From Mayamaea pseudoterrestris (lineage: Eukaryota): a DNA stretch of 64,000 nucleotides. The first letter of the stretch is position 1. Every line of letters begins with the position of its first letter. Positions 1-64,000 of the stretch are shown here, in pieces. The stretch lies in assembly GCA_027923505.1 (NCBI GenBank), contig BROI01000005.1, positions 558,001 to 622,000 of the forward strand, given 5' to 3'. The notes below the pieces were generated by a model. That model was not told where the DNA came from, did not search any database, and was given only the letters and a program-made list of their open reading frames with translations. Both the position numbers and the translations under genes were made by a program.

Positions 1-23
1 TGCCCACGCCGCGCGGCAAGGCG

Positions 24-503
24 GTGCGAATGTCAACGTTCGAAGATGCGAACCTGTACCACGATTACACGACGGGACGGGCAGCGATGGGCATGCTACA
101 CATGTTGAATGGAACAGTCGTTGATTGGTTTTCGAAACGCCAAGCGACGGTCGAGACGGCGACGTACGGCTCGGAGTTTGTAGCAGCGAGAGTGAGCACG
201 GAGCAGATCATGGATCTTCGCTTCACGCTACGCATGTTGGGAGTTCCGCTCGACGGACCTTCATGGATGTTTGGAGACAACAAGTCGGTAACGCAAAGCA
301 GCAACTTACCGCACTCTAGTCTGACGAAGCGACACAATGCACTGGCATTTCACCGTGTACGCGAAGCGATTGCGGCGGGAATTATTAATTTCAACCACAT
401 CATGGGAACGACAAACCCGGCGGATGTACTTACCAAGTTTCTTCCACGGGCTACGGCAAGCAAGCACTTAAAGAACCTGCTCTTCAAGGAATCGAACTAT
501 TAG
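24..503 (+). CDS. Copia Pol RNase H domain, element A (5'-partial)
   Basis: Ty1/copia RNase HI motifs in the translation. Confidence 0.92.
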   Translation: MRMSTFEDANLYHDYTTGRAAMGMLHMLNGTVVDWFSKRQATVETATYGSEFVAARVSTEQIMDLRFTLRMLGVPLDGPSWMFGDNKSVTQSSNLPHSSLTKRHNALAFHRVREAIAAGIINFNHIMGTTNPADVLTKFLPRATASKHLKNLLFKESNY

Positions 504-520
504 GTATGACTTGAGGGGAG

Positions 521-767
521 TTACAGGATGCGAACGAAAACAGCGAAAATCGGGCAAGTCACACCGAATGTCCGATAGGGTGACACAGCGGCACTCACGG
601 CTCACCACAGCCTCACGATCGCGTGATGCGTGGCAGCGACGGCTTCGAAACGATTCAACGAGTATATTGCTGAAACTAGTGCGATATAGAGTAGAAACAA
701 GCAGACTTACTAAGCTTGAAGAGTTAAGAAAGCGATTTATTCGTCTCTCGTATTGTAGCAACTGCAA
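521..767 (+). repeat. Putative 3' LTR of element A (right boundary 760 or 767)
   Basis: Follows the PPT directly. TTACAG...CTGCAA forms an imperfect terminal inverted repeat. No partner LTR in the window. Confidence 0.55.
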
Positions 768-769
768 GC

Positions 770-3700
770 TTGGATTGGCCATCCAAGGACAGCTACAAGC
801 GAAAGGTGCAACGATTTGATTTACAAGTTACAACAGCCTTGACAGCGGAGTTTGCCAATGCACCACACTGGCTTACTGATCAAGATGTGTTGGAAGAGGA
901 TCTACTGGCTCAAGAGACCTTTACACATGAGGATATGATAAGGATCCAGTCTGCAGTTCGAACCAGGAAAAGAGAAGGAGTTGTGACAGCCGAGAAACTC
1001 CAGCAGAGGTGGAACATTGGCCTGGAGACGGCACGGAATACTCTCAAGGTTGTCACGCAGAAGGGCGTTCGTCGCTTCGCTGGCGATAGACCTTTGAAGA
1101 GGATGTGGTCGCGCGCGGAAGCGCTGCGCTTCCGGCAGTTAAACTGCGAGATGTTCACCGATACAATGCAGGGTCCTTGCAAATCAAGGAAAGGCTACAA
1201 GTACCTTCAAGTCTACACGACAGAAGCAAGGCTTCACAACAGTATCCCCCATGAAAAAGAAGAGCGAAGCCCCGGAGACACTGGACTTATTACACAGGGA
1301 ATTTGGTGTACCAAGTGTTCTGGTGCCGGACAACGCTCCAGAGCTTGTTGCAGGCGACTTTTTAAAGAAGGCTCGCGCTGCAGGCTCACATATCCACTCG
1401 ATTGAACCCTACACACCCAACCATCAGCGTGCAGAATCCACCAACAATGTGCTAAAGCAAATGTACAGGCGGGCTATGCGCAAGTCAAACTCGCCGGCGG
1501 TATTTTGGGCTGATTGCTTTGTGCTGCAAGCTGCTATTTACAGTCGCATTGCGCATGACAGAGTAGTACTCGATGGAGACACTCCGTATAAGCATTTAAT
1601 GGGAGACTCGGCTGATATTTCGCATCTGGCAGAATTCAGCTGGTATGAGTATGTGTGGTTCTGGAATCAAGATGGAGACGATAATTACGCTCTGGGGAGA
1701 TACTTGGGGCCATCTCGCGACGTTGGTCAGGCCATGACGTCGCAGATCCTCACTGAGAAAGGCACGGTTGTGCATCGCTCGTCGACATTTCCATTGACGG
1801 ACAAAGACCTTCGTAGCGAACCGCTGAAGGCCCGGATGAAAGCTTTTGATGAAGCAATCCAGGAGCGATATGGAGCTGGATATAATGATGATCCACAGCT
1901 TGTGGAAACGCCAGAATATCCTGAGTTTGAACCTCCTACCTACGAGCCCTACGAGGACGAGGAAAGGAAAGAGGAAGAGGTTCCGGATGCAGATGACATT
2001 GATCACGATGCAGTTGACAAGTATCTGACGACGGAAGTGCTCTTACCTGACGGCAACGGTACGGCGATTGGCACCGTGGTTGGCCGCAAAAGAGACGTTC
2101 ACGGTAACCCCGTGGGACGGTCAAACATTAATCCACTCCTTGATACGGCGATCTACAGTGTCGCTTTCCCGGATGGGCGAATCAAGGAGTACTCTGCTAA
2201 CGTAATTGCAGAGCACATCTACTCCAGTGTCGATGACGCAGGGCACAGACACATGCACCTGAGGGAACTCATTGATCACAAGAGTGATGCTACAGCAGTC
2301 TCGCAAGAAGACAAGTACGTTCGCAACACAGACGGCAGTCTCTTCCAAGGCCGAGAGCAGCTGCGCAAAACAACCAAGGGTTGGTGGCTATTGGTCAAAT
2401 GGAGTGATGAGACTGAGTCGTGGGAGCGATTGGCTGACCTGAAGGAATCATTTCCAATCCAGGTAGCAGAGTATGCAGTTGGGAACCGCATCTCAATGGA
2501 GCCTGCTTTTGAGTGGTGGGTTCCGCAGTTTCTCAAGGACAGAGACCGGATAATCAAACTCGTCAAGGCCAGAGTTGCCAAGAAGACGCATAAGTTTGGC
2601 GTCGAAGTACCGCGCAGTGTCAAGCACGCAATTGAAATTGACGAGGCTACCAAAACGACGTTTTGGACGGACGCTATTAATCTGGAGATGACTAATGTGA
2701 GTCCAGCGTTTAAAATCCTGGAGAAGGATGCGCCAACTCCGATTGGGCATCAACACATTCGGTGTCATATGATCTTTGATGTCAAGGGGACTCTGCAGCG
2801 CAAGGCACGGTTCGTCGCAGGAGGGCACGTCACAGACCGCCGGCTATGACTTCCGATGTCCTTTCGCGTCAGGAGCAGAGCGCTAGAATTGCGTTTCCGA
2901 TCGCAGCTCTAAATGCCTGCGATTTCTCGCTCCCTGTCCAGCAACGATCGACACGACCAGTGCGCAGCGCGCGGATTCTGACCAGAAAGGGCTTCAAGGC
3001 TGTTATAGTCAGGGCATTGTACGGTTTGAAGTCGGCTGCAAGAGCTTTTGGCTCGTTTCTTGCGGAGAAACTGCAGGACTTAGGCTGGATGCCATGTCGT
3101 GGGGAGTCAGATGTGCGGATGAGGTCACGAACCAAGGAAAATGGGGAGAAGATTTGGGAGTATCTCCTGGTCTACACAGATGACCTGTTGTGCGTGGCGG
3201 TAGACCCGACAGCAGCGATTAAAGAAATTAATGAACATTTCACCCTCAAGAAGACTTCCATCGGTGAGCCTACATCATATCTTGGGAGTACCATCTCCAA
3301 GTACAGTCACGCGCATGACCCGACGAAAGAATACTGGGCAATGGGCTCAGAGAAATACGTGCGAGAGGCTATTAAAGTCGTCGAGATGCACTTGGAAAAG
3401 GACAATTTAATATTGCGGAAGAATCCGACAGTTCCTTTACCACCAGGCTATGCACCAGAGATGGACGTCTCGCCGGAGCTGGAGGACGATGAAGCAACAT
3501 TCTTCATGTCGCAAGTCAGCGTACTGCGATGGGCTGTTGAGCTTGGAAGGATAGACATTGCTGTCGAAGTCTCTATGCTGGCGTCGCATATGGCTTTGCC
3601 AAGGCGAGGGCACCTGGACGCAGTGTATCACATTTTCGCATATCTAAAGAAGCATGATCGCTCTAAGATTGTCTTTGACTCGAGATACATGGAACTTGAA

Positions 3701-4255
3701 ACTCGAGAGTCACCTCAAGAATGGTCGGAATTCTATCAGGGAGCTGAAGAGAAGATTCCAACCGACATGCCCGAACCACGGGGCAAGCCAGTGCAAATGA
3801 TTGTTTTCGTTGATGCGAGTCATGCATGTGATAAGCTGACGAGAAGATCGCGAACGGGGGTTCTAATGTACTTGAACCGGGCACCGATCGCATGGTTATC
3901 CAAGAAGCAAAGCACTATCGAGACGAGTAGTTTTGGATCGGAATTCACAGCTATGAAAGTCGCTGCTGAAATGATTCTTGCTCTACGGTTTAAGCTGCGC
4001 ATGATGGGTATACCGCTGGATGGCGCAGCGCACGTTCGCTGTGACAATGAGGCTGTAGTGAAGAACACTTCAATTCCGGAGTCAACATTACAGAAGAAGC
4101 ACAATGCGGTGAATTATCACTTTGCGCGAGAGCGAGTAGCTGAGGGTACGATGCAGGTCTTCAAGGAGGACGGCAATACCAATCTCGCGGATATGCTCAC
4201 GAAATGTCAACCTGGACCGAAGCGTCAGGAGATGGCAAGCCATGTTTTGAAGTAG
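770..4255 (+). pseudogene. Frameshifted pol of element B
   Basis: Integrase (FTDTM, DNAPEL, EPYTPNHQRAE), RT (KARFVAGGH, RALYGLKS, VYTDDLL) and RNase H (FVDASHA, NLADMLTK). Frameshifts near 1230 and 2840-2990. Confidence 0.88.
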
Positions 4256-4469
4256 ACATGGAGATTACAGGGTTTGGAGGTTTTTCCCTTGATTCGATGC
4301 ACTGAATCAGAAGTCACGCTAATGTACCTGCTGGCACCTTACAACCAAGTTGGACAACTTGGACCAATGAGTAAAGATTAAAGGAGACACTATTCATCGA
4401 GAGATGTGGAGCATGAATGGCTTACAGGTGAAATTGATTGATCTCAGTAACTGCTTGAGGCGGCAGGAA

Positions 4470-4719
4470 TGAGATGCAGATCAATTCCAGGGGAGCAATT
4501 TGGGTGCGCCATAGTCGACCGAAATATCGTGTAAGACTCGGATTGGAATATCGAGTCTGGTACACGAAGAGTCTTGCGAGCGGCAGGCTCGGATGTCGAG
4601 TAGTGTAATAGTCTCACAATTTGGCTCGGATCTCTACGAGATCGAGTGTTGTCACACAATACAAATATACCGTATTCTCGTACACTACGACGTATATTTA
4701 TTGGTTCTTGCAATCAACA
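4470..4719 (+). repeat. Putative 3' LTR of element B
   Basis: Starts TGAGATG right after the purine tract GAGGCGGCAGGAA and ends ...ATCAACA. Partner LTR not in the window. Confidence 0.6.
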
Positions 4720-7700
4720 TTTGCACATTACTTTACAGCTGACTACTAGCATCTTGTCTATAATATGTAAAAGGCATGTACATGTTATGGATGGGACAAA
4801 CAAGACAGTGCATTTTTGGGTGTTTTCAAATACGCCTCTTATTTTCACTCGATGAAACTGGATGAACTATTCGCTGAGCCGGCCCTCGTGTTTGCCTTTT
4901 GGATTAAGTGCGTCCTTTTCACGCAGGCGTTGTTGGAGATGCTGGAATTTTTGGGCTTTTTTCGCAATGCTTTGCACCGCACAATAATTGGGTGGATTGC
5001 GCAACGTACTGTTGCATTTGGCCGTTCACGAACTGTCTCACAGTGCCTTGGAGCATTGACTTTGTTGTGCCATTCAATTTTGGGTGCAGGCAATGGAATT
5101 TGCAACGTATTGGTTGGTGATTGGTGCGATGCACAGAGGATGCCGCTGGTCATTGGCGTTAATGCGCCACGCCATACAGGCGATTGCAATCTGGACTTTG
5201 GACAATATAAAAGATGCAGAGATGGAAGAAGCGCCACAGCTTGCTGCGATTAAGTTGCGGAAAGTTGCAGGCGATTGTCGTCTGCGAATCGTGGGAGATT
5301 GTACTTTACGATCCTGATCAGTACAATGTCTTGGCTTTCAGTAAATGCTTCAATAAAAAATGAGTTGATGGGCCTTTGAAATACAGATCGTGTTCAAGAT
5401 GCGCATTGGCCGACTTCTACAAATAACATGCTTGTGCTGGGTAAATGTGGTACGTCAATACACAAATAAATGAATATTTAACAACAAAATTACTTGCACT
5501 GCCAGTACCTACTTTTTAAATCGTTAGCCGGCAAACCTCTGCTGGTTCCTTGGTTGTATTAAATTGTCCTAGATGCTCAGTACAGTAGCTTGATTGTCAG
5601 CAAGATAATTGCGCTTCAAGTGTGTTGGATTCAATGATCTCCTTTACGCTTGGATGCTCGAATATCGCGAATACAAACAAATTAATTACCTTCCTCCTCA
5701 TCGAGGTGGAATTGGACCTTGCTCTTGGTGGCAGCAGGAGCAGATTATTGGACTGGTGTGGCCTGCGCCTGTCGTTTGCGACGCAAGTGCCCCCTCGGCT
5801 GGCAATGTGTCGACAGCTCGAGGCATGATATCGCCCATTGTAGTTGTAGTATTATAAGTCAAGTTTTTGTGTCGTCGCTTGTAAATCAAGGTGGCTTTTC
5901 CCGCAAACGGTAAAAGACTCCTGGTGGTCAATGACTTGTTTTAGGATGGTAACACTTTGGCGCTTGTCAGTTGGATTGAAAATGGCCCGGCCGGCCTGCG
6001 TCATTCAAATTGAATTGTCAATGGAGTCCTTGATGCCCATGTCAAACAAGGCCCGACCATGATCATCCAAACCAAATCGTTTAACTCTATGTTTGCTCTA
6101 TAACTGCTTGAGTAGCAATGGAGCGGAGCATGTGTAGTTCTCTTCAAGCCAATGATAACTTTGCAAATCTATTGACTCAAAATGTAGCACACGATTCCTT
6201 GGACTATCGAGCTCTTTAAGTGACGACAGTGTTGAGCTACTTCAACCACAATCAAGGTCACTTCAATAACATCATCTTTAAACGGTCACCAGAGCAAAAG
6301 CAAAACATTCTTCTTTCCAATAGTCACACCGGTAAGTGCATCGGGGTCGATAGGTAATGGTCAACAGATTATGTACGGCAGAGAGAAGCTCTCCATGCAT
6401 GACCGCAATGCAGCGGAAACCACCTGATGGTAATGATTGGTTTTGCAGGAAAAGCGGTGTTTGGGACTGCGTGAAGTGCACGTGACACATTTCTAACTTT
6501 GCTCCGGCAAACGCTTGACAAACATTTTGAAAGCAAGACGCGGGCAAATCGTGCTGGAAATGGGGGCAGTGTCAAGTCGGGAATCAACCAATGGTTCATT
6601 TTGTCCTGGTATTGTGCAAAGATTTCAAACTTGGAATGGCGTGTAATGCAGGGAGAATAGTGTCGTGAAGGCAAGAAGGGAGCAAACGTCGCTTTGCATG
6701 GAAATTGCCGCCGTCGAGGAAAAATGCCAGCTCTTTGCGTATATCATTGCCATTATGATACGCTCACCATTCACTCTTGATTTTGAGATGTAGCAAACGA
6801 GGCAAATCGCAAAGAGCCATCAAACAAAAACGTGCCTTCCCAAATTAACACTGGCCTTGTGAATGGGAGTCAAAGCAAGGCATGCATCCAACCCATCAAT
6901 CCAAGATGTCAACGGTGTCAACACATGCTGCCAAGGACAAGGCGTTCATCGATTTTGCTTTCCACTATGCTGCAGCGCTGCTGTTTGCCAGTGCATATTC
7001 AAGGTGGAAGACGTCGATGCGTGGCTCTTCTGCGAACGTGCTTGGCTCCCATGATGTTGTTCGCAGCAACTTTTAGCTACCCACTATTTGGATCTTTGTA
7101 ACATTATAGGAAGTACCCATTTCAAAGATGCTTATTATCGTGCTATCTATACATTCACGTAAATAGGTTGTATACATAACAATTCCACGCTGGAGTCTTG
7201 TTGTGACTTTTTCATTTTCTGGCTTACAAGAGTTAGCTAATCAATGGCATGAAGTCAATGTGTAGAGTTTTGATTGGTTGGTTTATAAATGTGACCGTCA
7301 TTGCACGCGCGCCGCGCCAAGCCTCGCTTTCGCGGCTAGGCAACGACCATTTCAAAAAACCTGACCTGCAGCAAAGTGAACTTGCCAACATGCCTTGCCT
7401 ACTCCCTGCACTCGTCTTGTATCACATCCTCCTCATCAAACTACTGCATTCACCTTCATCATGGCTGATGTTGTCACGACCAAGCTGGCGTTCCTCACGC
7501 CTGAAGCGCATGCAAAACATCAAGCCACTGGACATTCCATGGACAAAAGCAACGACAAGACAAGCTTGAACACAAGTTGTCTGGGAATGAAGAAGGTCAT
7601 TGACGGCAATGATAGTATCATCAGTGCAGTCAAGAGAATGTCATTGACAATCACTACACCTTGCGCAAAAGTCTTGTTTGATCCATTCTCCAAGACGGCA

Positions 7701-8437
7701 CCATCATCGCCATCCTCCTTGAGACGCTTGAAACGATGGATGATTATGGGACCCAAGTCAGTCACGGATGGCGCGTCGCCAAGACGGGTGGTGATCCGCA
7801 AAATCTGCCAACTCTGATCAACAAGTTTGGTTTCGAGGTGTATCTCCTTGGAAAGAATGGTGACCTTGAACTCATTGATTTGTACGACAGCTGGACCACG
7901 CAGAATGCCTTGTCAACAGCTTTGCCACAGAAAGATGGGCTCTTCCATGTCATTTTGCAAGTTGTTCCACTCAAGGAAAACCTTTCGAATGAAGCCGTCA
8001 GCACCAGCAATCATTTTAAGTACAAGCCGCATGCGTCAAAGATTTGTTTGGATATGAGCACGACTGCTCCCAGCGCTGCTTCCAACACCGTTGACATTGG
8101 TGCTATTCCCAAGCAAGCTTGTGGCAGTGACTCCGTTGTCAATCCCAGTATTGGTAACAGTGCCAGCAAGTCTCTCAAGCGCACAAGCATGCCACAGAAA
8201 GGCAGCCGCAAGCAGCCAGCCAAGGTCAAGATGGACAGCGAGCAGGAGGCTTTTGACTCCAAGGAACTTGAATCCAATGCGTCTGGCGATGGAGACAGCT
8301 CTACAATGGACAAGTCTGCTTTGACAGTTAACGCAACCAAGCTTCGCGCAAAAATTCGCTTGCAGGAAAGTTGTCGCAAGCAAGGCACGCAGGTCTTTGA
8401 TTCTAGCAAGGCTAGTGCAAATGAATGGCGCTGACGT

Positions 8438-8838
8438 TGTCACAATGACGATCTAGTCCAGTCGCTTGACGCGAACCTAGACGTCGCCGGGGGCGAACGA
8501 GCATAGTACTCGAACCTCTGTTGCGGTACCAGAAAAGACATCTACTCACAACTACGTCATTGAAATATTGCATGTGTGCCAGCCGCAGGCACGATTAAAC
8601 AAGATTAGTATTCACTATCGTGAATGGTCTTGAAAGAGCCATCTGATCAATTGCTCTTTCTCGACCGATCGTAAATCAACTCACTTTCTAGAGAACTGCT
8701 TAATCAACTAGCGTTTTGTAGGATAAGACCCCTGTAGGATAAACCAAGGTAAAGGACTGATCATCCCGCTCACTTGGAAACCGACTACAGAGGGTGAGGA
8801 ATCGTTGCAGCCGTACGAACTGGAACTGCATTGTGTCA
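8438..8838 (+). repeat. 5' LTR of element C
   Basis: Direct repeat of 15121-15521 with 4 substitutions. Confidence 0.97.
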
Positions 8839-9087
8839 GATCACACAGTCTTGGTCTTTACAATCAACTCTCTCGGGCGCTGGTGACGACCACTCCCGTC
8901 GTTTCGTTGCACACTACATTGGCAGCGGACATCCCTCGTTCATTTCCTGTCCGAGGCTTCAATCTACACTAGTCCGGCAGACGGAGGGATTGAAGACCGA
9001 GTCGAATTGCAAGCATCGCTCGGATAGAATCGACTTCCTCAATTATTCTCGCGGTATATATTCATCCCGTACCAATCAATCAACAAC

Positions 9088-10893
9088 ATGACCGTCGTCG
9101 AAGATGATCCTCCCGACGGACCCAATGTCACGCAAGATGACGCGGAAGACAACTCGCTCGCCGTCGGATTGAAAAGCATTTACAAGCTGAAGACCGTCAA
9201 CAACGACAAGTTCATGAAGCTTCCAGTCATCGTCGCCATCAAGTCACTCCTCCCGGACGGACGCCTACTCACGGAGCCATTCCTAATGCTGACCATCAAG
9301 GACATCGAGTCGGTACTGAAGGAATCCAAAACGCACATCACGGTTATTCGAACCATTACCCGCCTTCGTCAATGGGCATCGGAAGAGCACGAACTCAAGG
9401 AATGGGCGACGCTCACATTCGCAGCACTCATCAAAGCGACCGAATCGCCCGAAGAGTCTCTATTCCAAAGCGACATGAGTCGGATTCAACGAGTCAGCTC
9501 GACGGACGTTCCAGAGAAGTCCGAGGCCGAGAAGTACAAAGCTCGCGTCCGAGTCGACACCAAAGCATACACAGAGTTCAAAGACGAGTACAAATTCCGT
9601 CAATGGTGGCTCAAGACGTTCGCAACGGCCAAGAACCAAGGCATCGAGCGAGTCTTTGATCCGGATTTCAACCCGACAACGCTTTCGCCCGAAGATCTCG
9701 AGGTATTCAAAGCGCAAGAAGCCACAGCATTCGACATCATCACTTCATACTGCAAAGTCGCCAACTGCATCCCGATCATTCGTCGCCACAAGGACGGGTC
9801 GGCCCACGAGTGCTTCAAGGAAATGCACAAGATGTACTTGACGGGCAAGAACGCCGAACGCGCAGCGCAGCGAGCCGAGTCGAGAGTTCGCGACATGAAA
9901 CTGACGAACAACCACGGCAGCACGTACACTGCGTGGTTCACTCAATGGGAGAATGCCTTGCTCGATTACGAAGATTATACCGGCGAAACAGTCCCCGACG
10001 CGACGCGCAAGAAGTGGTTGTCCGAATCGGTTCGCTGGAACGACGCCTTTCGCCAAGAAATCAGTTCGGCGAGTCGTATCCTCAACGCGCAAGGTCAAGA
10101 TCAAAGCTTCGAAGACTGGTACAAGCAGCTCATCGAGTTCGCTCGCGATACCGACGACGTCAAAGCGGCACGCAAACGCCAAATGAAGATCCACCAATCC
10201 ATCCAACAAGCGAGTACTCCACCGACCGGAGGCACTCCACCGACTAGCGGCAACACTCCAAGCAGCAGCCAAGGCGGAAACGGTCGTGGAAATGGCAGCG
10301 GACGCGGAACCGGTCGCAGTTCTGGACGCGGCGGTGGACGTGGCGGCCGAGGTAACTTCGGACGAGGTGGTGGACGTGGACAGTGCACCAATCCTTCTGC
10401 GGCATCGAACCGTCGAGTCGAGCTGGATGTATGGTTCTCTTGGACGGAGGAGCAACGCGAAGCTCACAAGGCAGAAACTCGCTGAATCCGAGAAGCGGAA
10501 TGTGCGCGCCTGCAGCTGAACGCAAGCCAAGCCAGCACGAACAACACTAATACACCACCAACTCCACAAATTCAGCTTCCACCGGCGAATACGACGGCGA
10601 TGTCAACTATGTCAGCGATTACTCAGCCTACAGTCGGAACTACACCAGCACGTGGAACCGCCATGCGCGCGTTTCAGTCTCAGCAACAAGGCTCGATCGC
10701 TCAAGGAAGCCAGCCATCTACTCCACCAGTGTATCAAGCACGAGTCGGCGACGTTACATACAACATGTATCGTGCCAACGCAACCAACGTCACGCGTCGT
10801 TCTACAAACCATGTCGCTACACATAATGCCACGCAGAGCGCTTATGGGTATACTCGACAAACTCATATGTACCGTGCAATGGACTCCGTCTGA
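9088..10893 (+). CDS. Gag of element C (frameshift near 10480)
   Basis: Long ORF after the 5' LTR with a CoDi gag-like core (FRQWWLKTFATAKNQGIERVFDPDF) and an RGG-rich nucleocapsid-like tract. Confidence 0.8.
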
Positions 10894-13800
10894 TGTTCGC
10901 GACACTCTTGCTGAGACGTCGACATGACTCATCCGACTTCCGCCAATATGATGCAAGGACCTTGCATTCGAAACGATTCCAATTCGGATTCCCCCGGCAG
11001 GGGCACCGGAACGACAGAGAACGGAAGTTGGCGGAGCATTGTCCATTCACGGTCCAGAACGGTTTGGTCCATTTGAAGATGCATCATTTCACCGACGCTG
11101 AGTTCGACACGTTGCCGCACGTTGTCATGACAGCAGACACGCCTTGGGATCCGTCAAAGTACGATGGAGACCTTAATGACGATTCAATCCAAGCGGAAAT
11201 TGAAGCCGCGACGGACGATCACGAAGCGCCAACACTACTAGTCAACAACACCCAAGTCAACGGAAACGCGCAAGACGAATATCCCGAAGACCTTTCAGTC
11301 GAAACACTCAACGTCGTCTCATGGAATGGACTCGAAACCCACGAGTGGGAGCACTTCAGCGACGAGTCGGACCCTATGCAGGTCGAAACCGAGGGTCCAT
11401 CCGAGCGCATTGCCGACATTGTACCCGACGACGCTTCTTACAACACGAACCCACAACAGGATGACATTTCACTACCCTCACTAGTCTCACGCGGAACCAT
11501 ATCAACATCCGGATCAAGCCATGCTCAGAACCCCAACGACGCAACGTTCGAGTACGAAGACACTGCCGGGGAAATGTACGATCCGTACGAGCTGCAGGTC
11601 AATGCCGCAATTGTAGAAGCTGGAGGCAATCCATATTCTGGACTAGCCGGCCGACCGGCACGCACTGTGATTCCTACACGACCAGATTACCAAATGCTTC
11701 GTCCCAACTTCGGATTTCTACCCACCGATCGTATCAAGGAGACTCTCAAGAACACTACCCAATTCTACCGCGCCGAGCAACGTTTCCCTCAGCGACGCCA
11801 TTTGCGTACTCATTTCCCGGGTGCGAATGTTTGTCGACTACCTGAAGAAGTTGCCATGGACACACTATTCTCCGACACACCCGCACTCAACGATGGTATT
11901 CCTGGACACGCCGGATGCCAAGCAGCGCAACTCTACGTCTGCATGCAGAGCCGATTGATTCGCGTCTACCCGATGGCGAACAAGGGACAAGTTCCGTCGA
12001 CGCTCATGCAGTTTATCAACGATTGCGGTGCTCCACTCGGTCTAATCTCAGACGGAGCCAAGGAAGAAAACAGCCTAGCGATTCGAGAAATCGAACGCCA
12101 GTTTATGATCCGTAAGCACTGGGTCAGCGAACCGGAAAACCAACAGCAGAATCCAGCGGAACGCGTTATCGGCGACGTCGAGCGCACTGTCAATGTCAAC
12201 ATGGATCGGACCGGATCGCCTGCACCAACCTGGTTGCTATGCACTCTACACATCGTAGCTCTACTCGCCCTCATGTCCCAGTCACGTCTCGGTGGCATGA
12301 CCCCATATCAAAAGGTATACAACGAAGTACCCGATATCTCTGCCTACCTCAACTACCACTGGTGGCAGCCCGTTCGATACAGCGCAAACTCTACATCGCT
12401 CAACCAAACCAATGAGCGCGCTGGACGTTTCGTCGGGGTAGCTGATAACGTCGGTGATGCTCTAACGTACTGGGTCTTGGACGAGGAAACACATCAAGTT
12501 GTCGCCCGAAGCATTGTAACGGCTCGTCGAGACGATCTTAATCCAAACATCCGTCTTGATTTACCACAAGTCGAAGCTTCTCCCGAAGGCGACATGTTCG
12601 TATACACCGAAGGTGGACTCCAAGAGAGCTTCCAACTCGGCAACCAAAGCTCCGAAGAAGAGGGGCTACCCACTGATGAACCCGTTCCTACTGAAACGGC
12701 CGACGACGGACCCGAGTTCTACTTCGGAGATGAACCATTCGTCGGAAGCAGTCCCTACCAGCGGCCGCCATCAGCCCGTCCTCAAGCGCATCCACGCGGA
12801 CAAATCGATTTACTACCTGCATTCTCACCTGAAGAACTTGTCAATCAAACGTTTACTTGGCATACTCAGGATGGGGAGCCCATGCGAGCCGAAATCGTTC
12901 GCAAGCTCGAAACCATGGACGCAGCCAACCATCATAACATCAAGTTCCTACTCAAAATCGGCGAAAACGAAGCTGAAGAAGTCATCGACTACATCCGACT
13001 CTGCGAATTGTTCGAGAAGGACCAAGCAGCAAAGGTAAACGATCCTGAACACAACTGGACGTTTAAAGCAATCCTATCGCACGAAGGGCCACTCACAAAG
13101 CAATCCGACGGATGGAAAGGCTCCATGTACAACATCAAAGTCGTGTGGGAAGACAACTCAACGACTTGGGAGCCATTGAACGCTTTAGCACGCGACGACA
13201 TCATTTCCTGCGCTCGCTACGCCGAGGCGAACGGACTACTCAATAAGAAAGGCTGGAAGTTCCTACGCGACGCAGCCCGACGCGCACGTATCGCCCGTCG
13301 AACCGTAAACCAAGCCAAGCAACGACGCAGCATTCGACACAAGTTCGGCGTCAAGGTACCTCGCGATCCAAAGGAAGCTCGAAAGTTCCAAGAAGAACTC
13401 CGGCACACCAAATGGACCGACGCGGAGAAGGTAGAGCTGTCAAGCCTGTTCGAATACGACACCTTCATTGATCTCGGATTGAATGCCGCGCCTCCCGAAG
13501 GCTATCAAAAGATTCGCACTATCTGGGTCTACGACTGCAAGCAAGACTTTCGTCACAAGGCTCGGATGGTTGCTGGTGGACACCTTACTGACCCTGTCGA
13601 CGATTCATACTCGAGCGTCGTTTCACTCGAATCGCTGCGCCTAGCGCTGGCGATAGGGGAGTTGAATGGACTCACTCCCATGGTAGGCGACATCGGAAAT
13701 GCTTACCTCGAAGCCAAAACCAAAGAAAAGATTTACTTCATCGCTGGGCCTGAGTTCGGCGACTTGGAAGGCCACACACTCATCATCTACAAAGCACTTT

Positions 13801-15189
13801 ACGGCCTACGCACAAGCGGAGCACGATTCCACGAGCGGCTCGCGGACGCGCTACGAGCGGAAGGCTTCAAAGCCTCGTACGCCGATCCAGACGTTTGGAT
13901 TCGCGATGCTGGCCATTGTTACGAATACATCTGCACTTACGTCGACGACCTTATGGCAATCATGATTGACCCGGGCGCATTCTACGACATTCTTCGCAAC
14001 AAGTACAAGTTCAAGCTCAAGGGCGTCGGATGCCCAGAGTACCATCTAGGCGGCGACTTCGGACGCGACCCTGACGGAACACTATTCTGGGGCACCAAGA
14101 CCTACATCACCAAGCTTCTAGCCAACTACGAGCGTACATTCAACGGACCACCACAGACAGCGTAAAGCTCTCCACTCGACTCTCACGACCACCCGAACTC
14201 GACCAGACGTCCCTGTTAGGGCGGACTCAAGATCTACCAATCGTTTGTCGGAGCCCTTCAGTGGGCGATCACCCTTGGCCGTTCGATATCTGCAGTGCCA
14301 CCGCCCCTGCCTGTCACGCGGACAGCCTCGCATTGGACACCTCGACCGAGTCAAGCGTGTATGCGGCTACCTTCGCAAGTTTCCCGAGGCAGCCATCCGC
14401 TTTCGCACCCAGTGGCCGCAGAACGAAATCATCTTCGGCGACTCACCAACCTATGACTGGCAACAAACCGTCTACGACAACCCCAAGGAAGAGGTCCTTT
14501 CACTCTGGCCAAAACCAAAGGGCAAGACAGTTCGCCTTACTACCCTCAAAGATGCCAACCTGATGCATTGCAAAGTCACCGGCAAAGCATGCACTGGAAT
14601 CCTTCACTTCATTCAGCAGACTCCGTTCAAGTGGTTTGCCAAACTTCAAGATACCGTCGAACACGCGACCTTTGGCTCTGAACTCATGAGCGGGCGCGTT
14701 GCAACCGACCATATCCTAGGCATACGCGCGTCACTCATGGCAATGGGTGTTCCCATCGAGTCCTCTTCATGGCTACTCGGTGATAACCAATCAGTCATCA
14801 CGCAGTGTACAGTGCCTACATCCACACTCACCAAGCGCCACAATGCCCTCGCATATCACCGTATCCGATGGTGTGTAGCAGCCGGAATTATCAAGTTCGT
14901 CAAGATTGCCGGCAAGGAAAACGCTTCCGACGCGCTTACCAAGTACCTACCCTACATCGACGCATGGCCCCTACTCAAACCATTACTGTTCTGGCGTGGC
15001 GAAACCTTGGATCCTGGAGAACTCGAATTCTACCTTATGGACCCGTCACTGCCTCAAGGGGAGCCGACTCCAGGGGAGCTCATTGAGCTTACACCTGTCC
15101 TGGCACACCTACAAGGGGAGTGTCACAATGACGATCTAGTCCAGTCGCTTGACGCGAACCTAGACGTCGCCGGGGGCGAACGAGCATAG
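10893..15189 (+). pseudogene. Pol of element C (degraded protease, integrase, RT, RNase H; frameshifts near 14160-14300)
   Basis: VAMDTLFS, LISDGAKEE and SEPENQQQNPAE (integrase); HKARMVAGGH, KALYGLRTSG and TYVDDL (RT); LLGDNQSV and NASDALTK (RNase H). The stop codon lies inside the 3' LTR. Confidence 0.9.
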
Positions 15190-15521
15190 TACTCGAACCT
15201 CCGTTGCGGTACCAGAAAAGACATCTACTCACAACTACGTCATTGAAATATTGCATGTGTGCCAGCCGCAGGCACGATTAAACAAGATTAGTATTCACTA
15301 TCGTGAATGGTCTTGAAAGAGCCATCTGATCAATCGCTCTTTCTCGACCGATCGTAAATCAACTCACTTTCTAGAGAACTGCTTAATCAACTAGCGTTTT
15401 GTAGGATAAGACCCCTGTAGGATAAACCAAGGTAAAGGACTGATCACCCCGCTCACTTGGAAACCGACTACAGAGGGTGAGGAATCGTTGCAGCCGTACG
15501 AACTGGAACTGCATCGTGTCA
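15121..15521 (+). repeat. 3' LTR of element C
   Basis: Direct repeat of 8438-8838, preceded by the PPT. Confidence 0.97.
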
Positions 15522-15539
15522 GACGTTGACGGGTATGAC

Positions 15540-15563
15540 AGCAGCAGCAGCAGCAGCAGCAGC
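15540..15563 (+). repeat. (AGC)8 microsatellite
   Basis: Read directly from the sequence. Confidence 0.9.
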
Positions 15564-17804
15564 AACTCTTCCAGCTTCTCCTACAAGGAGTCAAATGGAA
15601 ATGATCAAGGAACCGGTTACCAACATTGTCGTCGGAAGCGTCAAACTTCGCTCATGCATGAAGACCCACCTCAAGTATTCTGGGCAGTCAGTCACCAACT
15701 CCATGGCAAATGGAGGCTGCAATGGTGCTTCCAGTGGTTTGCAGGCTAGCACTCCCATTGATGACATGCAAGCGAAAAGCCACATCCACCAGGTCAACAC
15801 CAAAGAAAGTGCCAAGGAGTCCGAGGAACTTGATTCCTACCAATTTGATTCCTCTCAAGCGCCCATTGACAATGGCATTCCTTATCCAGCTCTGGGTCCT
15901 TTGGTTGAACCGTCGCAAGCTACCAATATCAAGCCCAAGACGGTAACATTCGGAGGGCAAGATGTGCGATGATTTGTACAAGTTGCTGGTGAATTTATTG
16001 CTTTCAAACACTTGGAAAAGTACCAGGAAAAGTACCGGTATTTTGTTGAGAAGGGCATGCATAAGAATGCCTTGTCACAAAACCTTGTAGCTTACAGCGG
16101 AGGCGTCCGGTACGTACAATACATCAACGAAAACAGCCATTTGTATGTTATGGCATGCCAAAAGGACAAGAAACCTTTTGCAGAGAAGATTTACAACAAT
16201 TTGGTGAACTTTGGTTTTGTGTTCATCAAGCAAATCGATTCTGATTATGAATTCCTTGTTAACACTGATGGTATTATTGTGGTTATGGCGCATCTACGCC
16301 AGTACGAGCATGTGCAGATTGCGGAGGACAATAGTAACAGTAAGCAAGATTAAACTATGAGTGGAAGTTGGAGGTTGGGTGGGTACATGATTGTTTTGAT
16401 TTGCAGTGGGTCTACCAAACCATTCTTTGCCGCAAACAGAGTAAAGTATTACACGAGAATAGTGAGCACCTGGAATCACATAGCAATAGTTTATTTGTGT
16501 CTTTATATGAAGTACAGTAGCTGCTTGAATTGGTGAAGAGCTGCAACTCATCGAGGACGAGAAGCTGCTGCCGTAGTACATAATCTGACCATGTCAACGT
16601 TGGTAATGGCAAGACAGGAGAACAATGTGGTGCGCCTACCACAGAACGAGCATAATATTATTATGTAATACATATTCCATCATGTACACTTCCAAGCTCA
16701 CTTGCTATAATCATGCAGAATGGGAAATTGCATCCACTCAAGCTTGTGGTTACGATGCAAGCAGCAATACGTACTATGATATTCATCTACTGTTTGATCT
16801 ACTCGTTAAGGAATGTAAGGGAATAAGAACAATCAATGCCATCGACTACAGATAGACCAAACCAACCTGCTGCACTGCACATCATGGTTGTGCGCTAATG
16901 AGCTGATTGCGGTGAGGTTTGCAGCAGCCTATGATCGTCCAATCATCATCATTCCGGGCTGGCAGGGTATAGCACTTGGCACACAGATCCTTGTCTCCCC
17001 TTGCTGCAATTGGCCAATTCTGTTTGATGCATTTGGGCACCTGCAAATTACGAACAAAGGCGAAGGTGGTAGTGCTATTGTGGGGTTGGCACGGTATAAA
17101 CTGCCATGTCTTAGAAGAAATTTTGCATTTGCGGCAAGTCCTCTCGCAATCATTCTTGTCTTTTACAACTGGAGACTCAAGTTCAATCAACATCAGATTC
17201 TGCTCCTGCTCTCCCTGAGGGTGCGGCTGGGCTTGCTGCATGCCTGGCGCGCTTAATTTATGGGCACCATGCTGATTGCCTGATCTAGCTGCTGGCCTGG
17301 CCACTTGAAAAGTCTGCCCAGAGCAATGAGCAGTCCTGTCCATCGCTCCAGTTGCATTGGGAGCAGGCGCGGGTCCATTCAAGCCATTGACGTTTCTCCA
17401 GGCGCGCCATTGGTTGATGTACTTGAGACGTTTTGCTGTTTCTTTGCCAGGCAAACCATCGTCATTGACAGAATTGTCGTTTTCTGAGCATTCATCCCAG
17501 TTGATGGTAGAATCACTAATGTGGCCACTCGAATCATCCCAGTTGTTGGTGGAATCACCATCCTTGTCCTCCGAAGTGTTGTCATCATCGTCACTATCGT
17601 TATTGAAAACGGCGGCAGGTTTGTGAACCAACAACTGACCATCCGGCATGAACAACTGAGCATTTTTCCCAGCGAGAAAGGCAACATCAGTAGCAATTCC
17701 AGCTTCTGTGTCACGATGTAATGGTACAGCGTGGTGTTTGTACTCTAAGAGCCATACTAGTGACTGAAACAGTACTTATATACATGCAGTGGCAGTGTAT
17801 GGGC

Positions 17805-17851
17805 AACGTGAATGGTTCGCCGGTGCTCTGGTTCGATTCCGGGGTGCGTTA
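17805..17851 (+). ncRNA. tRNA-like RNA without anticodon arm in TRIM-1 5' LTR (putative self-encoded RT primer)
   Basis: AACGT pairs with GCGTT. T-arm GCTCTGG-TTCGATT-CCGGGGT. Exactly 12 nt between T-loop and discriminator A17851, TTTT at 17854-17857, TATA-like TTATATA about 25 nt upstream. Confidence 0.75.
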
Positions 17852-17892
17852 GCTTTTGCCTTTCTGCATGCGAGTACTGCTACGTCGTGTTA

Positions 17893-17906
17893 TGGTAACG
17901 TCACCC
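17893..17906 (+). other. Primer-binding site of TRIM-1
   Basis: TGGTAACGTCACCC directly abuts the 5' LTR; TGG is complementary to CCA. Confidence 0.85.
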
Positions 17907-18203
17907 GTCCAATGTCGGACCTGGTGTGATTGTGGTTCGAGTCTCGAAAAAGCAAAAATCGAGACCGCGTTGACTGGCAGCTGAGGTGTGTCCCTGCAAT
18001 GTCGCAGGGAACGTGTCATCGTTTGGGAGTAATGACTCCGGCGATAAGTGTCACACCGAAGCACGTAAACCCAGGGCGCGAGAGCATGACTCATAGAGTA
18101 AGGGGGATGTCACGATGTAATGGTACAGCGTGGTGTTTGTACTCTAAGAGCCATACTAGTGACTGAAACAGTACTTATATACATGCAGTGGCAGTGTATG
18201 GGC

Positions 18204-18250
18204 AACGTGAATGGTTCGCCGGTGCTCTGGTTCGATTCCGGGGTGCGTTA
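18204..18250 (+). ncRNA. Second copy of the tRNA-like RNA (TRIM-1 3' LTR)
   Basis: Identical to 17805-17851. Confidence 0.75.
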
Positions 18251-19809
18251 GCTTTTGCCCTTTGCATGCGAGTACTGCTACGTCGTGTTATTCTGCGAGC
18301 TGCCCTACAACATTGTTCAATAGTCGACGCTGGTTGTCCAAATTCTTGTCGCCTGGACTAGGAGCCTCGATGACTCCCCTATCCCCCAGTAGGTCACGCT
18401 GGCTAGCCAGCTGGAAAAGTGGGAGCATGTCAAAACCTGCTTTGTAGAATGTCAGCATAGCTTGAAGAATGCCTTCGATCTCAGCAAAATACTTCTTGCG
18501 CTCATCATCTTCCTCAGCAGCAATGGCTATCCATCACCACAACTCTCGCTTATACGGCGGCGTCATTCCAAGAAGCAGCCATTGGTACACAAAGAATAGC
18601 TGTCATCTTCTTCGACAGCTGTAGTGCGACGAGACTCGCAATCGCGGCACGACTGTTTCCATTGGTCATCATGTCCCAAAACATTCAAGACGTCTTCATC
18701 AATGTCCAAATACTCCTCGTAAGAGCTGTTGGAGTTGTCACCACCTTTTACTGGTACATGGACCGTACTTGTGGGGAATCTGTTCTCGAATGTGTTGGTG
18801 GTAGCTCCAGCCGCCAAAGTGGTTCCAGCAGCAGCTTCAATATTTTGAGCTCCAGCAGCAACATTGTCTGCAGCTGCTTTCTCAGCGTGAAGATGCCGCA
18901 ATTTTTTGATCCCATGTTCCTCCGCGTGGGGTGGAACTTCCGTCTGACCGCCAGCGTAATCCTCCTCCTCCTCTTCTTCGTCTTTGTCTTCTTCTTCTTC
19001 GTCTTCTTCTTCTTCGTTGTCATCATCTTCTTCTTCCTCCACAGTGGCAGGAAGGAAAGCAGTAGGAGCATTGCTGTTAGCGCGAGCTGCAGCTGGCACC
19101 GTTGTGCTGGCGCGAGCTTCTGCAGATGCTGTCGCGTCGGCGCGAGCTGCAGCTGGCACTAGAGAACTGTCGGGAGGCATAGGAGACTCATCAGGGATGG
19201 CATCCATGGTAGTAGTATTATTAATCAAGTCTTTGTTACGGTGTCGGGTCGTCATGGTGAAGTAGTAACAGTAACTAGGCGCATGTGGTGTGCGGTGACT
19301 CATGGCGAAGTGTGGAAGCGACAAGTTGGGTGGACGCCGCCCGGGTACCGGTACAAGTACCGAGCGTCAGTCATTGCAATTTGACGATCGAATATTATCA
19401 ATATAGGATACCTTTTGAGAATCACCCAACGTCAAGAATTCAATCGTGAAGGATGGCTTTCGTGACTCAATGGTTTTCGATCACAGTGCGCCTTTTGAGT
19501 CGACCAGCATGTTGTATTATTTTCGTCCGTGACGAGGAAAATTCAACACGTCGCTTTAGCCGTTGCCTTTACCATTTAGAGTGACCATCTACGTGGTTCC
19601 CCTGCATTAATTTTGGGTGTCACAACCCTTAAATAGTGTATGGTAGCATTCACAATGATGCAATGACAAGATGAAGAGCGACATGAGGAGAAATACAAGC
19701 CAGCGCAGTGCATGTTGCCACAAATATTGCCCACTATTAAGCTTATACGTTAATGATCACAATTCCTTTCACTTGCGAGCATGCGCCACCCACTACGGCT
19801 CCTTTCCTC

Positions 19810-21349
19810 TCAACCAACAACGCTGCTGCAGGAAGCATCCTTCATGATTTCAAAGCACCCGTTACACAATGCATGCAAGCATGCACTCACAGTGTCAGCA
19901 GCATCTTTGCAGACATGAACTGGTGCTCCTTGCTTCATCGTCATAAAAAGCAATGAAGTACATTTTGCGCATGACCTTGCTGCTCCGGGTGTTTTAGCAA
20001 GCCAACCAGGATTAAAGTGTGTAATATCAGTCTCCAATTTATAACAATCAGGGTCTTTATGACCACAGTCATTCTGTTCAGGGCTAGTAGGCCCTTCAAT
20101 GAACATGTCTTGGGACTTGTGCTTGGGAGCAGATGTGGGTGCTGTGGCAGCTTGGTGTTCTAGTTGGACTGGTGTGACCGCACCAGCAGCTACTTGATTT
20201 GGTGATGGTGTTGTCAAAGCTTCCAAATGGTTGTGGCCTCAAAAGTTTAGCAAGATGAAGCACATGTTAGTACTTGGAAATCTCGTAAATGCATTGTCAA
20301 TGCACACATAACGTTACATACCTGTCTGGTCCCTCTCCAATCTTGACGTAGTATTCACTGCTGGATCTAGCAGGTGGGGGGAATGGTGAGAGCTGCAGAG
20401 CCATAATTTTTTTGGAAGGTAATGGTGCCAAAAACTTACGCATGGCTTGCAGCGCTGACTCACTAATAAAGCCATGCTCCACAAAACCTTGGAAAAATCC
20501 ATAGGAGATTTCGCCTCTCTGCAGCCCCTCAAGAACATATTCCTCCAAACGAGCAGACACCGCAGCAGTAATTCCTGGCCTTACAGCGCTTGGTTCTACT
20601 GGTCCATTAGCGACTTTCCTTTTCTTTGACTCAAGCTTTGCTGCTGCCTTTTCTTCTGTCAAAGTTACAAGGACACCTTTAACTGAGCGACTGCCATCAT
20701 TAAAAGATATTTTTGTGTAGCTTTGACCCACGACAGTGCGCGTATTGCTGCCAATAAAACATGCGTGATGTTTTGAAGAAATCACCTGCAATTCCTTCAC
20801 CAACTCAGCTCGCTTAGCGCTAACTTTCATTTTAATACTTTCTCCGGGATGATTGCGAAACTTGGCTGCCAGTCGCTCATTGAGTTTCCCTTCGGTTGGC
20901 GACATGTACTCAGCATGGAAATGGTCCAGAATCTTCCGCTCAACCTTCAAGTCCCATGTCTTCGCATTCTCCCCTTCAAAAGGTGAATGCTGAATGAACA
21001 GCATGGCTTTTTGTGTTTCCTCGCAGTACATTGGAGACTTGTTGGCATAAATAGTTTTGATGTCAATCCAATCGACTGGAAAGTGGCCGTTGCGCAGCAT
21101 TGATGGGTGCCTCCTAGCCTCTGTCACCACGACTCGCACAAACTCATTGCGAGTAATTTCGTAAATTGTCTTGACCATGTCTTCTAGCTCCTTTTTATAT
21201 GCTTGAATAATTTCATCAGTAGGATGAATGTTGTTGCGCGGTGGAGCACCTTGTTGGAACTCAAAGACCAGCCTGGCATGTTCTAAGGTCACCTTGCCTT
21301 TTGGAAAGAAGGGTCCAGGTATCTTCCAAATTGGTTGTTCTGACATCAT
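19810..21349 (-). CDS. Hypothetical protein, probably two exons, with a C-terminal Cys/His zinc-finger-like motif (possibly degenerate)
   Basis: 350-aa ORF 20297-21349 with a GTATGT donor near 20321. ORF 19810-20226 contains CAKC...HVC...CLHALCNGC. Confidence 0.45.
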
Positions 21350-21715
21350 AGGCTTCCCTCTTAGATTGTAGTAAATGGGTTTTTTATGTGGTTTTTACTG
21401 GAAGAGACTGCGCGTACATGCGATGGATGGCACGAGCAATGCGACGATCGATCGATTCGATCGATCGATTGACGCCTCGTAAAGTAACGCGTGTGGTGTT
21501 GTCGCAACATCCGAGTCAGCACGCTAGTGAAAAGGTGACCGGCGCGCAATGAACCATCATCTGTTGTCGCAGTGGCTGCATGCCATCAATGTCGTCAAAC
21601 ATGTCGTGATCTACGGTATCCTACCACCATGATGCATGATACCGTACTCGCAGCTTGTAAACGTCCCGTGTACCTAGCGGTATGCAGAAGATTGAGGCTG
21701 CTACGGAAAATTAAA

Positions 21716-22965
21716 CTATAAATATGCAATCGCTCCATTGAACCGAAAATCCACGATCTTCCAATTAAGCTCCCCACGCTCGGCATTGTACTCGCGCTGA
21801 AAGGCAGCCACATATGAATTGGCACGAACGTCGTCCTCGGCGCCTTCGATTATTTCTCCATCTTTTTTGCGTCGGGTACAGTTAATTTGCTGGCACATGA
21901 AATGCAGAATGATAATTGGCGACCCCTTTTCGACTTCATCGGGCTGTGTAAATGGGTGGGTGGGTGAGTGTTAGCAAAATCATCGTCTTGATAAACACAG
22001 ACATCCAATTCTAAGCCGATTACCTCGCAAGCCAAAATTTCAGAGTTCATAATACCCAGTACATGCGTATCAACTTCCACTCCCTCCTTTTCCCGCGCCT
22101 TGATTTCTGCAGCTATACGCTTAAAGACCCCCTCACCGAGCCAAGGTTTGAGCTGATTGATGCGACCTTCGAGCAACCACTTCATCACGTTTGGTAGCGT
22201 ATGCTCCACGACATCTTCTCGCCAGTCTTCCAACGTAAATTCAGGATCAAGCTTTCGCAGTTCCTTGACTGCCAAACTCTCTGGAGTTTCCGCCGTTAGT
22301 GTATCATAGACACTGCTCACGCGATACACCCATGGATTTTGACTCGTTTCCCACGCCTCCTTGGCGTCTTCCTTAATATCATCGAGTCGCTCCTTGGCTT
22401 TCCGAGCACCGGATGTTTCATAGACTCTTTCCGTTCGTTGTAAAACTTGCGCAATGATTGGCGCGTCCGTCAAACGCTTTTGCATGCGCTCCCAAGCAGT
22501 CAAGTGTTCCGACGGGTCAATCACCATCAGTTCGCCAACTGGACCAGTGTACGGAGCATCACCTTCCGCGGTAGCGACTGGATGAATCTTCTTGTTAATG
22601 TCCTTTCGTTTGCCACTGTTCAATAGGTCTGTCCAAGCGAGACTGACTTCGGCCTTGAAAGCGTCGAAATATTGAGCAAGTTGGGGAAGTAAATTGTCAA
22701 ACTGAATGCTGGAATTGCTAGATGATGCACCAGAACTCGCGGCTGACTCCTCTTCCTTTTTGTCTTGCTGTATGCGGTTCACAGTATCCTTGAGTGACTT
22801 TTTCGTGGCAGGTTCGTCGGAGCTGGTGTTGCTACCGGTAGTCGAATGCCATCGAAAGGATGAAGCTGCAGCTAAATGAGACTCTTGATAAGCTCGCCGC
22901 CATGTACCACTCCTTTGCACAGTTCGCACATGACTAATTCCTTGCAAAGTTATTGCTCGCATCAT
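21716..22965 (-). CDS. TIM44: Mitochondrial import inner membrane translocase subunit Tim44
   Basis: Mitochondrial presequence; WETSQNPWVYR, LRKLDPEFTLEDW, LHFMCQQINC. Intron 21944-22023 (GT-AG). Confidence 0.88.
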
Positions 22966-23242
22966 ATTGTCGTACACAACGAATAAACAATGAATGAAGA
23001 GTTGCTTGCAAGCCTTGCTTCGGTCGTTCTTGGTGCGCGTTTCGATGGATGGCGCGCGTCCGTTTGTCTCGCAAAAGCACTTACGGTTCAGGATGACGGT
23101 ACGATATGCGTTCTCGATCCGAACCCTTCGCCATTGTGAGAAGGCAACGTTGCAAGCAATCTCGTTGCGAAGCCCGGCCATGTATCACTTGTATCATATC
23201 ATAAAAGCAAAAACGACCATCGCTTCGATAAAATCAAGCACC

Positions 23243-23707
23243 ATGCTTTCTCATATGAGCATTGCCGTCAAACACAGCCAGCGAACGCTACTGCCGTACA
23301 CTAGGACGCTGCCCAAGGCTGCTTTCTATTCGCCGACGCCCAAAGAGTTCGTCCCCGAGGAGGGCTACTACCATGGCCACTTGATTACGGAAAACCTTGA
23401 GTACTTGAACGACGTGATTGACAAGAGCGTTGAGCTTCAAGAAACTGTGCGTACAGTGAAGGACTCGCATGCGGCTGCAGTGGAATCAAACAAGACGCTC
23501 AAAGCGGAAGATGTGAGGCGCCTCTTGGCCCTGGCGCGCAAACGTAACGATGAAATTGCAACGCAGATCGGAATTCTGCAAAACATTTTGGACGACAACA
23601 GAACCTTTGCAGTAGATGCTCCCGATGGTATACCGGACTGGTATGTCATTGAAGAGTTGGAAAAGGTGCAAGAGATTCTCAAGAGTAATGACGGTACGGT
23701 CAAGTAA
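23243..23707 (+). CDS. Hypothetical protein, possibly mitochondrial (FAVDAPDG motif)
   Basis: Clean ORF divergent from TIM44 with a presequence-like N-terminus. Confidence 0.6.
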   Translation: MLSHMSIAVKHSQRTLLPYTRTLPKAAFYSPTPKEFVPEEGYYHGHLITENLEYLNDVIDKSVELQETVRTVKDSHAAAVESNKTLKAEDVRRLLALARKRNDEIATQIGILQNILDDNRTFAVDAPDGIPDWYVIEELEKVQEILKSNDGTVK

Positions 23708-24168
23708 GCCTGCTGATAGTTCTGCTACATTAAACGAAACGATTAATATTGACTGTATCTATTCATATGGACGCTCCATCTACTTTTAGTTTACGTCGTC
23801 ATAATGATACAGTTCGCAGATATGTTTTTAGATTCGGCAAATTTCTTGTCTGATAGCCGAAAATGCGCACCTGGTCCACACCCGAAAGCATTTAAGATAG
23901 AGTCTATGGGACCCATGCTTTCTTCCGAGCGTCCTTCCTTCCGTATTTCTAGCAATTTTTGAAGCTGCTTTTGCATCTAGGTAACGGTCTTCTATTGGCG
24001 CGTGATTGACTCCAAACAGAGGCAAGTACGTCGTAGCTAAACTCAACGGCGGGTCTTGTTTCGGTCACGCTTGCGACCGGCTGGCTCGCAGGGCGGTCAC
24101 ACTTTTTGTTCACTGATCCAAAATTTGCTGCCGAATGAATGCCGAGTGACGACGAAGATCTCGACCCG

Positions 24169-24402
24169 TAAAAGAAACCTGCTAGCTGAAGTGCAAGTTA
24201 GGTGTCAATCAAGCTCGCCAGGGAGTAGACGCTGGAGAGTCCTTTAGTTGTAGCAATAAGCTCACAATTTTAGATTTGAGTTGCTTTCAAACAAGTTGTC
24301 GTCGAGCGTAAGTGCGGGACTTTGATTCCAAGAGTCATAGGCTGCCGCCAGGGGACTAAACTAAAGTCCTCGGGTAGCTCGTCACCAGATAGACTTCTTT
24401 GA
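24169..24402 (+). repeat. 5' LTR of element D
   Basis: Direct repeat of 31727-31960. Confidence 0.97.
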
Positions 24403-24414
24403 GGTTATGAGCCC
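24403..24414 (+). other. PBS of element D, complementary to the anticodon arm of initiator tRNA-Met
   Basis: GGTTATGAGCCC is the reverse complement of GGGCTCATAACC, the half-tRNAiMet priming mode known from copia and Ty5. Confidence 0.88.
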
Positions 24415-24909
24415 AAACAGCTATCGCGAACCTTGACAAAACCTGATTGTCAAGCTTAACAAGAGAAGATGCATTCCATACGAAGAAGCAACCGGGCGTA
24501 ACAAGAACTTTCGCGAATTTTTGTCACCATCCGATCGTCTGGATTAAGCCCCTCGCCAAGGGTAATATGGCCCGTGTCAAGCGTCACTGATCCTGTACAG
24601 TCTAACAGACAGTACCAAGCAAGCAGTCGCGTCAACACTTTGATTACTGAGCGAGTCCCTTAAGTGGAAACTTTCGCCAAAAGTGTCAATGCCTCCCAAT
24701 TATTGCAAGTTGGTCATTTAAGAAGGCTGCCTAAAATAGGCTTAAATAAGAAATTTCGAGTATCCAACGGAAGAAAATTCCTGGCGTGCTCGCCCACGGT
24801 TTGTCGAGTTGCCACCATGAGGCAAACGAAACCAAAACAAGCAAGCAAACAGCAAGCGTTTTAACCAAGTTAACAAGCAGCAATCAACCACCCTACCGTT
24901 ACCATCAAG

Positions 24910-25629
24910 ATGTCCAAGTCCACCGAAGCGTTGGAGAGGGAGCTCAAGGAGCTAGCGAAGCTTGTAGCGCAGCTACAGAAGGAGAAGGAGGACGGCGCCT
25001 CAACGGCAATGACTTACCAGGAGCTCAAGCAGTTGGCCCGCAGCAAGGCGCAAGAGTTGGCGAAGGACTGGAATCTTACTAGTCGCACTGGAGCTGCATT
25101 CCAAGCCAGTACACCTGGAGAGACGCAGTTTCGCCTCGGCAATAACCAAGGCCGAGGAGGCGGCAATGGAAACCGGAGCAATGCTAATAACCATCCTGCA
25201 CCGGCAGAAGGCGGATCCGAGCGGCAGACCTTTGCCGGAACAGAGAAGCTTTACTGTCGACGATGCCGACGCTGGTTGCCTGTGTCCAGTAACAAGGCAC
25301 ATGTAACGGCCGATCACCGCAGCAATCCAAACAACGGTGGCGGCAATAGCAGCAACAATGGCAATGGCTCTGGTGGATCCAGTCGCGGCCGCTCCCAGTC
25401 GCGCGAGCGGAATAACAGCGGCAATGCCAATGGTGGCGGGGGCGGTAACAACAACGGAAACAGTAACGGCGGCAGAGGCAATGGAGGCAGAAGGCGCCGC
25501 AACAGGAACAATGGTGGGCGCGGTGGCCAGGGCGGCAATAATCAAAGCGCCCAGCAACCGACCCAGTCGACAACCACGTCGAGCGGTTACCTCTCTAGCT
25601 TCTCCATGAATCTGTTCCCCGAAATGTGA
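24910..25629 (+). CDS. Short Gag-like protein of element D
   Basis: CRRC...H...H zinc-knuckle-like motif followed by a G/N/R-rich tail; first ORF after the PBS. Confidence 0.75.
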   Translation: MSKSTEALERELKELAKLVAQLQKEKEDGASTAMTYQELKQLARSKAQELAKDWNLTSRTGAAFQASTPGETQFRLGNNQGRGGGNGNRSNANNHPAPAEGGSERQTFAGTEKLYCRRCRRWLPVSSNKAHVTADHRSNPNNGGGNSSNNGNGSGGSSRGRSQSRERNNSGNANGGGGGNNNGNSNGGRGNGGRRRRNRNNGGRGGQGGNNQSAQQPTQSTTTSSGYLSSFSMNLFPEM

Positions 25630-26676
25630 AGGTGTTGGACGCTACTCATGTTCTTTATTATGGTATTGAATCTGAGTGCGTCGGGTTTAAGATTTGCAAG
25701 TCTCACAAGTGTTCCAGCTCCTTACCAGGCAGCAGGCCAAGCTTTCGAGGCAGTTCTTCTTGGAGCCGGTCGATTTATCCTTGCTTTGGCAGCTCTTCTG
25801 AGCCAGTCCCCATGGTTGCAGTGTTTCTATCAAGTTGTTGCAAGTTTCAACCGCAATGGCTTGCTCCTGCTCCAGTGGATTGCCCATTGGACGAGTTGGA
25901 TGGCGTTTTACTTCATACGTCTCCTCGATTCAGCGCAAGTGGAAACCGCGTTCCTCGGTGTCCTTTCCAAGCTCCAAGAACCTTGTTACTATGTTCTCCA
26001 AGCACTGTGGTTCGTTCTCAAAATGAATCCGGTGTCCCAAATTCTAGGCAAGCTCCTCGAGTGGTTAGCTAAACCGTTCAGGATGCGAGCCGATGTGTCC
26101 CAGTGGACATCTCCACGCGTCTTTCCAAAGCGCTGGATGGTCCTCGATGCCGTCATGCTCTCTAATCATGCGGCCATGGAAGTGTCACAAAGATTGGTGC
26201 GCTACACACGATTCGTGCACCTATTCTGTCGATATCAAGTCCGTCTGTCCACATGCGTCTCTTCCTGAGTGCAAGGCGCAAGAAATGGAAGAAGGCGCAA
26301 GTTGCTATTCGAGAGGAAGCCAAGCTAGTCGGCGAGCAGCTTTAACGCAGCCAAGCAGATGCATGCTCGAGTTGCGCCAAAAGCCATGGAATTTGACGGC
26401 TAACATGCTTTGATCACCAAGATTTACCAAGTCTTTTGGAAGCGCAAGCGCAATGGTTAGCAATGCTCCCACCAGTGCCAAGCAAAGTCGGCGGACAACA
26501 GAAGCAAGATGAGGAAGCTGCACTAGACCCTCTCCAAGTCTGTTTCTTTGTGCCTGCCGAGCAAGAGTCTCTACCCCAGGAAGCTTTCTTTGATGCTGTT
26601 GGCGATATAACAGACATTGAAGACGTCTTCTTCGAGGTTGAGCAAATTCCCAGTCCTGTACCCAGTGATGATCCGT

Positions 26677-26820
26677 CCCCGCTCGCGTCCCTGACCGAGT
26701 CCAAGACCAAGATCAAGACCAAGGCCCTGCTCGTGTCCCTGACCGAGTCCAAGACCAAGTCCAAGTCCAAGGCCCCGCTCGTGTCCCTGACCGAGTGCAA
26801 GACCAAGTCCCAGTCCAAGT
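26677..26820 (+). repeat. 3 x 48-bp coding tandem repeat in element D
   Basis: Units start at 26677, 26725 and 26773 and encode variants of PLASLTESKTKIKTKA. Confidence 0.92.
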
Positions 26821-28875
26821 CCTATTCCCAATGCCAGGCTCTTATGCCGGCGCCAAGCAAGCTTCTCGAGGAGGTTCTCCACGGCCATGAAGGCGCATCA
26901 ACGATAGCTCAAGCTCTTCTCTCCACGGTTGATGAGTCCTTTAACTTGTCGCCGCCCTATCCAGGGAGCCTGTCGCCGCCTCTTCAATTGCGGTCATCAA
27001 GCTTGGGCAAGGAAGACTATAGCAATGCATTCAATGCTCACGTCTTTGACCCAGACTTTGTCATGGCGTTGCATTCGAGGCCAAGTGTTCAGGGCGGTCA
27101 GGAGGAGCTAATCTCCGTCGTCCTAGATACTGGTTGCTCCGTTGCTCTGACGTTTTGTGAGGATGATTTTGTTGAGTTGTCAAGGACCAAAGGCTTTATC
27201 AATACCGCTAATGGCAAGTCTGCTATCACGGGGCACGGCAAAGTGCGTTGGATGTTTATCACGGAGCAAGGCGAGAATGTGGAGGTCATTGTACCAGCGC
27301 ATTTGTGTCCTGCCTCCAACCAACGCCTGCTGTCGCCTCAAGGCTATGCTCTATACCACGGTTTAAGCCAAGATGAGATCCAATATGGCGGTTCACATTC
27401 ATTCTTCTTCATGAACCTGAAGGACCAAGATGGCAAGTTTCACAAGTTCCGTTGTCCCATTCATCCGCGCTCGAACCTTCCACTAGCGGTTGCCCGCTCA
27501 AGCGAGTCCTGCACGTGTGCCGAAGCCAATTGCACAAGTTGCTTCAGCCATGGCTACATTACTGTGGCTGAGGAGACAAACCAGAATCTAACTGGCAGTC
27601 AACGTGAGCTCCTACTGTGGCATCAGCGTCTCGCGCACCGAGCAATGAACTATGTTCAAGACTTGTTTATTCCGAAGGTCGAGCCCAGCTCCTTGCCTCC
27701 TGCTGAGCCACCGCCGGGTCCGTGTATCAAACCGACTCACAGCGGTGCTCGCACATGTCCTGCTCCTAAGTGTGCTGCCTGCCTACTAGCCAAGCAGCGG
27801 CGCAGGCGAGAGCTCAAGGAGTGCGCAATCTTGTTGATGGCGCTCTGATGGTGGATGATTTGCAGCCAGGTGACCCGTCTCTGTTGATCATCAGTCGTCA
27901 GTCTCGGTAGACGCCCGACGTCTCGAGGGCGGGAATCCACAGGAATGAAATTTTGCGGCGGTACCATTTACGTGACCATTGTTCCAGAGCTATCTTCTGT
28001 ATCCACCAAGTCAGTTTTGCGACGGCGATACCATCAAGGGCAAGCGGCTAGTTGAAAAATACTTTGACGAAGCCCTGCCTGGACTAAAGATCAAAGCCTT
28101 CCATGGCGACAATGGCATTTTCAACTCAGCCGAGTTTGAGGCCGACTTGTTGCGCCAAGGGCAGACGATTAAGTTCAGCGGTGTCGGTGCACATCATCAA
28201 AACGGTGTTGCAGAACGTTCCATTCAGATTGTGGTAGAGATGGCGAGAACGATGATGCAGCATGCTTCAATGCACTGGCCGTCGGAATTCGAGGAAAGTT
28301 TGTGGCCCTTCGCCATGGACTATGCCTGCTGGTTGTGGAACAACATGCCGTCCCGAGGAGGTTTAACACCTTTGGAAGTGATGTCCGGTGTCTCCGGTGG
28401 AGGTGCAAACCTTAGCCGTGCAAGAGTTTGGGGTTGTCCAACCTTCGTGTTAGATCCAAAGCTACAAGACAAAAAGAAGATCCCGAAATGGCGCCCACGC
28501 TCCAGGCGAGGCCAGTTTCTGGGCATGTCTACAGCTCATTCATCAACCGTTGGTCTCATCCGGAATCTGGTTACTCAGCACGTGTCGCCACAATTCCATG
28601 TGGTGTATGATGAGCTGTTCCAGACGGTGGCAAACCCTGGCTTTGACGACGCAGACCCACTATGGATCCGCCTGTTTCGGTCAAACCGAGAGCTTTACCT
28701 CGACATGGAGGAGCTCAAGGCAGACTTGTATCCAGCGCAGTTAAGAGAGGACTACTGGACTGAGGAAGATAGCAGGTTGCACACGAAAAACAGCAACCAG
28801 AGCGATACCTTTACTTGTCATAGTGCATGGTGCCTTGTATGCAGCATATAGTACACTAGCAGACGGAAAAGTAGC

Positions 28876-28931
28876 AGCGTGTTTAGAGGTGATATAGCCG
28901 GTTATCCTTGGTTCGATTCCGAGGTGCGCTA
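28876..28931 (+). ncRNA. tRNA-like RNA without anticodon arm in TRIM-2 5' LTR (putative self-encoded RT primer)
   Basis: AGCGT pairs with GCGCT. T-arm CCTTGG-TTCGATT-CCGAGG. 12 nt to discriminator A28931, TTTT at 28933-28936, upstream ATATAG TATA-like element. Confidence 0.75.
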
Positions 28932-28975
28932 CTTTTAACGGCATAGTGATACTACTTTCTGTTGCATACCTGCTA

Positions 28976-28988
28976 TGGTAGCGTCCCT
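28976..28988 (+). other. Primer-binding site of TRIM-2
   Basis: TGGTAGCGTCCCT abuts the 5' LTR. Confidence 0.85.
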
Positions 28989-29345
28989 ATCGAGAGATCT
29001 GGACTGAGGCTGCTGGTTCGAGTTGCGATCGAATCAAGCGAAGAAAAAGCAAAAATTCACTGGTTGCACGGGTTTGTCACGAACGAACGATGGGGAGTCG
29101 CGGACCCTGGGGAGTGCACAAAGATGCGCCGAGCCCGAAACGCCGCAGGAAAAACTGAAAAGTGACATTCCCCCGCGAGACGAAAATGCCAGCTGAAACG
29201 GAAGACGAGTTAGCACTATGACGCGCAAAGCTAGGGGAGTAGCAGGTTGCACACGAAAAACAGCAACCAGAGCGATACCTTTACTTGTCATAGTGCATGG
29301 TGCCTTGTATGCAGCATATAGTACACTAGCAGACGGAAAAGTAGC

Positions 29346-29401
29346 AGCGTGTTTAGAGGTGATATAGCCGGTTATCCTTGGTTCGATTCCGAGGTGCGCT
29401 A
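29346..29401 (+). ncRNA. Second copy of the tRNA-like RNA (TRIM-2 3' LTR)
   Basis: Identical to 28876-28931. Confidence 0.75.
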
Positions 29402-31726
29402 CTTTTAACGGCATAGTGATACTACTTTCTGTTGCATACCTGCTAAAGAAGCTGAGTTTCACCGCAGAGACAAGAGCACAAGTGCAGAAGCTACCGACGA
29501 GTTGTATACCGACGTTGACGTTGTGCCGAGCCAAGAGCCAGCCCCAGAGGGCGGCCAGCCAACTGAAGCACCAACTGATGCGCCAGCTCACGGTTTAGCT
29601 AATGTACAAGCTCCTATTGCCGTTGACTTCGTCCCTGACGAGGAAGTTGACGAAGAACCCGAGCAAGAGGACGAGTCTGCAGAGGCTCCTTCCTTGCAAC
29701 CAAGTGCCGATCCACAGTCTGACGAAGAGACTGTCCTAGCCAACAACCAGTCACTGCACCGCCGTTCCAAGAGGAAGACCAAAGGTCAGCGCAAACAATT
29801 GCGGTTTGACGAAGAGTTCCATCTTGCAGAGCGCGCCGTCTTGACGGAAGAAGGTTGGGTGATCCGAGCCAAGAACTCCAAAAGGGTTGGTGCGATTGTG
29901 TATCCCATAGAGAAGGACGATATTATAGGCCAACGCATGGATTGGACTGCCTCAGCAAGTTCTGGTTCATTAGCGGCGCTCTTCACTGAATATGAGCGAC
30001 TGTACACCGATCCTTACTCAATGGAGATTGACGATTCACATCCGTTCTCGTATGCCGCCAAGGTCGCCGACGCAGATTCTCCTACTTACCGGGACATTTG
30101 CCGAGCAGACGAGGAAAGCCAAGCCAAGTGGATGACTGCTATGCAGGGCGAAATGGACGCGCTCTTTAGCAAAGGAACGTTTGAGTGGATTCACAAATCA
30201 AAAGTTCCCAAGGGCAAGCAAGTCATTCCAACAACCTGGGTCTTCAAAGTGAAGCGAGCCGTCGACATGAGTATTCGCAAGTTCAAAGCGAGATTCTGTG
30301 TCAGAGGCGACCGCCAAGATCTTAAAGATGAAGATGGCGCTGAGCCAAGCGTTTACGCTCCCGTTGTCCAATGGTCCACCATAAGACTGATGTTTAACCT
30401 GATGATTGCTCACAAGCTCAAGTCGACCCAGATTGATTTCCGCAATGCTTTCGTTCAGTCTGATTTGCCAGAGCCGATTTACATCCAAGCTCCAGCGGGT
30501 TTGAATGACCCTAGCAAGAAGGATCACGTTCTTAAGGTCTTGAAGAGTTTGTATGGCGACAGGCGCGCACCCCAGTTATGGTTCAAGCATTTGTGCAAAG
30601 GATTGGAGATGCAAGGATTCAAGCCGTCTCAGCACGATCCGTGTCTCTTTATCCGCCACGATTGCGTCTTCTTTGTTCATGTTGATGACGGTTGCTTTGT
30701 CTCCAAGTCGCAGAAAGTGATTGACAAGTGCATCGAACAACTGATCAAGGATGGCTATGATTTGGATCCCGAGCGCGGCGATTTAGCTGGTTTTCTAGGC
30801 ATCAAGATTGAGGAGGAGAAGGACAGCCAAGGCAAAAGCAATGGCAACCTCGTCCTTACTCAAAACTCACTCATTGAGCGCATCCTTAAAGTGCTCAAGC
30901 TTTCTGATTCTAAAAAGACCAAGCTCATCCCCGCAGCCGAAGCCTTAAAGGCATGCAAGGAGTGTCCGGCCCACGACGAAGATTGGAATTACAGATCCGT
31001 CGAAGGCATGATGCTCTATCTAGCGCAGAATACAAGACCAGACATTGCAATGGCGGTTCACCAAGCGGCACGATTTGCTAACGATCCACGCGACGTGCAT
31101 TCCAAGGCTCTCTTCTACATTGGTCAGTACCTACTAGCTACACGAACCAAGGGAATGATCCTGCGCCCGAACCGTAATTCAATGCATTTGGACATGTATT
31201 GTGACGCCGACTTTTCCGGTCTATTCAAAGTGGAAGACCGTGACGACCCAAGAAGCGCCCGCTCTCGAACTGGTTACATTATCACGTTAGGAGGAGCGCC
31301 AGTGCTCTGGGCAAGCAAGCTCCAGACGGAGATTGCGACTTCTACCTGCGAGGCCGAGTACATTGCGTTATCTACAGGAATGCGATCACTGCTACCAGCC
31401 CGCTGGATTTTACAAGAAGTTACTAGCATGTTGCAGTTGCCGTCAAAGCAGCGCTCTGTCATTTCAACCGTTTGGGAAGACAATGATGCAGCTTTGATTC
31501 TGGCCACAACAGACCCACCCAAGATCTCGTCACGAACCAAGCATTTCAATGTGAAATATCACTGGTTTAGGAGTCACCTTAAGAAGGGACAGATTGAGTG
31601 CAAGCGAGTCGATACCAAGGAGCAGTGGGCAGACATTATGACGAAGCCACTGGACCGTATCCGACTGGAAGCAATCCGTAAGAAGATCATGGGATGGTAA
31701 GACCTTGTTGCTCACTTGAGGAGGAG

Positions 31727-31960
31727 TAAAAGAAACCTGCTAGCTGAAGTGCAAGTTAGGTGTCAATCAAGCTCGCCAGGGAGTAGACGCTGGAGAGTCC
31801 TTTAGTTGTAGCAATAAGCTCACAATTTTAGATTTGAGTTGCTTTCAAACAAGTTGTCGTCGAGCGTAAGTGCGGGACTTTGATTCCAAGAGTCATAGGC
31901 TGCCGCCAGGGGACTAAACTAAAGTCCTCGGGTAGCTCGTCACCAGATAGACTTCTTTGA
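31727..31960 (+). repeat. 3' LTR of element D
   Basis: Direct repeat of 24169-24402. Confidence 0.97.
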
Positions 31961-32084
31961 ACCCGTTGCTCTCTTGCATCACTTTTTCCGAGCTCGGGCG
32001 GCTATCAAGCACCTCCATTCCTTGTTACAATCCAGTTTTCGAGTTAACGAATCGGTTCCCTCTTCACCTCTATCCATTTGCACG

Positions 32085-33820
32085 ATGAAGATTTCTACAA
32101 TCCTTCTCCTTGCCACCCTCCTCGGCAGCTCGGCCGCTCAGCGCGAGTACTTGAACCCAGCAACTGAAGCTTGGACGACGGTCGGTGGAGAAGTCAAGCC
32201 TGGCAATGGCTTGTTTGCGGACCCATCCGGAGATACCTTGGTGGGAAGCTTCTTCGACGGAAGTCTCATCATGTTCAACGCCGAGACAGGAGAAAAGCTC
32301 GCCACATACACGCCATCCGTTTCTAGTGGAGCCACCATCCGTGGCTTTGGAGGTGTGACGTTTTCCTACGCGGGAGCGACGCCCTATGTGACCTATGCGA
32401 TTACGGTGAATCCGTTTGACGATGCGAAAACGTAAGTAGCTATGCACTTGGTTGCGAATGACGAATGAATGGAAGAACACGACTCATTTCTCGCACTTCA
32501 TTTCTTTCGACAGGCGCGTGATTGCCGTTTCGCCATCGGGTGATCAGATTCTTGAAACTGTTGGCGTACCAGGAGTCCAGTCAGGCACTCCATTGACTAC
32601 CTACGATGGTCGCTACATTTTGATGAACTCCAACTTGGACGACCAGGGCTACTTTTCCGTATTTGATACCAACGGCGACACATCGAATCCGATTGAACCG
32701 GTCTATCAGTTTACTGGTAATTCGACGGCACCTTTTGCACCTCTTGGAGGCTTTTTGCAGCCAGCCGAAGGATACTATGATGGTGGAGAAGCCAATCGCA
32801 ACGATATTTTTGCCTGGGGTGTCTCCGTTCCAGAGAATGCCACTGCTGCTGGCATGGGTCAGTTGTACGCCTTTCAAATGCCCATGGACGGGAGTGCCAT
32901 GAAAGCATTTGCTCTAGGTGGCGAGCAAGCCTTCCAAATGTCAACTGCTCCAGTCTTTGGCAACAAGGGACGCAACTTGTACCTGGCCACGACACGCGCC
33001 GAAGAACGCTGCTGGGTAGGAGAAGCTGGCTTTGATCGCAGTCGATTCAATCGCGGACGCACTGAAACGATCGGTTTGACGCGTGGAAGTCCGCAGTATA
33101 TTTCGGCCGCTGCGCCGCCAAGTCTTGGAGGAGATCCAGAGTTTCCGACAGTCTATGGACCAGGTACGTGTTGAGACGGACATGTATACTGTTTTACGAT
33201 TTGATAGTAATTGACTGATAACTTACCTCGTTTACGCTACAGGTGCCGCCGCTGAAGTCTGGGCTGCTACTTACAATTTCTCCATGTACGTGGCCGTCCC
33301 AACCACTGCCGTCGTTACGAGTAAGGTGCAGGTGTCGCCCGACAATGTCATGGTTTATTATGGCACACAGGATGGGTTCCTCGTCCAGGCCGACGCTGCC
33401 TCATTGACGCCGGTCTGGTCCAAAACATTTGGTGTATCTTTGGAGGGAGAGATTGCCCTTAACAAACAGGGCACCATGGTTTACGCGTGCGACTCGTCGG
33501 GAGTGGTCAAGGCTTACACTGTATCGACGCCGGATTCCACTACCACTGCTCCCACGGCCACTGCCGCACCAACCGGACCAACCATTGCGCCAACGATCAC
33601 GCCGCAACCCACCATTACTCCTCGTCCGACAACATTTGCTCCCACCAAAGCACCAGCGGCGGCGGCGACGGATTCGCCTACCAAGACGCCGACGAGGGAT
33701 GATGCACCAACAGGATCGCAACCTTCTGGTGGTTCCGTGGAACCTTTGGAGAACTCGTCCGCGACGCGTGCGATGGGTGTGGTTGTTCCCTTGGCACTTC
33801 TCCTTGGTCTCCTGTTGTAA
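32085..33820 (+). CDS. Secreted/cell-surface protein, beta-propeller (PQQ-like) with a Pro/Thr stalk and probable GPI or TM anchor
   Basis: Signal peptide MKISTILLLATLLGSSAA. Introns 32432-32513 and 33164-33242. APT/PT repeats and a hydrophobic C-terminus. Confidence 0.75.
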
Positions 33821-34041
33821 AGTGCTGCTATGACTGCAGTCATATCTGTGAAATAGATTATGCGACATTGCTGTGTGTGTGTAAAGTGTTACAACTCTTT
33901 CAAGTGACTATAAATGATATAAGCTGACGTTGCAGTAAAGTTATTCTCTATCTTTGTTTGTAACAAGTAGAGACAATGCTGTGCATTGTGATTACCGCGT
34001 CACATCCAAACGCCAAAAGTACCTCCATATAGCATTCGCTC

Positions 34042-35886
34042 CTATGCCTTCATCTCCGCTCTATACCAACTGTTGTTGCCAAGCCCCCGAACATTCCAAG
34101 TCCCATCCGACGACTCTGGCTGTACATTAAAAGCCAAGTCTACCGCCTTGGAAGCTATACGAATCGTTCCATTCTCATTCACAATCGCCTCGGGCACTTC
34201 GCACTCCCAAAAGGTCCAGGCCCACGCTCGACCAAACTTTTGATCCCTTCCCTGCAGTAACTGTGCCGTGTTCCACGTCTTGCCATCATCACCCGTCACA
34301 TCGACCCGCACAATGTTGCGGCCACCGCCGGCCCACGCCCATCCTTGCACCTTGACCTTGACGCGATCACCAGGCTTTGGTTGCTCGTCGGTCAATCGCT
34401 CCATTTTGGTAATGCCAGAAAATACACTAACCTCCATCATGGATGGCATTTCCTTCAAGTCAATACCTTTGGCATCAGTAACATTGGGTGGAAGCGTCTT
34501 GTAGTTGAGTCCCCGCTGCCATGGACCCTCCGCTTCCTGCTTGGCCAGTTCAATTTTTTCCACCCACTTGACGTTTCGAACCGCCGCATACCCCGGCACC
34601 AGTATGCGTACTGGAAACCCATGCTCCCGCGGCAATGGTTCTCCATTCATTTCGTAGCAAACCAAAACGTCGCCGTAGGGATTGCATGCCTTTTCAATGC
34701 CAATGGATGCCGACATGCCATCGAGCGAGTGAAAGCGCACATGCTCCAAATGCAAATCTTCCTCCGCCGCAATGCAGTCGTCAACACCAGCCAGCTTCAA
34801 AACGTCGCGCAGTAACACACCTGTAAAGGTGGCCGTCGAAACAGCGCCCTGCCCCCAGGGCGTTCCGGATGTGCGCTGGAAAATGTTGAAGCCGCTCCGG
34901 CGGTTGCCGGAACATTGCAGCGTGGCCGTCACCGTTTTGGACGGTAGTTGCTTGAGTTCGTCCAACGACAGTTCCAACACTTTACCACCAGGTGCATAGG
35001 CACTGCAGTTCACTTTGAGTTTGTAATCTTTGACTTGATTGGCATTCAAAAATGGCACTGGATGATGGTGTCGAATGTAAAATAGCGCCGTCGGCGTCAA
35101 GTAGCTTTGCGTCAACAAATTGGTTGGCACTTCGGCGTTCATGGGAGTGTCGGAATGAACAATCAGACTGCGATGCCTTGACGGCTCCTTGCCGTAGGGA
35201 TCGTCTTGACTGAGTTGCTCGAGTGATTCGTCAATTTCTGCTTGATCCTGCTCGCGCAGTCGACCAATCGCCATGCGCTCCATGAGTTTGAGTGGAAGCT
35301 CACTGGCAAAGTGCTGTCTGTATAGATGCCAGTATGGTTCAATGGCACCTCCAGCCGCCTGACTAATCTTTTCACTGCCACCAGGATGGTTCGGTATGAA
35401 GTTGGTAACGTCGTAAACGGTTCCTCCATAAGTCATCCACATGGGTGTGCCGTCTTGGCCATTGTTTTCGGAAACTTGCTCGCTCGTGTAGACTGGAAGT
35501 GACGCATAGTAGGCGTCTTCCTCGTCACTGTCGTCGCGCTCGTCGTTGGCAACGTACGCTGGACTCAAGTTGGAGCGAGTCTTGCGGCGATTCTTTGTCT
35601 CCTTGTCGTTGGATGGGGCTTGCTCGCAATTAGTCGTCGTCGTCGTCGTAAAGGAATACGCTGATGCTGCTGATGCTGCCAAGACTGCAGCCACGGCAAG
35701 TACATGAAATTCGCTATGCTCGTTGGCCTGGTCGTTCAAAACGCTCACTGCTGCAGCTTGATGGTACCTGAATGAAGACCCATGCGTGAGTCGTGCAGCA
35801 AGTGGCTTGTTCAAAGCGAGGCGGTTCGCGGTGAGAAGCCGCGACTTGCTCGCGCTGCTAAACGAATTATATACAAGTCGCATCAT
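34042..35886 (-). CDS. SUOX: Sulfite oxidase (cytochrome b5, Moco and dimerisation domains), mitochondrial
   Basis: YDVTNFIPNHPGG (b5), FYIRHHHPVP, LQCSGNRR, HGFPVR, GWAWAGGGRNIVRVDV, WNVRGL. Confidence 0.95.
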   Translation of the reverse strand: MMRLVYNSFSSASKSRLLTANRLALNKPLAARLTHGSSFRYHQAAAVSVLNDQANEHSEFHVLAVAAVLAASAASAYSFTTTTTTNCEQAPSNDKETKNRRKTRSNLSPAYVANDERDDSDEEDAYYASLPVYTSEQVSENNGQDGTPMWMTYGGTVYDVTNFIPNHPGGSEKISQAAGGAIEPYWHLYRQHFASELPLKLMERMAIGRLREQDQAEIDESLEQLSQDDPYGKEPSRHRSLIVHSDTPMNAEVPTNLLTQSYLTPTALFYIRHHHPVPFLNANQVKDYKLKVNCSAYAPGGKVLELSLDELKQLPSKTVTATLQCSGNRRSGFNIFQRTSGTPWGQGAVSTATFTGVLLRDVLKLAGVDDCIAAEEDLHLEHVRFHSLDGMSASIGIEKACNPYGDVLVCYEMNGEPLPREHGFPVRILVPGYAAVRNVKWVEKIELAKQEAEGPWQRGLNYKTLPPNVTDAKGIDLKEMPSMMEVSVFSGITKMERLTDEQPKPGDRVKVKVQGWAWAGGGRNIVRVDVTGDDGKTWNTAQLLQGRDQKFGRAWAWTFWECEVPEAIVNENGTIRIASKAVDLAFNVQPESSDGTWNVRGLGNNSWYRAEMKA

Positions 35887-36217
35887 TGTCTTGCTAATTG
35901 CCGTGTTTATACAAATGAAGTAGCAGCAATATATAGAGCTTCTCGTTGTTGTTGCTGCCTTGATCGCGGAGTATCTGGCCGTTGCTTTGATGGACGAAAG
36001 GATCGCTCGAGTCGTACATCAAGTCGTAGCGGTAGTCGTACTGGTACTTGAATGCGTCATCACTGCACGACGAAAAAGGATCTCGTGGTCGCGCGACGAT
36101 GATCGAAAGTAGATCATCTTCCAATTCACCCATCAATAATATCCAAGTTTGCACCTTCCGATTGAGCAAGCTGTGTCAAGGAGCTCCTGAGAGTCGGACG
36201 CGACAATCATTCGAAGT

Positions 36218-38764
36218 ATGTCCAAGCGACTATCAGCAGCCATCGTTGCGCTACTGTACTGCACCGCTGCCGTCGACGCGTTTACGTTTCCATTGGCAGC
36301 ACGATGCCGACAGACTTGTCACATTGGATTTCCAAAAAATCATGCGGCATCGTATCGACTAACGAGTCGCATTCGCGTGACGCCGTCGTCCGACGAAAAA
36401 GGCAGCAGCAGAGGTGCAGCTTCGACGGACGATGGAACGAATGACGCAACTACGACGCAGCGCACGCCATTCTTGGCTCGCATCAAGGAAGTCTTTCAAC
36501 GAAACAAGAATAACAATGATGAAAACGAAGAAGCAAATGAAAAAGGAGAAATTACAACGTCTTTGCAAGCTGCTGCTACGTCGACAGCATCTTCTTCGTC
36601 TGCATCATCATTGTCTGCTTCATCATCGGCGACACCTCCAATCAACGAATCTCCATCGGATCAAGCCAGTCGCTTTCGAGCGCAGGCCGACAAGATGAGA
36701 CTCGAGGCGGATCGCTTGGACGCGGAACTGACGCTGCGCAAGATTGACAAGTTGGAGCGCGACATTGTGGCGGCTCAAAAGCTTAGCGGCGAAGAAGACG
36801 GCAAGACCAAGCAAAAACTCGAGCAGCTGGTTGCGGAAATGGACATGCTGCAGCGCAAACTACTGGGTGAGCCACAATCCGTTGCTTCGACCAAATCGCC
36901 AGCTGCAGCGTCGAATCAGTCAAGGAAGAGCACGCCATTAACGAAACCTGCAACTACCGAAAGCAATATCAGCAAAAAAAGCAAAATTTCGTTTGAACCA
37001 ATGGTCAAGGTTGCTTTTCCAAACCCGGAAGGCATGGACATTGACACAATTGCGGAGGAACTTGAGAAAATTCCCGGCTTTGCCCTCAAGAGCATGGCAT
37101 CCTTTGTCGACTTGGACTACGACTCGGCCGAAGATATTGACAAGCGCGAACTGGCCAAGCGCATGGATCAAATGCGACGAAACGACTTTTCCTTCATCGA
37201 CAAGCCACCTCCACCGCCGTTTTCGAGTCGACAGATTGAGGAGCGCGCGAAGGAAATACGAGAGGGAAGCATGGAGGCAAAGTTGTATCCGTGGGACATG
37301 ATGGTGAGCAGTCTTGAAATTGACGAAACAGCAAACGGTGTACAGCGCAACGAGACGGAACTAGCCATTCAGTCGCTCCAGTATGAATACTACATTGGTG
37401 ATCAAAACATTGACATTGATAAAATTATTAGTGACGAGGAGTGGCTGCAACCAGTTATTGCTGCATTGAACAAGACGGCGATTGACGCGGCGCTGGAAAC
37501 CTTGTATCCAGTCTGCACGCGCAAGCCCGACAATATTCCGACGGACGCTCAAATACAGCAACTTGCGAGTGCAGTCTTGCCCAAGGCAGGCTTTGCGAGT
37601 ACATCGAAACCGGAGCGAGTATCCGGTGGATTCATTATTCGAGGCAAGAGCAAGTTGGAGAATGGTAACAAGCTGATTGATGCCATTGACGCGGAAATGG
37701 CTAAAACGTCGCTTGCCAACAAGCTGACGGTTGTTTATACACCAGATCACTCTGCCTTTGTCGATGACGAGGCAATGGAACAAATGATGAGTACTGATGA
37801 AATACCAAGCATTTTGTATGTGCTGGGACCTGATATAGTGCGTGAACAAAGGCGCGTCGCGCTGTCGACAACGTCTGCGCTCGGTCTTGCGACTGCTTGG
37901 TACCTGTCGATATATCCGTATTTGCTGAATACTGGACTCTCCAAGCGCATTGAAGAAGACTTGGCACTAGTCGATTCCGGCATGTCGCCGGATCTTGCGT
38001 GGTTGACCGACCTTTCAATTCCACTGTTTGCAATATTTTTTGGCATACAAGTGCTGCATGAGCTTGGTCATCGCGCCGCTGCTGCCGCTAATGGAGTCAA
38101 GCTAACTTTTCCAGCCTTTGTGCCGTCCATCATTACGGGCATAACAAGTACTGTTACATCGTTCAAGTCTCCACCAAAGAACAAGGATGCCATGTTTGAC
38201 GTTGCGGTGGCTGGTCCTTTGACTGGAATGATTGCTTCAATAGCGGCCATTGCACTTGGAGCATCTCTGACACTGAGCAGCGATCCATCGCTACTACCAG
38301 CGCTGCCACTTCAGATATTACGACAAAGCACATTAGGAGGCGGCCTCATCGAATCAGTTCTCGGTGCAGGTGTATTGGCAGTACCGAGCGGAGCTGAAAA
38401 TTCAGCACAAATCGCTGCTATTACAATTCCTCTTCACCCACTGGCTGTTGCAGGATATATTTCACTCATTGTAAATGCCTTGTCGCTCGTGCCGGTTGGT
38501 ACAACAGATGGTGGTCGAGTCGCGCTTACACTTTTTGGACGTGGTGCGAAGCTTCTGATAGGAAATGTTTTCTTAACGGCATTATTCTGCATAGGCGCTT
38601 CAGGCAGCGACCTATTCCTGTTTTATTTTGGCTTTGTCCTCGCCTTCCAAACCGGGAACGAGATACCGTCGAGAAACGAAGTCGACCCACTCAGCTTTGA
38701 GCGGGTGCTAGTTGCAACAGCAGGGATTGTTTTGATGCTTCTTACGCTGATCCCGTTCCAATAA
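36218..38764 (+). CDS. Peptidase M50 (site-2, EGY-like) membrane metalloprotease, probably plastid-targeted
   Basis: Signal peptide ending DA-F; HELGH, DVAVAGP and NALSLVPVGTTDGG motifs; several TM helices. Confidence 0.88.
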   Translation: MSKRLSAAIVALLYCTAAVDAFTFPLAARCRQTCHIGFPKNHAASYRLTSRIRVTPSSDEKGSSRGAASTDDGTNDATTTQRTPFLARIKEVFQRNKNNNDENEEANEKGEITTSLQAAATSTASSSSASSLSASSSATPPINESPSDQASRFRAQADKMRLEADRLDAELTLRKIDKLERDIVAAQKLSGEEDGKTKQKLEQLVAEMDMLQRKLLGEPQSVASTKSPAAASNQSRKSTPLTKPATTESNISKKSKISFEPMVKVAFPNPEGMDIDTIAEELEKIPGFALKSMASFVDLDYDSAEDIDKRELAKRMDQMRRNDFSFIDKPPPPPFSSRQIEERAKEIREGSMEAKLYPWDMMVSSLEIDETANGVQRNETELAIQSLQYEYYIGDQNIDIDKIISDEEWLQPVIAALNKTAIDAALETLYPVCTRKPDNIPTDAQIQQLASAVLPKAGFASTSKPERVSGGFIIRGKSKLENGNKLIDAIDAEMAKTSLANKLTVVYTPDHSAFVDDEAMEQMMSTDEIPSILYVLGPDIVREQRRVALSTTSALGLATAWYLSIYPYLLNTGLSKRIEEDLALVDSGMSPDLAWLTDLSIPLFAIFFGIQVLHELGHRAAAAANGVKLTFPAFVPSIITGITSTVTSFKSPPKNKDAMFDVAVAGPLTGMIASIAAIALGASLTLSSDPSLLPALPLQILRQSTLGGGLIESVLGAGVLAVPSGAENSAQIAAITIPLHPLAVAGYISLIVNALSLVPVGTTDGGRVALTLFGRGAKLLIGNVFLTALFCIGASGSDLFLFYFGFVLAFQTGNEIPSRNEVDPLSFERVLVATAGIVLMLLTLIPFQ

Positions 38765-38821
38765 TGCCCGAAGAACATAGAGTGTGTAAATAACAATAGA
38801 ATTGGTATTGCTAGCTCGTGT

Positions 38822-41569
38822 CTAGGCAGGTAGAGGAGCAAGCGCTAGCACGACCACCAAACCAGTTGCAAGAGCCAATCCAGATCGAACGAGATCAACC
38901 TCCTGGACTTCATTCTTCACAGGACCTTCAAGTTCCCTTTGCCAAATGACACAAAATAAAGAGTACAGTAAAAGCGAATCCGACCCATCGGCACCCAGCA
39001 GACCAGCAACGCACAACATTACCAAAGTAAATGCGTTGATGACGAACGCGATATGCCGTCCGAAAATAGATACACTGATGCGTCCGCCGTCTGTATCTGT
39101 TCGTTGGCGGGAGCGATGCAGCTGAGTAAACATTGAGCAAAAGGCACACGTAGCGCATGTCAACGTCTACTTACTTCCAAGTGGCAGAAGAGCCAAAGCA
39201 TTCGAAAACATGCCCACAAAACCAGCAATGGCCGTCGAGTGCAGCGGAACAAATGTGTCTGCGCCTGTCGTTTCGTGAAGAGCACCTTTCCCAAGCAAAA
39301 ATTCGATCAAACCTCCACCCAATGCACTTGATCGAAGTAATGAAGTCGGTAGAGCTGGTAGCAGGGCAATATTCTCTGGACTCAGTGATGCCGTAACATT
39401 AAGCCCGTAAACTAGAAGGGCAATGGAGGCCGCCAAGCCAGCCAGCGGACCAGCCAGCGAGAAATCAAAAAGCGATCTCAAACTTGGAGGCGGCGATTCA
39501 ATCGGCGTGATTGCTCCTAACATACCGAGGTTAACGGATGGGACTAGGGAAGGTAGTCCCACAGCAAAGTCGTCTCGAAAAGCTACGGCCCTATGCGCAG
39601 CTTCGTGTAAAATCTGGATGGCGAGCAATGATCCAATAACGGAAAAGGCTGGGCCTGCGAGCAAAGTTATGTCGTCCCCGATCTGGTCATGAACTGCTGG
39701 TTGAAACTCGGAAGCGACGACACTAAAAGCAACCACCGCTGCAATCCCTAAACTTGTAACAAGCACCTTTTTGACCACTCCACCATGATCGTAAAAAGTA
39801 GTTGGGTCTTTGGCGGTAACAAGGAACAGTTGTTCGTCTTCATAACCCATTTCAATGAGCTCGTCCGCCATGGGTGATGGATTCTCAATGTAGAAGTACT
39901 CCAACTGATTCTTTAAATCAGCGTCCAACATTTTTTCAACCTTTGCCATAAGCTTGACTCCTTCGGGATCATCTGATATTTGGTTTTCGCCCTTGACGTA
40001 CCATCCACCCAGCACTCGCTCCGGTTTGCTGGTCACCATGAATGTTCGTCGACCGAGTTTGGCCGCAAAGGCGTTCACTAGTTCAAGACTCGGATGCTGT
40101 CCCTCCATGCGCGCAACGTGTGGGTATAGCTCCTCAATATAACGGCTTCGATCAACAAAGTCAATATCGCTATACTCTGGCAAATCAGGGAGACTGCTGC
40201 CCGTCGCACTCTCAAAGATTGCACTCTGCAGCTTGGACCAGGCGGCATCGCTTCCATCAAACCCTTTTCCCAAAGCTTTCACAATCGTGTCCACAGAGCA
40301 GTCTTCCTTCAAATTCATTTTGTTTGCCAAGTAGTTGCGAAGTATTGTCGGTAATGTTTCTACAGCTGCTCTCGTTTCATCTACCATTTCCTTCTTCATC
40401 GGTGCATACTCTGCAACCTGCTCCAGAAGTTGCATCTGCTGCTCATAATAATCAAGCATGATTGCTAGCTCTAACGAATCATCTGCATTTGCATTCTGAG
40501 CTCGTTTGTAGAGAGCCTGTAGTGTCAATGGAAGGCTGCCAACAGCCTCGAGTCGAGCCTGGAGTTCATCGTCCGTCATGGGCGCAAGGTTGAGACAAAC
40601 ATTGTCGCTATATGTATAAACGCCTTCCTCATTTATTGTCTTTTCTGTCTGATCAATTTCGCGCTTCAATTGCGTCTTTTCCACCGAGCTCGAACTGGCG
40701 AGGTACTGCTTCTTCAAGTCATCGAGTCGCTGAATATCCTCCATTGGCTCGACGACTGCTTGGCGAATCTTGTTTTCAAAGTGTGCTCGAAGGACGGGAT
40801 CAGCTCGAAAGGCGGCTAGCTTGTCGTCAATTGTTGCGTTTGGCATTTTCTGTTCAATGTTTTGAGCAATGGGCAAGTACATTTTCAAATCTTCTTCGTC
40901 AAAGCCATAGAGTGGAGTCTTCTCCTTTAGCTGAGGTGCAGCTCCGGTTCGTGGGTTTCGAGGTATACTCTCTGATACCACTAATTCTTCTTCATCCACC
41001 AACTTATTCTCAGCAAACGATTGCTTTGATGTTGTACTAAAGTATACTGGTTTTGATGGATCATTTGCTGGCTCGACTGCCTTTTGCAAAAGTTGCTCTT
41101 TAACAGGCGCTGGGTCCTCAATTGGTTGCTGCAACTTCAGTTGGAGCGCTTCGAGTTGTCGCTCCAACTTTTCTCGCTCGTCAGGCTTGTCTTCCAATTT
41201 CTTGGACTTGCTGCTGCTCAGTTTTCGTTCAATAGCCTCAATTTTGCTCAAAGTCAAAGCCATGTCAAGCTGGGCCGCTTCAAGACGAATGCGTTCTGCA
41301 TCCTGCTTCCATCGGGCCACTTGATCCGACAATTCAGTCGTCGTTGTAATTTTCGAAGTCTCTTCTTCAATAGCCAGCGATGCATCTATTACCATGTAGC
41401 GAGTTACATCATTCAAAGTAGAAAGAATTCGAATTACACCTCTCCGTTTTGTAGCCCTCGCCATCTCATCGTGCCGATTGAATGAGTGCCGAGGATTGAA
41501 TGCCCCAACAGGTGCGACACTGCTCGTCACAGCCACCAGAATTAGCAGTAATCTCTCTGATAGACTCAT
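38822..41569 (-). CDS. Second peptidase M50 (EGY-like) protease
   Basis: Signal peptide ending GA-F; HEAAH, FSLAGP and NALALLPLG-NTDGG across intron 39097-39174. Confidence 0.88.
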
Positions 41570-41786
41570 CGTCCTCCTGCTGAGTAATGTCTACAATTTT
41601 GTTATGAAATTCGAATGTGATTCACAGTCAATTGCTGATCTTTGAAGATGATGGATCGCGACGAGATGTCGCACTAGTAACGCTACGATATTTCCTATCC
41701 ATTATTTTGACATTGCAAGGATGCTATAGGAATGTTAACAAGTAAGTAAAGTACAGCGATTATAGCGGCCTTTACCTTGTCAAGTG

Positions 41787-43440
41787 TCACCTCTTCTTGC
41801 AGTTTGTCTCGTTAAACGGCGACCATTCGGTCACAAACCGAACGCCATTTCGCTTCACGGCTCGATAAATGGCAAGATTGACTTGCTGCAAGTCCTCCCA
41901 ATACTTTTTTCCAATTGGCTTGCCGTAGTGATGTGTATCAACCACAATCTCCAAGTGCGTCGCGCGAAAATGTCTCCAGGTGGCGCGAAACTACAAATTA
42001 AAGGAAATGAGAGGGTTAGTGAACGATAGCAAGTCCTTCCGCAGCTATCAAGATCCGGCCATTACACACTCACCGGCTTGCTACCGTCTGTAATCACGTC
42101 CTTGCAGCTGAGTTTTATCTCCTGCATTATATCGTCAAGACATTGCGGTAGCTTCTCCGCATCGTCGTAATGAAAGCGAAGCGTTTGCTGAATCTGACAA
42201 ACTGTACACCGCGACACGTTTCGCACTCGCTGCATGCCAAGCTCATTGTTTGGAACAACTTCTAGCAGATTGTCATAGTTTCGAATCGTTGTTTGCATCC
42301 ATCCGATCTTATGCACGGCGCCAACCGTTCCATCACCAAACTTGACATGCTCGCCCTGCACAAAGCGATTCGTCGTGCTCAAGGCTAGTCCATTGACCAG
42401 CATGGAAGCCAAGTCTCGTGATGCTAAACCAATTATGAGTGTGCCGGCCTGTCAAAAGTAGTAAAATGCGACATGGTTGGCTATGAATGATCAATCGCTC
42501 ATGCGAGCCCCGCATCTTTACTTACACTTCCAAACGCAAACATGCTAGTCACGCCAACTCCCATTTCAACGTCCAAAATATCCAGCAAAAGCATAATGGT
42601 GCACAAGAAAATGATTCCGTCCAGCAATCGATCCACGACGCTCGTCTGTCCGCGCAGCAACAATGGCTGCTGCTGCAACGATGCTTGCCCCGCTGGTGGC
42701 AACGGTCGGTTCATCTTGACGCTGCCATTCGTTGGCTCGTCACTACTCATCATCACGACTTGATTCAGCACGTAGCGCTTCAGCACGGCCAATCGCTGGG
42801 CGGCCCAGGCAATGTACAAAATCTTGGCAAAGCCAAAGGATAAATTCTCCATGTTTCGACAAAAACCCAAGCCAACCAGTATTTTGAACAGCAAATCGGT
42901 GCAAAAGACCATTGAGGACAGTCGCGCCACTTGTGAAACGTGATCAACGAGTTGAAAAAGATAAGAGTCTTCAAAGATCCAAGCAGGTGTCGTAGTATTA
43001 GACGTCGTCTTGTAACTCTTGCTAGTGCTACTGCAGTCATTCATGTATTCGTCGTCGTCAGATTCACACGCATCTCGCAAATCATGCCGCCGATACCGAC
43101 ACTTGACAGCGGCGCACTGCTTGTACAAGCTTCTACAGGCTGGTACCATCACCCATCCCGCTAGAAACAGTAACAAGCAGTCGCGCAAGCGAATCGTTTC
43201 CATCAACACTTTGATCATGACCACTATATCGGACAGTGATGGAGACAATGCAAGTGTTGTTATTGTCACGCGAGGATACAACACGTAGGGAGTCTTGTGA
43301 CTATTCGTCAAGCTGCTCGCGTCTGGCAGCCAGGATGCTCGGGGGTTTCGTTGATTTCTACTGCACGTCTTGTATAGCAAAGTTGGCACCGATTCGAGGA
43401 GAAGCGTTCGAAGGCGAGCAAATGTAGAATTCATAGTCAT
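41787..43440 (-). CDS. Small-conductance mechanosensitive channel (MscS family), three exons
   Basis: TM helices, FGS..GTLIIGLASRDLA, GAVHKIGWMQTTIRNYDN..VPN; last exon FRATW...IVVDTH...AIYRAVKRNGV. Start codon uncertain. Confidence 0.82.
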
Positions 43441-43779
43441 GATGGTGCTAATGCTGCTAGCTTCATAAAGAGACTGTAGTCACAATTAGCTCTAGTACAA
43501 TTGATTTGCTTCCTCTAACACAACAATACGACCAAGACCTCACTACTGTAACATATTCATGCCAGATTCTGCGAGGCAGATTCGCAAACCGATCGAGTTT
43601 GTGACTTGCAAAACCTCCAAGTGTCGACAATGTCGCATAGGGACTTAATCCGTGCCAAGACTAAAATATCAATGATAATTCAGGATGCAAAAACATATGC
43701 CCCAACCGTTTTCAATTTTCTGGATTCCACTCGTGGCTTGCGCGATCTTGTCGGCCATGGAGATGCGAGCGAGCACTTC

Positions 43780-45870
43780 ATGGCGAACGGAGCTCAATAC
43801 ACCATCGTTGCGCCAACTGATACCATGACGCTACCCAATGACAAATTTATCATAAATCAAGACTCCAAGCGAGAGGCGGGAAATAATGATTCCGAGCAAC
43901 CGGAAACGTCGTTTACTTTTCGTCAAAAAGATTCAGGAGCTGCTGCTGCTGACGATGACAATTTTAACGATGACATGAAGAATCAGCCTGCTACTATTGA
44001 TCATTCAGAACCACTACAATCAAGTTATGGATCGTCCTCGCGCCGCCGCATGCTGCAGAATCACTTCATGCCGCTCTTTACGCATCCGCAGCAGCGGCAA
44101 CGATGGGGCGACAGTCAGCTACATCCCCATAAAAATTGGGGTGACGTCTTTTTCGATCTATTCTATGTGGCAGCGTGAGTAGTGAATTTGATAATGATAA
44201 AAAGTGACTGTAATGGAGCGGAACGCGACTTTTATCATTGCTAAATTTTTGCTGCTCATCATCATGCGCTTCCGTCGCTGCTCTCACCCTGCTCGTACAT
44301 TTTCCAATCAGCGCCTACAATCTCGGACACTTGCTCAAAGCCGATCCAGCACCAAGAGGTCTCCTTTACCTCATTGGCTGCTTCCTACCCATTATGGGTT
44401 TATGGGCTACCAAAATGTTGTATGACTGCCGCTTCTTTGTCGGCAATGACCTTTGGCACCGCCTTTTGGAAATTTGTAAGCTCGTTTGCCTAGCGACGGC
44501 GGTATGGAGCATTCGCGACGTTGCAATCATGTCGCATCCATCCGACTACCCCGACATGTTTCACTACTGCGCCGGCGTGACGGGGGCGTTGGTGGTGGTG
44601 CAGATTCGATTCTGGGAAATCATCGTTTGTCAGCTTTTGAACAAAAAAGGCTTATTTCCAGAAGCTTTCTACGTGGCGCGGCGAGACTTGATTTGGACGG
44701 GAGTGCAACTTGCCTTTTATTTTGCGGCGACGGTGTACGCTGGTTCCATGTACTTTGGGAATGGGGCGGACAGTAGTGATTACGAAGGCGCGGCGTCGCA
44801 TGCAACGAATTCAAACGCGACGTTGGACGCATCCACTGACGACCACCACCGAAGTTTGGCTTCTGAAATACTTTCAACGAGTGCGAGCGCCATTGATGAC
44901 ACTCCCATTATTCTTTGCATCGTCGGAACTATGCTCGGACAGGTTTTGTTTTCCTTCATTGTCGGTGTATTCCTGTCGCCGCAAATTCGAAAGATTCCAA
45001 TTGAAAGGTAGGTGCTAGTGCTCTACAGAAACGTCGCTTGTCTTGTGACTCACGCAAGCATTCTTATGGTATGTTTAAAGTATCACCGTCCCCATGCACG
45101 TTGAGTACGCGATCCATCGCTACGGCGAGTGGACCATGCTGATGCTCGGTGAGTCAATCTTGTCGCTACTCATTGTCAACGTGGTTGACAGCGAAGACTA
45201 CTATGGAGTCTTTTTCGCGGGTGTCATTGCCATTATCTTTCTGCAGTATGTGCACTTTCGATCGCAGCCAAGCGACCCTGCCGAGCACGCCATGCGTCGG
45301 AGCAGGCTATCGGGCATGCTGGTCAATTATACCTACCAGATATACTCGGCATCGCTAATTATATTGGGATGCACTTATAAAATGTTTCTGTACGAAGTTG
45401 TCGAGGCTACGCAAACAAGCCACGGCCGATTCCGAGTGCTTGGCAAAGTGTTTGACAGGTGGCTCGCTGAAGAAGAAAGTAGCTTGCCGACGGAAGTGCG
45501 CCAACAGAATATTGCAAACCTGTTCAGTGGCTCCATGGCCTGCGTATGGTTGTGTCAAGATATCATGCTACTGGCGCACAAGGGTTTGCACGCAAACTAT
45601 CATCGAGGAGTCGAATGCTCGATTGCCAAGCGAGCAATTTCCGTGTCATTCGTCTTGGTACGAGTCGGCTTGATTGTATTCTTTGCCACGCTCAGCCAGT
45701 ACGAAACGGATCCGGCGCGCCTTGCAGCGATTGGATGCGCCGGAGTGGTCATGCAGTTTTTGTCGCGCGCCGTCGGTACCATGGTCTTTACCGGCAAGGT
45801 CAATAAGCAAGATCGACCCGAAGTGTTTCATCTAAAAGCAAACGATGGATTGTGCTCGGCTCTGGAATAG
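43780..45870 (+). CDS. LtrA-like (low temperature requirement A) multi-pass membrane protein, three exons
   Basis: WGDVFFDLFYVAA-YNLG and HRYGEWTMLMLGESIL motifs. Introns at about 44176-44311 and 45008-45080. Confidence 0.72.
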
Positions 45871-46252
45871 TAATATGAGCGTTTATGTTTTTGATTTGAT
45901 TCTTGTGATTGATGCATCAAGACTGGTAACTTACTTACTTGCTCTTCAAAGGCTTTCGCAAGCGTCACTGCCACTTCGGTATCATGCCAACATTGTGTTT
46001 GTTTGACCATTGGAGTAAGCCTTGCTCATGCAATGACAATCGACTTCTCTACGGAACTTGTGTCATTTAGCAACCAACGGCTTGTTCTCGAGCGAAAGTC
46101 AGTGAGGGAGAGGTAGTCGATGTCGCACCAGTTCTCCTCGAACTCACTCATTCGACACGACATCACAATCGTCGTCACACTTTTTGCGACTGCATCAGCA
46201 CACCCAAGTCGACCGACAGCGCAACCTTTGACATTATCAAGCATTGAACACA

Positions 46253-46991
46253 ATGAAATTCTATCAGAGTTTCCTATGCTTGGTGGCAGTCCAAAGATCT
46301 TTTGCCTTGATCCAGCAAAAGGCATCGCGACGAGCCTTTTTCCAAGCAAGCTCTTCTGCAGCTTTGGCTGCTGTAATTAGTGCCGCGCAACCTTCGCTTG
46401 CCAAAGGAAATTCCAACGCCATTGTGTACGGCGACGAAAGCATCATGAGTCCCAAATCACATGGCACCACGGACCAAAAGGTGCAAGCCGATTTACTCTA
46501 CCAAGTTCCCAATCAATTGGCCGATCGCATCAGCAGCTACACGCGCCACTTGGCCGAGCCGGCTGGCTTCTTTCAGCAAACCAACTTTGAGGAAACGGTG
46601 CTGCAAGCCAAGGGCACGCCAGTGACGTTTTACGACTCGGTGACGGGCAAGGCGCTCTTTCAAGCTCCCATTGGACGCTCCCCGGAGGACTTTATCAGAG
46701 AGAGTCGCGTGCATGGCTGGCCCTCCTTTCGGGAGCAGGAAGTTGTCTGGGACAATGTGCGAGTCTTACGAAACGGCGAGACTGTGGTAAGTGAACGTAC
46801 ATGCAATGTGTGATTGATGGATCATTCGTATGTCTGTCTTGTTGAGCTGTGACTGACTTGCGTTTGCATCAACATCAACATGACAGAGCGTCGACGGCAC
46901 CCATTTGGGTCACAATTTGCCAGATAGAAGCGGAAATCGTTTCTGCATTGATCTTGTATCGATCGCTGGACGTCCGGTCAATGGAGTTTAG
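46253..46991 (+). CDS. MsrB/SelR-like protein with a plastid/thylakoid-type presequence
   Basis: GWPSF, HLGH and RFCI motifs; SRRAFF twin-Arg-like segment. Intron at about 46787-46886. Confidence 0.7.
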
Positions 46992-47158
46992 ACTACTTCT
47001 GAACTAATGGTGGAAATGTTTGACAAGCACAGTCACGATTCGCTTATTGCAGAGAACAATTTTACATCAATGTATACCAGTAACAGCCTGCTCAACACAC
47101 AGTAGTTTACAAAGACAGGGCTTGTATAATGATATCTAGGGCTGCAGTCCATTAGCAT

Positions 47159-48727
47159 CTACGCTGATTCGCTCGAGGTACTACTAGCACTTGTCCTTTG
47201 AAAGTATCGTATTAGCCAATAGACGGCTATCGGTAGCAACACTTGCAAAACAGTCTGCCTCAATTGTAATTTCCAATTTGGTACATCGTACACTAAATTT
47301 TCGTTGGCGATTATTGAGTCTTTCAGCTCCTTGAGCCTGTCGAGTGTTGCGTCCAAGTCGTTAGAGTCAGCCTCTTCGGTGGCAGCATTTTCATCCTGCG
47401 TGTCAAAGTTCTCTGTTGTCTGCTCGAGCTTGATACTATCACGATTTACGCCATCACCACTGTTGCTATCACCAGCCACCGCACCATTCCTTAAAGCCTT
47501 ACTCATTTTCGATGCCATTGCCTTGCTCTTTTGCTTGTATTCTCGCTTCTTCCGTTCCAATTCGACCCGAACCGATTGCAAATCCTTTCGCAGCAAATCT
47601 TGTTCGCCGTCAGCACTGGCACTCGTACCGTCAGTCAATACTTCATGCGCCGCGTCAATTGCCGCCTCTACTTCCACAAAGTCACTGGCTGGATCGTGCA
47701 GACTCGCCTTGGCGACGCGGACGAGCGCCTTGGCATTGTTGGGAGCCTTGCTCAGTACGCGAATCGCAGTCGCCTTGGCTTGCTTGTAGTCCTTCGTCCG
47801 CAAGTGGACCGCTGTCATGTTGTTCAGACAATCAGTGTATGCGACAATGGCTTTTTGGCGCAATGCTAACGTCGACTCATCCATGTCGTCCTCGTTCATG
47901 TCAGTGTCATCGTCTTCTCCCTCCTGGCTGTTGCCGGCACGCGATAAAATTTGGTCGCAGTAGGTCAAGGCACGACTATACAAGTACAAGCACCTGCTTT
48001 TGGTAGACGCAAGTCCGTCAACACTCGCCGTGGACCATACTTCATTGGCATAAACATCATTCGCAATCAGCTTCTTTGCCATTGCCGCCTGGTAGGCAAA
48101 CGCGGGCGCCTCCCGCTCGTCACTCGCCACCACCGACTGCACAAACACTTGATAGCACACGTTGGCGTGCGGCGGCAAGACAAAATCGCCATGTTGGCGC
48201 TGCGATGCTCCGTAGGCAAACTTGCTGCGGCTCCAGACCAACGCCATTTCTCCCACGCTCATGAACCGAACCGCCAGCTCCAGGCACGGCGAAACATCCT
48301 TTTCGGCAACGACAACGAGCCAGTCTTGCGCTTGATGGAAAATTGGTCCGTCAAATGCCGACGCCTCTAGCAACGAATCTGCTAGACGACCGACAAAGCT
48401 AACGCGGACAGCATCGTGGGGCTGGACCTCCATCGGAGACGCTGCCACGTCGTTCGACGTTTCTTTGGATGACGATGAAATGATCTGATAAGAATGAGCG
48501 AGAAGAAGATGCCATGAGATGCAATCAAATAACCCGAAATCCGATTCGAGCACTCATCGTCTTAAACCACATACCTTGAGCATGATGTCAGATCCCATGA
48601 GCTCCGTCCATCCCTCGGTCGCTGGCTGATTGCTGGCCGTGAAGTCATCGTTGTCACCAAATCGCTCTACTTCCGAAAGCTCTTCTTTAGCTACATCACT
48701 TGTCAAGTTTATATTCTTCATTGTCAT
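47159..48727 (-). CDS. FKBP-type PPIase with TPR repeats and C-terminal TM (FKBP8-like)
   Basis: LELAVRFMSVGE...KFAYG, TPR segment (CLNNMTAVHLR...NAKALVR) and a tail anchor. Intron 48485-48574. Confidence 0.8.
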
Positions 48728-49376
48728 TCTTTTAGGTACTCTTTCAAGCAAGATGAATGAAACGATAGCGTGAGCGTGAGCCAATGGTAAAAGCAGTTGC
48801 AACAACCATCAAAACATTTCTACATTGTCATTCAGATAAATCCATTTTCATTTGTATATTTCCCATTAAAAGGTCGACACAATTCTTCTCTTCATAATGA
48901 CTGCTTGATGGAGGCGCTGCTTTTATAACAAAAGTTGCGATCCGAGCGAGAATCTATTTGTTCTTTGGCGCATCCAGCGCAACGTCGTCGATAATTCAAC
49001 AACTTACTCTATCCAATTCAGCTGCGCACAAGAATGAACAGCAAGTTACACTATGGATGAACTTGTTTTAGCTACCGCAGCATTGTGAGAGAAAGTTAGC
49101 TGCCATCGACATGATGGTTGATGGTGGGTTTTTTGTTCGCGCATGTTCCATGGCGCCCCACAAATTGATGTCGCACCGCTACCGCATCGTTTAAGGCGAG
49201 AGAAAAGAAACCTTTTCTAGCCATTCTGAAGATGCAAATATATACTCCAGTAGCTGCTATCAAGTTACAAGAACGACTTAAATTCAAGAATAGATAACAA
49301 GTATTTAGGGTAGCAAGCTATGAAGTCTGGTTGCGACTTCTCAAGCGCTTAGCGAACGAAACAATTTGTGTGCGAC

Positions 49377-50099
49377 TTAACCCAAGCGCTCAGCATCTTC
49401 CGACTCGACGGAGCCACGGGTAAAGCTGACATAGGCGGTCCAAAAGAAGGAAACAATATGTCGGAAAGGCATGCGAATGTGCACCGGGAGAACAAACTGA
49501 ATACAGTCGGATGGCACCCATAGCTTGACCATTGCCGCCAAGTCATCCTTGGCATTGTTCTTGTATTTCGTTACTCCATCTTGGATCCAATCTAATGGAT
49601 TCCATGTTTCGCCGACGACAAATTCCTTCACTGCATAGTAGGTTGGAAAGTACATTAACGGTAAATGCACAAAGATATCAAACACTACCATTTTTCCAGC
49701 GTCCAGCATTCCAGCCGTATCCTTTAGCTTGTCTGCAAGCTTCAAATTAGCGAACCGACCCATGGTCGGAAACCATTGTCCAAATTTCGTCACCATGAGC
49801 CAGTATTGAAAACATCCAAGGTAGGCGAAACCAAATACGACAAAGATTCCATTGCGTCGCCAGTCCACTTGTGTAAAGTCTTTGCCTTCGGCGACTACTT
49901 GGACTATCAAATCGGCGCCTGCAGTCTTTCCGGTAGCGACGCCGAGTTGAAACAGAAAGGGATTGCGTTTGGCAAAGGACTCCGTGGCGGCAGCGGATTG
50001 ATCAACCTTGGTTGATTTATAGAGTCGGATTGATTGTTGAAATGTCCTTTGATTCACGGCTCGACATGTAATTGGGGTAGCTCGAGTTAGCGCGTACAT
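49377..50099 (-). CDS. Mpv17/PMP22 family membrane protein
   Basis: KTAGADLIVQ, DWRR..F..FG..YLG, LWVP...QF..PVHIR..F...VSFFWTAYVS. Confidence 0.88.
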   Translation of the reverse strand: MYALTRATPITCRAVNQRTFQQSIRLYKSTKVDQSAAATESFAKRNPFLFQLGVATGKTAGADLIVQVVAEGKDFTQVDWRRNGIFVVFGFAYLGCFQYWLMVTKFGQWFPTMGRFANLKLADKLKDTAGMLDAGKMVVFDIFVHLPLMYFPTYYAVKEFVVGETWNPLDWIQDGVTKYKNNAKDDLAAMVKLWVPSDCIQFVLPVHIRMPFRHIVSFFWTAYVSFTRGSVESEDAERLG

Positions 50100-50490
50100 T
50101 TGTTACGTGTATTGCTTTTGCAATCCTAGATACTAGTTTATCAAAAAGTTAGGATGCAGCAGTCGCTTGTTGGAGTAAAGTATGTTTAGCGACTGCGATA
50201 GAGACGGCCATCGTCGCCGTTCCCGTCGATCCGGAAAAGCCGGCTGCCGCAAGGACAGGCGGATACGATGACGCACGATATCTCAAATCCTTAACTCTCT
50301 ACTTTTTCGCGTGTCGGCGCGTGCGCTGTTGAACTTGCGGATCGCGAACGACGTGCGTTATCATGAAGATCCGTCCTCAACTTGCAGGGCCGCACGCCTC
50401 GTCACACGACGAAACCATCAAAACGGACCTGCATCTTGCCTTGTCTATTGGATATCGCATTCCACTCTATACGCAACCATCAAGATCATC

Positions 50491-51597
50491 ATGTCGCCAT
50501 TAAGATGTATAGCAGTATTGTGTGCCTTGTCTGCCTCGGCGCAAGCCTTGTCGAGCAGTAGTTTCGTTGGCCGTCGAGTGCCCACTGCATTCGCCAGTCA
50601 AGCGCCTATGAAAATGGATTCGGAAAGATTCGACCTTCAAATCAAAGTGAATTTGGATCAGATCATTCAAGAGAACGCTCGGCCGCGAATGACTCTTGAC
50701 CAAGCCGAAGCTGTCCACAATATGCCGTGGAAAACATCCATTGATCCCTCAGCTTTTCAAGGAGAAGACTTGTTATACATGCCATTCTGGCAGTGGCAAA
50801 TCAATTTTATGAAGGAGCAGCTGACAGATCTTCGTGTCGTTTCATGTCAACACGAAAACAACAACTTTAGTTTCAATGAAAATCTTGACAAGAAGGCTCG
50901 CATTGTAAACCTTTGCGCCACCAGCAAAGAATATCGCAAAATCCGACTAACATACTACGATGCAGGCGACAACTGCCAAGTTTTCAACGCAGTCATTTAT
51001 CCGGATCCAAAGTACAATCTACCAATTCTTGGCATTGATTTGCTCTCTTTCAACCGCAAAAAGTACTTGGCGATCGTTGACTTTCAACCAATCCATCAGG
51101 AGGAATCAAAGCACAGCAGCAAGTTTGAGCATCTCCTCGAGCCGATCAAGGCCAAGTACAACTCTTTAAAGGGTCAAATGTCGTCCAAGTTCTACGACGA
51201 GACTCAATTCTTCTCACAGCAAATGCTCTTTAGTCGGTTCGAAGACGAAAAGATTATCAGCAAGGAACTATTTCCTGCCTTTACGCAATATGTCGAGACA
51301 CATCTGCAACTGATTCGAAACACACCCGCAGACATTGACGGTGTCGACCACGTCATGGAGCGACAGCAAGCCTACGACACCTACTCGGCCGAGCGCGATC
51401 CTGCTGCTGGTTTGTTTTGCGCCATGTTTGGTGCCGAGTGGGCCGACGACTACATTCACAACTTTTTGTTCAGCCTCGCCGAGCGCAAGGAAGGCAAGAC
51501 ACCACCCGCCGCCGCCATGCCAGTCATGGGCGGACCACCGCAAAAGGCTGGCCGCCCGCAGCCGCAGCAACGAGAAGTTGCCATGGCGCAACGGTAA
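50491..51597 (+). CDS. pebA: Ferredoxin-dependent bilin reductase, PebA-like (15,16-dihydrobiliverdin:ferredoxin oxidoreductase)
   Basis: RKIRLTYYDAG..QVFN, LPILGIDLL, DFQP, YDTYSAERDPA; signal peptide. Confidence 0.85.
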   Translation: MSPLRCIAVLCALSASAQALSSSSFVGRRVPTAFASQAPMKMDSERFDLQIKVNLDQIIQENARPRMTLDQAEAVHNMPWKTSIDPSAFQGEDLLYMPFWQWQINFMKEQLTDLRVVSCQHENNNFSFNENLDKKARIVNLCATSKEYRKIRLTYYDAGDNCQVFNAVIYPDPKYNLPILGIDLLSFNRKKYLAIVDFQPIHQEESKHSSKFEHLLEPIKAKYNSLKGQMSSKFYDETQFFSQQMLFSRFEDEKIISKELFPAFTQYVETHLQLIRNTPADIDGVDHVMERQQAYDTYSAERDPAAGLFCAMFGAEWADDYIHNFLFSLAERKEGKTPPAAAMPVMGGPPQKAGRPQPQQREVAMAQR

Positions 51598-51826
51598 TTC
51601 CTTGGCTATGCTGCTACCGTTTGTACCTTTTAGCTTACTTTATGCACAAGCGCTTGTGCTTTCTGACTGACTTAATTCTACACTTAATATACATGCTAAA
51701 GACTTTCATTTTGTTTTTATTTTACTATCTTTTATTAAACTACTTGATGCTTATGCATCTTTAATCTGTAAGTTACAAGGTTGCTCGTCATCGCGTCGAC
51801 CCGAGTCGACACAACCTACTCTAACT

Positions 51827-52939
51827 TTACCGCATCGACCGCTTGGCATTTGGAAACAATACATCGTACAGAAAATCATCGGCCCACTCTTGGCCAAACA
51901 TTTTGCCTAGCATTGCATGCGCTGGATCTCTCGCCGCCGAATACGTGTCATAGTCCGCTTGACCTTGTTGCGCAAACGTCGCATCAGCGAGAGATGTTGT
52001 CGCTTGCAATGTCAATGCCAAGTGTGCCAGCAAACATTCCTGAAAGGCTGGCATTACTTGAGTCCAGACCATGTCGTATCCCTCGTCTCTTGATGGAGCT
52101 CGTCCAAGTAACGTGTTGCAGGAAAAGTGTTGGGAATCAACGTAAAACCGATTCGTCATTTTCTCCTGCAACAGAGGATACTTGAGTCGTATGGCACCGA
52201 GTAAGTCTTCATAGCGGCACGCATGATCCTCTTCCTTGGCATGGATTGGCTGAAAGTCCATGACGCAAAGGTGCTTGCAGTCGTTGAATTGCAACAAGTC
52301 AATGCCAAAGACTGGCAAGTTGGCGCGTGGGTAAAAGAGCGAGGAAAAGACCTGTGTATTGTAACCGGCATCTAGAATAGTCATGCGAATGCGAGAGTAT
52401 TCGTCACTTTCAAATGCACATGTATGAATGCGCGCCTTATCGTTGGCAGCGACAGCGTAGCTCATATCAATCCCCTCTGACGATACGACCGGGATGGAGC
52501 GTAGATTTGTCAAATGATGCTTCATGAATGCAAGCTGATGATTCCAAAATGGCATGTAGAATGGTATTTTGCTTGTCGTGTCATTGTATGAATGCAAGTA
52601 GAGTGGATTAATGGAAGTAGTCCAAGGCATTCCATGCGAATGCGAGCCCAACACATGGCCATTTCGTGCGACTGCATCTATAGGGACATGATGTGTAGAT
52701 GACGATGCTGACTCGTACCTCTTTGACGATAATTGGAATCGATTGGATGCTCGGAACGAGTCAAAATCTTCCGTGTCCATCGTAATTCTCGACATATGAA
52801 AATCATGTTGTCGCCTCGCCGGTCTGCTGTTTGCCAAAGGCCTGCCATGAAACGCCAAGCAGCCTCGACTTCTCTCCATGCAAAGGAGAAGCAATACTGA
52901 GCTTTCTCGTAGAATGACTGACCTTCTTAAGCGGCACAT
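51827..52939 (-). CDS. Second ferredoxin-dependent bilin reductase, PebA-like paralog
   Basis: RIRMTILDAG..QVF, LPVFGIDLL, DFQP, YDTYSAARDPAH; presequence ending LA-F. Confidence 0.82.
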   Translation of the reverse strand: MCRLRRSVILRESSVLLLLCMERSRGCLAFHGRPLANSRPARRQHDFHMSRITMDTEDFDSFRASNRFQLSSKRYESASSSTHHVPIDAVARNGHVLGSHSHGMPWTTSINPLYLHSYNDTTSKIPFYMPFWNHQLAFMKHHLTNLRSIPVVSSEGIDMSYAVAANDKARIHTCAFESDEYSRIRMTILDAGYNTQVFSSLFYPRANLPVFGIDLLQFNDCKHLCVMDFQPIHAKEEDHACRYEDLLGAIRLKYPLLQEKMTNRFYVDSQHFSCNTLLGRAPSRDEGYDMVWTQVMPAFQECLLAHLALTLQATTSLADATFAQQGQADYDTYSAARDPAHAMLGKMFGQEWADDFLYDVLFPNAKRSMR

Positions 52940-53384
52940 ATTGGATGACTATCAGAACCGACAAGAGCACAGTCGAGCTTGTCAAAGGTCAAAGGTCGCA
53001 AAATATGCGCGATGCGTTCGCGTTCGGCTATGCTAAAGTTTCCTTTACAGTATAAAGAAAAAATCAGTTGGACAAGAACACAAATGTCGTCTCTTTTCGA
53101 TCGACTACAGTAGTTGCATGCTCCTTCTTGCCAGGTTTGACTTGGTCGTGTTGCTGATTGCGATTCGATGGGTGATGATGTGCGATGTGCAATGACGCGA
53201 AACGCGAAGAGACCTTCGGAACCTCGTTAGGTTCGTTTTCAAGGCTGTGAGGTTCGCATTTTTCGCATTCGATTGACCGCTGCGACGGACCGTTCATTCG
53301 AGCGCGGCCATGGAGAGAGGATCGGGATGAGGCGGGACGAACCAATCTCAAATTCAATGCAAAAGAGTGATCGTGAACTAAAAC

Positions 53385-53770
53385 ATGGCAGCAACTTTGA
53401 AAGAGCTGCATGACAGTACGTAATGTCTTGAGATATAATAACTTCTTTAGCCATGTCCTCTCATTCCTCACTCACGCTTTCTCTCACTTTTACCTTACTC
53501 TATACTCCAGAATCCGTCCTGGTGTTGACGAGCGACGCCCGCGTCATTGTCGGAACCTTTGTAGGACACGACCAAGTGCAGAACTTGATTATGAATGACG
53601 CCCATGAGCGAGTTTACAGTGAGGACGAAGACGTTGAAGTGGTGCCGCTGGGCCTCTATGTCATTCGAGGTGATAATGTATGTTTGATTGGAGATTACGA
53701 AGCAACCAAACTACTCGACAATCAACGAATAACAGTTCCACTGCCAGAGATACGGCAGCAGCAGTATTAA
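53385..53770 (+). CDS. LSM8: U6 snRNA-associated Sm-like protein LSm8
   Basis: MAATLKELHDKSVLVLTSDARVIVG...HERVYS...LGLYVIRGDNV after splicing intron 53416-53510. Confidence 0.92.
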
Positions 53771-53898
53771 TGTTATACTTGATAAAAATGCTGCTATGAT
53801 ATTATAGATGATGTTTCGGTTGCGGTTGCGTAAACTATGTCAATTAGGTCGAGGAATACGATTAGCGATTAGGAGATGACATATGACATATTGTCAAT

Positions 53899-54459
53899 TC
53901 AAATCAGCTTGATGGCAATATAAAGCAATACAATCACAATCAGGATTCGTGCCGCAATATGCAGCCCATTAAATCCATCATTGACATCCTTGACAAAGGT
54001 CATGAAATAGTTCAGCATGCTGTAGTGACCACCCTCGCCACTTCCATGTTGCGACTGCTGCGATGGAGGCAGTAGTAGGCTGCTATCCAAATCGTCGTCA
54101 TGCTGCATTTGCTGCAGCGACGCCATGCCAGTCTCCATGGTGGAGTGAATGTTGGACCACGCGTTGGAGAAAAAGTTGTCGCTGGAACCGAGCGAATTGC
54201 CATTAGATTCCCATGAAAAGTAGGGACTATTGTTCTCGTTATTATTATTCGATTCAGTCATGTTTGGATGATACTGCGGAACCTGAATCGATGTTGCAGG
54301 CGCTGTTTGCTGCTGCTGCTTGGCTGCTTCACGCTCGCGCTGCAGGCGAATCCGTTCCAGCAAGGATGCGCCGGATCGCTGGGACGACTGGGAGCCACCG
54401 GCGGCACTATCGTCATCATTGTTGGAATTGTAGTTGCTACTGCTGCTATGGTCGTTCAT
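53899..54459 (-). CDS. Hypothetical tail-anchored protein
   Basis: Low-complexity ORF with one C-terminal TM helix. Confidence 0.65.
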   Translation of the reverse strand: MNDHSSSSNYNSNNDDDSAAGGSQSSQRSGASLLERIRLQREREAAKQQQQTAPATSIQVPQYHPNMTESNNNNENNSPYFSWESNGNSLGSSDNFFSNAWSNIHSTMETGMASLQQMQHDDDLDSSLLLPPSQQSQHGSGEGGHYSMLNYFMTFVKDVNDGFNGLHIAARILIVIVLLYIAIKLI

Positions 54460-54819
54460 GATAATAGGACTTGCTTCAATAAAGGATGGACAAGGCGAAT
54501 GCTTCCGCTCCACTCACGGCAACGGCGAAGCCGTCAACGAATGAGCGACTCCGATCATGCGGGAGTGAAAACCATCCTTGACTCAAAGTCGCACCAGGAC
54601 GCGACGTCGGCCAGACGTTGCATCGCGTCATCGTCGGCGCAGCAGCCGATCAGGCGAAGAAGGCAGGCAGCTTGATCGACGGGATCTACTCGCAGCTTCT
54701 TGATCTATATTCCAAGTATGTCTTTCTTATGAGTCTTGCAATTTGAGAAAGCTAAGCTGAATTTGACTAACGATCTGTTTTTCCCTTCTTATAAAACAGA
54801 AATTAATTACATCACCACC

Positions 54820-55074
54820 ATGCACTGGGACGGCCACGAAGTCTCGGTAATTACCACCATGGGAGGCGCCGCCCTGGTACTAAATAGAACGCTGCCGAAA
54901 CATTGGGTCCGCAGTCTCATTCACCGGCAACCAGTCGTCGCCATGTCCTGCTTGTGGGTAGTCGTAGGCGTGAGCCTTCCGCTCGTGGTGCCGCGCGTTC
55001 GACGCATGATGGGAGCTCCAACGAACCAATACGACGCGCATCATCCAAACGTCAAGTTTCCAGTGTATAACTAA
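54820..55074 (+). CDS. Small membrane protein, likely complex I 9.5-kDa (NDUFA3-like) subunit
   Basis: QPVVAMS...LPLVVPRVRRMMGAPTNQYD pattern. Confidence 0.6.
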   Translation: MHWDGHEVSVITTMGGAALVLNRTLPKHWVRSLIHRQPVVAMSCLWVVVGVSLPLVVPRVRRMMGAPTNQYDAHHPNVKFPVYN

Positions 55075-55131
55075 ACATCGAAAGTGATATATAAATGCAA
55101 GAGCTAATTTTAGGCAATCGGTGTTATGTTT

Positions 55132-55620
55132 CTACAATTCAGTTTGTCGAAATTGATTCGTCGTTTCAATCACCTTTCGCAGCGGCAGTTGCACCAGTTT
55201 GCTCAGCAGTTGAATCGTTCGATCAAACAAAGGAACATGCGTCAATATTCGTCCCCATAGTACATAGGCTACGACGCACCAAAAGAAGAAAACGGATGCC
55301 ATTAAAATACGTTGCTCCTTTTGTTGCTCGCGCTCGAGCGCCGTCAATGCCTTTTTGGCTTGCTTGACGTTCATGGTTTGATGCTGAGTCATAGTTTTAT
55401 CCAAGACTTTGCCGTCCTGCTCAATCGCACTGGCGACGTGGGAGACTCGCTCCAGTTCCTGCGAAAGCAGTTTCTGCGTGCGAGCGAGTGATTGCTGCAG
55501 ACTGGCGGCATCATTGGCAATGGATGATTTAGATGACGAGGAAGTAGGAGTAGCAAAGAGGCGAGCTCGTTCCTCTTGGAAGGTTGTTCGTCGACTAGTG
55601 TTTCGTTCAAAAGTTTTCAT
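55132..55620 (-). CDS. Sec20/Use1-like SNARE, tail-anchored
   Basis: Coiled coil (SLARTQKLLSQELER) followed by a TM helix ending VLWGRI. Confidence 0.65.
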   Translation of the reverse strand: MKTFERNTSRRTTFQEERARLFATPTSSSSKSSIANDAASLQQSLARTQKLLSQELERVSHVASAIEQDGKVLDKTMTQHQTMNVKQAKKALTALEREQQKEQRILMASVFFFWCVVAYVLWGRILTHVPLFDRTIQLLSKLVQLPLRKVIETTNQFRQTEL

Positions 55621-55902
55621 GGTGAGTGAGAGAAGAGAGCGTCACGCCATGGTGGTGAGTGGATGCCGCGAGCGATTCCAACCAACCCGTTTACTGTTAC
55701 GGTCTGACCATGAACCACTGCGACATTTTTGATCGATTCTTTCGCACCAAAGTCGATCTCGCATCGCCAAATTCTAGAACAGGCACATCCAATGCGCTCC
55801 ATGCGAGCACACGCCTCGAGAATTCTCCGACAAAGCACGAAAGCAGCCATGAAGAGTACGGCTTGTATATGCGGTGGTGAGGAATGAAGGAGGAGGAGAA
55901 TC

Positions 55903-58122
55903 ATGAGTATCCGCAAAGTCAAGACACAGCAGCAGCTTTCGAAGCTTTTTGCCGATGATGCGTATGTCCATGACAATGACGATGTCAACGAAGGCACAAA
56001 ACTTCGCACCGTTTGGGGTCAGACTTTCAAACGGATTGTATTCTTCACCGTCGCATGTGTCAGCTTTGCAGTTATAATGGTGGCGCTCAAGCTTATTCAG
56101 CCGCGTCACACTGATTTCATGACTGCATCCTCCAAAACATCATTCACAACAACGAAGCTTCGCAAGGCACTCACTGAAACACAGACACAATGCACCGTTT
56201 GGATTGCACCCTCCTCGCTAAAGGGCGTGAATGGCTATGGAACCTTTACCACCCGCGACTTGCACGAAGGCGAGCGAATATTGCCGTCGCATGATGGGCT
56301 TGGCGTTCCGATTGAAAGTTACCTGTACGATGATGACAACGTTCCGTTTGCCAAGGCACGAAGCAATTGGATTAGAGTTTGGAAGAATTACTGGTGGGCG
56401 CGCGGAGTGCCCGATCACGTTGCCTATGAGGGAGCGCTGGATGCAGTCGACTACCAGATTGGCTTTGGAGCCTTGCCCAACCATCACTGTCTGCTGAATT
56501 CTTTGAGTGTTCGGTATCCAGTCAATGCGTATGACGATTCCATGGTGGATCGCTACCGTGATCCGACGACGGGCTCGTTTTCGTACAATATGGGACGAGA
56601 GTTTTACGTGTTCAAATCTTTGAATGCGGTGAGTGAGTGTGAAATGACGCAGCAAGCTTGGCGTTTTACTTACTCGTGTTTCTTTGCTTCCATTTGTATG
56701 CAGGGAGATGAGATCTTTCTCAACTATGGCTACTGTGATCGCGAGTCATATATGCCATCGTGGACAGCCAACATTTACATGCCAGAAGACTTTGACGCTG
56801 CTGCATCGTTGGTAAAGGCACATCAGCGACGGGCAGATAAGTCGTTTGTGTATGACGCATCTGGTCGGTTGCAGGTTGTGGACGAGTCGAAAATTACTCC
56901 ACTAGTCAAGGAGCTGCTACCACAAACGCAGCGAAGATTTGACGAGCTGGTTGACGAAGAAGTCGATCGGAGTGAACTTACTCAACGAATTGCCCATAAT
57001 TCACTCAACAAGCGGTCACCCGACTGGATCCGTCGACACGGCATGTGCATGGAAAGTATTGTGCCTAAATCAAGCACAATTCCACATGCTGGCCAAGGCG
57101 CCTTTGCTAATTTCAACTTGGTCAAGGGTGAGTTCATTTCGCCAGCCCCATTGATGCAGATTGTCAACAAGAGCGCATTGTTTAAATACTCGGCGGATGG
57201 TACGCGAAATGGCACACAGCTTCTAATGAACTACTGTTTCGGGCACAAAGAAAGCACCCTGTTGCTCTGCCCAAATACGAACGCTCTCTTGATAAATCAC
57301 TGCAGCGTCCGCACCAACGACTGTGGACCAAATGGGCCCAATGCGCGTTATCTGTGGTCGTATGGTTGGGATCCGGCTTCGGACCAATGGCGACAAATGA
57401 CGCTTGAACGGCTCTCGCAGCAAAGCGGACGTGGACTTGCCTTTGAAATTGTTGCGACCCGCAACATTCGCAAAGGGGAAGAAATATTTTTCGACTATGG
57501 TCCTGAATGGGAACGAGCATGGCATGATCACGTTGCCACATGGCAGCCTCCCCCGCGAGATGAGCTGTTCATAACTGTCAAGGAGGCAAATGAGCGACAG
57601 GAGCCCATTTTCGACTCGCTCGTGTCGGGTGATCTTCGCAAATCTGTCGACAATAGTCCGCACATGTTTACTGCGTGTGTCTACGAAGCGACACGGGATG
57701 ATGACCACGAGGTGTACCACCAAGATACGGACTGGAAGCAGCTCAGCGACGAAGAAATCATGGCTGAATACGCCTCGGATGGCTCGCAGTTTCGCTACCC
57801 AAGCAACTTTGGCAACCCTGGCGACTACCGAAAGCATGGTGATAAGTTACATTGGCCATGCTCGGTGATTCGCCGCCACGCCCGAAACAACAGCACTTAT
57901 GTTGTGCGAATCCACCAGTCTCCATATACACGACGGACGGGCGAAATGCCATGGTTCCGTCACAAGCTTCCTCGCATCCTATACAACTATCCACGGGAGT
58001 CCATTTGATACTTCAAACTGCCCTTTACGAGCGACCAGCATTTGCCGGGAGTATTTCGTCAGCCGATTGGAATTCGCGATGATTTGTTTCCCGAGCAGTG
58101 GCGCAACCTTGCTCCCCGTTAA
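55903..58122 (+). CDS. Diatom-type membrane-anchored SET-domain protein (two SET-like regions); in-frame TGA at 58006-58008
   Basis: N-terminal TM, APSS...GYGTFT, PNHH, GDEIFLNYG, SSTIPHAGQGAFA, INHC, ATRNIRKGEEIFFDYG. Intron 56629-56703. Confidence 0.8.
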
Positions 58123-58541
58123 CAATGATGCAGATCATCGAAAATCACATGTGTTTACAGTCACTTTTATATACCTTCAATCCGATTTATACTCCTACCT
58201 AATCGTAAGGCAAATATTTATTTTGGATTCGTGTCTTACAGCAAGCCATTTCTAGCAAAGAGCCTCTCATTAGTTACGCATTCAATACCCAACCTATTAA
58301 ATGGCCTTGCCACTTACTCTCATCACTGACAGATGCAGCCCATATGTCATAATGGTGACTTGGATGATGAGACGATGTTGATGCGGGAGCTTTTTGAGTT
58401 TCGGTTCATTCACTGTCAGTCGTGCATTGGGTTGTGGTGCGACACACACCGTTTCACTTCTTTTCTTTGCCGCTCGTCGTCACATCATCTCTCGCATAAG
58501 TTCCCTAGACGCTTCATAGTTCATAAAGTTATTCAAAAAGC

Positions 58542-59864
58542 ATGACGTCGAATAATGGTGCAAGCAATGTTGTTAATAATGGAGGTGAAATTGGCAAGGA
58601 GCTTCCCGCGTCGATTTGGGATCGTCTCTTGCTCGGCGATACACGATCACCTTTGCTGCATCTTTCGACAGCAAGTCGACAATCAGTCGCTTCCAGCAAT
58701 GTCGACAAACTGAACAATCAACAGTATCAAACATACAATAATTTTGCGCTCGTCAAATCCATGCTTTTGTACGAGTCGGTTCGCGTTGCCGCGCTGCGCG
58801 TGGAAGGAAGGGCGCAGCACGAGTACCCCAACTCCAACCAAGGATGGTACGCGACGCTGTTCATGATTCGCGGCCGCGCCTTGGATCGAGTGGTTGTGCC
58901 ATGGGGAATCGTGTCGCTGCATGCAATCATCTATACAGTCATTCAAGAAACAGTCTATGGAGGATCGATCAACGGAGATAACATGTCGCTGCTACAGAGT
59001 TGGGAAGTGTTCTTTAGCTTTGTCCTCAATTCGACACTGGCCTTTTTGCTAGTCTTTCGCCTTCAGCGCGCCTCGGATCGATACTGGACGGCACGATACT
59101 ACTGGGGCGATATTGTTGCCAAGGCTCGGACATTGGTGAGTGGACTGGTTGTTCACGGCCAGGGCGAAAACAAGGATCATGCCATTCGATGGCTTGTTGC
59201 GTATTCAGTTGCCATTATGGAACTGTTGCGTGGTAGACGGTTGTATGATGGCAGCATTTTTGCTGGTGTTCTTGTTCGGTCAGAGCTTGACAAGCTGGAG
59301 ACTAGCTTGCATCCTCCACTCTATGCCATGACCAAGATTCGATACCATTTGCGCAAAGCTTTTGGCAACACACCCGACACGCCAATGGCAATGGCGGTGG
59401 AGCGTACGCAAACTCTTCATCGTCTGGAGCTCCAACTGAACATTATTCAAGACTGCTGCGGAGGAATGGAGCGCATCAAGGCAACGCCGCTGCCCATTGT
59501 TTATGTGTCGCACTTGCGGACCTTTTTGATTGTCGCCTTGCTGTAAGTGCCATATTGTGCGCGCCGGACTGCTTATACGAATAAATGCATCTGACAACTG
59601 TCATTATTCTCCATGTTCAGACTTTTCCCATATGTTTATGGTCCGAGCTGGCGATGGACCACTATTCCGCTCGTCGTCCTCGCCGGCTTTGCTTGGCTCG
59701 GCATTGACTGCGCAGCCGAGGAATGCGAGAGTCCCTTTGATGCCAAGTCGGTCAATGCGTTAGATATGGACGCGTACTGTATAGGATTAATGCAAACTAC
59801 ACTGCAGGAGATTCGGGATTCTGCAGACGAGGAATTAGAGAGGCAGGCTGGGCCAACCAAGTGA
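58542..59864 (+). CDS. Bestrophin-like anion channel (bacterial/VCCN type)
   Basis: LAFLLVFRL..ASDRYW.AR..WG, MERIKATPLP.VY..HLR, E.ESPF. Intron 59543-59620. Confidence 0.88.
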
Positions 59865-60189
59865 GAGTTGGACTACGGTGGATGGATAATTTTTAAAAGC
59901 GGATCGCCGCTTTGGAATGACAAAAACATGTTTCCGATAATTCGCCTCTCGGGCTTACTAATGTTTGTGACGGCTGGCGAACCTCCTTCTGCAATATGTT
60001 GTGCCGTCACATGTTGAACCTTCGCTTAAATGCGGTTTTTCTATATAAGATACTAAAGACAGCTAAGTAAAGTCGAGATCATATGTTTAGCTTGTACAGC
60101 TTTCGCATGATATATCCGTCAACTTTTGTTTGGATATGACTATTACATGTCATCGCGAGAACCAGACCATTCTCAAGCTCCAACACTTT

Positions 60190-61167
60190 CTAACGCGATA
60201 ACAAAATACCAGAGGCAAGCAGCAAGCAAAAGAGTAGTTGCACTTTTGCTGCGCCGCCAACATGCTTGTTGAGTGCAGCCCCGTCGCTATGGTAGACTGC
60301 CTTGGCTTCCTGTACTGCCAATGGAAAGCTCAGCAGCGGCAGTAGACTTGTCAATGACTGCGTACGATTCACAAATTCCACCAAGACGAGCGCGTAACTT
60401 GTCAGCATGCATACTCGATACTCGAGCAGCGAAAAGGCTCGGCCAAACCGAACCGACGTGGTTCGCTTGTCGACGCGAGCATCCGAGTGCCGATCGCGTA
60501 AGTTGTTGACAACAATTATATTTGTTGCAAGCAGCCCAACCTGAGTAGCATACAGTATTTGCCATACCCAGTCTATTTTCAGCGACTTTTGTAGCGACAT
60601 GGCGTAGGGAATTGTCAAAGTTGCGGCAAGTCCAAAGTATAGCATGACAAACACTTCTCCAAGCCCAGCGTATGCAATGCTCCAATTGCCAAGCAGCCAT
60701 CCCAACGGATATGGTCCTCCAGTGTATGCAATGGCACAAAAGATGCTAGACAAATTGATCATCCATAGCGTCAAGTCGCTCAATGATCCAGTCGCAAGAA
60801 GCATCAAGATTATTCCACAAACCAACGTGACACTCAACGTGCCCATTGCCGCCAGCATGGTGGTTTGCGGCGAGATCCATCCTTGCGCCGTCGCTCTAGC
60901 TTGTCCAACCCGCTGCTTTGGGTCATCGGCTCCCTGCCAAAAGTCGGCGTAGTCGTTGTGTAAGTTTGTTCCAATTTGAATCGAAAGACAAAAGAGCGTC
61001 CAAGCTAGTTGGATCGACCATGGTGGGCGATTGGCGGCGTATGCGACAATGCATGGAGCGAGTGATGCAGTAAGTGTATGTGGACGAGCAGCAGTCACCC
61101 AAATGTCAAGCGTTGAAGGTCGAGGAGATGCTTGAGCAGACGAGATGGTGGATGTTGCCGCCGCCAT
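60190..61167 (-). CDS. menA: 1,4-dihydroxy-2-naphthoate prenyltransferase (UbiA family)
   Basis: ARPHTLTAS, QIGTNLHNDYADF..GAD, YTGGPYPL, NNLRD..SD....KRT. Confidence 0.92.
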   Translation of the reverse strand: MAAATSTISSAQASPRPSTLDIWVTAARPHTLTASLAPCIVAYAANRPPWSIQLAWTLFCLSIQIGTNLHNDYADFWQGADDPKQRVGQARATAQGWISPQTTMLAAMGTLSVTLVCGIILMLLATGSLSDLTLWMINLSSIFCAIAYTGGPYPLGWLLGNWSIAYAGLGEVFVMLYFGLAATLTIPYAMSLQKSLKIDWVWQILYATQVGLLATNIIVVNNLRDRHSDARVDKRTTSVRFGRAFSLLEYRVCMLTSYALVLVEFVNRTQSLTSLLPLLSFPLAVQEAKAVYHSDGAALNKHVGGAAKVQLLFCLLLASGILLSR

Positions 61168-61447
61168 GGTGAATAAGTGTGTGACGGCGCAAACGGATGA
61201 TATTCCGCCGCGCCGATGACGTCGCAGCGAGTACCGGACGACATAAGAACCACTCCGACACGATCTTTGATGGGGAAATTCCTTCGCGGCGCGCCCAATG
61301 ATGGGAGTCGCAACTGGCGCGTGAAAGCATGAATCCAAACAACACTTCCACGTTTCCACGTTGCCGTGGATATAAAAACCTTTTGATCACTAGTGGTGCC
61401 TGCAAGGTTTGACTCTATCGATCACTCTCCATTAGCAGTGTAGCATC

Positions 61448-62998
61448 ATGTTTGTCTACCAAGTCACGCCAGTCTCACGGTTCAAAAAACTGCTGCGACG
61501 TGCCGTCTTTAAAAGGAAGGAGAAAGCGCAGGCTCCTGCGGCTCAGCCTCATGCCTTCTCCGATCCTACACTCCAAGCTACTCTTCAGCAGCCGATTGAT
61601 GCGGCTGCTGCTAATGCGGCTGCTGCCGCGAATGATGATACAGCAGCTACAGGCGACGATGTTGACGTTCTCGTTGACTTGGCGCAAGCGGATGAAGTTC
61701 GCCTCATCATCAATGAGCAGTTGGAGAGTCAAATGATGGATACCAAGCAAGGAAAGGCAGTCAAGTTTGTCCAGGCCGTCTTGGATCTTCACGAGTCGCT
61801 CAAGGCGACGGATCCGATTGCTGCGTCTGAGATTCATGCAGTCGCCAAGGACGAAATGGTTTGGTTCGTCGAGCGCATGCTACTCAAGCGAGACGAGTTT
61901 CAAGCGGCTGGTATGAGTACAGCTTTGGATTGCGGATACCATTGGACCCGAGCCGAGAATTTGGAAAAGATTCAAACGGACGGCTTGTTGAGCAAGAAGG
62001 AACGGACCGAGCGGAAGATTGAGTCTCATTACAATGGATCGCAGTATGGCGATGGTATCTACACCTGCGACGATGGGCTTTCGTACCGCAACACGTACGG
62101 ACCGGTATGCTTGCTCGTTGCGCGACTCAAGGGAGCCACTGACACTGTCGTTTCAAACGCTACCTATGCGGCGGGAAGGCTCGTTGTGTTGCGCACGTGC
62201 GAGCAATGTGTTCCGATTCTACAGTTTACGCTGGAGCCGAATGCCCTCATTCACAAGTATCACGACGATATTCAAGCTTTGATTGACCAGTTTTTCAACG
62301 TTGACTGTGTTGCGGCGCCTGTCGCTGTTTCGCGTAACAAGACTTTATATTACACTGCGCCGGACGTGTTTGACGCTGGCGCCTTGGCAAAGATTACGAG
62401 CATTTCGGCCAAGAAAATCTGCGCGACGGACGATTGCTGCGTCATTTGCCATGAGCTGCTCGAGTCCCAACAAGTTGGTCAGCTCCAGGGATGTGGACAT
62501 TGCCAGTTCCACTATGAGTGCATTGTCGAGGCAGTTGGCCACTCGAGCCGCTGTCCCTTGTGCTCCAAGAACCTTGTGGAACCCCAAGGCACAATGCCAA
62601 CGGGAGAGATGCGTATCACGATTCAGTCTACTTTGACCTGCGGAGGATATGCTCTTGGTACTATCCAGATTGATTACATTTTGGAAAGTGGCGTCCAAAA
62701 GGTATATCACGCCAGCCCAGGAGTTGCGTTTGAAGGAACGCGACGCACAGCCTTTTTGCCTGACAATATTGAAGGCCAGCTCTTGTTGAAGCGTCTCGAA
62801 TATGCGTTTCTCCATGGACTCACGTTTACGGTCGGCACTTCACTGACGACGGGCAAGACGAACAGCATTGTTTGGGCTTCGATTCATCACAAGACGGCAC
62901 CCCTGGGCGGTTCTTTTGGCTTTCCCGACCCGAACTATTTCTGGAACTGCAACGAAGAGCTTGATCACTTGGGTGTGCCTTCCGCTCTGTATTTGTAG
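61448..62998 (+). CDS. Deltex-type E3 ubiquitin ligase (RING-H2 + DTC) with an N-terminal ART/PARP-like domain
   Basis: CVIC...CGH..FH..C...CPLC, GTMPTG.M, R.AFLPDN.EG, IVWASIHHKT, GFPDPNY. Upstream GYHWT...GLL...YGDGIY. Confidence 0.85.
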   Translation: MFVYQVTPVSRFKKLLRRAVFKRKEKAQAPAAQPHAFSDPTLQATLQQPIDAAAANAAAAANDDTAATGDDVDVLVDLAQADEVRLIINEQLESQMMDTKQGKAVKFVQAVLDLHESLKATDPIAASEIHAVAKDEMVWFVERMLLKRDEFQAAGMSTALDCGYHWTRAENLEKIQTDGLLSKKERTERKIESHYNGSQYGDGIYTCDDGLSYRNTYGPVCLLVARLKGATDTVVSNATYAAGRLVVLRTCEQCVPILQFTLEPNALIHKYHDDIQALIDQFFNVDCVAAPVAVSRNKTLYYTAPDVFDAGALAKITSISAKKICATDDCCVICHELLESQQVGQLQGCGHCQFHYECIVEAVGHSSRCPLCSKNLVEPQGTMPTGEMRITIQSTLTCGGYALGTIQIDYILESGVQKVYHASPGVAFEGTRRTAFLPDNIEGQLLLKRLEYAFLHGLTFTVGTSLTTGKTNSIVWASIHHKTAPLGGSFGFPDPNYFWNCNEELDHLGVPSALYL

Positions 62999-63370
62999 AC
63001 TTGCTGCAAATCTTTCGTGCTGAATGCGGATAGTACAGTTTATTGCTGCCTGAAATTGTGTATTTTGATAGCGTCGACAAATGTTGCATTCTTATAGAAT
63101 CAGACTTTCGATACAACTAAATTGCCTATGCCACGAACTATAGCATCATTAATCTTGGATACCATATTCCCATATATATTGTCGTTTGCATAGGCGAGAT
63201 TCGTTTAAGGATTTGGCGAGCGTTTCATTTAGCTACGTGCAACTCGTCTAGCCTGAACCTTAACGATCACGGTTTCCCGCAAAAATTTGAGCGAGCGAAA
63301 CCGACCTGCTTGCTTTCGCCATGGTTCACGACCGGACGCACATTCTGCGTTTGTCCGTTCACACTCCACC

Positions 63371-64000
63371 ATGATGCAGCATCTACAGGACTGTGTAGCG
63401 TCTTTCATTGACAGTGTGGAGCATCTGTTTGCGGAGACGCTCTACGTTGGATTTGTCATGTTTGTCGCGTGGAAACAGCTCCTTCGTCTTGGATTGTTCG
63501 TATTGAACCGTTTGCGAGACATGAGTGATACGACTGTTCCCAACGATCATGGCGATGGTAAACAGAACGTAAATAGTGATGAAGACAATGAAGAGCAGGA
63601 AGTAGATGAAAGAGACCGCGAAGCAGAAGTAGCGCAGCAACTGGAGGATGACCGCTTATTTGCCGAATCCTTGCAAGCAAAATTCGAGAACGAGAGCAAG
63701 ATGGAAGCGGAAAAACTAATGTTTTGCTCACCAAAGGGAAAGGCATGGAAATTTGTGGATGCTGTTATTCAGCTGCACAATTCATGTGAGCAGTACAATC
63801 TTCAACAGACTTCTGGTGTTCCCACGGGTGTCACGACTGTTGCTATCGACGACTTGGTATTTCTTGTCGTGCGAATGCTTGCCAAGCAGAAGGAGTTCAA
63901 GTCTTTGAGTATTTGCAGCCATGTGGACATTGGTTTCCATTGGACTAGGCACGAAAACATGAAGCGCATAAGAACCGACGGGCTTTTGACTTTCAAGGAA
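63371..64000 (+). CDS. Paralog of the preceding gene's N-terminal ART-like region, cut by the window end
   Basis: Open frame from ATG 63371: GKAWKFVDAV...DDLVFLVVRMLAKQKEF...DIGFHWTRHENMKRIRTDGLL. Confidence 0.8.
   Translation, partial: MMQHLQDCVASFIDSVEHLFAETLYVGFVMFVAWKQLLRLGLFVLNRLRDMSDTTVPNDHGDGKQNVNSDEDNEEQEVDERDREAEVAQQLEDDRLFAESLQAKFENESKMEAEKLMFCSPKGKAWKFVDAVIQLHNSCEQYNLQQTSGVPTGVTTVAIDDLVFLVVRMLAKQKEFKSLSICSHVDIGFHWTRHENMKRIRTDGLLTFKE

Follow-up and report, generated by a model that had tools for sequence, protein, structure and literature searches.

In the 64,000-nucleotide stretch of Mayamaea pseudoterrestris DNA analysed here (the window), two miniature LTR retroelements, TRIM-A and TRIM-B, carry in each LTR a tRNA-like module whose 3' end, once extended by CCA, is complementary to the first 8 bases of the element's own primer-binding site (PBS). 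We tentatively read TRIM-A and TRIM-B as two related non-autonomous, copia-dependent miniature LTR families of the Helenus/TRIMp3 kind in a diatom, whose primer is most likely a host initiator-like tRNA. The module-PBS complementarity is the new element; it is thin, with five templated bases in two related families, and it hints at an own primer without showing one. By the accepted view, LTR retroelements take host tRNAs as primers, and the Tf1 group uses its own 5' end instead. The features discussed below are the following (window positions).

17704..17708 and 18291-18295, unstranded: TRIM-A duplicated target (TSD) TTCTG, 5 bp (sequence; 5 letters common at the joint)
17709..18290, + strand: TRIM-A, complete element, 582 bp, low copy (direct repeats, sequence, empty-site joint)
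17709..17892, + strand: TRIM-A 5' LTR (direct repeats)
17805..17851, + strand, second copy at 18204-18250: tRNA-like module A, position 1 to discriminator, 47 nt, 61.2 bits each
17854-17857 and 18253-18256: TTTT behind module A
17893..17902, + strand: TRIM-A PBS core TGGTAACGTC, abutting the LTR
17932..17959, + strand: TRIM-A internal blocks common with TRIM-B (a second B-box-like decamer and a 14-nt A-rich block)
18095..18107, + strand: TRIM-A purine-rich tract (PPT), read from the sequence
18108-18290: TRIM-A 3' LTR (direct repeats)
24168..31960, + strand: Ty1/copia element D, into which TRIM-B has inserted, not part of the TRIM (LTR pair; RVT_2 and integrase-region Pfam matches)
28766..28769 and 29446-29449, unstranded: TRIM-B duplicated target AAGA, 4 bp (joint with 4 common letters)
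28770..29445, + strand: TRIM-B in full, 676 bp, high copy, inside the copia element
28770..28975, + strand: TRIM-B 5' LTR (direct repeats)
28876..28931, + strand, second copy at 29346-29401: tRNA-like module B, 56 nt, 80.4 bits each
28933-28936 and 29403-29406: TTTT behind module B
28976..28987, + strand: TRIM-B PBS TGGTAGCGTCCC, identical over 12 nt in a second TRIM-B subfamily (run contigs)
29013..29056, + strand: TRIM-B internal blocks common with TRIM-A (sequence comparison)
29227..29239, + strand: TRIM-B PPT, read from the sequence
29240-29445: TRIM-B 3' LTR (direct repeats)

Both elements are TRIMs by their anatomy, with short direct LTRs, a non-coding interior (215 nt in TRIM-A and 264 nt in TRIM-B, neither with an ORF of at least 250 aa) and a total length under ~1 kb; in both, a PBS adjoins the 5' LTR, a purine tract precedes the 3' LTR and a TSD (5 and 4 bp) flanks the whole. 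The LTRs of TRIM-A (184 and 183 nt) are separated by one substitution and a one-base indel, and those of TRIM-B (206 nt each) show no difference over the 205 nt compared. Contigs of public sequencing runs contain the empty sites: for TRIM-A a joint 17703->18291 (587 positions skipped, 5 letters common) in 2 of 4 runs, X1 and X2, and for TRIM-B a joint 28765->29446 (680 skipped, 4 letters common) in all four. TSDs and empty sites show that both elements are mobile, and the TRIM identity assigned to them in the preliminary description holds with slightly corrected bounds. Summed depth in the run contigs is just ~2-3x that of the flanks for TRIM-A; over 28908-29318 of TRIM-B it is ~100-fold that of flanking genes, a ratio that is not a copy number. 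The run contigs also contain the second TRIM-B subfamily (loose ends behind 28986, X1-X4), and TRIM-B looks like a family with many copies and recent activity.

The module resembles an internally deleted tRNA of ~50 nt, made up of a B box, T arm, acceptor helix and discriminator A, then TTTT. What is left of the tRNA comprises both acceptor strands (5' and 3'), a remainder of the 3' strand of the anticodon stem, the full T arm and discriminator A; missing are the D arm and one half of the anticodon arm. The 19-nt module core GGTTCGATTCCGRGGTGCG occurs four times in the window, always in a TRIM-A or TRIM-B LTR (0.01 expected), and GGTTCGATTCC (box B, GGTTC type) is present as a perfect B box in 4/4 LTRs. 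The T loop, TTCGATT, is of the elongator type. In both families exactly 12 nt lie between T loop and discriminator, and TTTT stands 1-2 nt past discriminator A; together with the T stem and acceptor pairing, these features bear out the earlier description of a tRNA top half with 12-nt spacing. For box A (TRGCY ... YGG), weak look-alikes were picked out by eye, with no formal scan, at ~17789-17809 and 28871-28889, and the conserved GCARCGTG block could be box A or acceptor strand. From this arrangement we infer that the module may be an RNA polymerase III unit. Finding no further T4 runs is within chance (P 0.40 and 0.67), and run contigs at single-copy depth show module variants in which the B box or the terminator is broken. 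A functional tRNA gene was rejected, the 47/56-nt module having no recognised cloverleaf: ARAGORN reports 0 tRNA genes across the window, and Rfam gives no tRNA-family match to the module even at E<=10. The module's fold energies are no better than those of shuffled sequences (z -0.6 to -1.9), and the acceptor helix is absent from the minimum-energy fold of module A.

Comparison of the two families sets the module apart. LTR sequence beyond it shows no significant likeness between TRIM-A and TRIM-B (z 0.4 and 1.0) versus z 8.7 for the module block, as expected from the earlier remark that otherwise dissimilar LTRs share one module, and a second conserved island is formed by the first 10 PBS bases (z 5.5). 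The interiors are also related (z 4.7; common blocks of 10 and 14 nt), so TRIM-A and TRIM-B are one lineage rather than two independent cases. By this alignment conservation has held in the module, in PBS bases 1-10 and in the two internal blocks, while other LTR sequence diverged beyond alignment. The three-way concerted change described earlier, in both module strands and the PBS, is present: TRIM-A has 17806 A, 17849 T and 17898 A where TRIM-B has 28877 G, 28929 C and 28981 G, at module position 2, module position 71 and PBS base 6. The T stem holds a further compensatory pair at 50:64 (columns 33-47), C-G in TRIM-A and T-A in TRIM-B. The tRNA-like helix is kept in 23/24 cells with 2 two-sided changes, and the two compensatory changes preserve it; pair statistics are powerless with 2 distinct sequences, 129/500 shuffles equalling them.

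The PBS begins TGGTAACG in TRIM-A (17893) and TGGTAGCG in TRIM-B (28976), and differs from the PBS of either autonomous copia element of the window. That the module 3' end plus CCA is complementary to it, as first proposed, proves correct for 8 bases in each family (five templated, 3 from CCA), with one concerted change and with the match stopping exactly at the discriminator in both. Duplexes of the CCA-tailed module end with the PBS have energies of -21.9 and -22.9 kcal/mol, compared with -10.9 and -10.7 kcal/mol (sd 2.8) for shuffled PBSs, the real values being equalled by fractions of 0.0015 and 0.0005 of 2000 shuffles; untailed duplexes of the module 3' strand with the PBS region reach -25.1 and -21.3 kcal/mol. 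The motif TGGTARCG is not rare, with 5 occurrences in the window vs 2.56 expected. PBS bases 9-10 are TC in TRIM-A, TRIM-B and the second TRIM-B subfamily, whereas the module predicts CA, and past base 8 the match is background, an unrelated LTR-B position scoring 12/15 vs 11/15 for the module end. PBS bases 1-3 (TGG) oppose the post-discriminator GCT in TRIM-A or CTT in TRIM-B, leaving a contiguous templated match of 5; since TGG lacks a templated partner, a CCA-tailed RNA is required. In the TRIM-B interior a 12-bp helix with the module T arm is possible (P=0.034 vs shuffles), and none was seen in TRIM-A (P=0.60).

In the reading that we tentatively favour, each LTR carries an internally deleted tRNA gene with TTTT directly after it, which as an RNA polymerase III unit might start or end the TRIM transcript, yield a small tRNA-shaped RNA, or both, while a copia-type partner would supply the proteins. 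Minus-strand synthesis would begin at the PBS on a CCA-ended RNA with CG(C/T)TA as its last templated bases; the likeliest candidate is a host tRNA whose acceptor end is of the initiator type (A1:U72/A73), ...GACG(C/T)TA-CCA. The module end would equal the primer end by descent from that tRNA (e.g. through strong-stop DNA or a SINE) or by mimicry, and the PBS change tracking the module would be coincidence or reflect two host isodecoders. A PBS conserved over 10-12 nt suits a primer that, unlike the module, has GA at 67-68; the TC at PBS 9-10 suits a tRNA ending ...GACG(C/T)TA-CCA better than it suits the module, and the matches past base 8 are no better than background. A copia element in the window is primed on an initiator-type anticodon loop (GGTTATGAGCCC at 24403), so that initiator tRNA does serve as a primer in this genome, and the yeast Ty1 PBS for initiator tRNA likewise opens with TGGTAGCG. 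The host candidate is putative, as ARAGORN finds no tRNA in the window. However, PBS base 6 differs exactly opposite module position 71, which one tRNA cannot explain: TRIM-A requires U71 and TRIM-B C71, so that a single host tRNA would leave an A-C mismatch, and a second one with the end ...CGTTA-CCA would be unusual, A1:U72 being seldom found beyond initiators. Descent from an initiator would also require extra changes, given the elongator-type T loop; the initiator T loop has A54/A60, unlike TTCGATT. Moreover, module and primer never coincide in the >200 Helenus families described by Kojima 2024 (PMC10886601), so a coincidence here would be uncommon a priori.

The alternative put forward in the preliminary description, possible but on balance doubtful, is that polymerase III transcribes the LTR module; RNase P and RNase Z or exonucleases would trim the RNA and the CCA-adding enzyme would tail it, giving a 50-60-nt tRNA top half that pairs with the PBS of its own TRIM (8 Watson-Crick pairs and a G-U, then a small internal loop and 3-4 further pairs) and primes the minus strand. 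Module and PBS would then co-evolve as a private primer-template pair, free of the host tRNA pool and of the partner's primer choice, a proposition that we likewise consider rather unlikely. In its favour are the end of the 8-nt match precisely at the discriminator in both families, the stability of the tailed duplexes against the shuffled ones, the concerted shift of positions 2, 71 and PBS base 6, and a PBS unlike those of the window's copia elements. The two compensatory changes hold acceptor and T helices that a mere promoter would not need, and TTTT follows the discriminator as in real tRNA genes, although it would hinder a full-length polymerase III transcript. By the title of Lauermann and Boeke's 1994 work, the primer sequence is reportedly not inherited. 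Together with a Ty1 PBS of two segments separated by a small internal loop, as outlined in a Ty3 review, this means that a conserved mismatch loop is not fatal to such a primer. Against it, no more than five templated bases match, in two mutually related families; PBS bases 9-10 are conserved yet mismatched to the module, and their TC is the pattern that the preliminary description had named as refuting if a host tRNA ...GACGCTA or ...GACGTTA exists. The tRNA is recognised by neither ARAGORN nor Rfam, the fold energies do not exceed those of shuffles, with no acceptor helix in the module A minimum, and the A box is weak at best. Module-PBS complementarity is, in addition, absent from every Helenus family covered by Kojima 2024 (PMC10886601).

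Improbable, in our judgement, is a non-priming module that acts as a mimic of the primer tRNA or by cis pairing with the PBS, a host tRNA still serving as primer. It might imitate the acceptor/T-arm half of the partner's primer tRNA and so serve export, stability or packaging of TRIM RNA into partner particles, or its 3' strand in U5 might pair with the PBS region of the genomic RNA in a regulatory U5-PBS helix. Structure-preserving module changes, the CCA-free duplexes and the TRIM-B interior helix are consistent with this, as are differences at module and PBS alike, expected if the families are tuned to different partners or primers; but the conserved TGG, lacking a templated partner, makes any cis pairing shorter than CCA-end pairing, the T-arm helix is missing from TRIM-A, and mimicry still requires two unseen host tRNAs. 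Least probable, and very much so, is a module with no role today, the inert remains of a tRNA or SINE fragment caught once in an ancestral LTR, with PBS match and concerted change arising by chance. The frequency of TGGTARCG, the weak fold z-scores, covariation statistics without power at 2 sequences and the single-copy-depth variants with broken B box or terminator would allow it; however, the module is the sole LTR part alignable between families, its terminator and helix are retained, which argues for selection, and the match lies at the one predicted spot, the discriminator.

To our knowledge, these diatom TRIMs are the first known case with the module-PBS complementarity that an own primer requires, and the question thereby becomes directly testable. 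A trans-acting, element-encoded tRNA mimic would, if true, be a third way of priming, by which a parasite of a parasite escapes reliance on host primers. The ordinary reading, too, would extend Helenus-type elements to stramenopiles, and TRIM-B would supply diatom genomes with tRNA-like polymerase III units and give rise there to false tRNA/SINE calls.

Among known systems, mascRNA/MALAT1-type mimics, plant viral tRNA-like CCA ends and the Mauriceville retroplasmid are tRNA-shaped and handled by RNase P/Z and the CCA-adding enzyme, and in the retroplasmid reverse transcription begins at the CCA end; we know of none that is LTR-borne with a product pairing with a PBS in trans. In Tf1 the initial 11 nt of the element's transcript, freed by RNase H cleavage, serve as primer, and CCA is not needed. 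If the module primes, the likeness is that the element itself supplies the PBS-complementary primer; Tf1-type self-priming was rejected for the TRIMs because the PBS TGG has no templated partner and only 5 contiguous templated bases match. Ty1/copia elements priming on the 3' end of initiator tRNA resemble the TRIMs in the PBS start TGGTAGCG, its shortness and possible contacts across an internal loop, and differ in having a host tRNA primer and LTRs without a tRNA-like module. [quoted passage not shown] Closest of all are the Helenus/TRIMp3 elements (Kojima 2024, PMC10886601), whose tRNA-derived LTR sequence leaves the earlier statement that no such element is known unsupported. In that account they are TRIMs of 311-1263 bp with a box-B tRNA-derived sequence in each LTR, TSDs of 4-5 bp and an interior bounded by PBS and PPT, mobilised by Copia or Gypsy partners, the tRNA-like part being mostly no functional tRNA; their PBSs match host tRNAs common to the autonomous partners, including the initiator tRNA 3' end, and the hosts in its Table 1 are fungi, animals and Selaginella only, with no diatoms or other stramenopiles. 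In Kojima 2024 (PMC10886601), the one known survey of TRIMs that bear tRNA sequence, the possibility of an own primer is explicitly considered and set aside for every family there for want of complementarity. Helenus modules, as portrayed there, approach the full length of a tRNA, have boxes A and B and show zero complementarity to the PBS, whereas the diatom module dispenses with the D arm and half the anticodon arm and matches its PBS over 8 bases (3 from CCA) in both families.

Both of the miniature LTR retrotransposons (TRIMs) proposed in the preliminary description exist, and each of their LTRs carries one copy of an internally deleted tRNA-like sequence, here called the module. The features concerned are the following.

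8438-15523: Ty1/copia element, full-length, with an RVT_2 match, LTRs of about 394 nt and the 5-bp target-site duplication (TSD) GACGT
17709-18290: TRIM-A, 582 bp, LTRs of 184 and 183 nt
17805-17851: module A, 47 nt, from the module alignment
24168-31960: Ty1/copia element hosting TRIM-B, LTRs of 235 nt, TSD ACCCG
26665-26832: array of 12-nt tandem repeats with higher-order units of 48 nt, in the gag-side ORF of the 24168-31960 copia element
28770-29445: TRIM-B, 676 bp, LTRs of 206 nt
28876-28931: module B, 56 nt, from the module alignment

The LTRs of TRIM-A are one substitution and one single-base indel apart and its TSD is TTCTG (5 bp); those of TRIM-B are without difference across the 205 nt compared, with a 4-bp duplication, AAGA. 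The primer-binding site (PBS) of TRIM-A starts with TGGTAACG immediately 3' of the 5' LTR, and that of TRIM-B is TGGTAGCG; a purine tract precedes the 3' LTR in TRIM-A and is also present in TRIM-B, which is inserted in the integrase region of its 7.8-kb host element (24168-31960). When contigs from four public sequencing runs (X1-X4) were compared with 17400-29700, an empty-site joint from 28765 to 29446 (680 nt skipped, 4 shared letters) was found in all four, corresponding exactly to TRIM-B plus one copy of its duplication; a joint from 17703 to 18291 (587 nt skipped, 5 shared letters), corresponding to TRIM-A and its duplication, was found in two of the four. Thus, both elements have moved. 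Summed contig depth (no measure of copy number) exceeds that of adjacent genes by about two orders for TRIM-B in all four runs and by just 2-3-fold for TRIM-A; we read this only as a sign of a large TRIM-B family and a small TRIM-A family. TRIM-B contigs also reach high summed depth in X4, where they are uninformative on RNA ends, levels or 50-nt RNA. A second TRIM-B subfamily with a different interior, seen as loose ends behind 28986 in contigs of all four runs, retains the identical 12-nt PBS.

The run contigs give several further observations. Contigs of X1 and X2 join 17701 to 18601 via 493 other letters and are 80-90% like the flanks; they probably stem from a paralogous or allelic locus that differs in content and lies at nearly the TRIM-A position. 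At 28951, one contig each in X1, X2 and X4 has the TRIM-B PBS and the last 25 or so LTR nucleotides below unrelated upstream sequence; these represent either a 5'-truncated copy within a gene that is transcribed or an element sharing this PBS but lacking a module at that distance, and they could bear on which elements use the TRIM-B PBS. Further copies of the 24168-31960 copia element occur without the TRIM-B insertion, and many indels lie near its tandem array, at 26248-26495. On the minus strand, 80 nt with GT..AG ends (21944-22023), skipped in one X4 contig only, are likely an intron of a Tim44-domain gene (ORF 21850-23181), and this one spliced contig suggests that X4 may be cDNA. The window is diatom DNA: for its sulfite-oxidase gene (34042-35886), the best named relatives, with 62-66% identity, come from Epithemia, Phaeodactylum, Amphora and Seminavis.

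The module amounts to the top half of a tRNA, as the preliminary description had read it, and is not a tRNA. Its core, GGTTCGATTCCGRGGTGCG, occurs in all four LTRs (4 matches in the window versus 0.01 expected) and includes a perfect B box; four of the five B-box matches in the window are those of these LTRs. From the 5' side the order is a 7-nt 5' strand, a variable middle with a common GCCGGT, a 5-bp T stem with the loop TTCGATT, the 3' T-stem strand, a 7-nt 3' acceptor strand and a discriminator A, with TTTT beginning 2 nt (module A) or 1 nt (module B) past the discriminator. The distance from T loop to discriminator, 12 nt in both families, matches tRNA positions 61-72, and the 12 proposed pairs are standard in 23 of 24 cells; shifting the partner by 1-3 columns leaves pairing at only 21-58%. 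The change at pair 2:71 (A-T in A, G-C in B), which the preliminary description had named and described exactly together with its counterpart in the PBS, is joined by a second two-sided change, at T-stem pair 50:64 (C-G in A, T-A in B), and one more pair differs on one side only, compatibly. With only two distinct sequences, 129 of 500 column shuffles equal the real modules in pair statistics. Fold energies are no better than those of shuffles (z -0.73, -0.64, -1.03 and -1.90), and the minimum-energy fold of module A favours a 9-bp T hairpin over the acceptor helix. ARAGORN calls no tRNA in the window, modules included, and Rfam gives no tRNA-family match in slices of 71-801 nt, even at E<=10.

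The relation of the module to the PBS is what sets these elements apart. Once CCA is added, PBS bases 1-8 of each family find their complement in the module 3' end, with module position 71 (T in A, C in B) opposite PBS base 6, which is A in TRIM-A and G in TRIM-B. Each LTR position was taken as a hypothetical 3' end, given CCA and matched to the PBS; the discriminator end yields an 8-nt contiguous match in both cognate LTRs, and the other ends among the five best by total matches yield 3-6. Duplexes of the 22-nt module end with the 20-nt PBS region reach -21.9 (A) and -22.9 (B) kcal/mol, compared with -10.9 and -10.7 kcal/mol (sd 2.8) for shuffled PBSs, and the fraction of 2000 shuffles that equal the real duplex is 0.0015 (A) and 0.0005 (B). 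Three of the eight pairs are supplied by CCA, leaving five templated bases, and TGGTARCG is not rare in the window (5 versus 2.56 expected). Past PBS base 8 the match is at background: 12/15 (A) and 11/15 (B) for the module ends, 12/15 for an unrelated LTR-B position. A second covariation, of PBS base 13 with position 64, fits the ungapped register and was not counted, since matches in that range are at background. For PBS bases 9-10 the module predicts CA, yet both families have TC; a G-U pair with the module is possible at base 9 and no pair at base 10. A conserved 10-12-nt PBS with the same two-base departure would be expected from a primer with GA at 67-68, and the RNA implied by the PBS would be related to the module, not identical to it. 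We therefore treat the complementarity as a lead and not a result, given five templated bases, two related families and a conserved mismatch.

The relatedness of the families follows from what they retain. As the preliminary description had it, the module is common to otherwise dissimilar LTRs: beyond it the TRIM-A and TRIM-B LTRs have no detectable likeness (z 0.4 upstream, 1.0 downstream), compared with z 8.7 for the module block, 5.5 for the first ten PBS bases and 4.7 for the interior, where a second B-box-like decamer, TGGTTCGAGT, and a 14-nt A-rich block are shared. Since the module, the PBS core, the two interior blocks and the purine tract alone are retained, TRIM-A and TRIM-B have a common ancestor, and these islands of conservation argue for selection on the module; by the same token, in a single lineage the "three-way covariation" is one event and not replicated evidence. 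The interior blocks lie at 17932-17959 and 29013-29056, about 40-70 nt past the PBS; the decamer is able to pair with a nearby TCGA-containing stretch in either family, and X4 contigs break with A runs at the TRIM-B blocks (loose ends 29044 and 29055).

Searches for further family members covered the window and several public collections. A covariance model built from the two modules finds only the four known copies in the window (next best 13.9 bits, E 0.34). Viral contigs gave no match to the module pattern or the interior-block pattern and no relatives of the copia RT protein. The module pattern matched 11 metagenome loci, none with the module acceptor strand and three inside ordinary tRNA genes, and one genome contig, from an actinobacterial MAG (801-825, minus strand). 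This last match covers the 22 nt of the module from T loop to discriminator; its T stem has GA, its position 71 is T, and after the discriminator come an encoded CCA and ATTTT. ARAGORN calls no tRNA at the site, and the match may be a tRNA 3' fragment, e.g. an integration-site remnant, or chance.

Our weighing of what primes these elements takes account of the case being chosen from a very large scan. The reading we put first, at somewhat under an even chance, is that a host tRNA would prime at the PBS and the module would be a polymerase III unit of the type found in Helenus, the known TRIMs with tRNA-derived LTR sequence. Host priming is the rule among all known relatives. At 24403, the copia element hosting TRIM-B has the PBS GGTTATGAGCCC, the complement of the anticodon loop of an initiator-type tRNA; this indicates priming by a half-tRNA, as in copia and Ty5, and so points to the initiator tRNA as a primer in this genome. 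The yeast Ty1 PBS for initiator tRNA likewise begins with TGGTAGCG. The A1:T72/A73 end of the module resembles the initiator, and a host RNA accounts better than the module for the TC conserved at PBS bases 9-10. Against this, two host tRNAs differing at 2:71 would be needed, or else TRIM-A would have an A-C mismatch. The full-length copia element at 8438-15523 has LTR ends (TGTCACAATG ... GTGTCA) and a purine tract similar to those of TRIM-A, a likeness by which a relative of it could be the TRIM-A partner; its PBS region (GATCACACAGTC...) has no TGG start and forms a short inverted repeat with the LTR end, which argues that this copia is not primed by a tRNA 3' end.

A possible reading, and on balance an unlikely one, is that a module-derived, CCA-tailed RNA primes its own element. 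The PBS match terminates exactly at the discriminator, the PBS change follows the module change, and a helix dispensable for a promoter is preserved by compensatory changes; the terminator is retained at the position of a real tRNA gene, yet would impede a full-length polymerase III transcript. A1:U72 is rare outside initiator tRNAs, and the module T loop is presumably unlike the initiator's, both of which we count for a private primer. The primer sequence is reportedly not inherited in Ty1 (so the title of Lauermann & Boeke 1994), and the argument that a PBS must be overwritten by its primer, which on this account may fail for copia-type elements, was dropped. An excerpt of a Ty3 review describes the Ty1 PBS as two segments with a small internal loop between; on these two grounds the persistent two-base mismatch is not decisive against the module. 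That the module is a mimic, or pairs in cis, without a priming role seems improbable to us, and that it is an inert relic with a PBS match by chance more improbable still. Two further candidate signs were rejected: the elements do not significantly avoid internal T4 runs, an avoidance that would have marked a polymerase III genomic RNA, and a Ty1-like extended contact of the module T arm with the interior appears in TRIM-B only (P=0.034; TRIM-A, P=0.60).

Full-text literature searches with the 10-nt PBS strings returned unrelated primers only; on host tRNAs, a P. tricornutum small-RNA paper yielded nothing of use in its supplements, and a diatom tRNA-identity paper covers tRNA-Arg only. In a literature that leaves most subscription journals outside, we found no paper on Helenus in diatoms and none on an LTR element that encodes a tRNA primer of its own. 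The latter agrees with the preliminary description, which knew of no element so primed; TRIMs with tRNA-bearing LTRs are nevertheless known, having been named Helenus by Kojima 2024 and grouped with the 5S-bearing Cassandra and Ajax as TRIMp3 (PMC10886601, in excerpt), and parts of a sugar-beet TRIM study cite them likewise. According to the same excerpts, Helenus ranges over rust and agaric fungi, six animal phyla and Selaginella, with no stramenopile in Table 1, and its PBSs match host tRNAs, in common with Copia (fungi) or Gypsy (animals) partners. LTR elements are able to capture primer-type tRNAs, as the abridged account of a Culex Gypsy element with CCA-bearing tRNA copies at the LTR/PBS boundary illustrates. 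The kind of element is thus known, and is new for diatoms. The excerpted Helenus paper considers the LTR tRNA-like sequence as a primer, finds no complementarity to the PBS and concludes that it has no part in initiation. The diatom TRIMs show module-PBS complementarity, whereas none was found in the Helenus families; as far as our searches show, this is unique among TRIMs of this kind, and it renders the hypothesis that such an element encodes its own primer testable.

What the first reader, a model, noticed from the sequence alone, without database searches (positions are those of the whole stretch)
17805..17906. TRIM-1: LTR tRNA mimic matches its own PBS over 13 bp with one bulge
The mimic 3' end GGGGTGCGTTA plus CCA has reverse complement TGGTAACGCACCCC. 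The PBS about 40 nt downstream reads TGGTAACG(T)CACCC: 8 perfect pairs, one bulged T, then 5 more pairs. The genomic trailer after the discriminator is GCTTTT, so the CCA needed to pair with TGG is not templated. That implies tRNA-type 3' processing.
Basis: partly seen in the sequence, partly recalled or inferred. Interest (0 to 1): 0.85.

Follow-up and report, generated by a model that had tools for sequence, protein, structure and literature searches.

The report
Diatom mini-retrotransposon with tRNA-like LTRs
A tiny, recently moved LTR retrotransposon in a diatom carries a tRNA-like piece in its repeats whose end partly matches the element's own primer-binding site, so it may supply its own primer, but a host tRNA could not be ruled out.

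Summary
The element is real. It is a 582-bp TRIM at 17709-18290 with 184/183-bp LTRs, a 5-bp target duplication, a PBS and a PPT. An empty-site allele occurs in public contigs. Each LTR holds a degenerate tRNA-derived module with a canonical T arm, followed at once by the element's only T4 run. This is the Helenus/TRIMp3 layout (Kojima 2024), here in a pennate diatom, a host group that paper does not list.

The claimed match to the PBS exists but is weaker than stated. The "8 perfect pairs" include three from an untemplated CCA, so only 5 templated bases pair in a row. The bulged alignment holds for TRIM-1 only.

An ungapped register holds for TRIM-1 and for a second, diverged family, TRIM-2 at 28770-29445. 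That register is 8 Watson-Crick pairs, one G.U, 1-2 mismatches, then 3-4 pairs. The two modules differ at only 2 of their last 22 bases. The PBS carries the compensating change at both.

No host genome, tRNA set or RNA reads could be obtained, so the primer is unresolved. My odds are 0.42 for a host initiator-type tRNA, 0.35 for an LTR-encoded primer and 0.08 for a cis U5-PBS stem. The remainder is chance or other.

The parts
17704..17708 (+). Left copy of the target-site duplication, TTCTG
   Evidence: The same 5 nt lie at 18291-18295. The empty-site joint in contigs shares 5 letters.
17709..17892 (+). 5' LTR of TRIM-1 (184 bp, TGTCAC...GTGTTA)
   Evidence: Direct repeat. 182 identical columns of 184 against the 3' LTR. 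The LTR end at 17892 is confirmed by a contig that continues into a different flank (table 7).
17773..17851 (+). Degenerate tRNA-derived module. An A-box-like TGGCAGTGTATGG lies at 17790-17802.
   Evidence: ARAGORN finds it only at the lowered threshold -ps85, not at -ps95 or default. No Rfam tRNA hit.
17827..17843 (+). T arm and B box: TCTGG TTCGATT CCGGG
   Evidence: Read from the sequence. The 22-mer GGTTCGATTCCGGGGTGCGTTA has 4 matches at up to 3 mismatches in the window and 0 in 100 shuffles.
17844..17851 (+). Acceptor 3' strand GTGCGTT plus discriminator A
17854..17857 (+). T4 run: candidate Pol III terminator and R/U5 border
   Evidence: It is the only run of T>=4 on the + strand of the element, once per LTR.
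17858..17892 (+). U5-like 35 nt, partly conserved with TRIM-2 (GCAT..TACT.CT)
   Evidence: Alignment.
17893..17907 (+). Primer-binding site TGGTAACGTCACCCG
   Evidence: It starts directly after the LTR. Pairing pattern. It is unchanged in the contigs of runs X1, X2 and X5 that cover it.
17946..17959 (+). Purine-rich 14-mer GAAAAAGCAAAAAT, shared exactly with TRIM-2 (29043-29056)
   Evidence: blastn and alignment. Function unknown.
18095..18107 (+). Polypurine tract AGAGTAAGGGGGA
   Evidence: It lies directly upstream of the 3' LTR.
18108..18290 (+). 3' LTR of TRIM-1 (183 bp), with a second copy of the module ending at 18250 and T4 at 18253-18256
18291..18295 (+). Right copy of the target-site duplication, TTCTG
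28770..29445 (+). TRIM-2, the second family. LTRs at 28770-28975 and 29240-29445 (206/206 identical). Module at 28850-28931, T4 at 28933-28936, PBS TGGTAGCGTCCCT from 28976, 4-bp TSD AAGA. It is nested in copia element B.
   Evidence: Removing the element plus 4 nt restores a 1014-aa frame.

Best explanation
TRIM-1 is a Helenus-type TRIM (TRIMp3) of a pennate diatom. It is a 582-bp non-autonomous LTR retrotransposon whose LTRs carry a degenerate tRNA-derived module.

Most likely mechanism (inferred): the module supplies an internal Pol III promoter, with an A-box-like motif and a canonical B box. The T4 run right behind it is the terminator. The module would then be the R region and the following 35 nt would be U5. 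Transcripts that read through the first T4 and stop at the T4 of the 3' LTR would be the genomic RNA.

Reverse transcription by a copia-type partner (5-bp TSD) starts at the PBS TGGTAACG.... The primer would be a CCA-ended host tRNA with A73 and U72, which is the initiator-tRNA type of PBS also used by rust-fungus Helenus.

On this reading, the partial complementarity between the module's 3' end and the PBS arises because both are images of the same kind of tRNA acceptor end. It would not mean that the module is the primer.

Shown: the element's anatomy, its mobility, the conservation of the module, T4 and PBS in two families, and the complementarity.

Inferred: Pol III transcription, the R/U5 assignment and the identity of the primer.
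For: Anatomy and mobility:
- LTRs, TSD, PBS and PPT are all present.
- A contig joint skips exactly 587 nt (582 + 5) and shares 5 letters. It is seen in 2 of 4 runs laid, X1 and X2, on a haplotype that differs at 27 letters plus a 14-nt insertion over 17414-17701.

Layout matches published Helenus:
- That paper's supplement holds 13 internal regions or lines with tggtagcg. One passage shows an LTR whose tRNA-like T arm and acceptor are followed within a few nt by a T4 run, about 30 nt before the LTR end. That is the same layout.
- TRIM-2's PBS begins with the same 8 letters, TGGTAGCG.

PBS conservation:
- Positions 1-10 are conserved between the two families except position 6.
- This includes C10, which is mismatched to both modules.
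- A perfect complement would be more stable: -27.7 versus -21.9 kcal/mol for TRIM-1 and -25.0 versus -19.8 for TRIM-2.

Weak tRNA-likeness of the module:
- No Rfam tRNA hit.
- ARAGORN finds it only at lowered thresholds.
- The fold z-scores of -0.73 and -0.80 are not significant.

Other points:
- The T4 is the only T>=4 run in each element, as expected for an R/U5 border.
- Kojima looked for module-PBS complementarity in his Helenus families and reports none.
Against: - The two modules differ at only 2 of their last 22 bases (17842 G/A and 17849 T/C). The PBS has the complementary change at exactly the two facing positions, 13 and 6. If module and PBS evolve independently this is unexpected. 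My estimate is p about 0.01-0.06, from n = 2 families.
- TRIM-1's PBS has A at position 6 and so needs U71 in its primer. The iMet-type PBS of rust Helenus and of TRIM-2 has G there, which implies C71. TRIM-1's own module has U71.
- The module's T loop, TTCGATT, is of the elongator kind. From recall, eukaryotic initiators carry A54 and A60. Simple descent of the module from the initiator tRNA is therefore not evident.
- No host tRNA could be examined, so the proposed primer is hypothetical.
- A T4 directly behind the module would also stop most Pol III transcripts before the PBS.
Confidence: 0.42

Rival explanations
1. LTR-encoded private primer. Pol III transcribes the module and stops at T4. 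The precursor is trimmed like a pre-tRNA to the discriminator A (17851 or 18250) and receives CCA. The resulting small RNA anneals to the PBS of TRIM RNA and primes minus-strand synthesis by a partner's reverse transcriptase. The pairing is 8 Watson-Crick pairs, one G.U, an internal loop, then 3-4 pairs. Read-through transcripts serve as the template.
For: - The register is fixed in advance by structure: the discriminator lies 8 nt after the T stem, and the PBS starts at the LTR end. About 1e-4 of window positions score as well.
- Compensating changes occur at both sites where the two modules differ.
- Cognate pairs are more stable than crossed pairs. PBS1 gives -21.9 kcal/mol with its own module and -15.6 with module 2. 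PBS2 gives -19.8 with its own and -19.0 crossed.
- The T stem also keeps pairing through change: C-G becomes T-A, and T.G becomes C-G.
- The module, T4, U5 motif and PBS are the conserved part of LTRs that are otherwise unalignable. The two families have different TSD lengths, 5 and 4 bp, which implies different integrases.
- TGG requires an untemplated CCA, and the trailers are GCTTTT and CTTTT.
- The 56-nt TRIM-2 module folds at MFE into a 5-bp acceptor stem plus a 6-bp T arm.
- In Ty1 and Ty3 the PBS is not rewritten from the primer (passage of PMC5371799), so residual mismatches could persist.
- From recall: mascRNA-type tRNA-like RNAs are cut by RNase P and RNase Z and receive CCA.
Against: - Only 5 templated Watson-Crick pairs lie in a row.
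- C10 of the PBS is conserved yet mismatched in both families.
- In TRIM-1 the tRNA-like fold is 5.7 kcal/mol above the MFE, and the competing fold extends the T hairpin.
- The 5' acceptor strand is ambiguous, with different candidates from ARAGORN and from my own inspection.
- There is no Rfam tRNA hit.
- Kojima reports no such complementarity in his Helenus families.
- No RNA evidence of any kind exists.
- The covariation rests on n = 2 families.
Confidence: 0.35
2. Cis structure. Within the genomic RNA, the module's 3' strand (R) pairs with the PBS 45 nt downstream. This would form a U5-PBS stem that masks or presents the PBS, while a host tRNA remains the primer.
For: The same complementarity and the same two compensating changes fit this reading. 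It does not need processing or CCA addition. From recall, stems that involve U5 and the PBS are common in retroviral leaders.
Against: - The pairing stops exactly at the discriminator / TGG border. That is expected for a CCA-tailed RNA but not for a cis stem. The next positions pair in TRIM-2 only (G-C, G.U) and not in TRIM-1.
- The stem would have to break the conserved T arm.
Confidence: 0.08
3. Chance resemblance. The PBS and the module are unrelated, and the match was found by looking at many possible alignments.
For: Five templated pairs in a row are common: 60 (PBS1) and 77 (PBS2) of about 127,962 hypothetical ends in the window reach that.
Against: The ungapped score over 10-12 positions is reached by only 14 and 8 of 127,962 positions, and these counts include the elements' own sites. 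The match recurs in a diverged family with compensating changes.
Confidence: 0.05

Closest known systems
Helenus / TRIMp3 (Kojima 2024, Biology 13:119, PMC10886601; Results, Discussion and supplement passages read)
   Same: [quoted passage not shown]
- A T-run behind the tRNA-like part.
- A short U5-like tail, a PBS and a G-rich PPT.
- 5-bp TSD (TRIM-1) as in the Copia-mobilised fungal and plant families, and 4-bp TSD (TRIM-2) as in the animal families.
- A PBS of the tRNA-iMet 3'-end type, which also occurs in rust Helenus (TGGTAGCG...).
   Different: - The host is a diatom. The paper lists fungi, six animal phyla and Selaginella, and its text and supplement contain no diatom or stramenopile words.
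- The tRNA-like part is more degenerate.
- Kojima states that he found no complementarity between the LTR tRNA-like sequence and the PBS. Here there is such complementarity, with two compensating changes between families.
- Sequence homology to his families was not tested.
Cassandra (TRIM with 5S rRNA in the LTRs; known to me through Kojima's introduction)
   Same: A TRIM with a Pol III gene-derived promoter and terminator inside the LTR.
   Different: It carries 5S rather than a tRNA-like sequence. No 5S hit was found here. It occurs in plants.
Self-priming LTR retrotransposons of the Tf1/Tf2 type (recalled; seen only in the listing)
   Same: The element's own RNA supplies the primer. This is the closest functional analogue if the private-primer reading is right.
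   Different: In Tf1 the 5' end of the genomic transcript folds back onto a PBS and is cut by RNase H. No CCA is involved and there is no tRNA-like gene. Here the PBS starts with TGG and the candidate is a separate, CCA-tailed small RNA.
Copia/Ty5-type half-tRNA priming
   Same: Copia element B in the same window (PBS GGTTATGAGCCC at 24403) pairs with the initiator-tRNA anticodon loop. Kojima describes this as the dominant type in fungal Helenus. It shows that initiator tRNA is used as a primer in this genome.
   Different: TRIM-1 and TRIM-2 use a 3'-end (TGG) type of PBS.
tRNA-like small RNAs that receive CCA (mascRNA type; recalled, no call)
   Same: A precedent that RNase P, RNase Z and the CCA-adding enzyme accept non-tRNA substrates with an acceptor/T-arm mimic.
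   Different: These are vertebrate lncRNA products and have no link to reverse transcription.

Membership tests
TRIM (terminal-repeat retrotransposon in miniature) | Two short LTRs, a short non-coding internal region, PBS, PPT and a target-site duplication | tested here: met
   184/183-bp LTRs, a 215-bp internal region, PBS at 17893, PPT at 18095-18107 and TSD TTCTG. An empty-site joint skips 587 nt.
Helenus / TRIMp3 | tRNA-derived sequence in the LTR with box A (TRGCY...YGG) and box B (GGTTC), as given by Kojima | tested here: met
   Box B GGTTCGATTCC within a 5-bp T stem. Box A is only partial: TGGCA...TGG at 17790-17802. ARAGORN draws cloverleaves only at lowered thresholds and Rfam gives no tRNA hit. 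The feature is met in a degenerate form.
Helenus / TRIMp3 | Transcription by RNA polymerase III from the internal promoter | not testable with these tools
   No RNA holder was listed, and the runs laid were contigs only.
Helenus / TRIMp3 | Sequence relationship to described Helenus families | not tested
   Only two passages of the supplement were seen. No library of these consensus sequences was available to a search tool.
Genuine tRNA gene | A full cloverleaf recognised by tRNA models | tested here: not met
   ARAGORN at default finds 0 tRNAs in 64 kb. Rfam gives no tRNA hit at E<=10, even in the 111-nt searches.
Tf1-type self-priming element | PBS complementary to the first bases of its own transcript, with no CCA complement | tested here: not met
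   The PBS starts with TGG in both families, and the complementarity lies at the 3' end of the tRNA-like module. The transcript 5' end is unknown.
Element with a self-encoded tRNA-like primer (no described family) | The module's 3' end plus CCA is complementary to its own PBS and co-varies with it | tested here: inconclusive
   The pairing is 8 Watson-Crick pairs, one G.U, 1-2 mismatches, then 3-4 pairs. 2 of 2 module differences are compensated. Only 2 families were available, and the host tRNAs are unknown.
Cassandra | 5S rRNA sequence in the LTR | tested here: not met
   No 5S hit in the 2-kb Rfam scan at E<=10.

The most novel reading that the evidence does not exclude
These diatom TRIMs carry, in each LTR, a Pol III gene for their own primer. 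The product would be a tRNA-like RNA that ends at the discriminator A, receives CCA from the host, and anneals to the element's own PBS. Primer and PBS would then co-evolve as a private pair, independent of the host tRNA pool. This would be the first LTR retroelement known to encode a trans-acting tRNA-mimic primer. It could also let the element evade host 3'-tRNA-fragment silencing that targets the PBS.
Probability: 0.35. Interest if true: 0.9.

Novelty: new variant of a known kind. Interest (0 to 1): 0.62.

Why it matters
All LTR retroelements need a primer. Nearly all borrow a host tRNA, and a few (Tf1) fold their own transcript back. A retroelement that carries a gene for a tRNA-mimic primer would be a third solution. 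It would link two things not previously connected: tRNA-like Pol III modules in LTRs (Helenus, Cassandra), whose function is unknown beyond "promoter", and primer choice.

The question is directly testable here, because two diverged families with compensating changes sit in one small diatom genome.

Even on the conservative reading, this extends Helenus/TRIMp3 elements to diatoms. It also shows a recent, hemizygous insertion inside an open reading frame.

Tried and rejected
- **Whole genome of the window:** none is held, so host tRNA 3' ends could not be listed.
- **tRNA genes in the window:** none.
- **Metagenome scan** for the module 22-mer (IUPAC R/Y): 1 hit, L001. It is a bacterial-looking tRNA-like stretch with an encoded CCA, not a TRIM.
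- **Viral contigs:** 0 hits.
- **Sequencing runs:** 8 listed, all as Logan contigs, and no RNA holder listed. The laid contigs cannot show RNA ends.
- **Full-text search** for the PBS-implied primer ends and the PBS strings: 96 papers matched. By title, the 20 listed were unrelated, for example PCR primers (listing only).
- **Supplement of PMC4247016** (P. tricornutum small RNAs): 0 occurrences of the initiator-type ends. Only one 8.6-kB file is held.
- **Diatom TE paper PMC2806351:** no mention of a primer-binding site, tRNA or TRIM; the only "PBS" is the buffer.
- **Search for a printed diatom initiator tRNA sequence:** nothing usable in the listing.
- **Lauermann & Boeke 1994** (PMC44914): not held. 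I used the summary of the companion 1997 Ty3 experiment in PMC5371799 instead.
- **Earlier findings of this scan:** nothing by place, sequence (twice) or words.
- **A scripting error of mine:** the TRIM-2 PBS was one base off, and the imposed TRIM-2 T stem was one base off. One search corrects the first. For the second I use only the MFE lines.
- **A rejected argument:** I first reasoned that the PBS is rewritten from the primer at each cycle, so mismatches would exclude the module as primer. I dropped this for Ty-like elements after reading the passage.
rejected, because it fails in TRIM-2.

Full report
**Anatomy**

Window 17709-18290 is a 582-bp terminal-repeat retrotransposon in miniature (TRIM).
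- The LTRs are 17709-17892 and 18108-18290 (TGTCAC...GTGTTA). They share 182 identical columns of 184.
- They are flanked by a 5-bp duplication, TTCTG, at 17704-17708 and 18291-18295.
- The 5' LTR is followed directly by TGGTAACGTCACCCG, the PBS.
- The 3' LTR is preceded by AGAGTAAGGGGGA, the PPT.
- The 215-bp interior has no coding capacity.

The host is a pennate diatom. A neighbouring sulfite oxidase gene has its best named relatives in Epithemia, Phaeodactylum, Amphora, Seminavis and Fistulifera, at 59-66% identity. Two copia elements with RVT_2 domains lie in the same window.

**Mobility**

I laid the Logan contigs of four coded runs on 17400-18600.
- Runs X1 and X2 each hold a contig joint that skips exactly 587 nt (582 + 5), with 5 shared letters. 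This is an empty site with one TSD copy.
- These two runs also hold a second haplotype of the left flank that differs at 27 letters plus a 14-nt insertion over 17414-17701.
- X5 holds a contig that runs across the left junction into the PBS. X7 holds only LTR sequence.
- Other contigs leave the LTR exactly at 17892 into unrelated flanks.
- One further LTR copy covers 17749-17889 with 13 differences and one gap, and has no PBS.

The element is therefore a low-copy family with solo or diverged LTRs and a recent, hemizygous insertion. Removing it in silico lengthens an open frame on the minus strand from 297 to 354 codons.

**The tRNA-like module**

Each LTR contains TCTGG-TTCGATT-CCGGG (a canonical T arm and box B), then GTGCGTT, A, and two bases later TTTT.
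- This T4 is the only run of T>=4 on the + strand of the element.
- The module is not a tRNA by standard tests. ARAGORN at default finds 0 tRNAs in 64 kb. Rfam gives no tRNA hit at E<=10 in a 2-kb search and two 111-nt searches.
- With lowered ARAGORN thresholds a 79-nt cloverleaf (17773-17851) appears at -ps85 but not at -ps95. Its acceptor stem has 3 Watson-Crick pairs, 2 G.U pairs and 2 mismatches.
The acceptor-plus-T-arm minihelix is 5.7 kcal/mol worse, at -9.0 versus -14.7 kcal/mol. The fold z-scores are not significant.

It is therefore a degenerate tRNA-derived module with an intact 3' half, not a defined 47-nt mimic.

**The complementarity**

Three of the "8 perfect pairs" are TGG:CCA. 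Five templated pairs in a row are common. 60 of about 127,962 hypothetical ends in the window do as well or better for PBS1, and 77 for PBS2.

An ungapped register is more telling. PBS positions 4-15 against module positions 73-62 read WWWWWUxxWWWW, where W is Watson-Crick, U is G.U and x is a mismatch. Only 14 of 127,962 positions score as well, and that count includes the two LTR copies and the PBS's own antisense. The register is fixed in advance by the T-arm geometry and by the LTR end. The match is therefore beyond chance, but it is a modest duplex. A perfect complement of the same 15 nt would give -27.7 kcal/mol.

**A second family**

A search for the module's 22-mer found a second TRIM at 28770-29445.
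- Its LTRs are identical (206/206).
- It is nested in copia element B.
- Its TSD is 4 bp (AAGA). Removing the element plus 4 nt restores a 1014-codon frame, and removing it plus 5 nt does not.

The two families are unalignable over most of the LTR and interior. They share the following:
- the block GCCGGT...T arm...acceptor...T4
- a U5 motif
- TATGGTA(A/G)CGTC at the LTR/PBS border
- an exact purine-rich 14-mer in the leader

ARAGORN draws an 83-nt cloverleaf for TRIM-2 already at -ps95. TRIM-2's 56-nt core folds at MFE into a 5-bp acceptor stem plus a 6-bp T arm.

TRIM-2's PBS pairs with its own module as WWWWWUxWWWxx. Only 8 of 127,962 positions score as well.

The last 22 nt of the two modules differ at only two sites: position 64 (G/A) and position 71 (T/C). 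The PBS differs in the complementary way at exactly the two facing positions: 13 (C/T) and 6 (A/G). The T stem also keeps pairing through change, with C-G becoming T-A. Under independent evolution I estimate this at p about 0.01-0.06. It rests on two families only.

**What is known**

Kojima (2024, PMC10886601; Results and Discussion read) described Helenus. [quoted passage not shown]
- Helenus is reported from fungi, six animal phyla and Selaginella.
- TSDs are 5 bp with Copia partners and 4 bp with Gypsy partners.
- The text and the held supplement contain no diatom or stramenopile words.

Supplement passages show rust Helenus interiors that start with tggtagcg. They also show an LTR whose tRNA-like end is followed within a few bases by a T4 run. 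That is the layout seen here.

He states that he found no complementarity between the LTR tRNA-like sequence and the PBS, and he concluded that the module does not prime. The diatom elements differ from his families on exactly this point. My searches for Helenus/TRIMp3 follow-ups and for self-priming with tRNA-like LTR sequences found no paper that describes an LTR-encoded primer (listings only).

**Weighing the mechanisms**

Points that favour a host tRNA primer:
- The PBS is of the initiator 3'-end type. TGGTA implies A73 and U72, which from recall is a combination typical of eukaryotic initiators.
- TRIM-2's first 8 PBS letters equal those of the rust Helenus PBS.
- PBS positions 9-10 (TC) are conserved in both families, yet position 10 is mismatched to both modules.
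- The module is a poor tRNA.
- The module-plus-T4 layout is explained by a Pol III promoter and terminator that define R and U5.

Points that favour the LTR-encoded primer:
- The register begins exactly at the discriminator.
- Both module differences are compensated in the PBS.
- TRIM-1's PBS needs U71. Its own module has U71, while initiator-type PBSs imply C71.
- The module-PBS cassette is conserved across families that use different integrases.

I first counted the conserved mismatches heavily against self-priming, on the ground that a PBS is recopied from its primer. For Ty3, progeny PBS sequence is not derived from the primer tRNA (PMC5371799, section 2.2 passage). A cited Ty1 title says the same (Lauermann & Boeke 1994). 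That argument is therefore weak.

A cis U5-PBS stem would also explain the covariation. It would not explain why the pairing stops at the discriminator/TGG border.

**Verdict**

- Firm: this is a Helenus-type TRIM in a diatom. It is mobile, and its module-T4-PBS cassette is conserved.
- Open: the identity of the primer.
- My odds: host initiator-type tRNA 0.42, LTR-encoded primer 0.35, cis stem 0.08, chance 0.05, and other readings for the remainder.

The decisive data are the host tRNA 3' ends, more family members, and RNA ends. None could be obtained here.

Noticed in passing
window 28770-29445: TRIM-2 is a second TRIM family with the same tRNA-like 3' half, T4 and PBS type. Its LTRs are identical (206/206) and its TSD is 4 bp (AAGA). 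It is inserted in the pol frame of copia element B. Removing it plus 4 nt restores a 1014-codon frame.
   Followed up: yes
window 24169-31960: Copia element B has 234-bp identical LTRs (TAAAAG...CTTTGA) and TSD ACCCG. Its PBS, GGTTATGAGCCC at 24403, is complementary to an initiator-tRNA anticodon stem-loop. This is half-tRNA priming as in copia/Ty5 and most fungal Helenus.
   Followed up: partly
window 8438-15521: Copia element A has 401-bp LTRs (397/401 identical) and TSD GACGT. Its LTR ends (TGTCAC...GTGTCA) and PPT resemble those of TRIM-1, so an A-like element may be TRIM-1's partner. The sequence after its 5' LTR, GATCACACAGTC..., is not a TGG-type PBS, and its primer is unknown.
   Followed up: partly
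window 17946-17959 and 29043-29056; also 17933-17941 and 29013-29021: Both TRIM leaders share an exact purine-rich 14-mer, GAAAAAGCAAAAAT, at 54 (TRIM-1) and 68 (TRIM-2) nt into the interior. They also share a box-B-like TGGTTCGAG upstream of it. This could be a second PPT, a pairing partner of the U-rich trailer, or a remnant of a second tRNA-like piece.
   Followed up: no
window 28867-28875 with 28928-28936: In TRIM-2 the leader AAAAGTAGC can pair over 9 Watson-Crick pairs with GCTACTTTT, which spans the acceptor end, the discriminator and the T4 trailer. This is out of register with the tRNA-like acceptor stem. With the trailer included, this stem is part of the MFE fold.
   Followed up: partly
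window 17414-17701 (contigs of runs X1 and X2): A second haplotype of the flank differs at 27 of 288 positions, carries a 14-nt insertion and lacks TRIM-1. This is very high allelic divergence for a region that is open in frame.
   Followed up: no
window 50311-51597 (+) and 51827-52939 (-): Two convergent genes each have a ferredoxin-dependent bilin reductase domain (Pfam E 4e-55 and 1e-36).
   Followed up: no
L001 740-822: A metagenome contig holds a tRNA-like stretch that ends in the same 22-mer as the TRIM modules, followed by an encoded CCA. ARAGORN does not call it as a tRNA. It looks bacterial or phage-like and is unrelated to the TRIMs.
   Followed up: partly

Follow-up and report, generated by a model that had tools for sequence, protein, structure and literature searches.

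Does a short retrotransposon of the diatom Mayamaea pseudoterrestris carry, inside its LTRs, the tRNA-like primer for its own reverse transcription? The question is raised by TRIM-2, a 676-bp non-coding element at positions 28770–29445 of the 64,000-nucleotide stretch of DNA analysed here (the window), which lies on the + strand, as do all element features given below. The original prediction held that a tRNA mimic in the LTR pairs with the element's own PBS, and suggested that it derives from a captured host primer tRNA, resembling the initiator, which has lost its anticodon arm.

TRIM-2 is a genuine TRIM that has recently been mobile. It combines short direct LTRs, a PBS, a polypurine tract and a TSD with a lack of coding capacity, and the ORF list contains no + strand ORF of at least 150 aa inside it; a minus-strand ORF (29034–29591) overlaps the element by chance. 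The 5′ LTR (28770–28975, 206 bp, repeat family D1/D3, ends TAGCAGG...CCTGCTA) and the 3′ LTR (29240–29445) are identical at 206 of 206 positions, the latter carrying a second tRNA-like unit (29346–29401, B box 29380–29390, TTTT 29403–29406). Both flanks show the TSD AAGA (28766–28769 and 29446–29449), the PBS TGGTAGCGTCCCT with its core TGGTAGCGTCC (28976–28988) directly adjoins the 5′ LTR, and the polypurine tract AGGGGAG (29233–29239) abuts the 3′ LTR. An empty-site joint from 28765 to 29446, with 680 nt skipped and four ambiguous letters, was present in all four public runs examined. Loose ends in the same four runs revealed a second TRIM-2 subfamily, whose PBS is the same through 28986, retaining TGGTAGCGTCC, and then diverges. 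Furthermore, summed contig depth in the TRIM-2 bins was ~60–130× that of single-copy bins in runs X2 and X3, a ratio that is not a copy number.

A diverged sister family, TRIM-1, lies in the same window (17709–18290, 582 bp, TSD TTCTG). Its LTRs (17709–17892 and 18108–18290) differ by one mismatch and one indel, and its tRNA-like unit (17794–17851) has a B box at 17830–17840 and a TTTT run at 17854–17857. The PBS is TGGTAACGTCACCC (17893–17906), the counterpart of the polypurine tract, AAGGGGGA, occupies the same place as in TRIM-2, and reading and alignment identified internal motifs common to the two families (GGTTCGAGT ... AAAAAGCAAAAAT, at 29015–29056 in TRIM-2). The TRIM-1 empty-site joint was found in two of the four public runs (587 nt skipped, five ambiguous letters). 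Recent movement of both families follows from their identical or near-identical LTRs, TSDs, PBS, polypurine tracts and empty-site joints. TRIM-2 is itself nested in a Copia element (24169–31960, 234-bp LTRs, TSD ACCCG, RVT_2 with E 1.8e-33), having inserted between the integrase and reverse transcriptase regions, and the Copia site is empty in two of the four public runs.

The tRNA-like segment of the TRIM-2 LTR (28876–28931) consists of an acceptor 5′ strand, a small hairpin, a T arm, an acceptor 3′ strand and base 73. The T arm is a hairpin, CCTTGG-TTCGATT-CCGAGG (28906–28924), which contains an exact B box, GGTTCGATTCC, at 28910–28920. This B box has four exact matches in the window, each in one of the four TRIM LTRs and within a 6-bp T-arm hairpin; allowing up to one mismatch, six occur against 1.03 expected, a count reached by none of 100 shuffles. 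The gap that separates acceptor 5′ strand from T stem measures 24 nt in TRIM-2 (24–26 nt across the TRIM units), compared with 41 nt in a full tRNA, so the anticodon arm is missing. Of the two 5′ ends considered in the original prediction, 28873 (AGCAGCG) gives three of seven pairs with the acceptor 3′ strand, whereas 28876 (AGCGTGT) gives all seven (four Watson–Crick and three G-U); the former was not confirmed. The predicted 9-bp stem closing the unit, AAAAGTAGC (28867–28875) with GCTACTTTT (28928–28936), does appear in the MFE folds, but is specific to TRIM-2 and absent from TRIM-1.

Possible transcription signals surround this segment. The best A-box-like motif of the LTR, TAGCAGCGTGT (28872–28882), begins 38 nt ahead of the B box and departs from the A-box consensus at two of 11 positions, the other best match, TGGCAGTGTAT, at three of 11; against the Helenus box A (TRGCY ... 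YGG), TRGC is present and the next base is A instead of Y. A TATA-like motif of putative role, detected by a regex scan (28847–28851), precedes the candidate 5′ ends by 22–29 nt. One nucleotide past base 73 is a candidate Pol III terminator, TTTT (28933–28936); nowhere else does the LTR + strand have at least four consecutive T, and the internal region has no such run. TRIM-1 and TRIM-2 are alike in having one T4 run per LTR, 1–2 nt after base 73, and avoidance of terminators inside the elements was not significant (38–76% of dinucleotide shuffles also lacked TTTT).

Both the missing anticodon arm and the detectors speak against a genuine tRNA gene: ARAGORN at default settings called no tRNA gene in the window, and three Rfam searches gave no tRNA match to the segment at E ≤ 10. 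Relaxed and intron-permitting ARAGORN calls were artefacts, such as a "tRNA-Val" that joined LTR1 to LTR2 by splicing. In its MFE fold the 56-mer does form the acceptor, hairpin and T arm (−14.7 kcal/mol, z −0.62), and the stability of the tRNA-like fold was no better than that of shuffles (z −0.89; −0.1 to −1.75 in a second test). Between the two families, whose LTRs otherwise barely align, conservation is highest from the T stem through the TTTT, the acceptor 3′ strand is as conserved as the B box, and T-stem pair 50:64 is T-A in TRIM-2 and C-G in TRIM-1, a double compensatory change which suggests constraint on the RNA of the module, beyond a DNA promoter. The LTR segment is tRNA-derived in its 3′ half. 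Also supported are its lack of an anticodon arm, on the 24-nt spacing, and an above-chance PBS match that recurs in TRIM-1 with one compensatory change.

That match was confirmed by reading and by scripts exactly as predicted. When CCA is added to the 3′ end of the unit, ...AGGTGCGCTA (ending at 28931), it pairs with the PBS TGGTAGCGTCCCT through, in order, eight Watson–Crick pairs, one G-U, one mismatch and three further Watson–Crick pairs. The complementary LTR stretch (28922–28931) is the 3′ end of the unit, and the CCA is needed to cover TGG. When all LTR end positions were compared as PBS partners, the canonical tRNA end (base 73 plus CCA) ranked first of 192 in TRIM-2 and first of 170 in TRIM-1. 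The duplex is worth −19.8 kcal/mol in TRIM-2, equalled by 0.3% of 1000 shuffled tails, and −21.9 kcal/mol in TRIM-1, equalled by 0.1%; swapping the mimics and PBSs between families gives less stable duplexes (−15.6 and −19.0 kcal/mol). Between families, tRNA position 71 changes together with PBS position 6, the pair being C:G in TRIM-2 and T:A in TRIM-1, and in TRIM-1 reading yields 13 Watson–Crick pairs if one PBS base is bulged. A third exact TGGTAACGTC, at 35403, is a chance match inside a sulfite-oxidase gene. The product of this gene shares 66% identity with the sulfite oxidase of Phaeodactylum.

The match of the mimic to its own PBS therefore exceeds chance. It could still be a coincidence if the module were no more than a Pol III promoter, taken from some unrelated tRNA or SINE in the way proposed for Helenus, with a 3′ end fortuitously like the PBS complement. 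Only five encoded bases pair contiguously, the second-best LTR positions reach seven Watson–Crick pairs and one G-U of 10, the second TRIM-2 subfamily does not keep the additional pair at position 13, and TRIM-1 and TRIM-2 are related by descent and hence not independent trials. However, the top-ranking end was defined a priori in both families, few shuffled tails bind as well, the 71/PBS 6 pair covaries, and the mimic has both U72 and A73, which are rare outside initiators and are matched by the PBS. On balance we regard coincidence as very unlikely.

The bolder reading is that the complementarity is used. A tRNA-like LTR RNA of ~60 nt, made by Pol III (also from solo LTRs), would be trimmed after base 73, CCA-tailed and would prime the PBS in trans; tRNA-like minihelices do receive CCA. 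This would account for the first rank of base 73 plus CCA in both families with duplexes far better than those of shuffles, the covariation of mimic 71 with PBS 6, the 13-pair register of TRIM-1 and the greater stability of cognate duplexes. It would also fit the terminator directly after the unit, which would release a discrete small RNA, the covarying T-stem pair 50:64, and an acceptor 3′ strand as conserved as the B box though a promoter does not need it. Several observations weaken self-priming, and we consider it unlikely. PBS positions 9–10 are T and C in TRIM-1, TRIM-2 and the second TRIM-2 subfamily, where the mimic (G68, U67) demands C and A. In the established retroviral mechanism the PBS is partly re-copied from the primer in each cycle, and such re-copying should erase this discrepancy. 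Pairing past position 11 is lost in the second subfamily. The acceptor stem is weak (four Watson–Crick and three G-U pairs in TRIM-2, three and four in TRIM-1), and a fold forced to contain it lies 4.2 and 8.4 kcal/mol, respectively, above the MFE. In TRIM-2 the would-be 3′ end is buried by the stronger leader–trailer stem, and TRIM-1 lacks the 9-bp closing stem. Finally, Kojima 2024 rejects priming by the tRNA-like part for Helenus because no family was found to be complementary to its own PBS (PMC10886601).

The complementarity might instead act in cis, with the acceptor 3′ strand pairing with the PBS 45–50 nt downstream and the resulting U5–PBS stem masking or presenting the PBS, like the retroviral U5-leader and U5-IR stems. 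In the TRIM-2 leader (28873–29036), the MFE fold does pair 28977–28988 with 28922–28933, and maintenance of such a stem would explain the 71/PBS 6 covariation with neither CCA nor processing. The stem is, however, not formed in the MFE fold of the TRIM-1 leader, and MFE folds of ~160 nt are unreliable. Moreover, base 73 lies opposite PBS base 4, leaving TGG for the CCA, which is a prediction of tRNA descent and not a requirement of a stem. A cis role thus seems improbable, less probable than self-priming in trans.

The explanation we prefer, and to which we give about an even chance, is that the LTR carries a Pol III unit descended from a primer-type tRNA, while a host tRNA primes both TRIM-1 and TRIM-2. 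The TATA-like motif, degenerate A box, exact B box, acceptor 3′ strand and TTTT would together form a truncated Pol III unit, supplying a promoter and a defined transcript end, and the tRNA-like stretch may correspond roughly to the R region; genomic RNA would then require read-through of the first TTTT. Most likely the module descended from the same primer-type tRNA or pre-tRNA as the partner of the PBS, captured perhaps through a template switch to RNA that the particle had packaged, and such descent would explain why the 3′ end of the module is a sense copy of the PBS complement. Because the PBS starts with TGGTA, its complement is an RNA that ends in CCA and has U72 and A73, the signature of an initiator-type 3′ end. 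Given re-copying of the PBS from the primer, its conserved core of 10–11 nt most likely reports the true primer 3′ end. The primer would accordingly be a host tRNA ending in ...GACG(C/U)UACCA, and not LTR RNA, with a putative 3′ end ...GGACGCTA or ...TGACGTTA complementing TGGTAGCGTCC or TGGTAACGTCA.

Not everything favours this explanation. The difference at PBS position 6 (G versus A) mirrors that at mimic position 71 (C versus T), which a single shared host primer does not predict, and the cognate mimic/PBS duplexes are stabler than the swapped ones. The 50:64 double compensatory change suggests that the module is more than a DNA promoter, and the poor A box, the non-significant absence of internal TTTT runs and the lack of a detector call likewise count against the preferred explanation.

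Is the donor tRNA the initiator? With the 5′ end placed at 28876, the first pair is A28876–T28930 (A1:U72) and base 73 is A28931, and TRIM-1 has the same arrangement. A1:U72 and A73 are features of initiator tRNAs. The T loop of the unit, TTCGATT, is presumably of elongator type. The original prediction had likened AGCAGCGTGTTTAGAGG to the 5′ end and D-arm of an initiator tRNA, a resemblance that, like the initiator origin, is conjectural. The Copia PBS, GGTTATGAGCCC, is the complement of the initiator tRNA anticodon loop; comparison of the mimic with its reverse complement, the only initiator fragment derived from the host, showed no above-chance similarity (equalled by 51% and 16% of shuffles), and this fragment covers an arm absent from the mimic. 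One metagenome scan, designed to catch a GACGYTA 3′ end downstream of an initiator-like anticodon arm, returned a single match, which is not a tRNA; a mimic 22-mer had one chance-level, non-tRNA match in genome contigs (in an actinobacterial MAG) and none in viral contigs; and the tRNA 3′-end strings had no match in one supplementary file of a small-RNA paper on P. tricornutum, a diatom other than the host.

At the least, these young, mobile, multi-copy families extend Helenus-type elements to a diatom and suggest capture of a module from a primer-type tRNA, with complementarity in the exact tRNA register and a compensatory change. At the most, they would be the first retroelement to carry its own tRNA-like primer. 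Although we doubt that diatom TRIMs encode such a primer, a minihelix RNA trimmed and CCA-tailed by host enzymes that primes the PBS, it would free a non-autonomous element from its helper's choice of host tRNA, and account for the concerted change of mimic and PBS from one family to the other. The LTRs also matter for annotation, since tRNA and SINE predictions can be inflated or confounded by them.

Among known priming systems, Ty1/Ty3-type elements use the 3′ end of the initiator tRNA as primer, and those of the Ty5/copia type use its anticodon arm. The TGGTA start of the TRIM PBS resembles the former in fitting a U72-A73-CCA end; unlike the TRIMs, both types are autonomous and have no tRNA-like LTR module. 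Tf1 self-primes in cis, the leading 11 nt of its transcript folding back and then being severed by RNase H. As there, the element's own RNA complements the PBS in TRIM-2, and a host tRNA would be unneeded. However, the PBS is not complementary to the transcript 5′ end: the complementary stretch lies ~56 nt into the transcript, counted from its likely 5′ end, and 3′ processing and CCA would be required. TRIMs with Pol III modules (Cassandra, Helenus and Ajax) have recently been recognised as a class of mobile elements.

A full-text literature search for the PBS strings found no relevant paper, and the main text of the Maumus 2009 paper on diatom retrotransposons does not mention tRNA, TRIM or primer binding. 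Cassandra LTRs carry Pol III promoters and terminators (PMC7215508). The diatom elements are similar in having a small-RNA gene with Pol III promoter and terminator in each LTR, and in being non-autonomous and widespread, the Cassandra LTR copy tracking the host gene; they differ in their tRNA module where Cassandra has 5S, and Cassandra is confined to plants (PMC7215508, PMC10853983). In the literature retrieved, we found no report linking the 5S part of Cassandra to the PBS.

The closest relatives are elsewhere. Judged by their sequence organisation, TRIM-2 and TRIM-1 are of the Helenus/TRIMp3 kind already described by Kojima 2024 (PMC10886601), a point that the original prediction overlooked. 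That paper describes TRIMs with tRNA-derived LTR sequence, PBS, polypurine tract and 4- or 5-bp TSDs, and reads the conservation of boxes A and B as a Pol III promoter; Table 1 lists Helenus hosts among fungi, animals and Selaginella only, with no diatom or other protist (PMC10886601). Like Helenus as portrayed there, our elements are short and non-coding, with two LTRs, a PBS, a polypurine tract, a 4- or 5-bp TSD and a tRNA-like LTR sequence in which box B (GGTTC) is conserved but which probably yields no functional tRNA; several families also share a single genome. Unlike Helenus, they reside in a diatom, their module has no anticodon arm, a weak A box and an immediate TTTT, and both TRIM-1 and TRIM-2 possess the complementarity between mimic and PBS that was reported absent in Helenus.

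TRIM-2, a non-coding mini-retrotransposon of 676 bp (28770–29445), was delimited by direct reading of 28000–30500. It has two LTRs of 206 bp each (TAGCAGG...CCTGCTA, 206/206 identity), the sequence directly 3′ of the 5′ LTR is TGGTAGCGTCCCT, AGGGGAG adjoins the 3′ LTR, and a 4-bp target duplication, AAGA, is present on both flanks. The insertion point lies inside a Copia element of the host (24169–31960; 234-bp LTRs, TSD ACCCG, RVT_2 E 1.8e-33), with the integrase region on one side and the RT region on the other. A diverged relative, TRIM-1, occupies 17709–18290 (TSD TTCTG). Empty-site joints occur in contigs of four public sequencing runs over 17500–32100. A joint omitting exactly 680 nt (28766–29445, TRIM-2; 4 ambiguous letters) was detected in all four runs, and joints omitting TRIM-1 (587 nt, 5 ambiguous letters) or the entire Copia element (7797 nt) in two of four each, hence all three elements are young and insertion-polymorphic. 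Summed contig depth across TRIM-2 was ~60–130× that of neighbouring single-copy bins (runs X2 and X3), which is a depth sum and not a copy number, and indicates no more than that copies are many.

Each LTR contains a tRNA-like segment, here termed the mimic (28876–28931 in TRIM-2, 17794–17851 in TRIM-1). The sequence GGTTCGATTCC, which in TRIM-2 forms the loop and inner stem of the hairpin CCTTGG-TTCGATT-CCGAGG (28906–24), has four exact copies in the window, namely the four LTRs of TRIM-2 and TRIM-1; allowing ≤1 mismatch gave six matches against 1.03 expected, a count reached by 0 of 100 shuffles. With standard tRNA numbering applied from the T loop, TRIM-2 has GTGCGCT at bases 66–72 and A28931 as base 73. 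AGCGTGT (28876–82), the 5′ strand, pairs with bases 66–72 at 7/7 (four Watson–Crick, three G-U), compared with only 3/7 for the alternative start at 28873 raised in the original prediction. The anticodon arm is indeed absent as had been proposed, as the 24 nt between the acceptor 5′ strand and the T stem leave no space for a D arm plus an anticodon arm. With default settings, ARAGORN called no tRNA gene in the whole window, three Rfam searches gave no tRNA match at E ≤ 10, and fold energies were no better than those of shuffles (z −0.89; other folds z −0.1 to −1.75), so the label “tRNA-derived” rests on the 3′ half. Likeness to a protist initiator tRNA had been claimed for the TRIM-2 stretch AGCAGCGTGTTTAGAGG; we take the A1:U72 pair and A73 of the mimic to be initiator-like features and its T loop to be elongator-like.

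The sole run of at least four T per LTR (+ strand) is found 1 nt (TRIM-2) or 2 nt (TRIM-1) after base 73, and further upstream there are a TATA-like motif and a weak A-box match. Judged from these motifs, the LTR module resembles a shortened tRNA gene equipped with a putative terminator. A low-depth LTR variant (X1–X3) carries T>A at both 28933 and 28935, destroying the TTTT run, and is also altered at 28882, 28920, 28924 and 28939; the terminator is therefore not retained in all copies.

To compare the mimic with the primer-binding site (PBS; 28976–28988 in TRIM-2, 17893–17906 in TRIM-1), CCA was appended to each LTR position and anchored pairing was scored. The canonical base 73 was the top partner in both elements (first of 192 positions in TRIM-2, of 170 in TRIM-1). 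TRIM-2 shows the predicted 8 Watson–Crick pairs, G-U, mismatch and 3 further pairs, and TRIM-1 shows 8 pairs, G-U, two mismatches and 4 pairs, or 13 Watson–Crick pairs if one PBS base is bulged. Duplex energies were −19.8 (TRIM-2) and −21.9 kcal/mol (TRIM-1); among 1000 shuffled tails, 0.3% and 0.1%, respectively, bound as well. The complementarity is thus more than chance, and coincidence is an improbable reading. Swapped duplexes were less stable than the cognate ones (−15.6 and −19.0 kcal/mol). The LTRs of the two elements are hardly alignable outside the block from T stem to TTTT, and the mimics diverge at just two of bases 61–73, namely 64 and 71, which PBS positions 13 and 6 complement (A:T versus G:C, C:G versus T:A). 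The change at 64 is additionally offset within the T stem (pair 50:64, T-A versus C-G). Both internal regions (29015–29056; 17937–17959) contain a second B-box-like motif, GGTTCGAGT, followed by AAAAAGCAAAAAT, 40–70 nt 3′ of the PBS, which may serve in packaging, reflect similarity with a helper element or act as another TFIIIC site.

In our preferred reading, to which we give about an even chance, the PBS complements the 3′ end of a primer-type tRNA, the LTR module is a putative Pol III unit that arose from this tRNA, and a host tRNA would serve as primer. Self-priming by a CCA-tailed LTR RNA, as originally predicted, is unlikely. PBS positions 9–10 read T and C in TRIM-1, TRIM-2 and a second, abundant TRIM-2 subfamily, whereas the mimic (G68, U67) calls for C and A. 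By the established retroviral mechanism, the PBS plus strand is copied anew from the primer in each cycle, and the conserved 10–11-nt core at odds with the mimic points to another primer, which would end in ...GACG(C/U)UACCA. The second subfamily has TGGTAGCGTCC in common as far as 28986, beyond which its sequence is different (loose ends, four of four runs). It thereby loses the pairing at positions 12–13, and the 64/13 covariation could thus be fortuitous; 71/6 is the only robust covariation. Self-priming also faces a weak acceptor stem, which costs 4.2 (TRIM-2) or 8.4 kcal/mol (TRIM-1) over the MFE when forced, and the 9-bp closing stem AAAAGTAGC/GCTACTTTT, which would hide the proposed 3′ end. 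This stem, part of the original prediction, is present in TRIM-2 folds but its counterpart is missing in TRIM-1. A cis stem between R/U5 and the PBS is a further reading, to which we give little weight.

The host is a diatom, and the best named homologues of the sulfite oxidase in the window are from Phaeodactylum, Amphora, Epithemia and Seminavis (62–66% identity). Two adjacent, convergent ferredoxin-dependent bilin reductase genes were also observed (50491–51597, +; 51827–52939, −; Pfam Fe_bilin_red E 2.8e-55 and 1.2e-36). The PBS of the Copia element hosting TRIM-2 (24403–24421, GGTTATGAGCCC...) is complementary to an initiator-tRNA anticodon loop (CAT anticodon), as in the half-tRNA priming of Ty5 and copia. 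Its 12-mer is also present in papers whose titles and abstract openings concern initiator tRNA. A metagenome scan for an initiator-type anticodon arm (the reverse complement of this PBS) followed by the predicted primer 3′ end gave one match, which is not a tRNA. A second Copia-type element (RVT_2; 8438–15521) has 401-bp LTRs (4 differences; TGTCAC...GTGTCA) with GACGT as TSD. Its 5′ LTR is followed by GATCACACAGTC..., which lacks TGG and, together with the LTR end, makes up an inverted repeat (TGTGT..ACACA). Its LTR 5′ end, TGTCACAATG, is similar to that of TRIM-1, TGTCACGATG, making this element a candidate helper family for TRIM-1.

An actinobacterial MAG contig (L002, 576–622) contains 25 nt identical to the TRIM-type T arm and acceptor 3′ strand, followed by CCA. 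No tRNA was called in this contig and the stretch is probably a tRNA 3′ fragment, e.g. an integration-site remnant; a single match is close to what a 22-mer would yield by chance, given the size of the collection.

TRIM-2 is very probably a Helenus-type TRIM in a diatom. We found no description of such diatom elements in the literature, although the supplements of Kojima 2024 may contain partial matches. Of seven papers on diatoms and miniature retrotransposons, none deals with them to judge by title or abstract opening; among 20 of 24 papers since 2024 that name Helenus or TRIMp3, those on transposable elements are Kojima 2024 and four in which Helenus appears one to three times; and the main text of Maumus 2009 nowhere mentions TRIM, tRNA or primer binding. 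According to Kojima 2024 (PMC10886601), Helenus comprises TRIMs whose LTRs carry tRNA-derived sequence in which boxes A and B are conserved, has TSDs of 4 or 5 bp, occurs in rust and some agaric fungi, six animal phyla and Selaginella, and is grouped with Cassandra and Ajax as TRIMp3. Excerpts on Cassandra describe LTRs with Pol III promoters and terminators (PMC7215508) that track changes in the host 5S genes (PMC10853983). For Helenus, Kojima 2024 reports that the tRNA-like sequence showed no complementarity to the PBS, and a non-priming role was concluded. Compared with Helenus as described there, TRIM-1 and TRIM-2 agree in structural definition but differ in their host lineage, in their truncated module with an adjoining terminator, and in a mimic that is complementary to the PBS.
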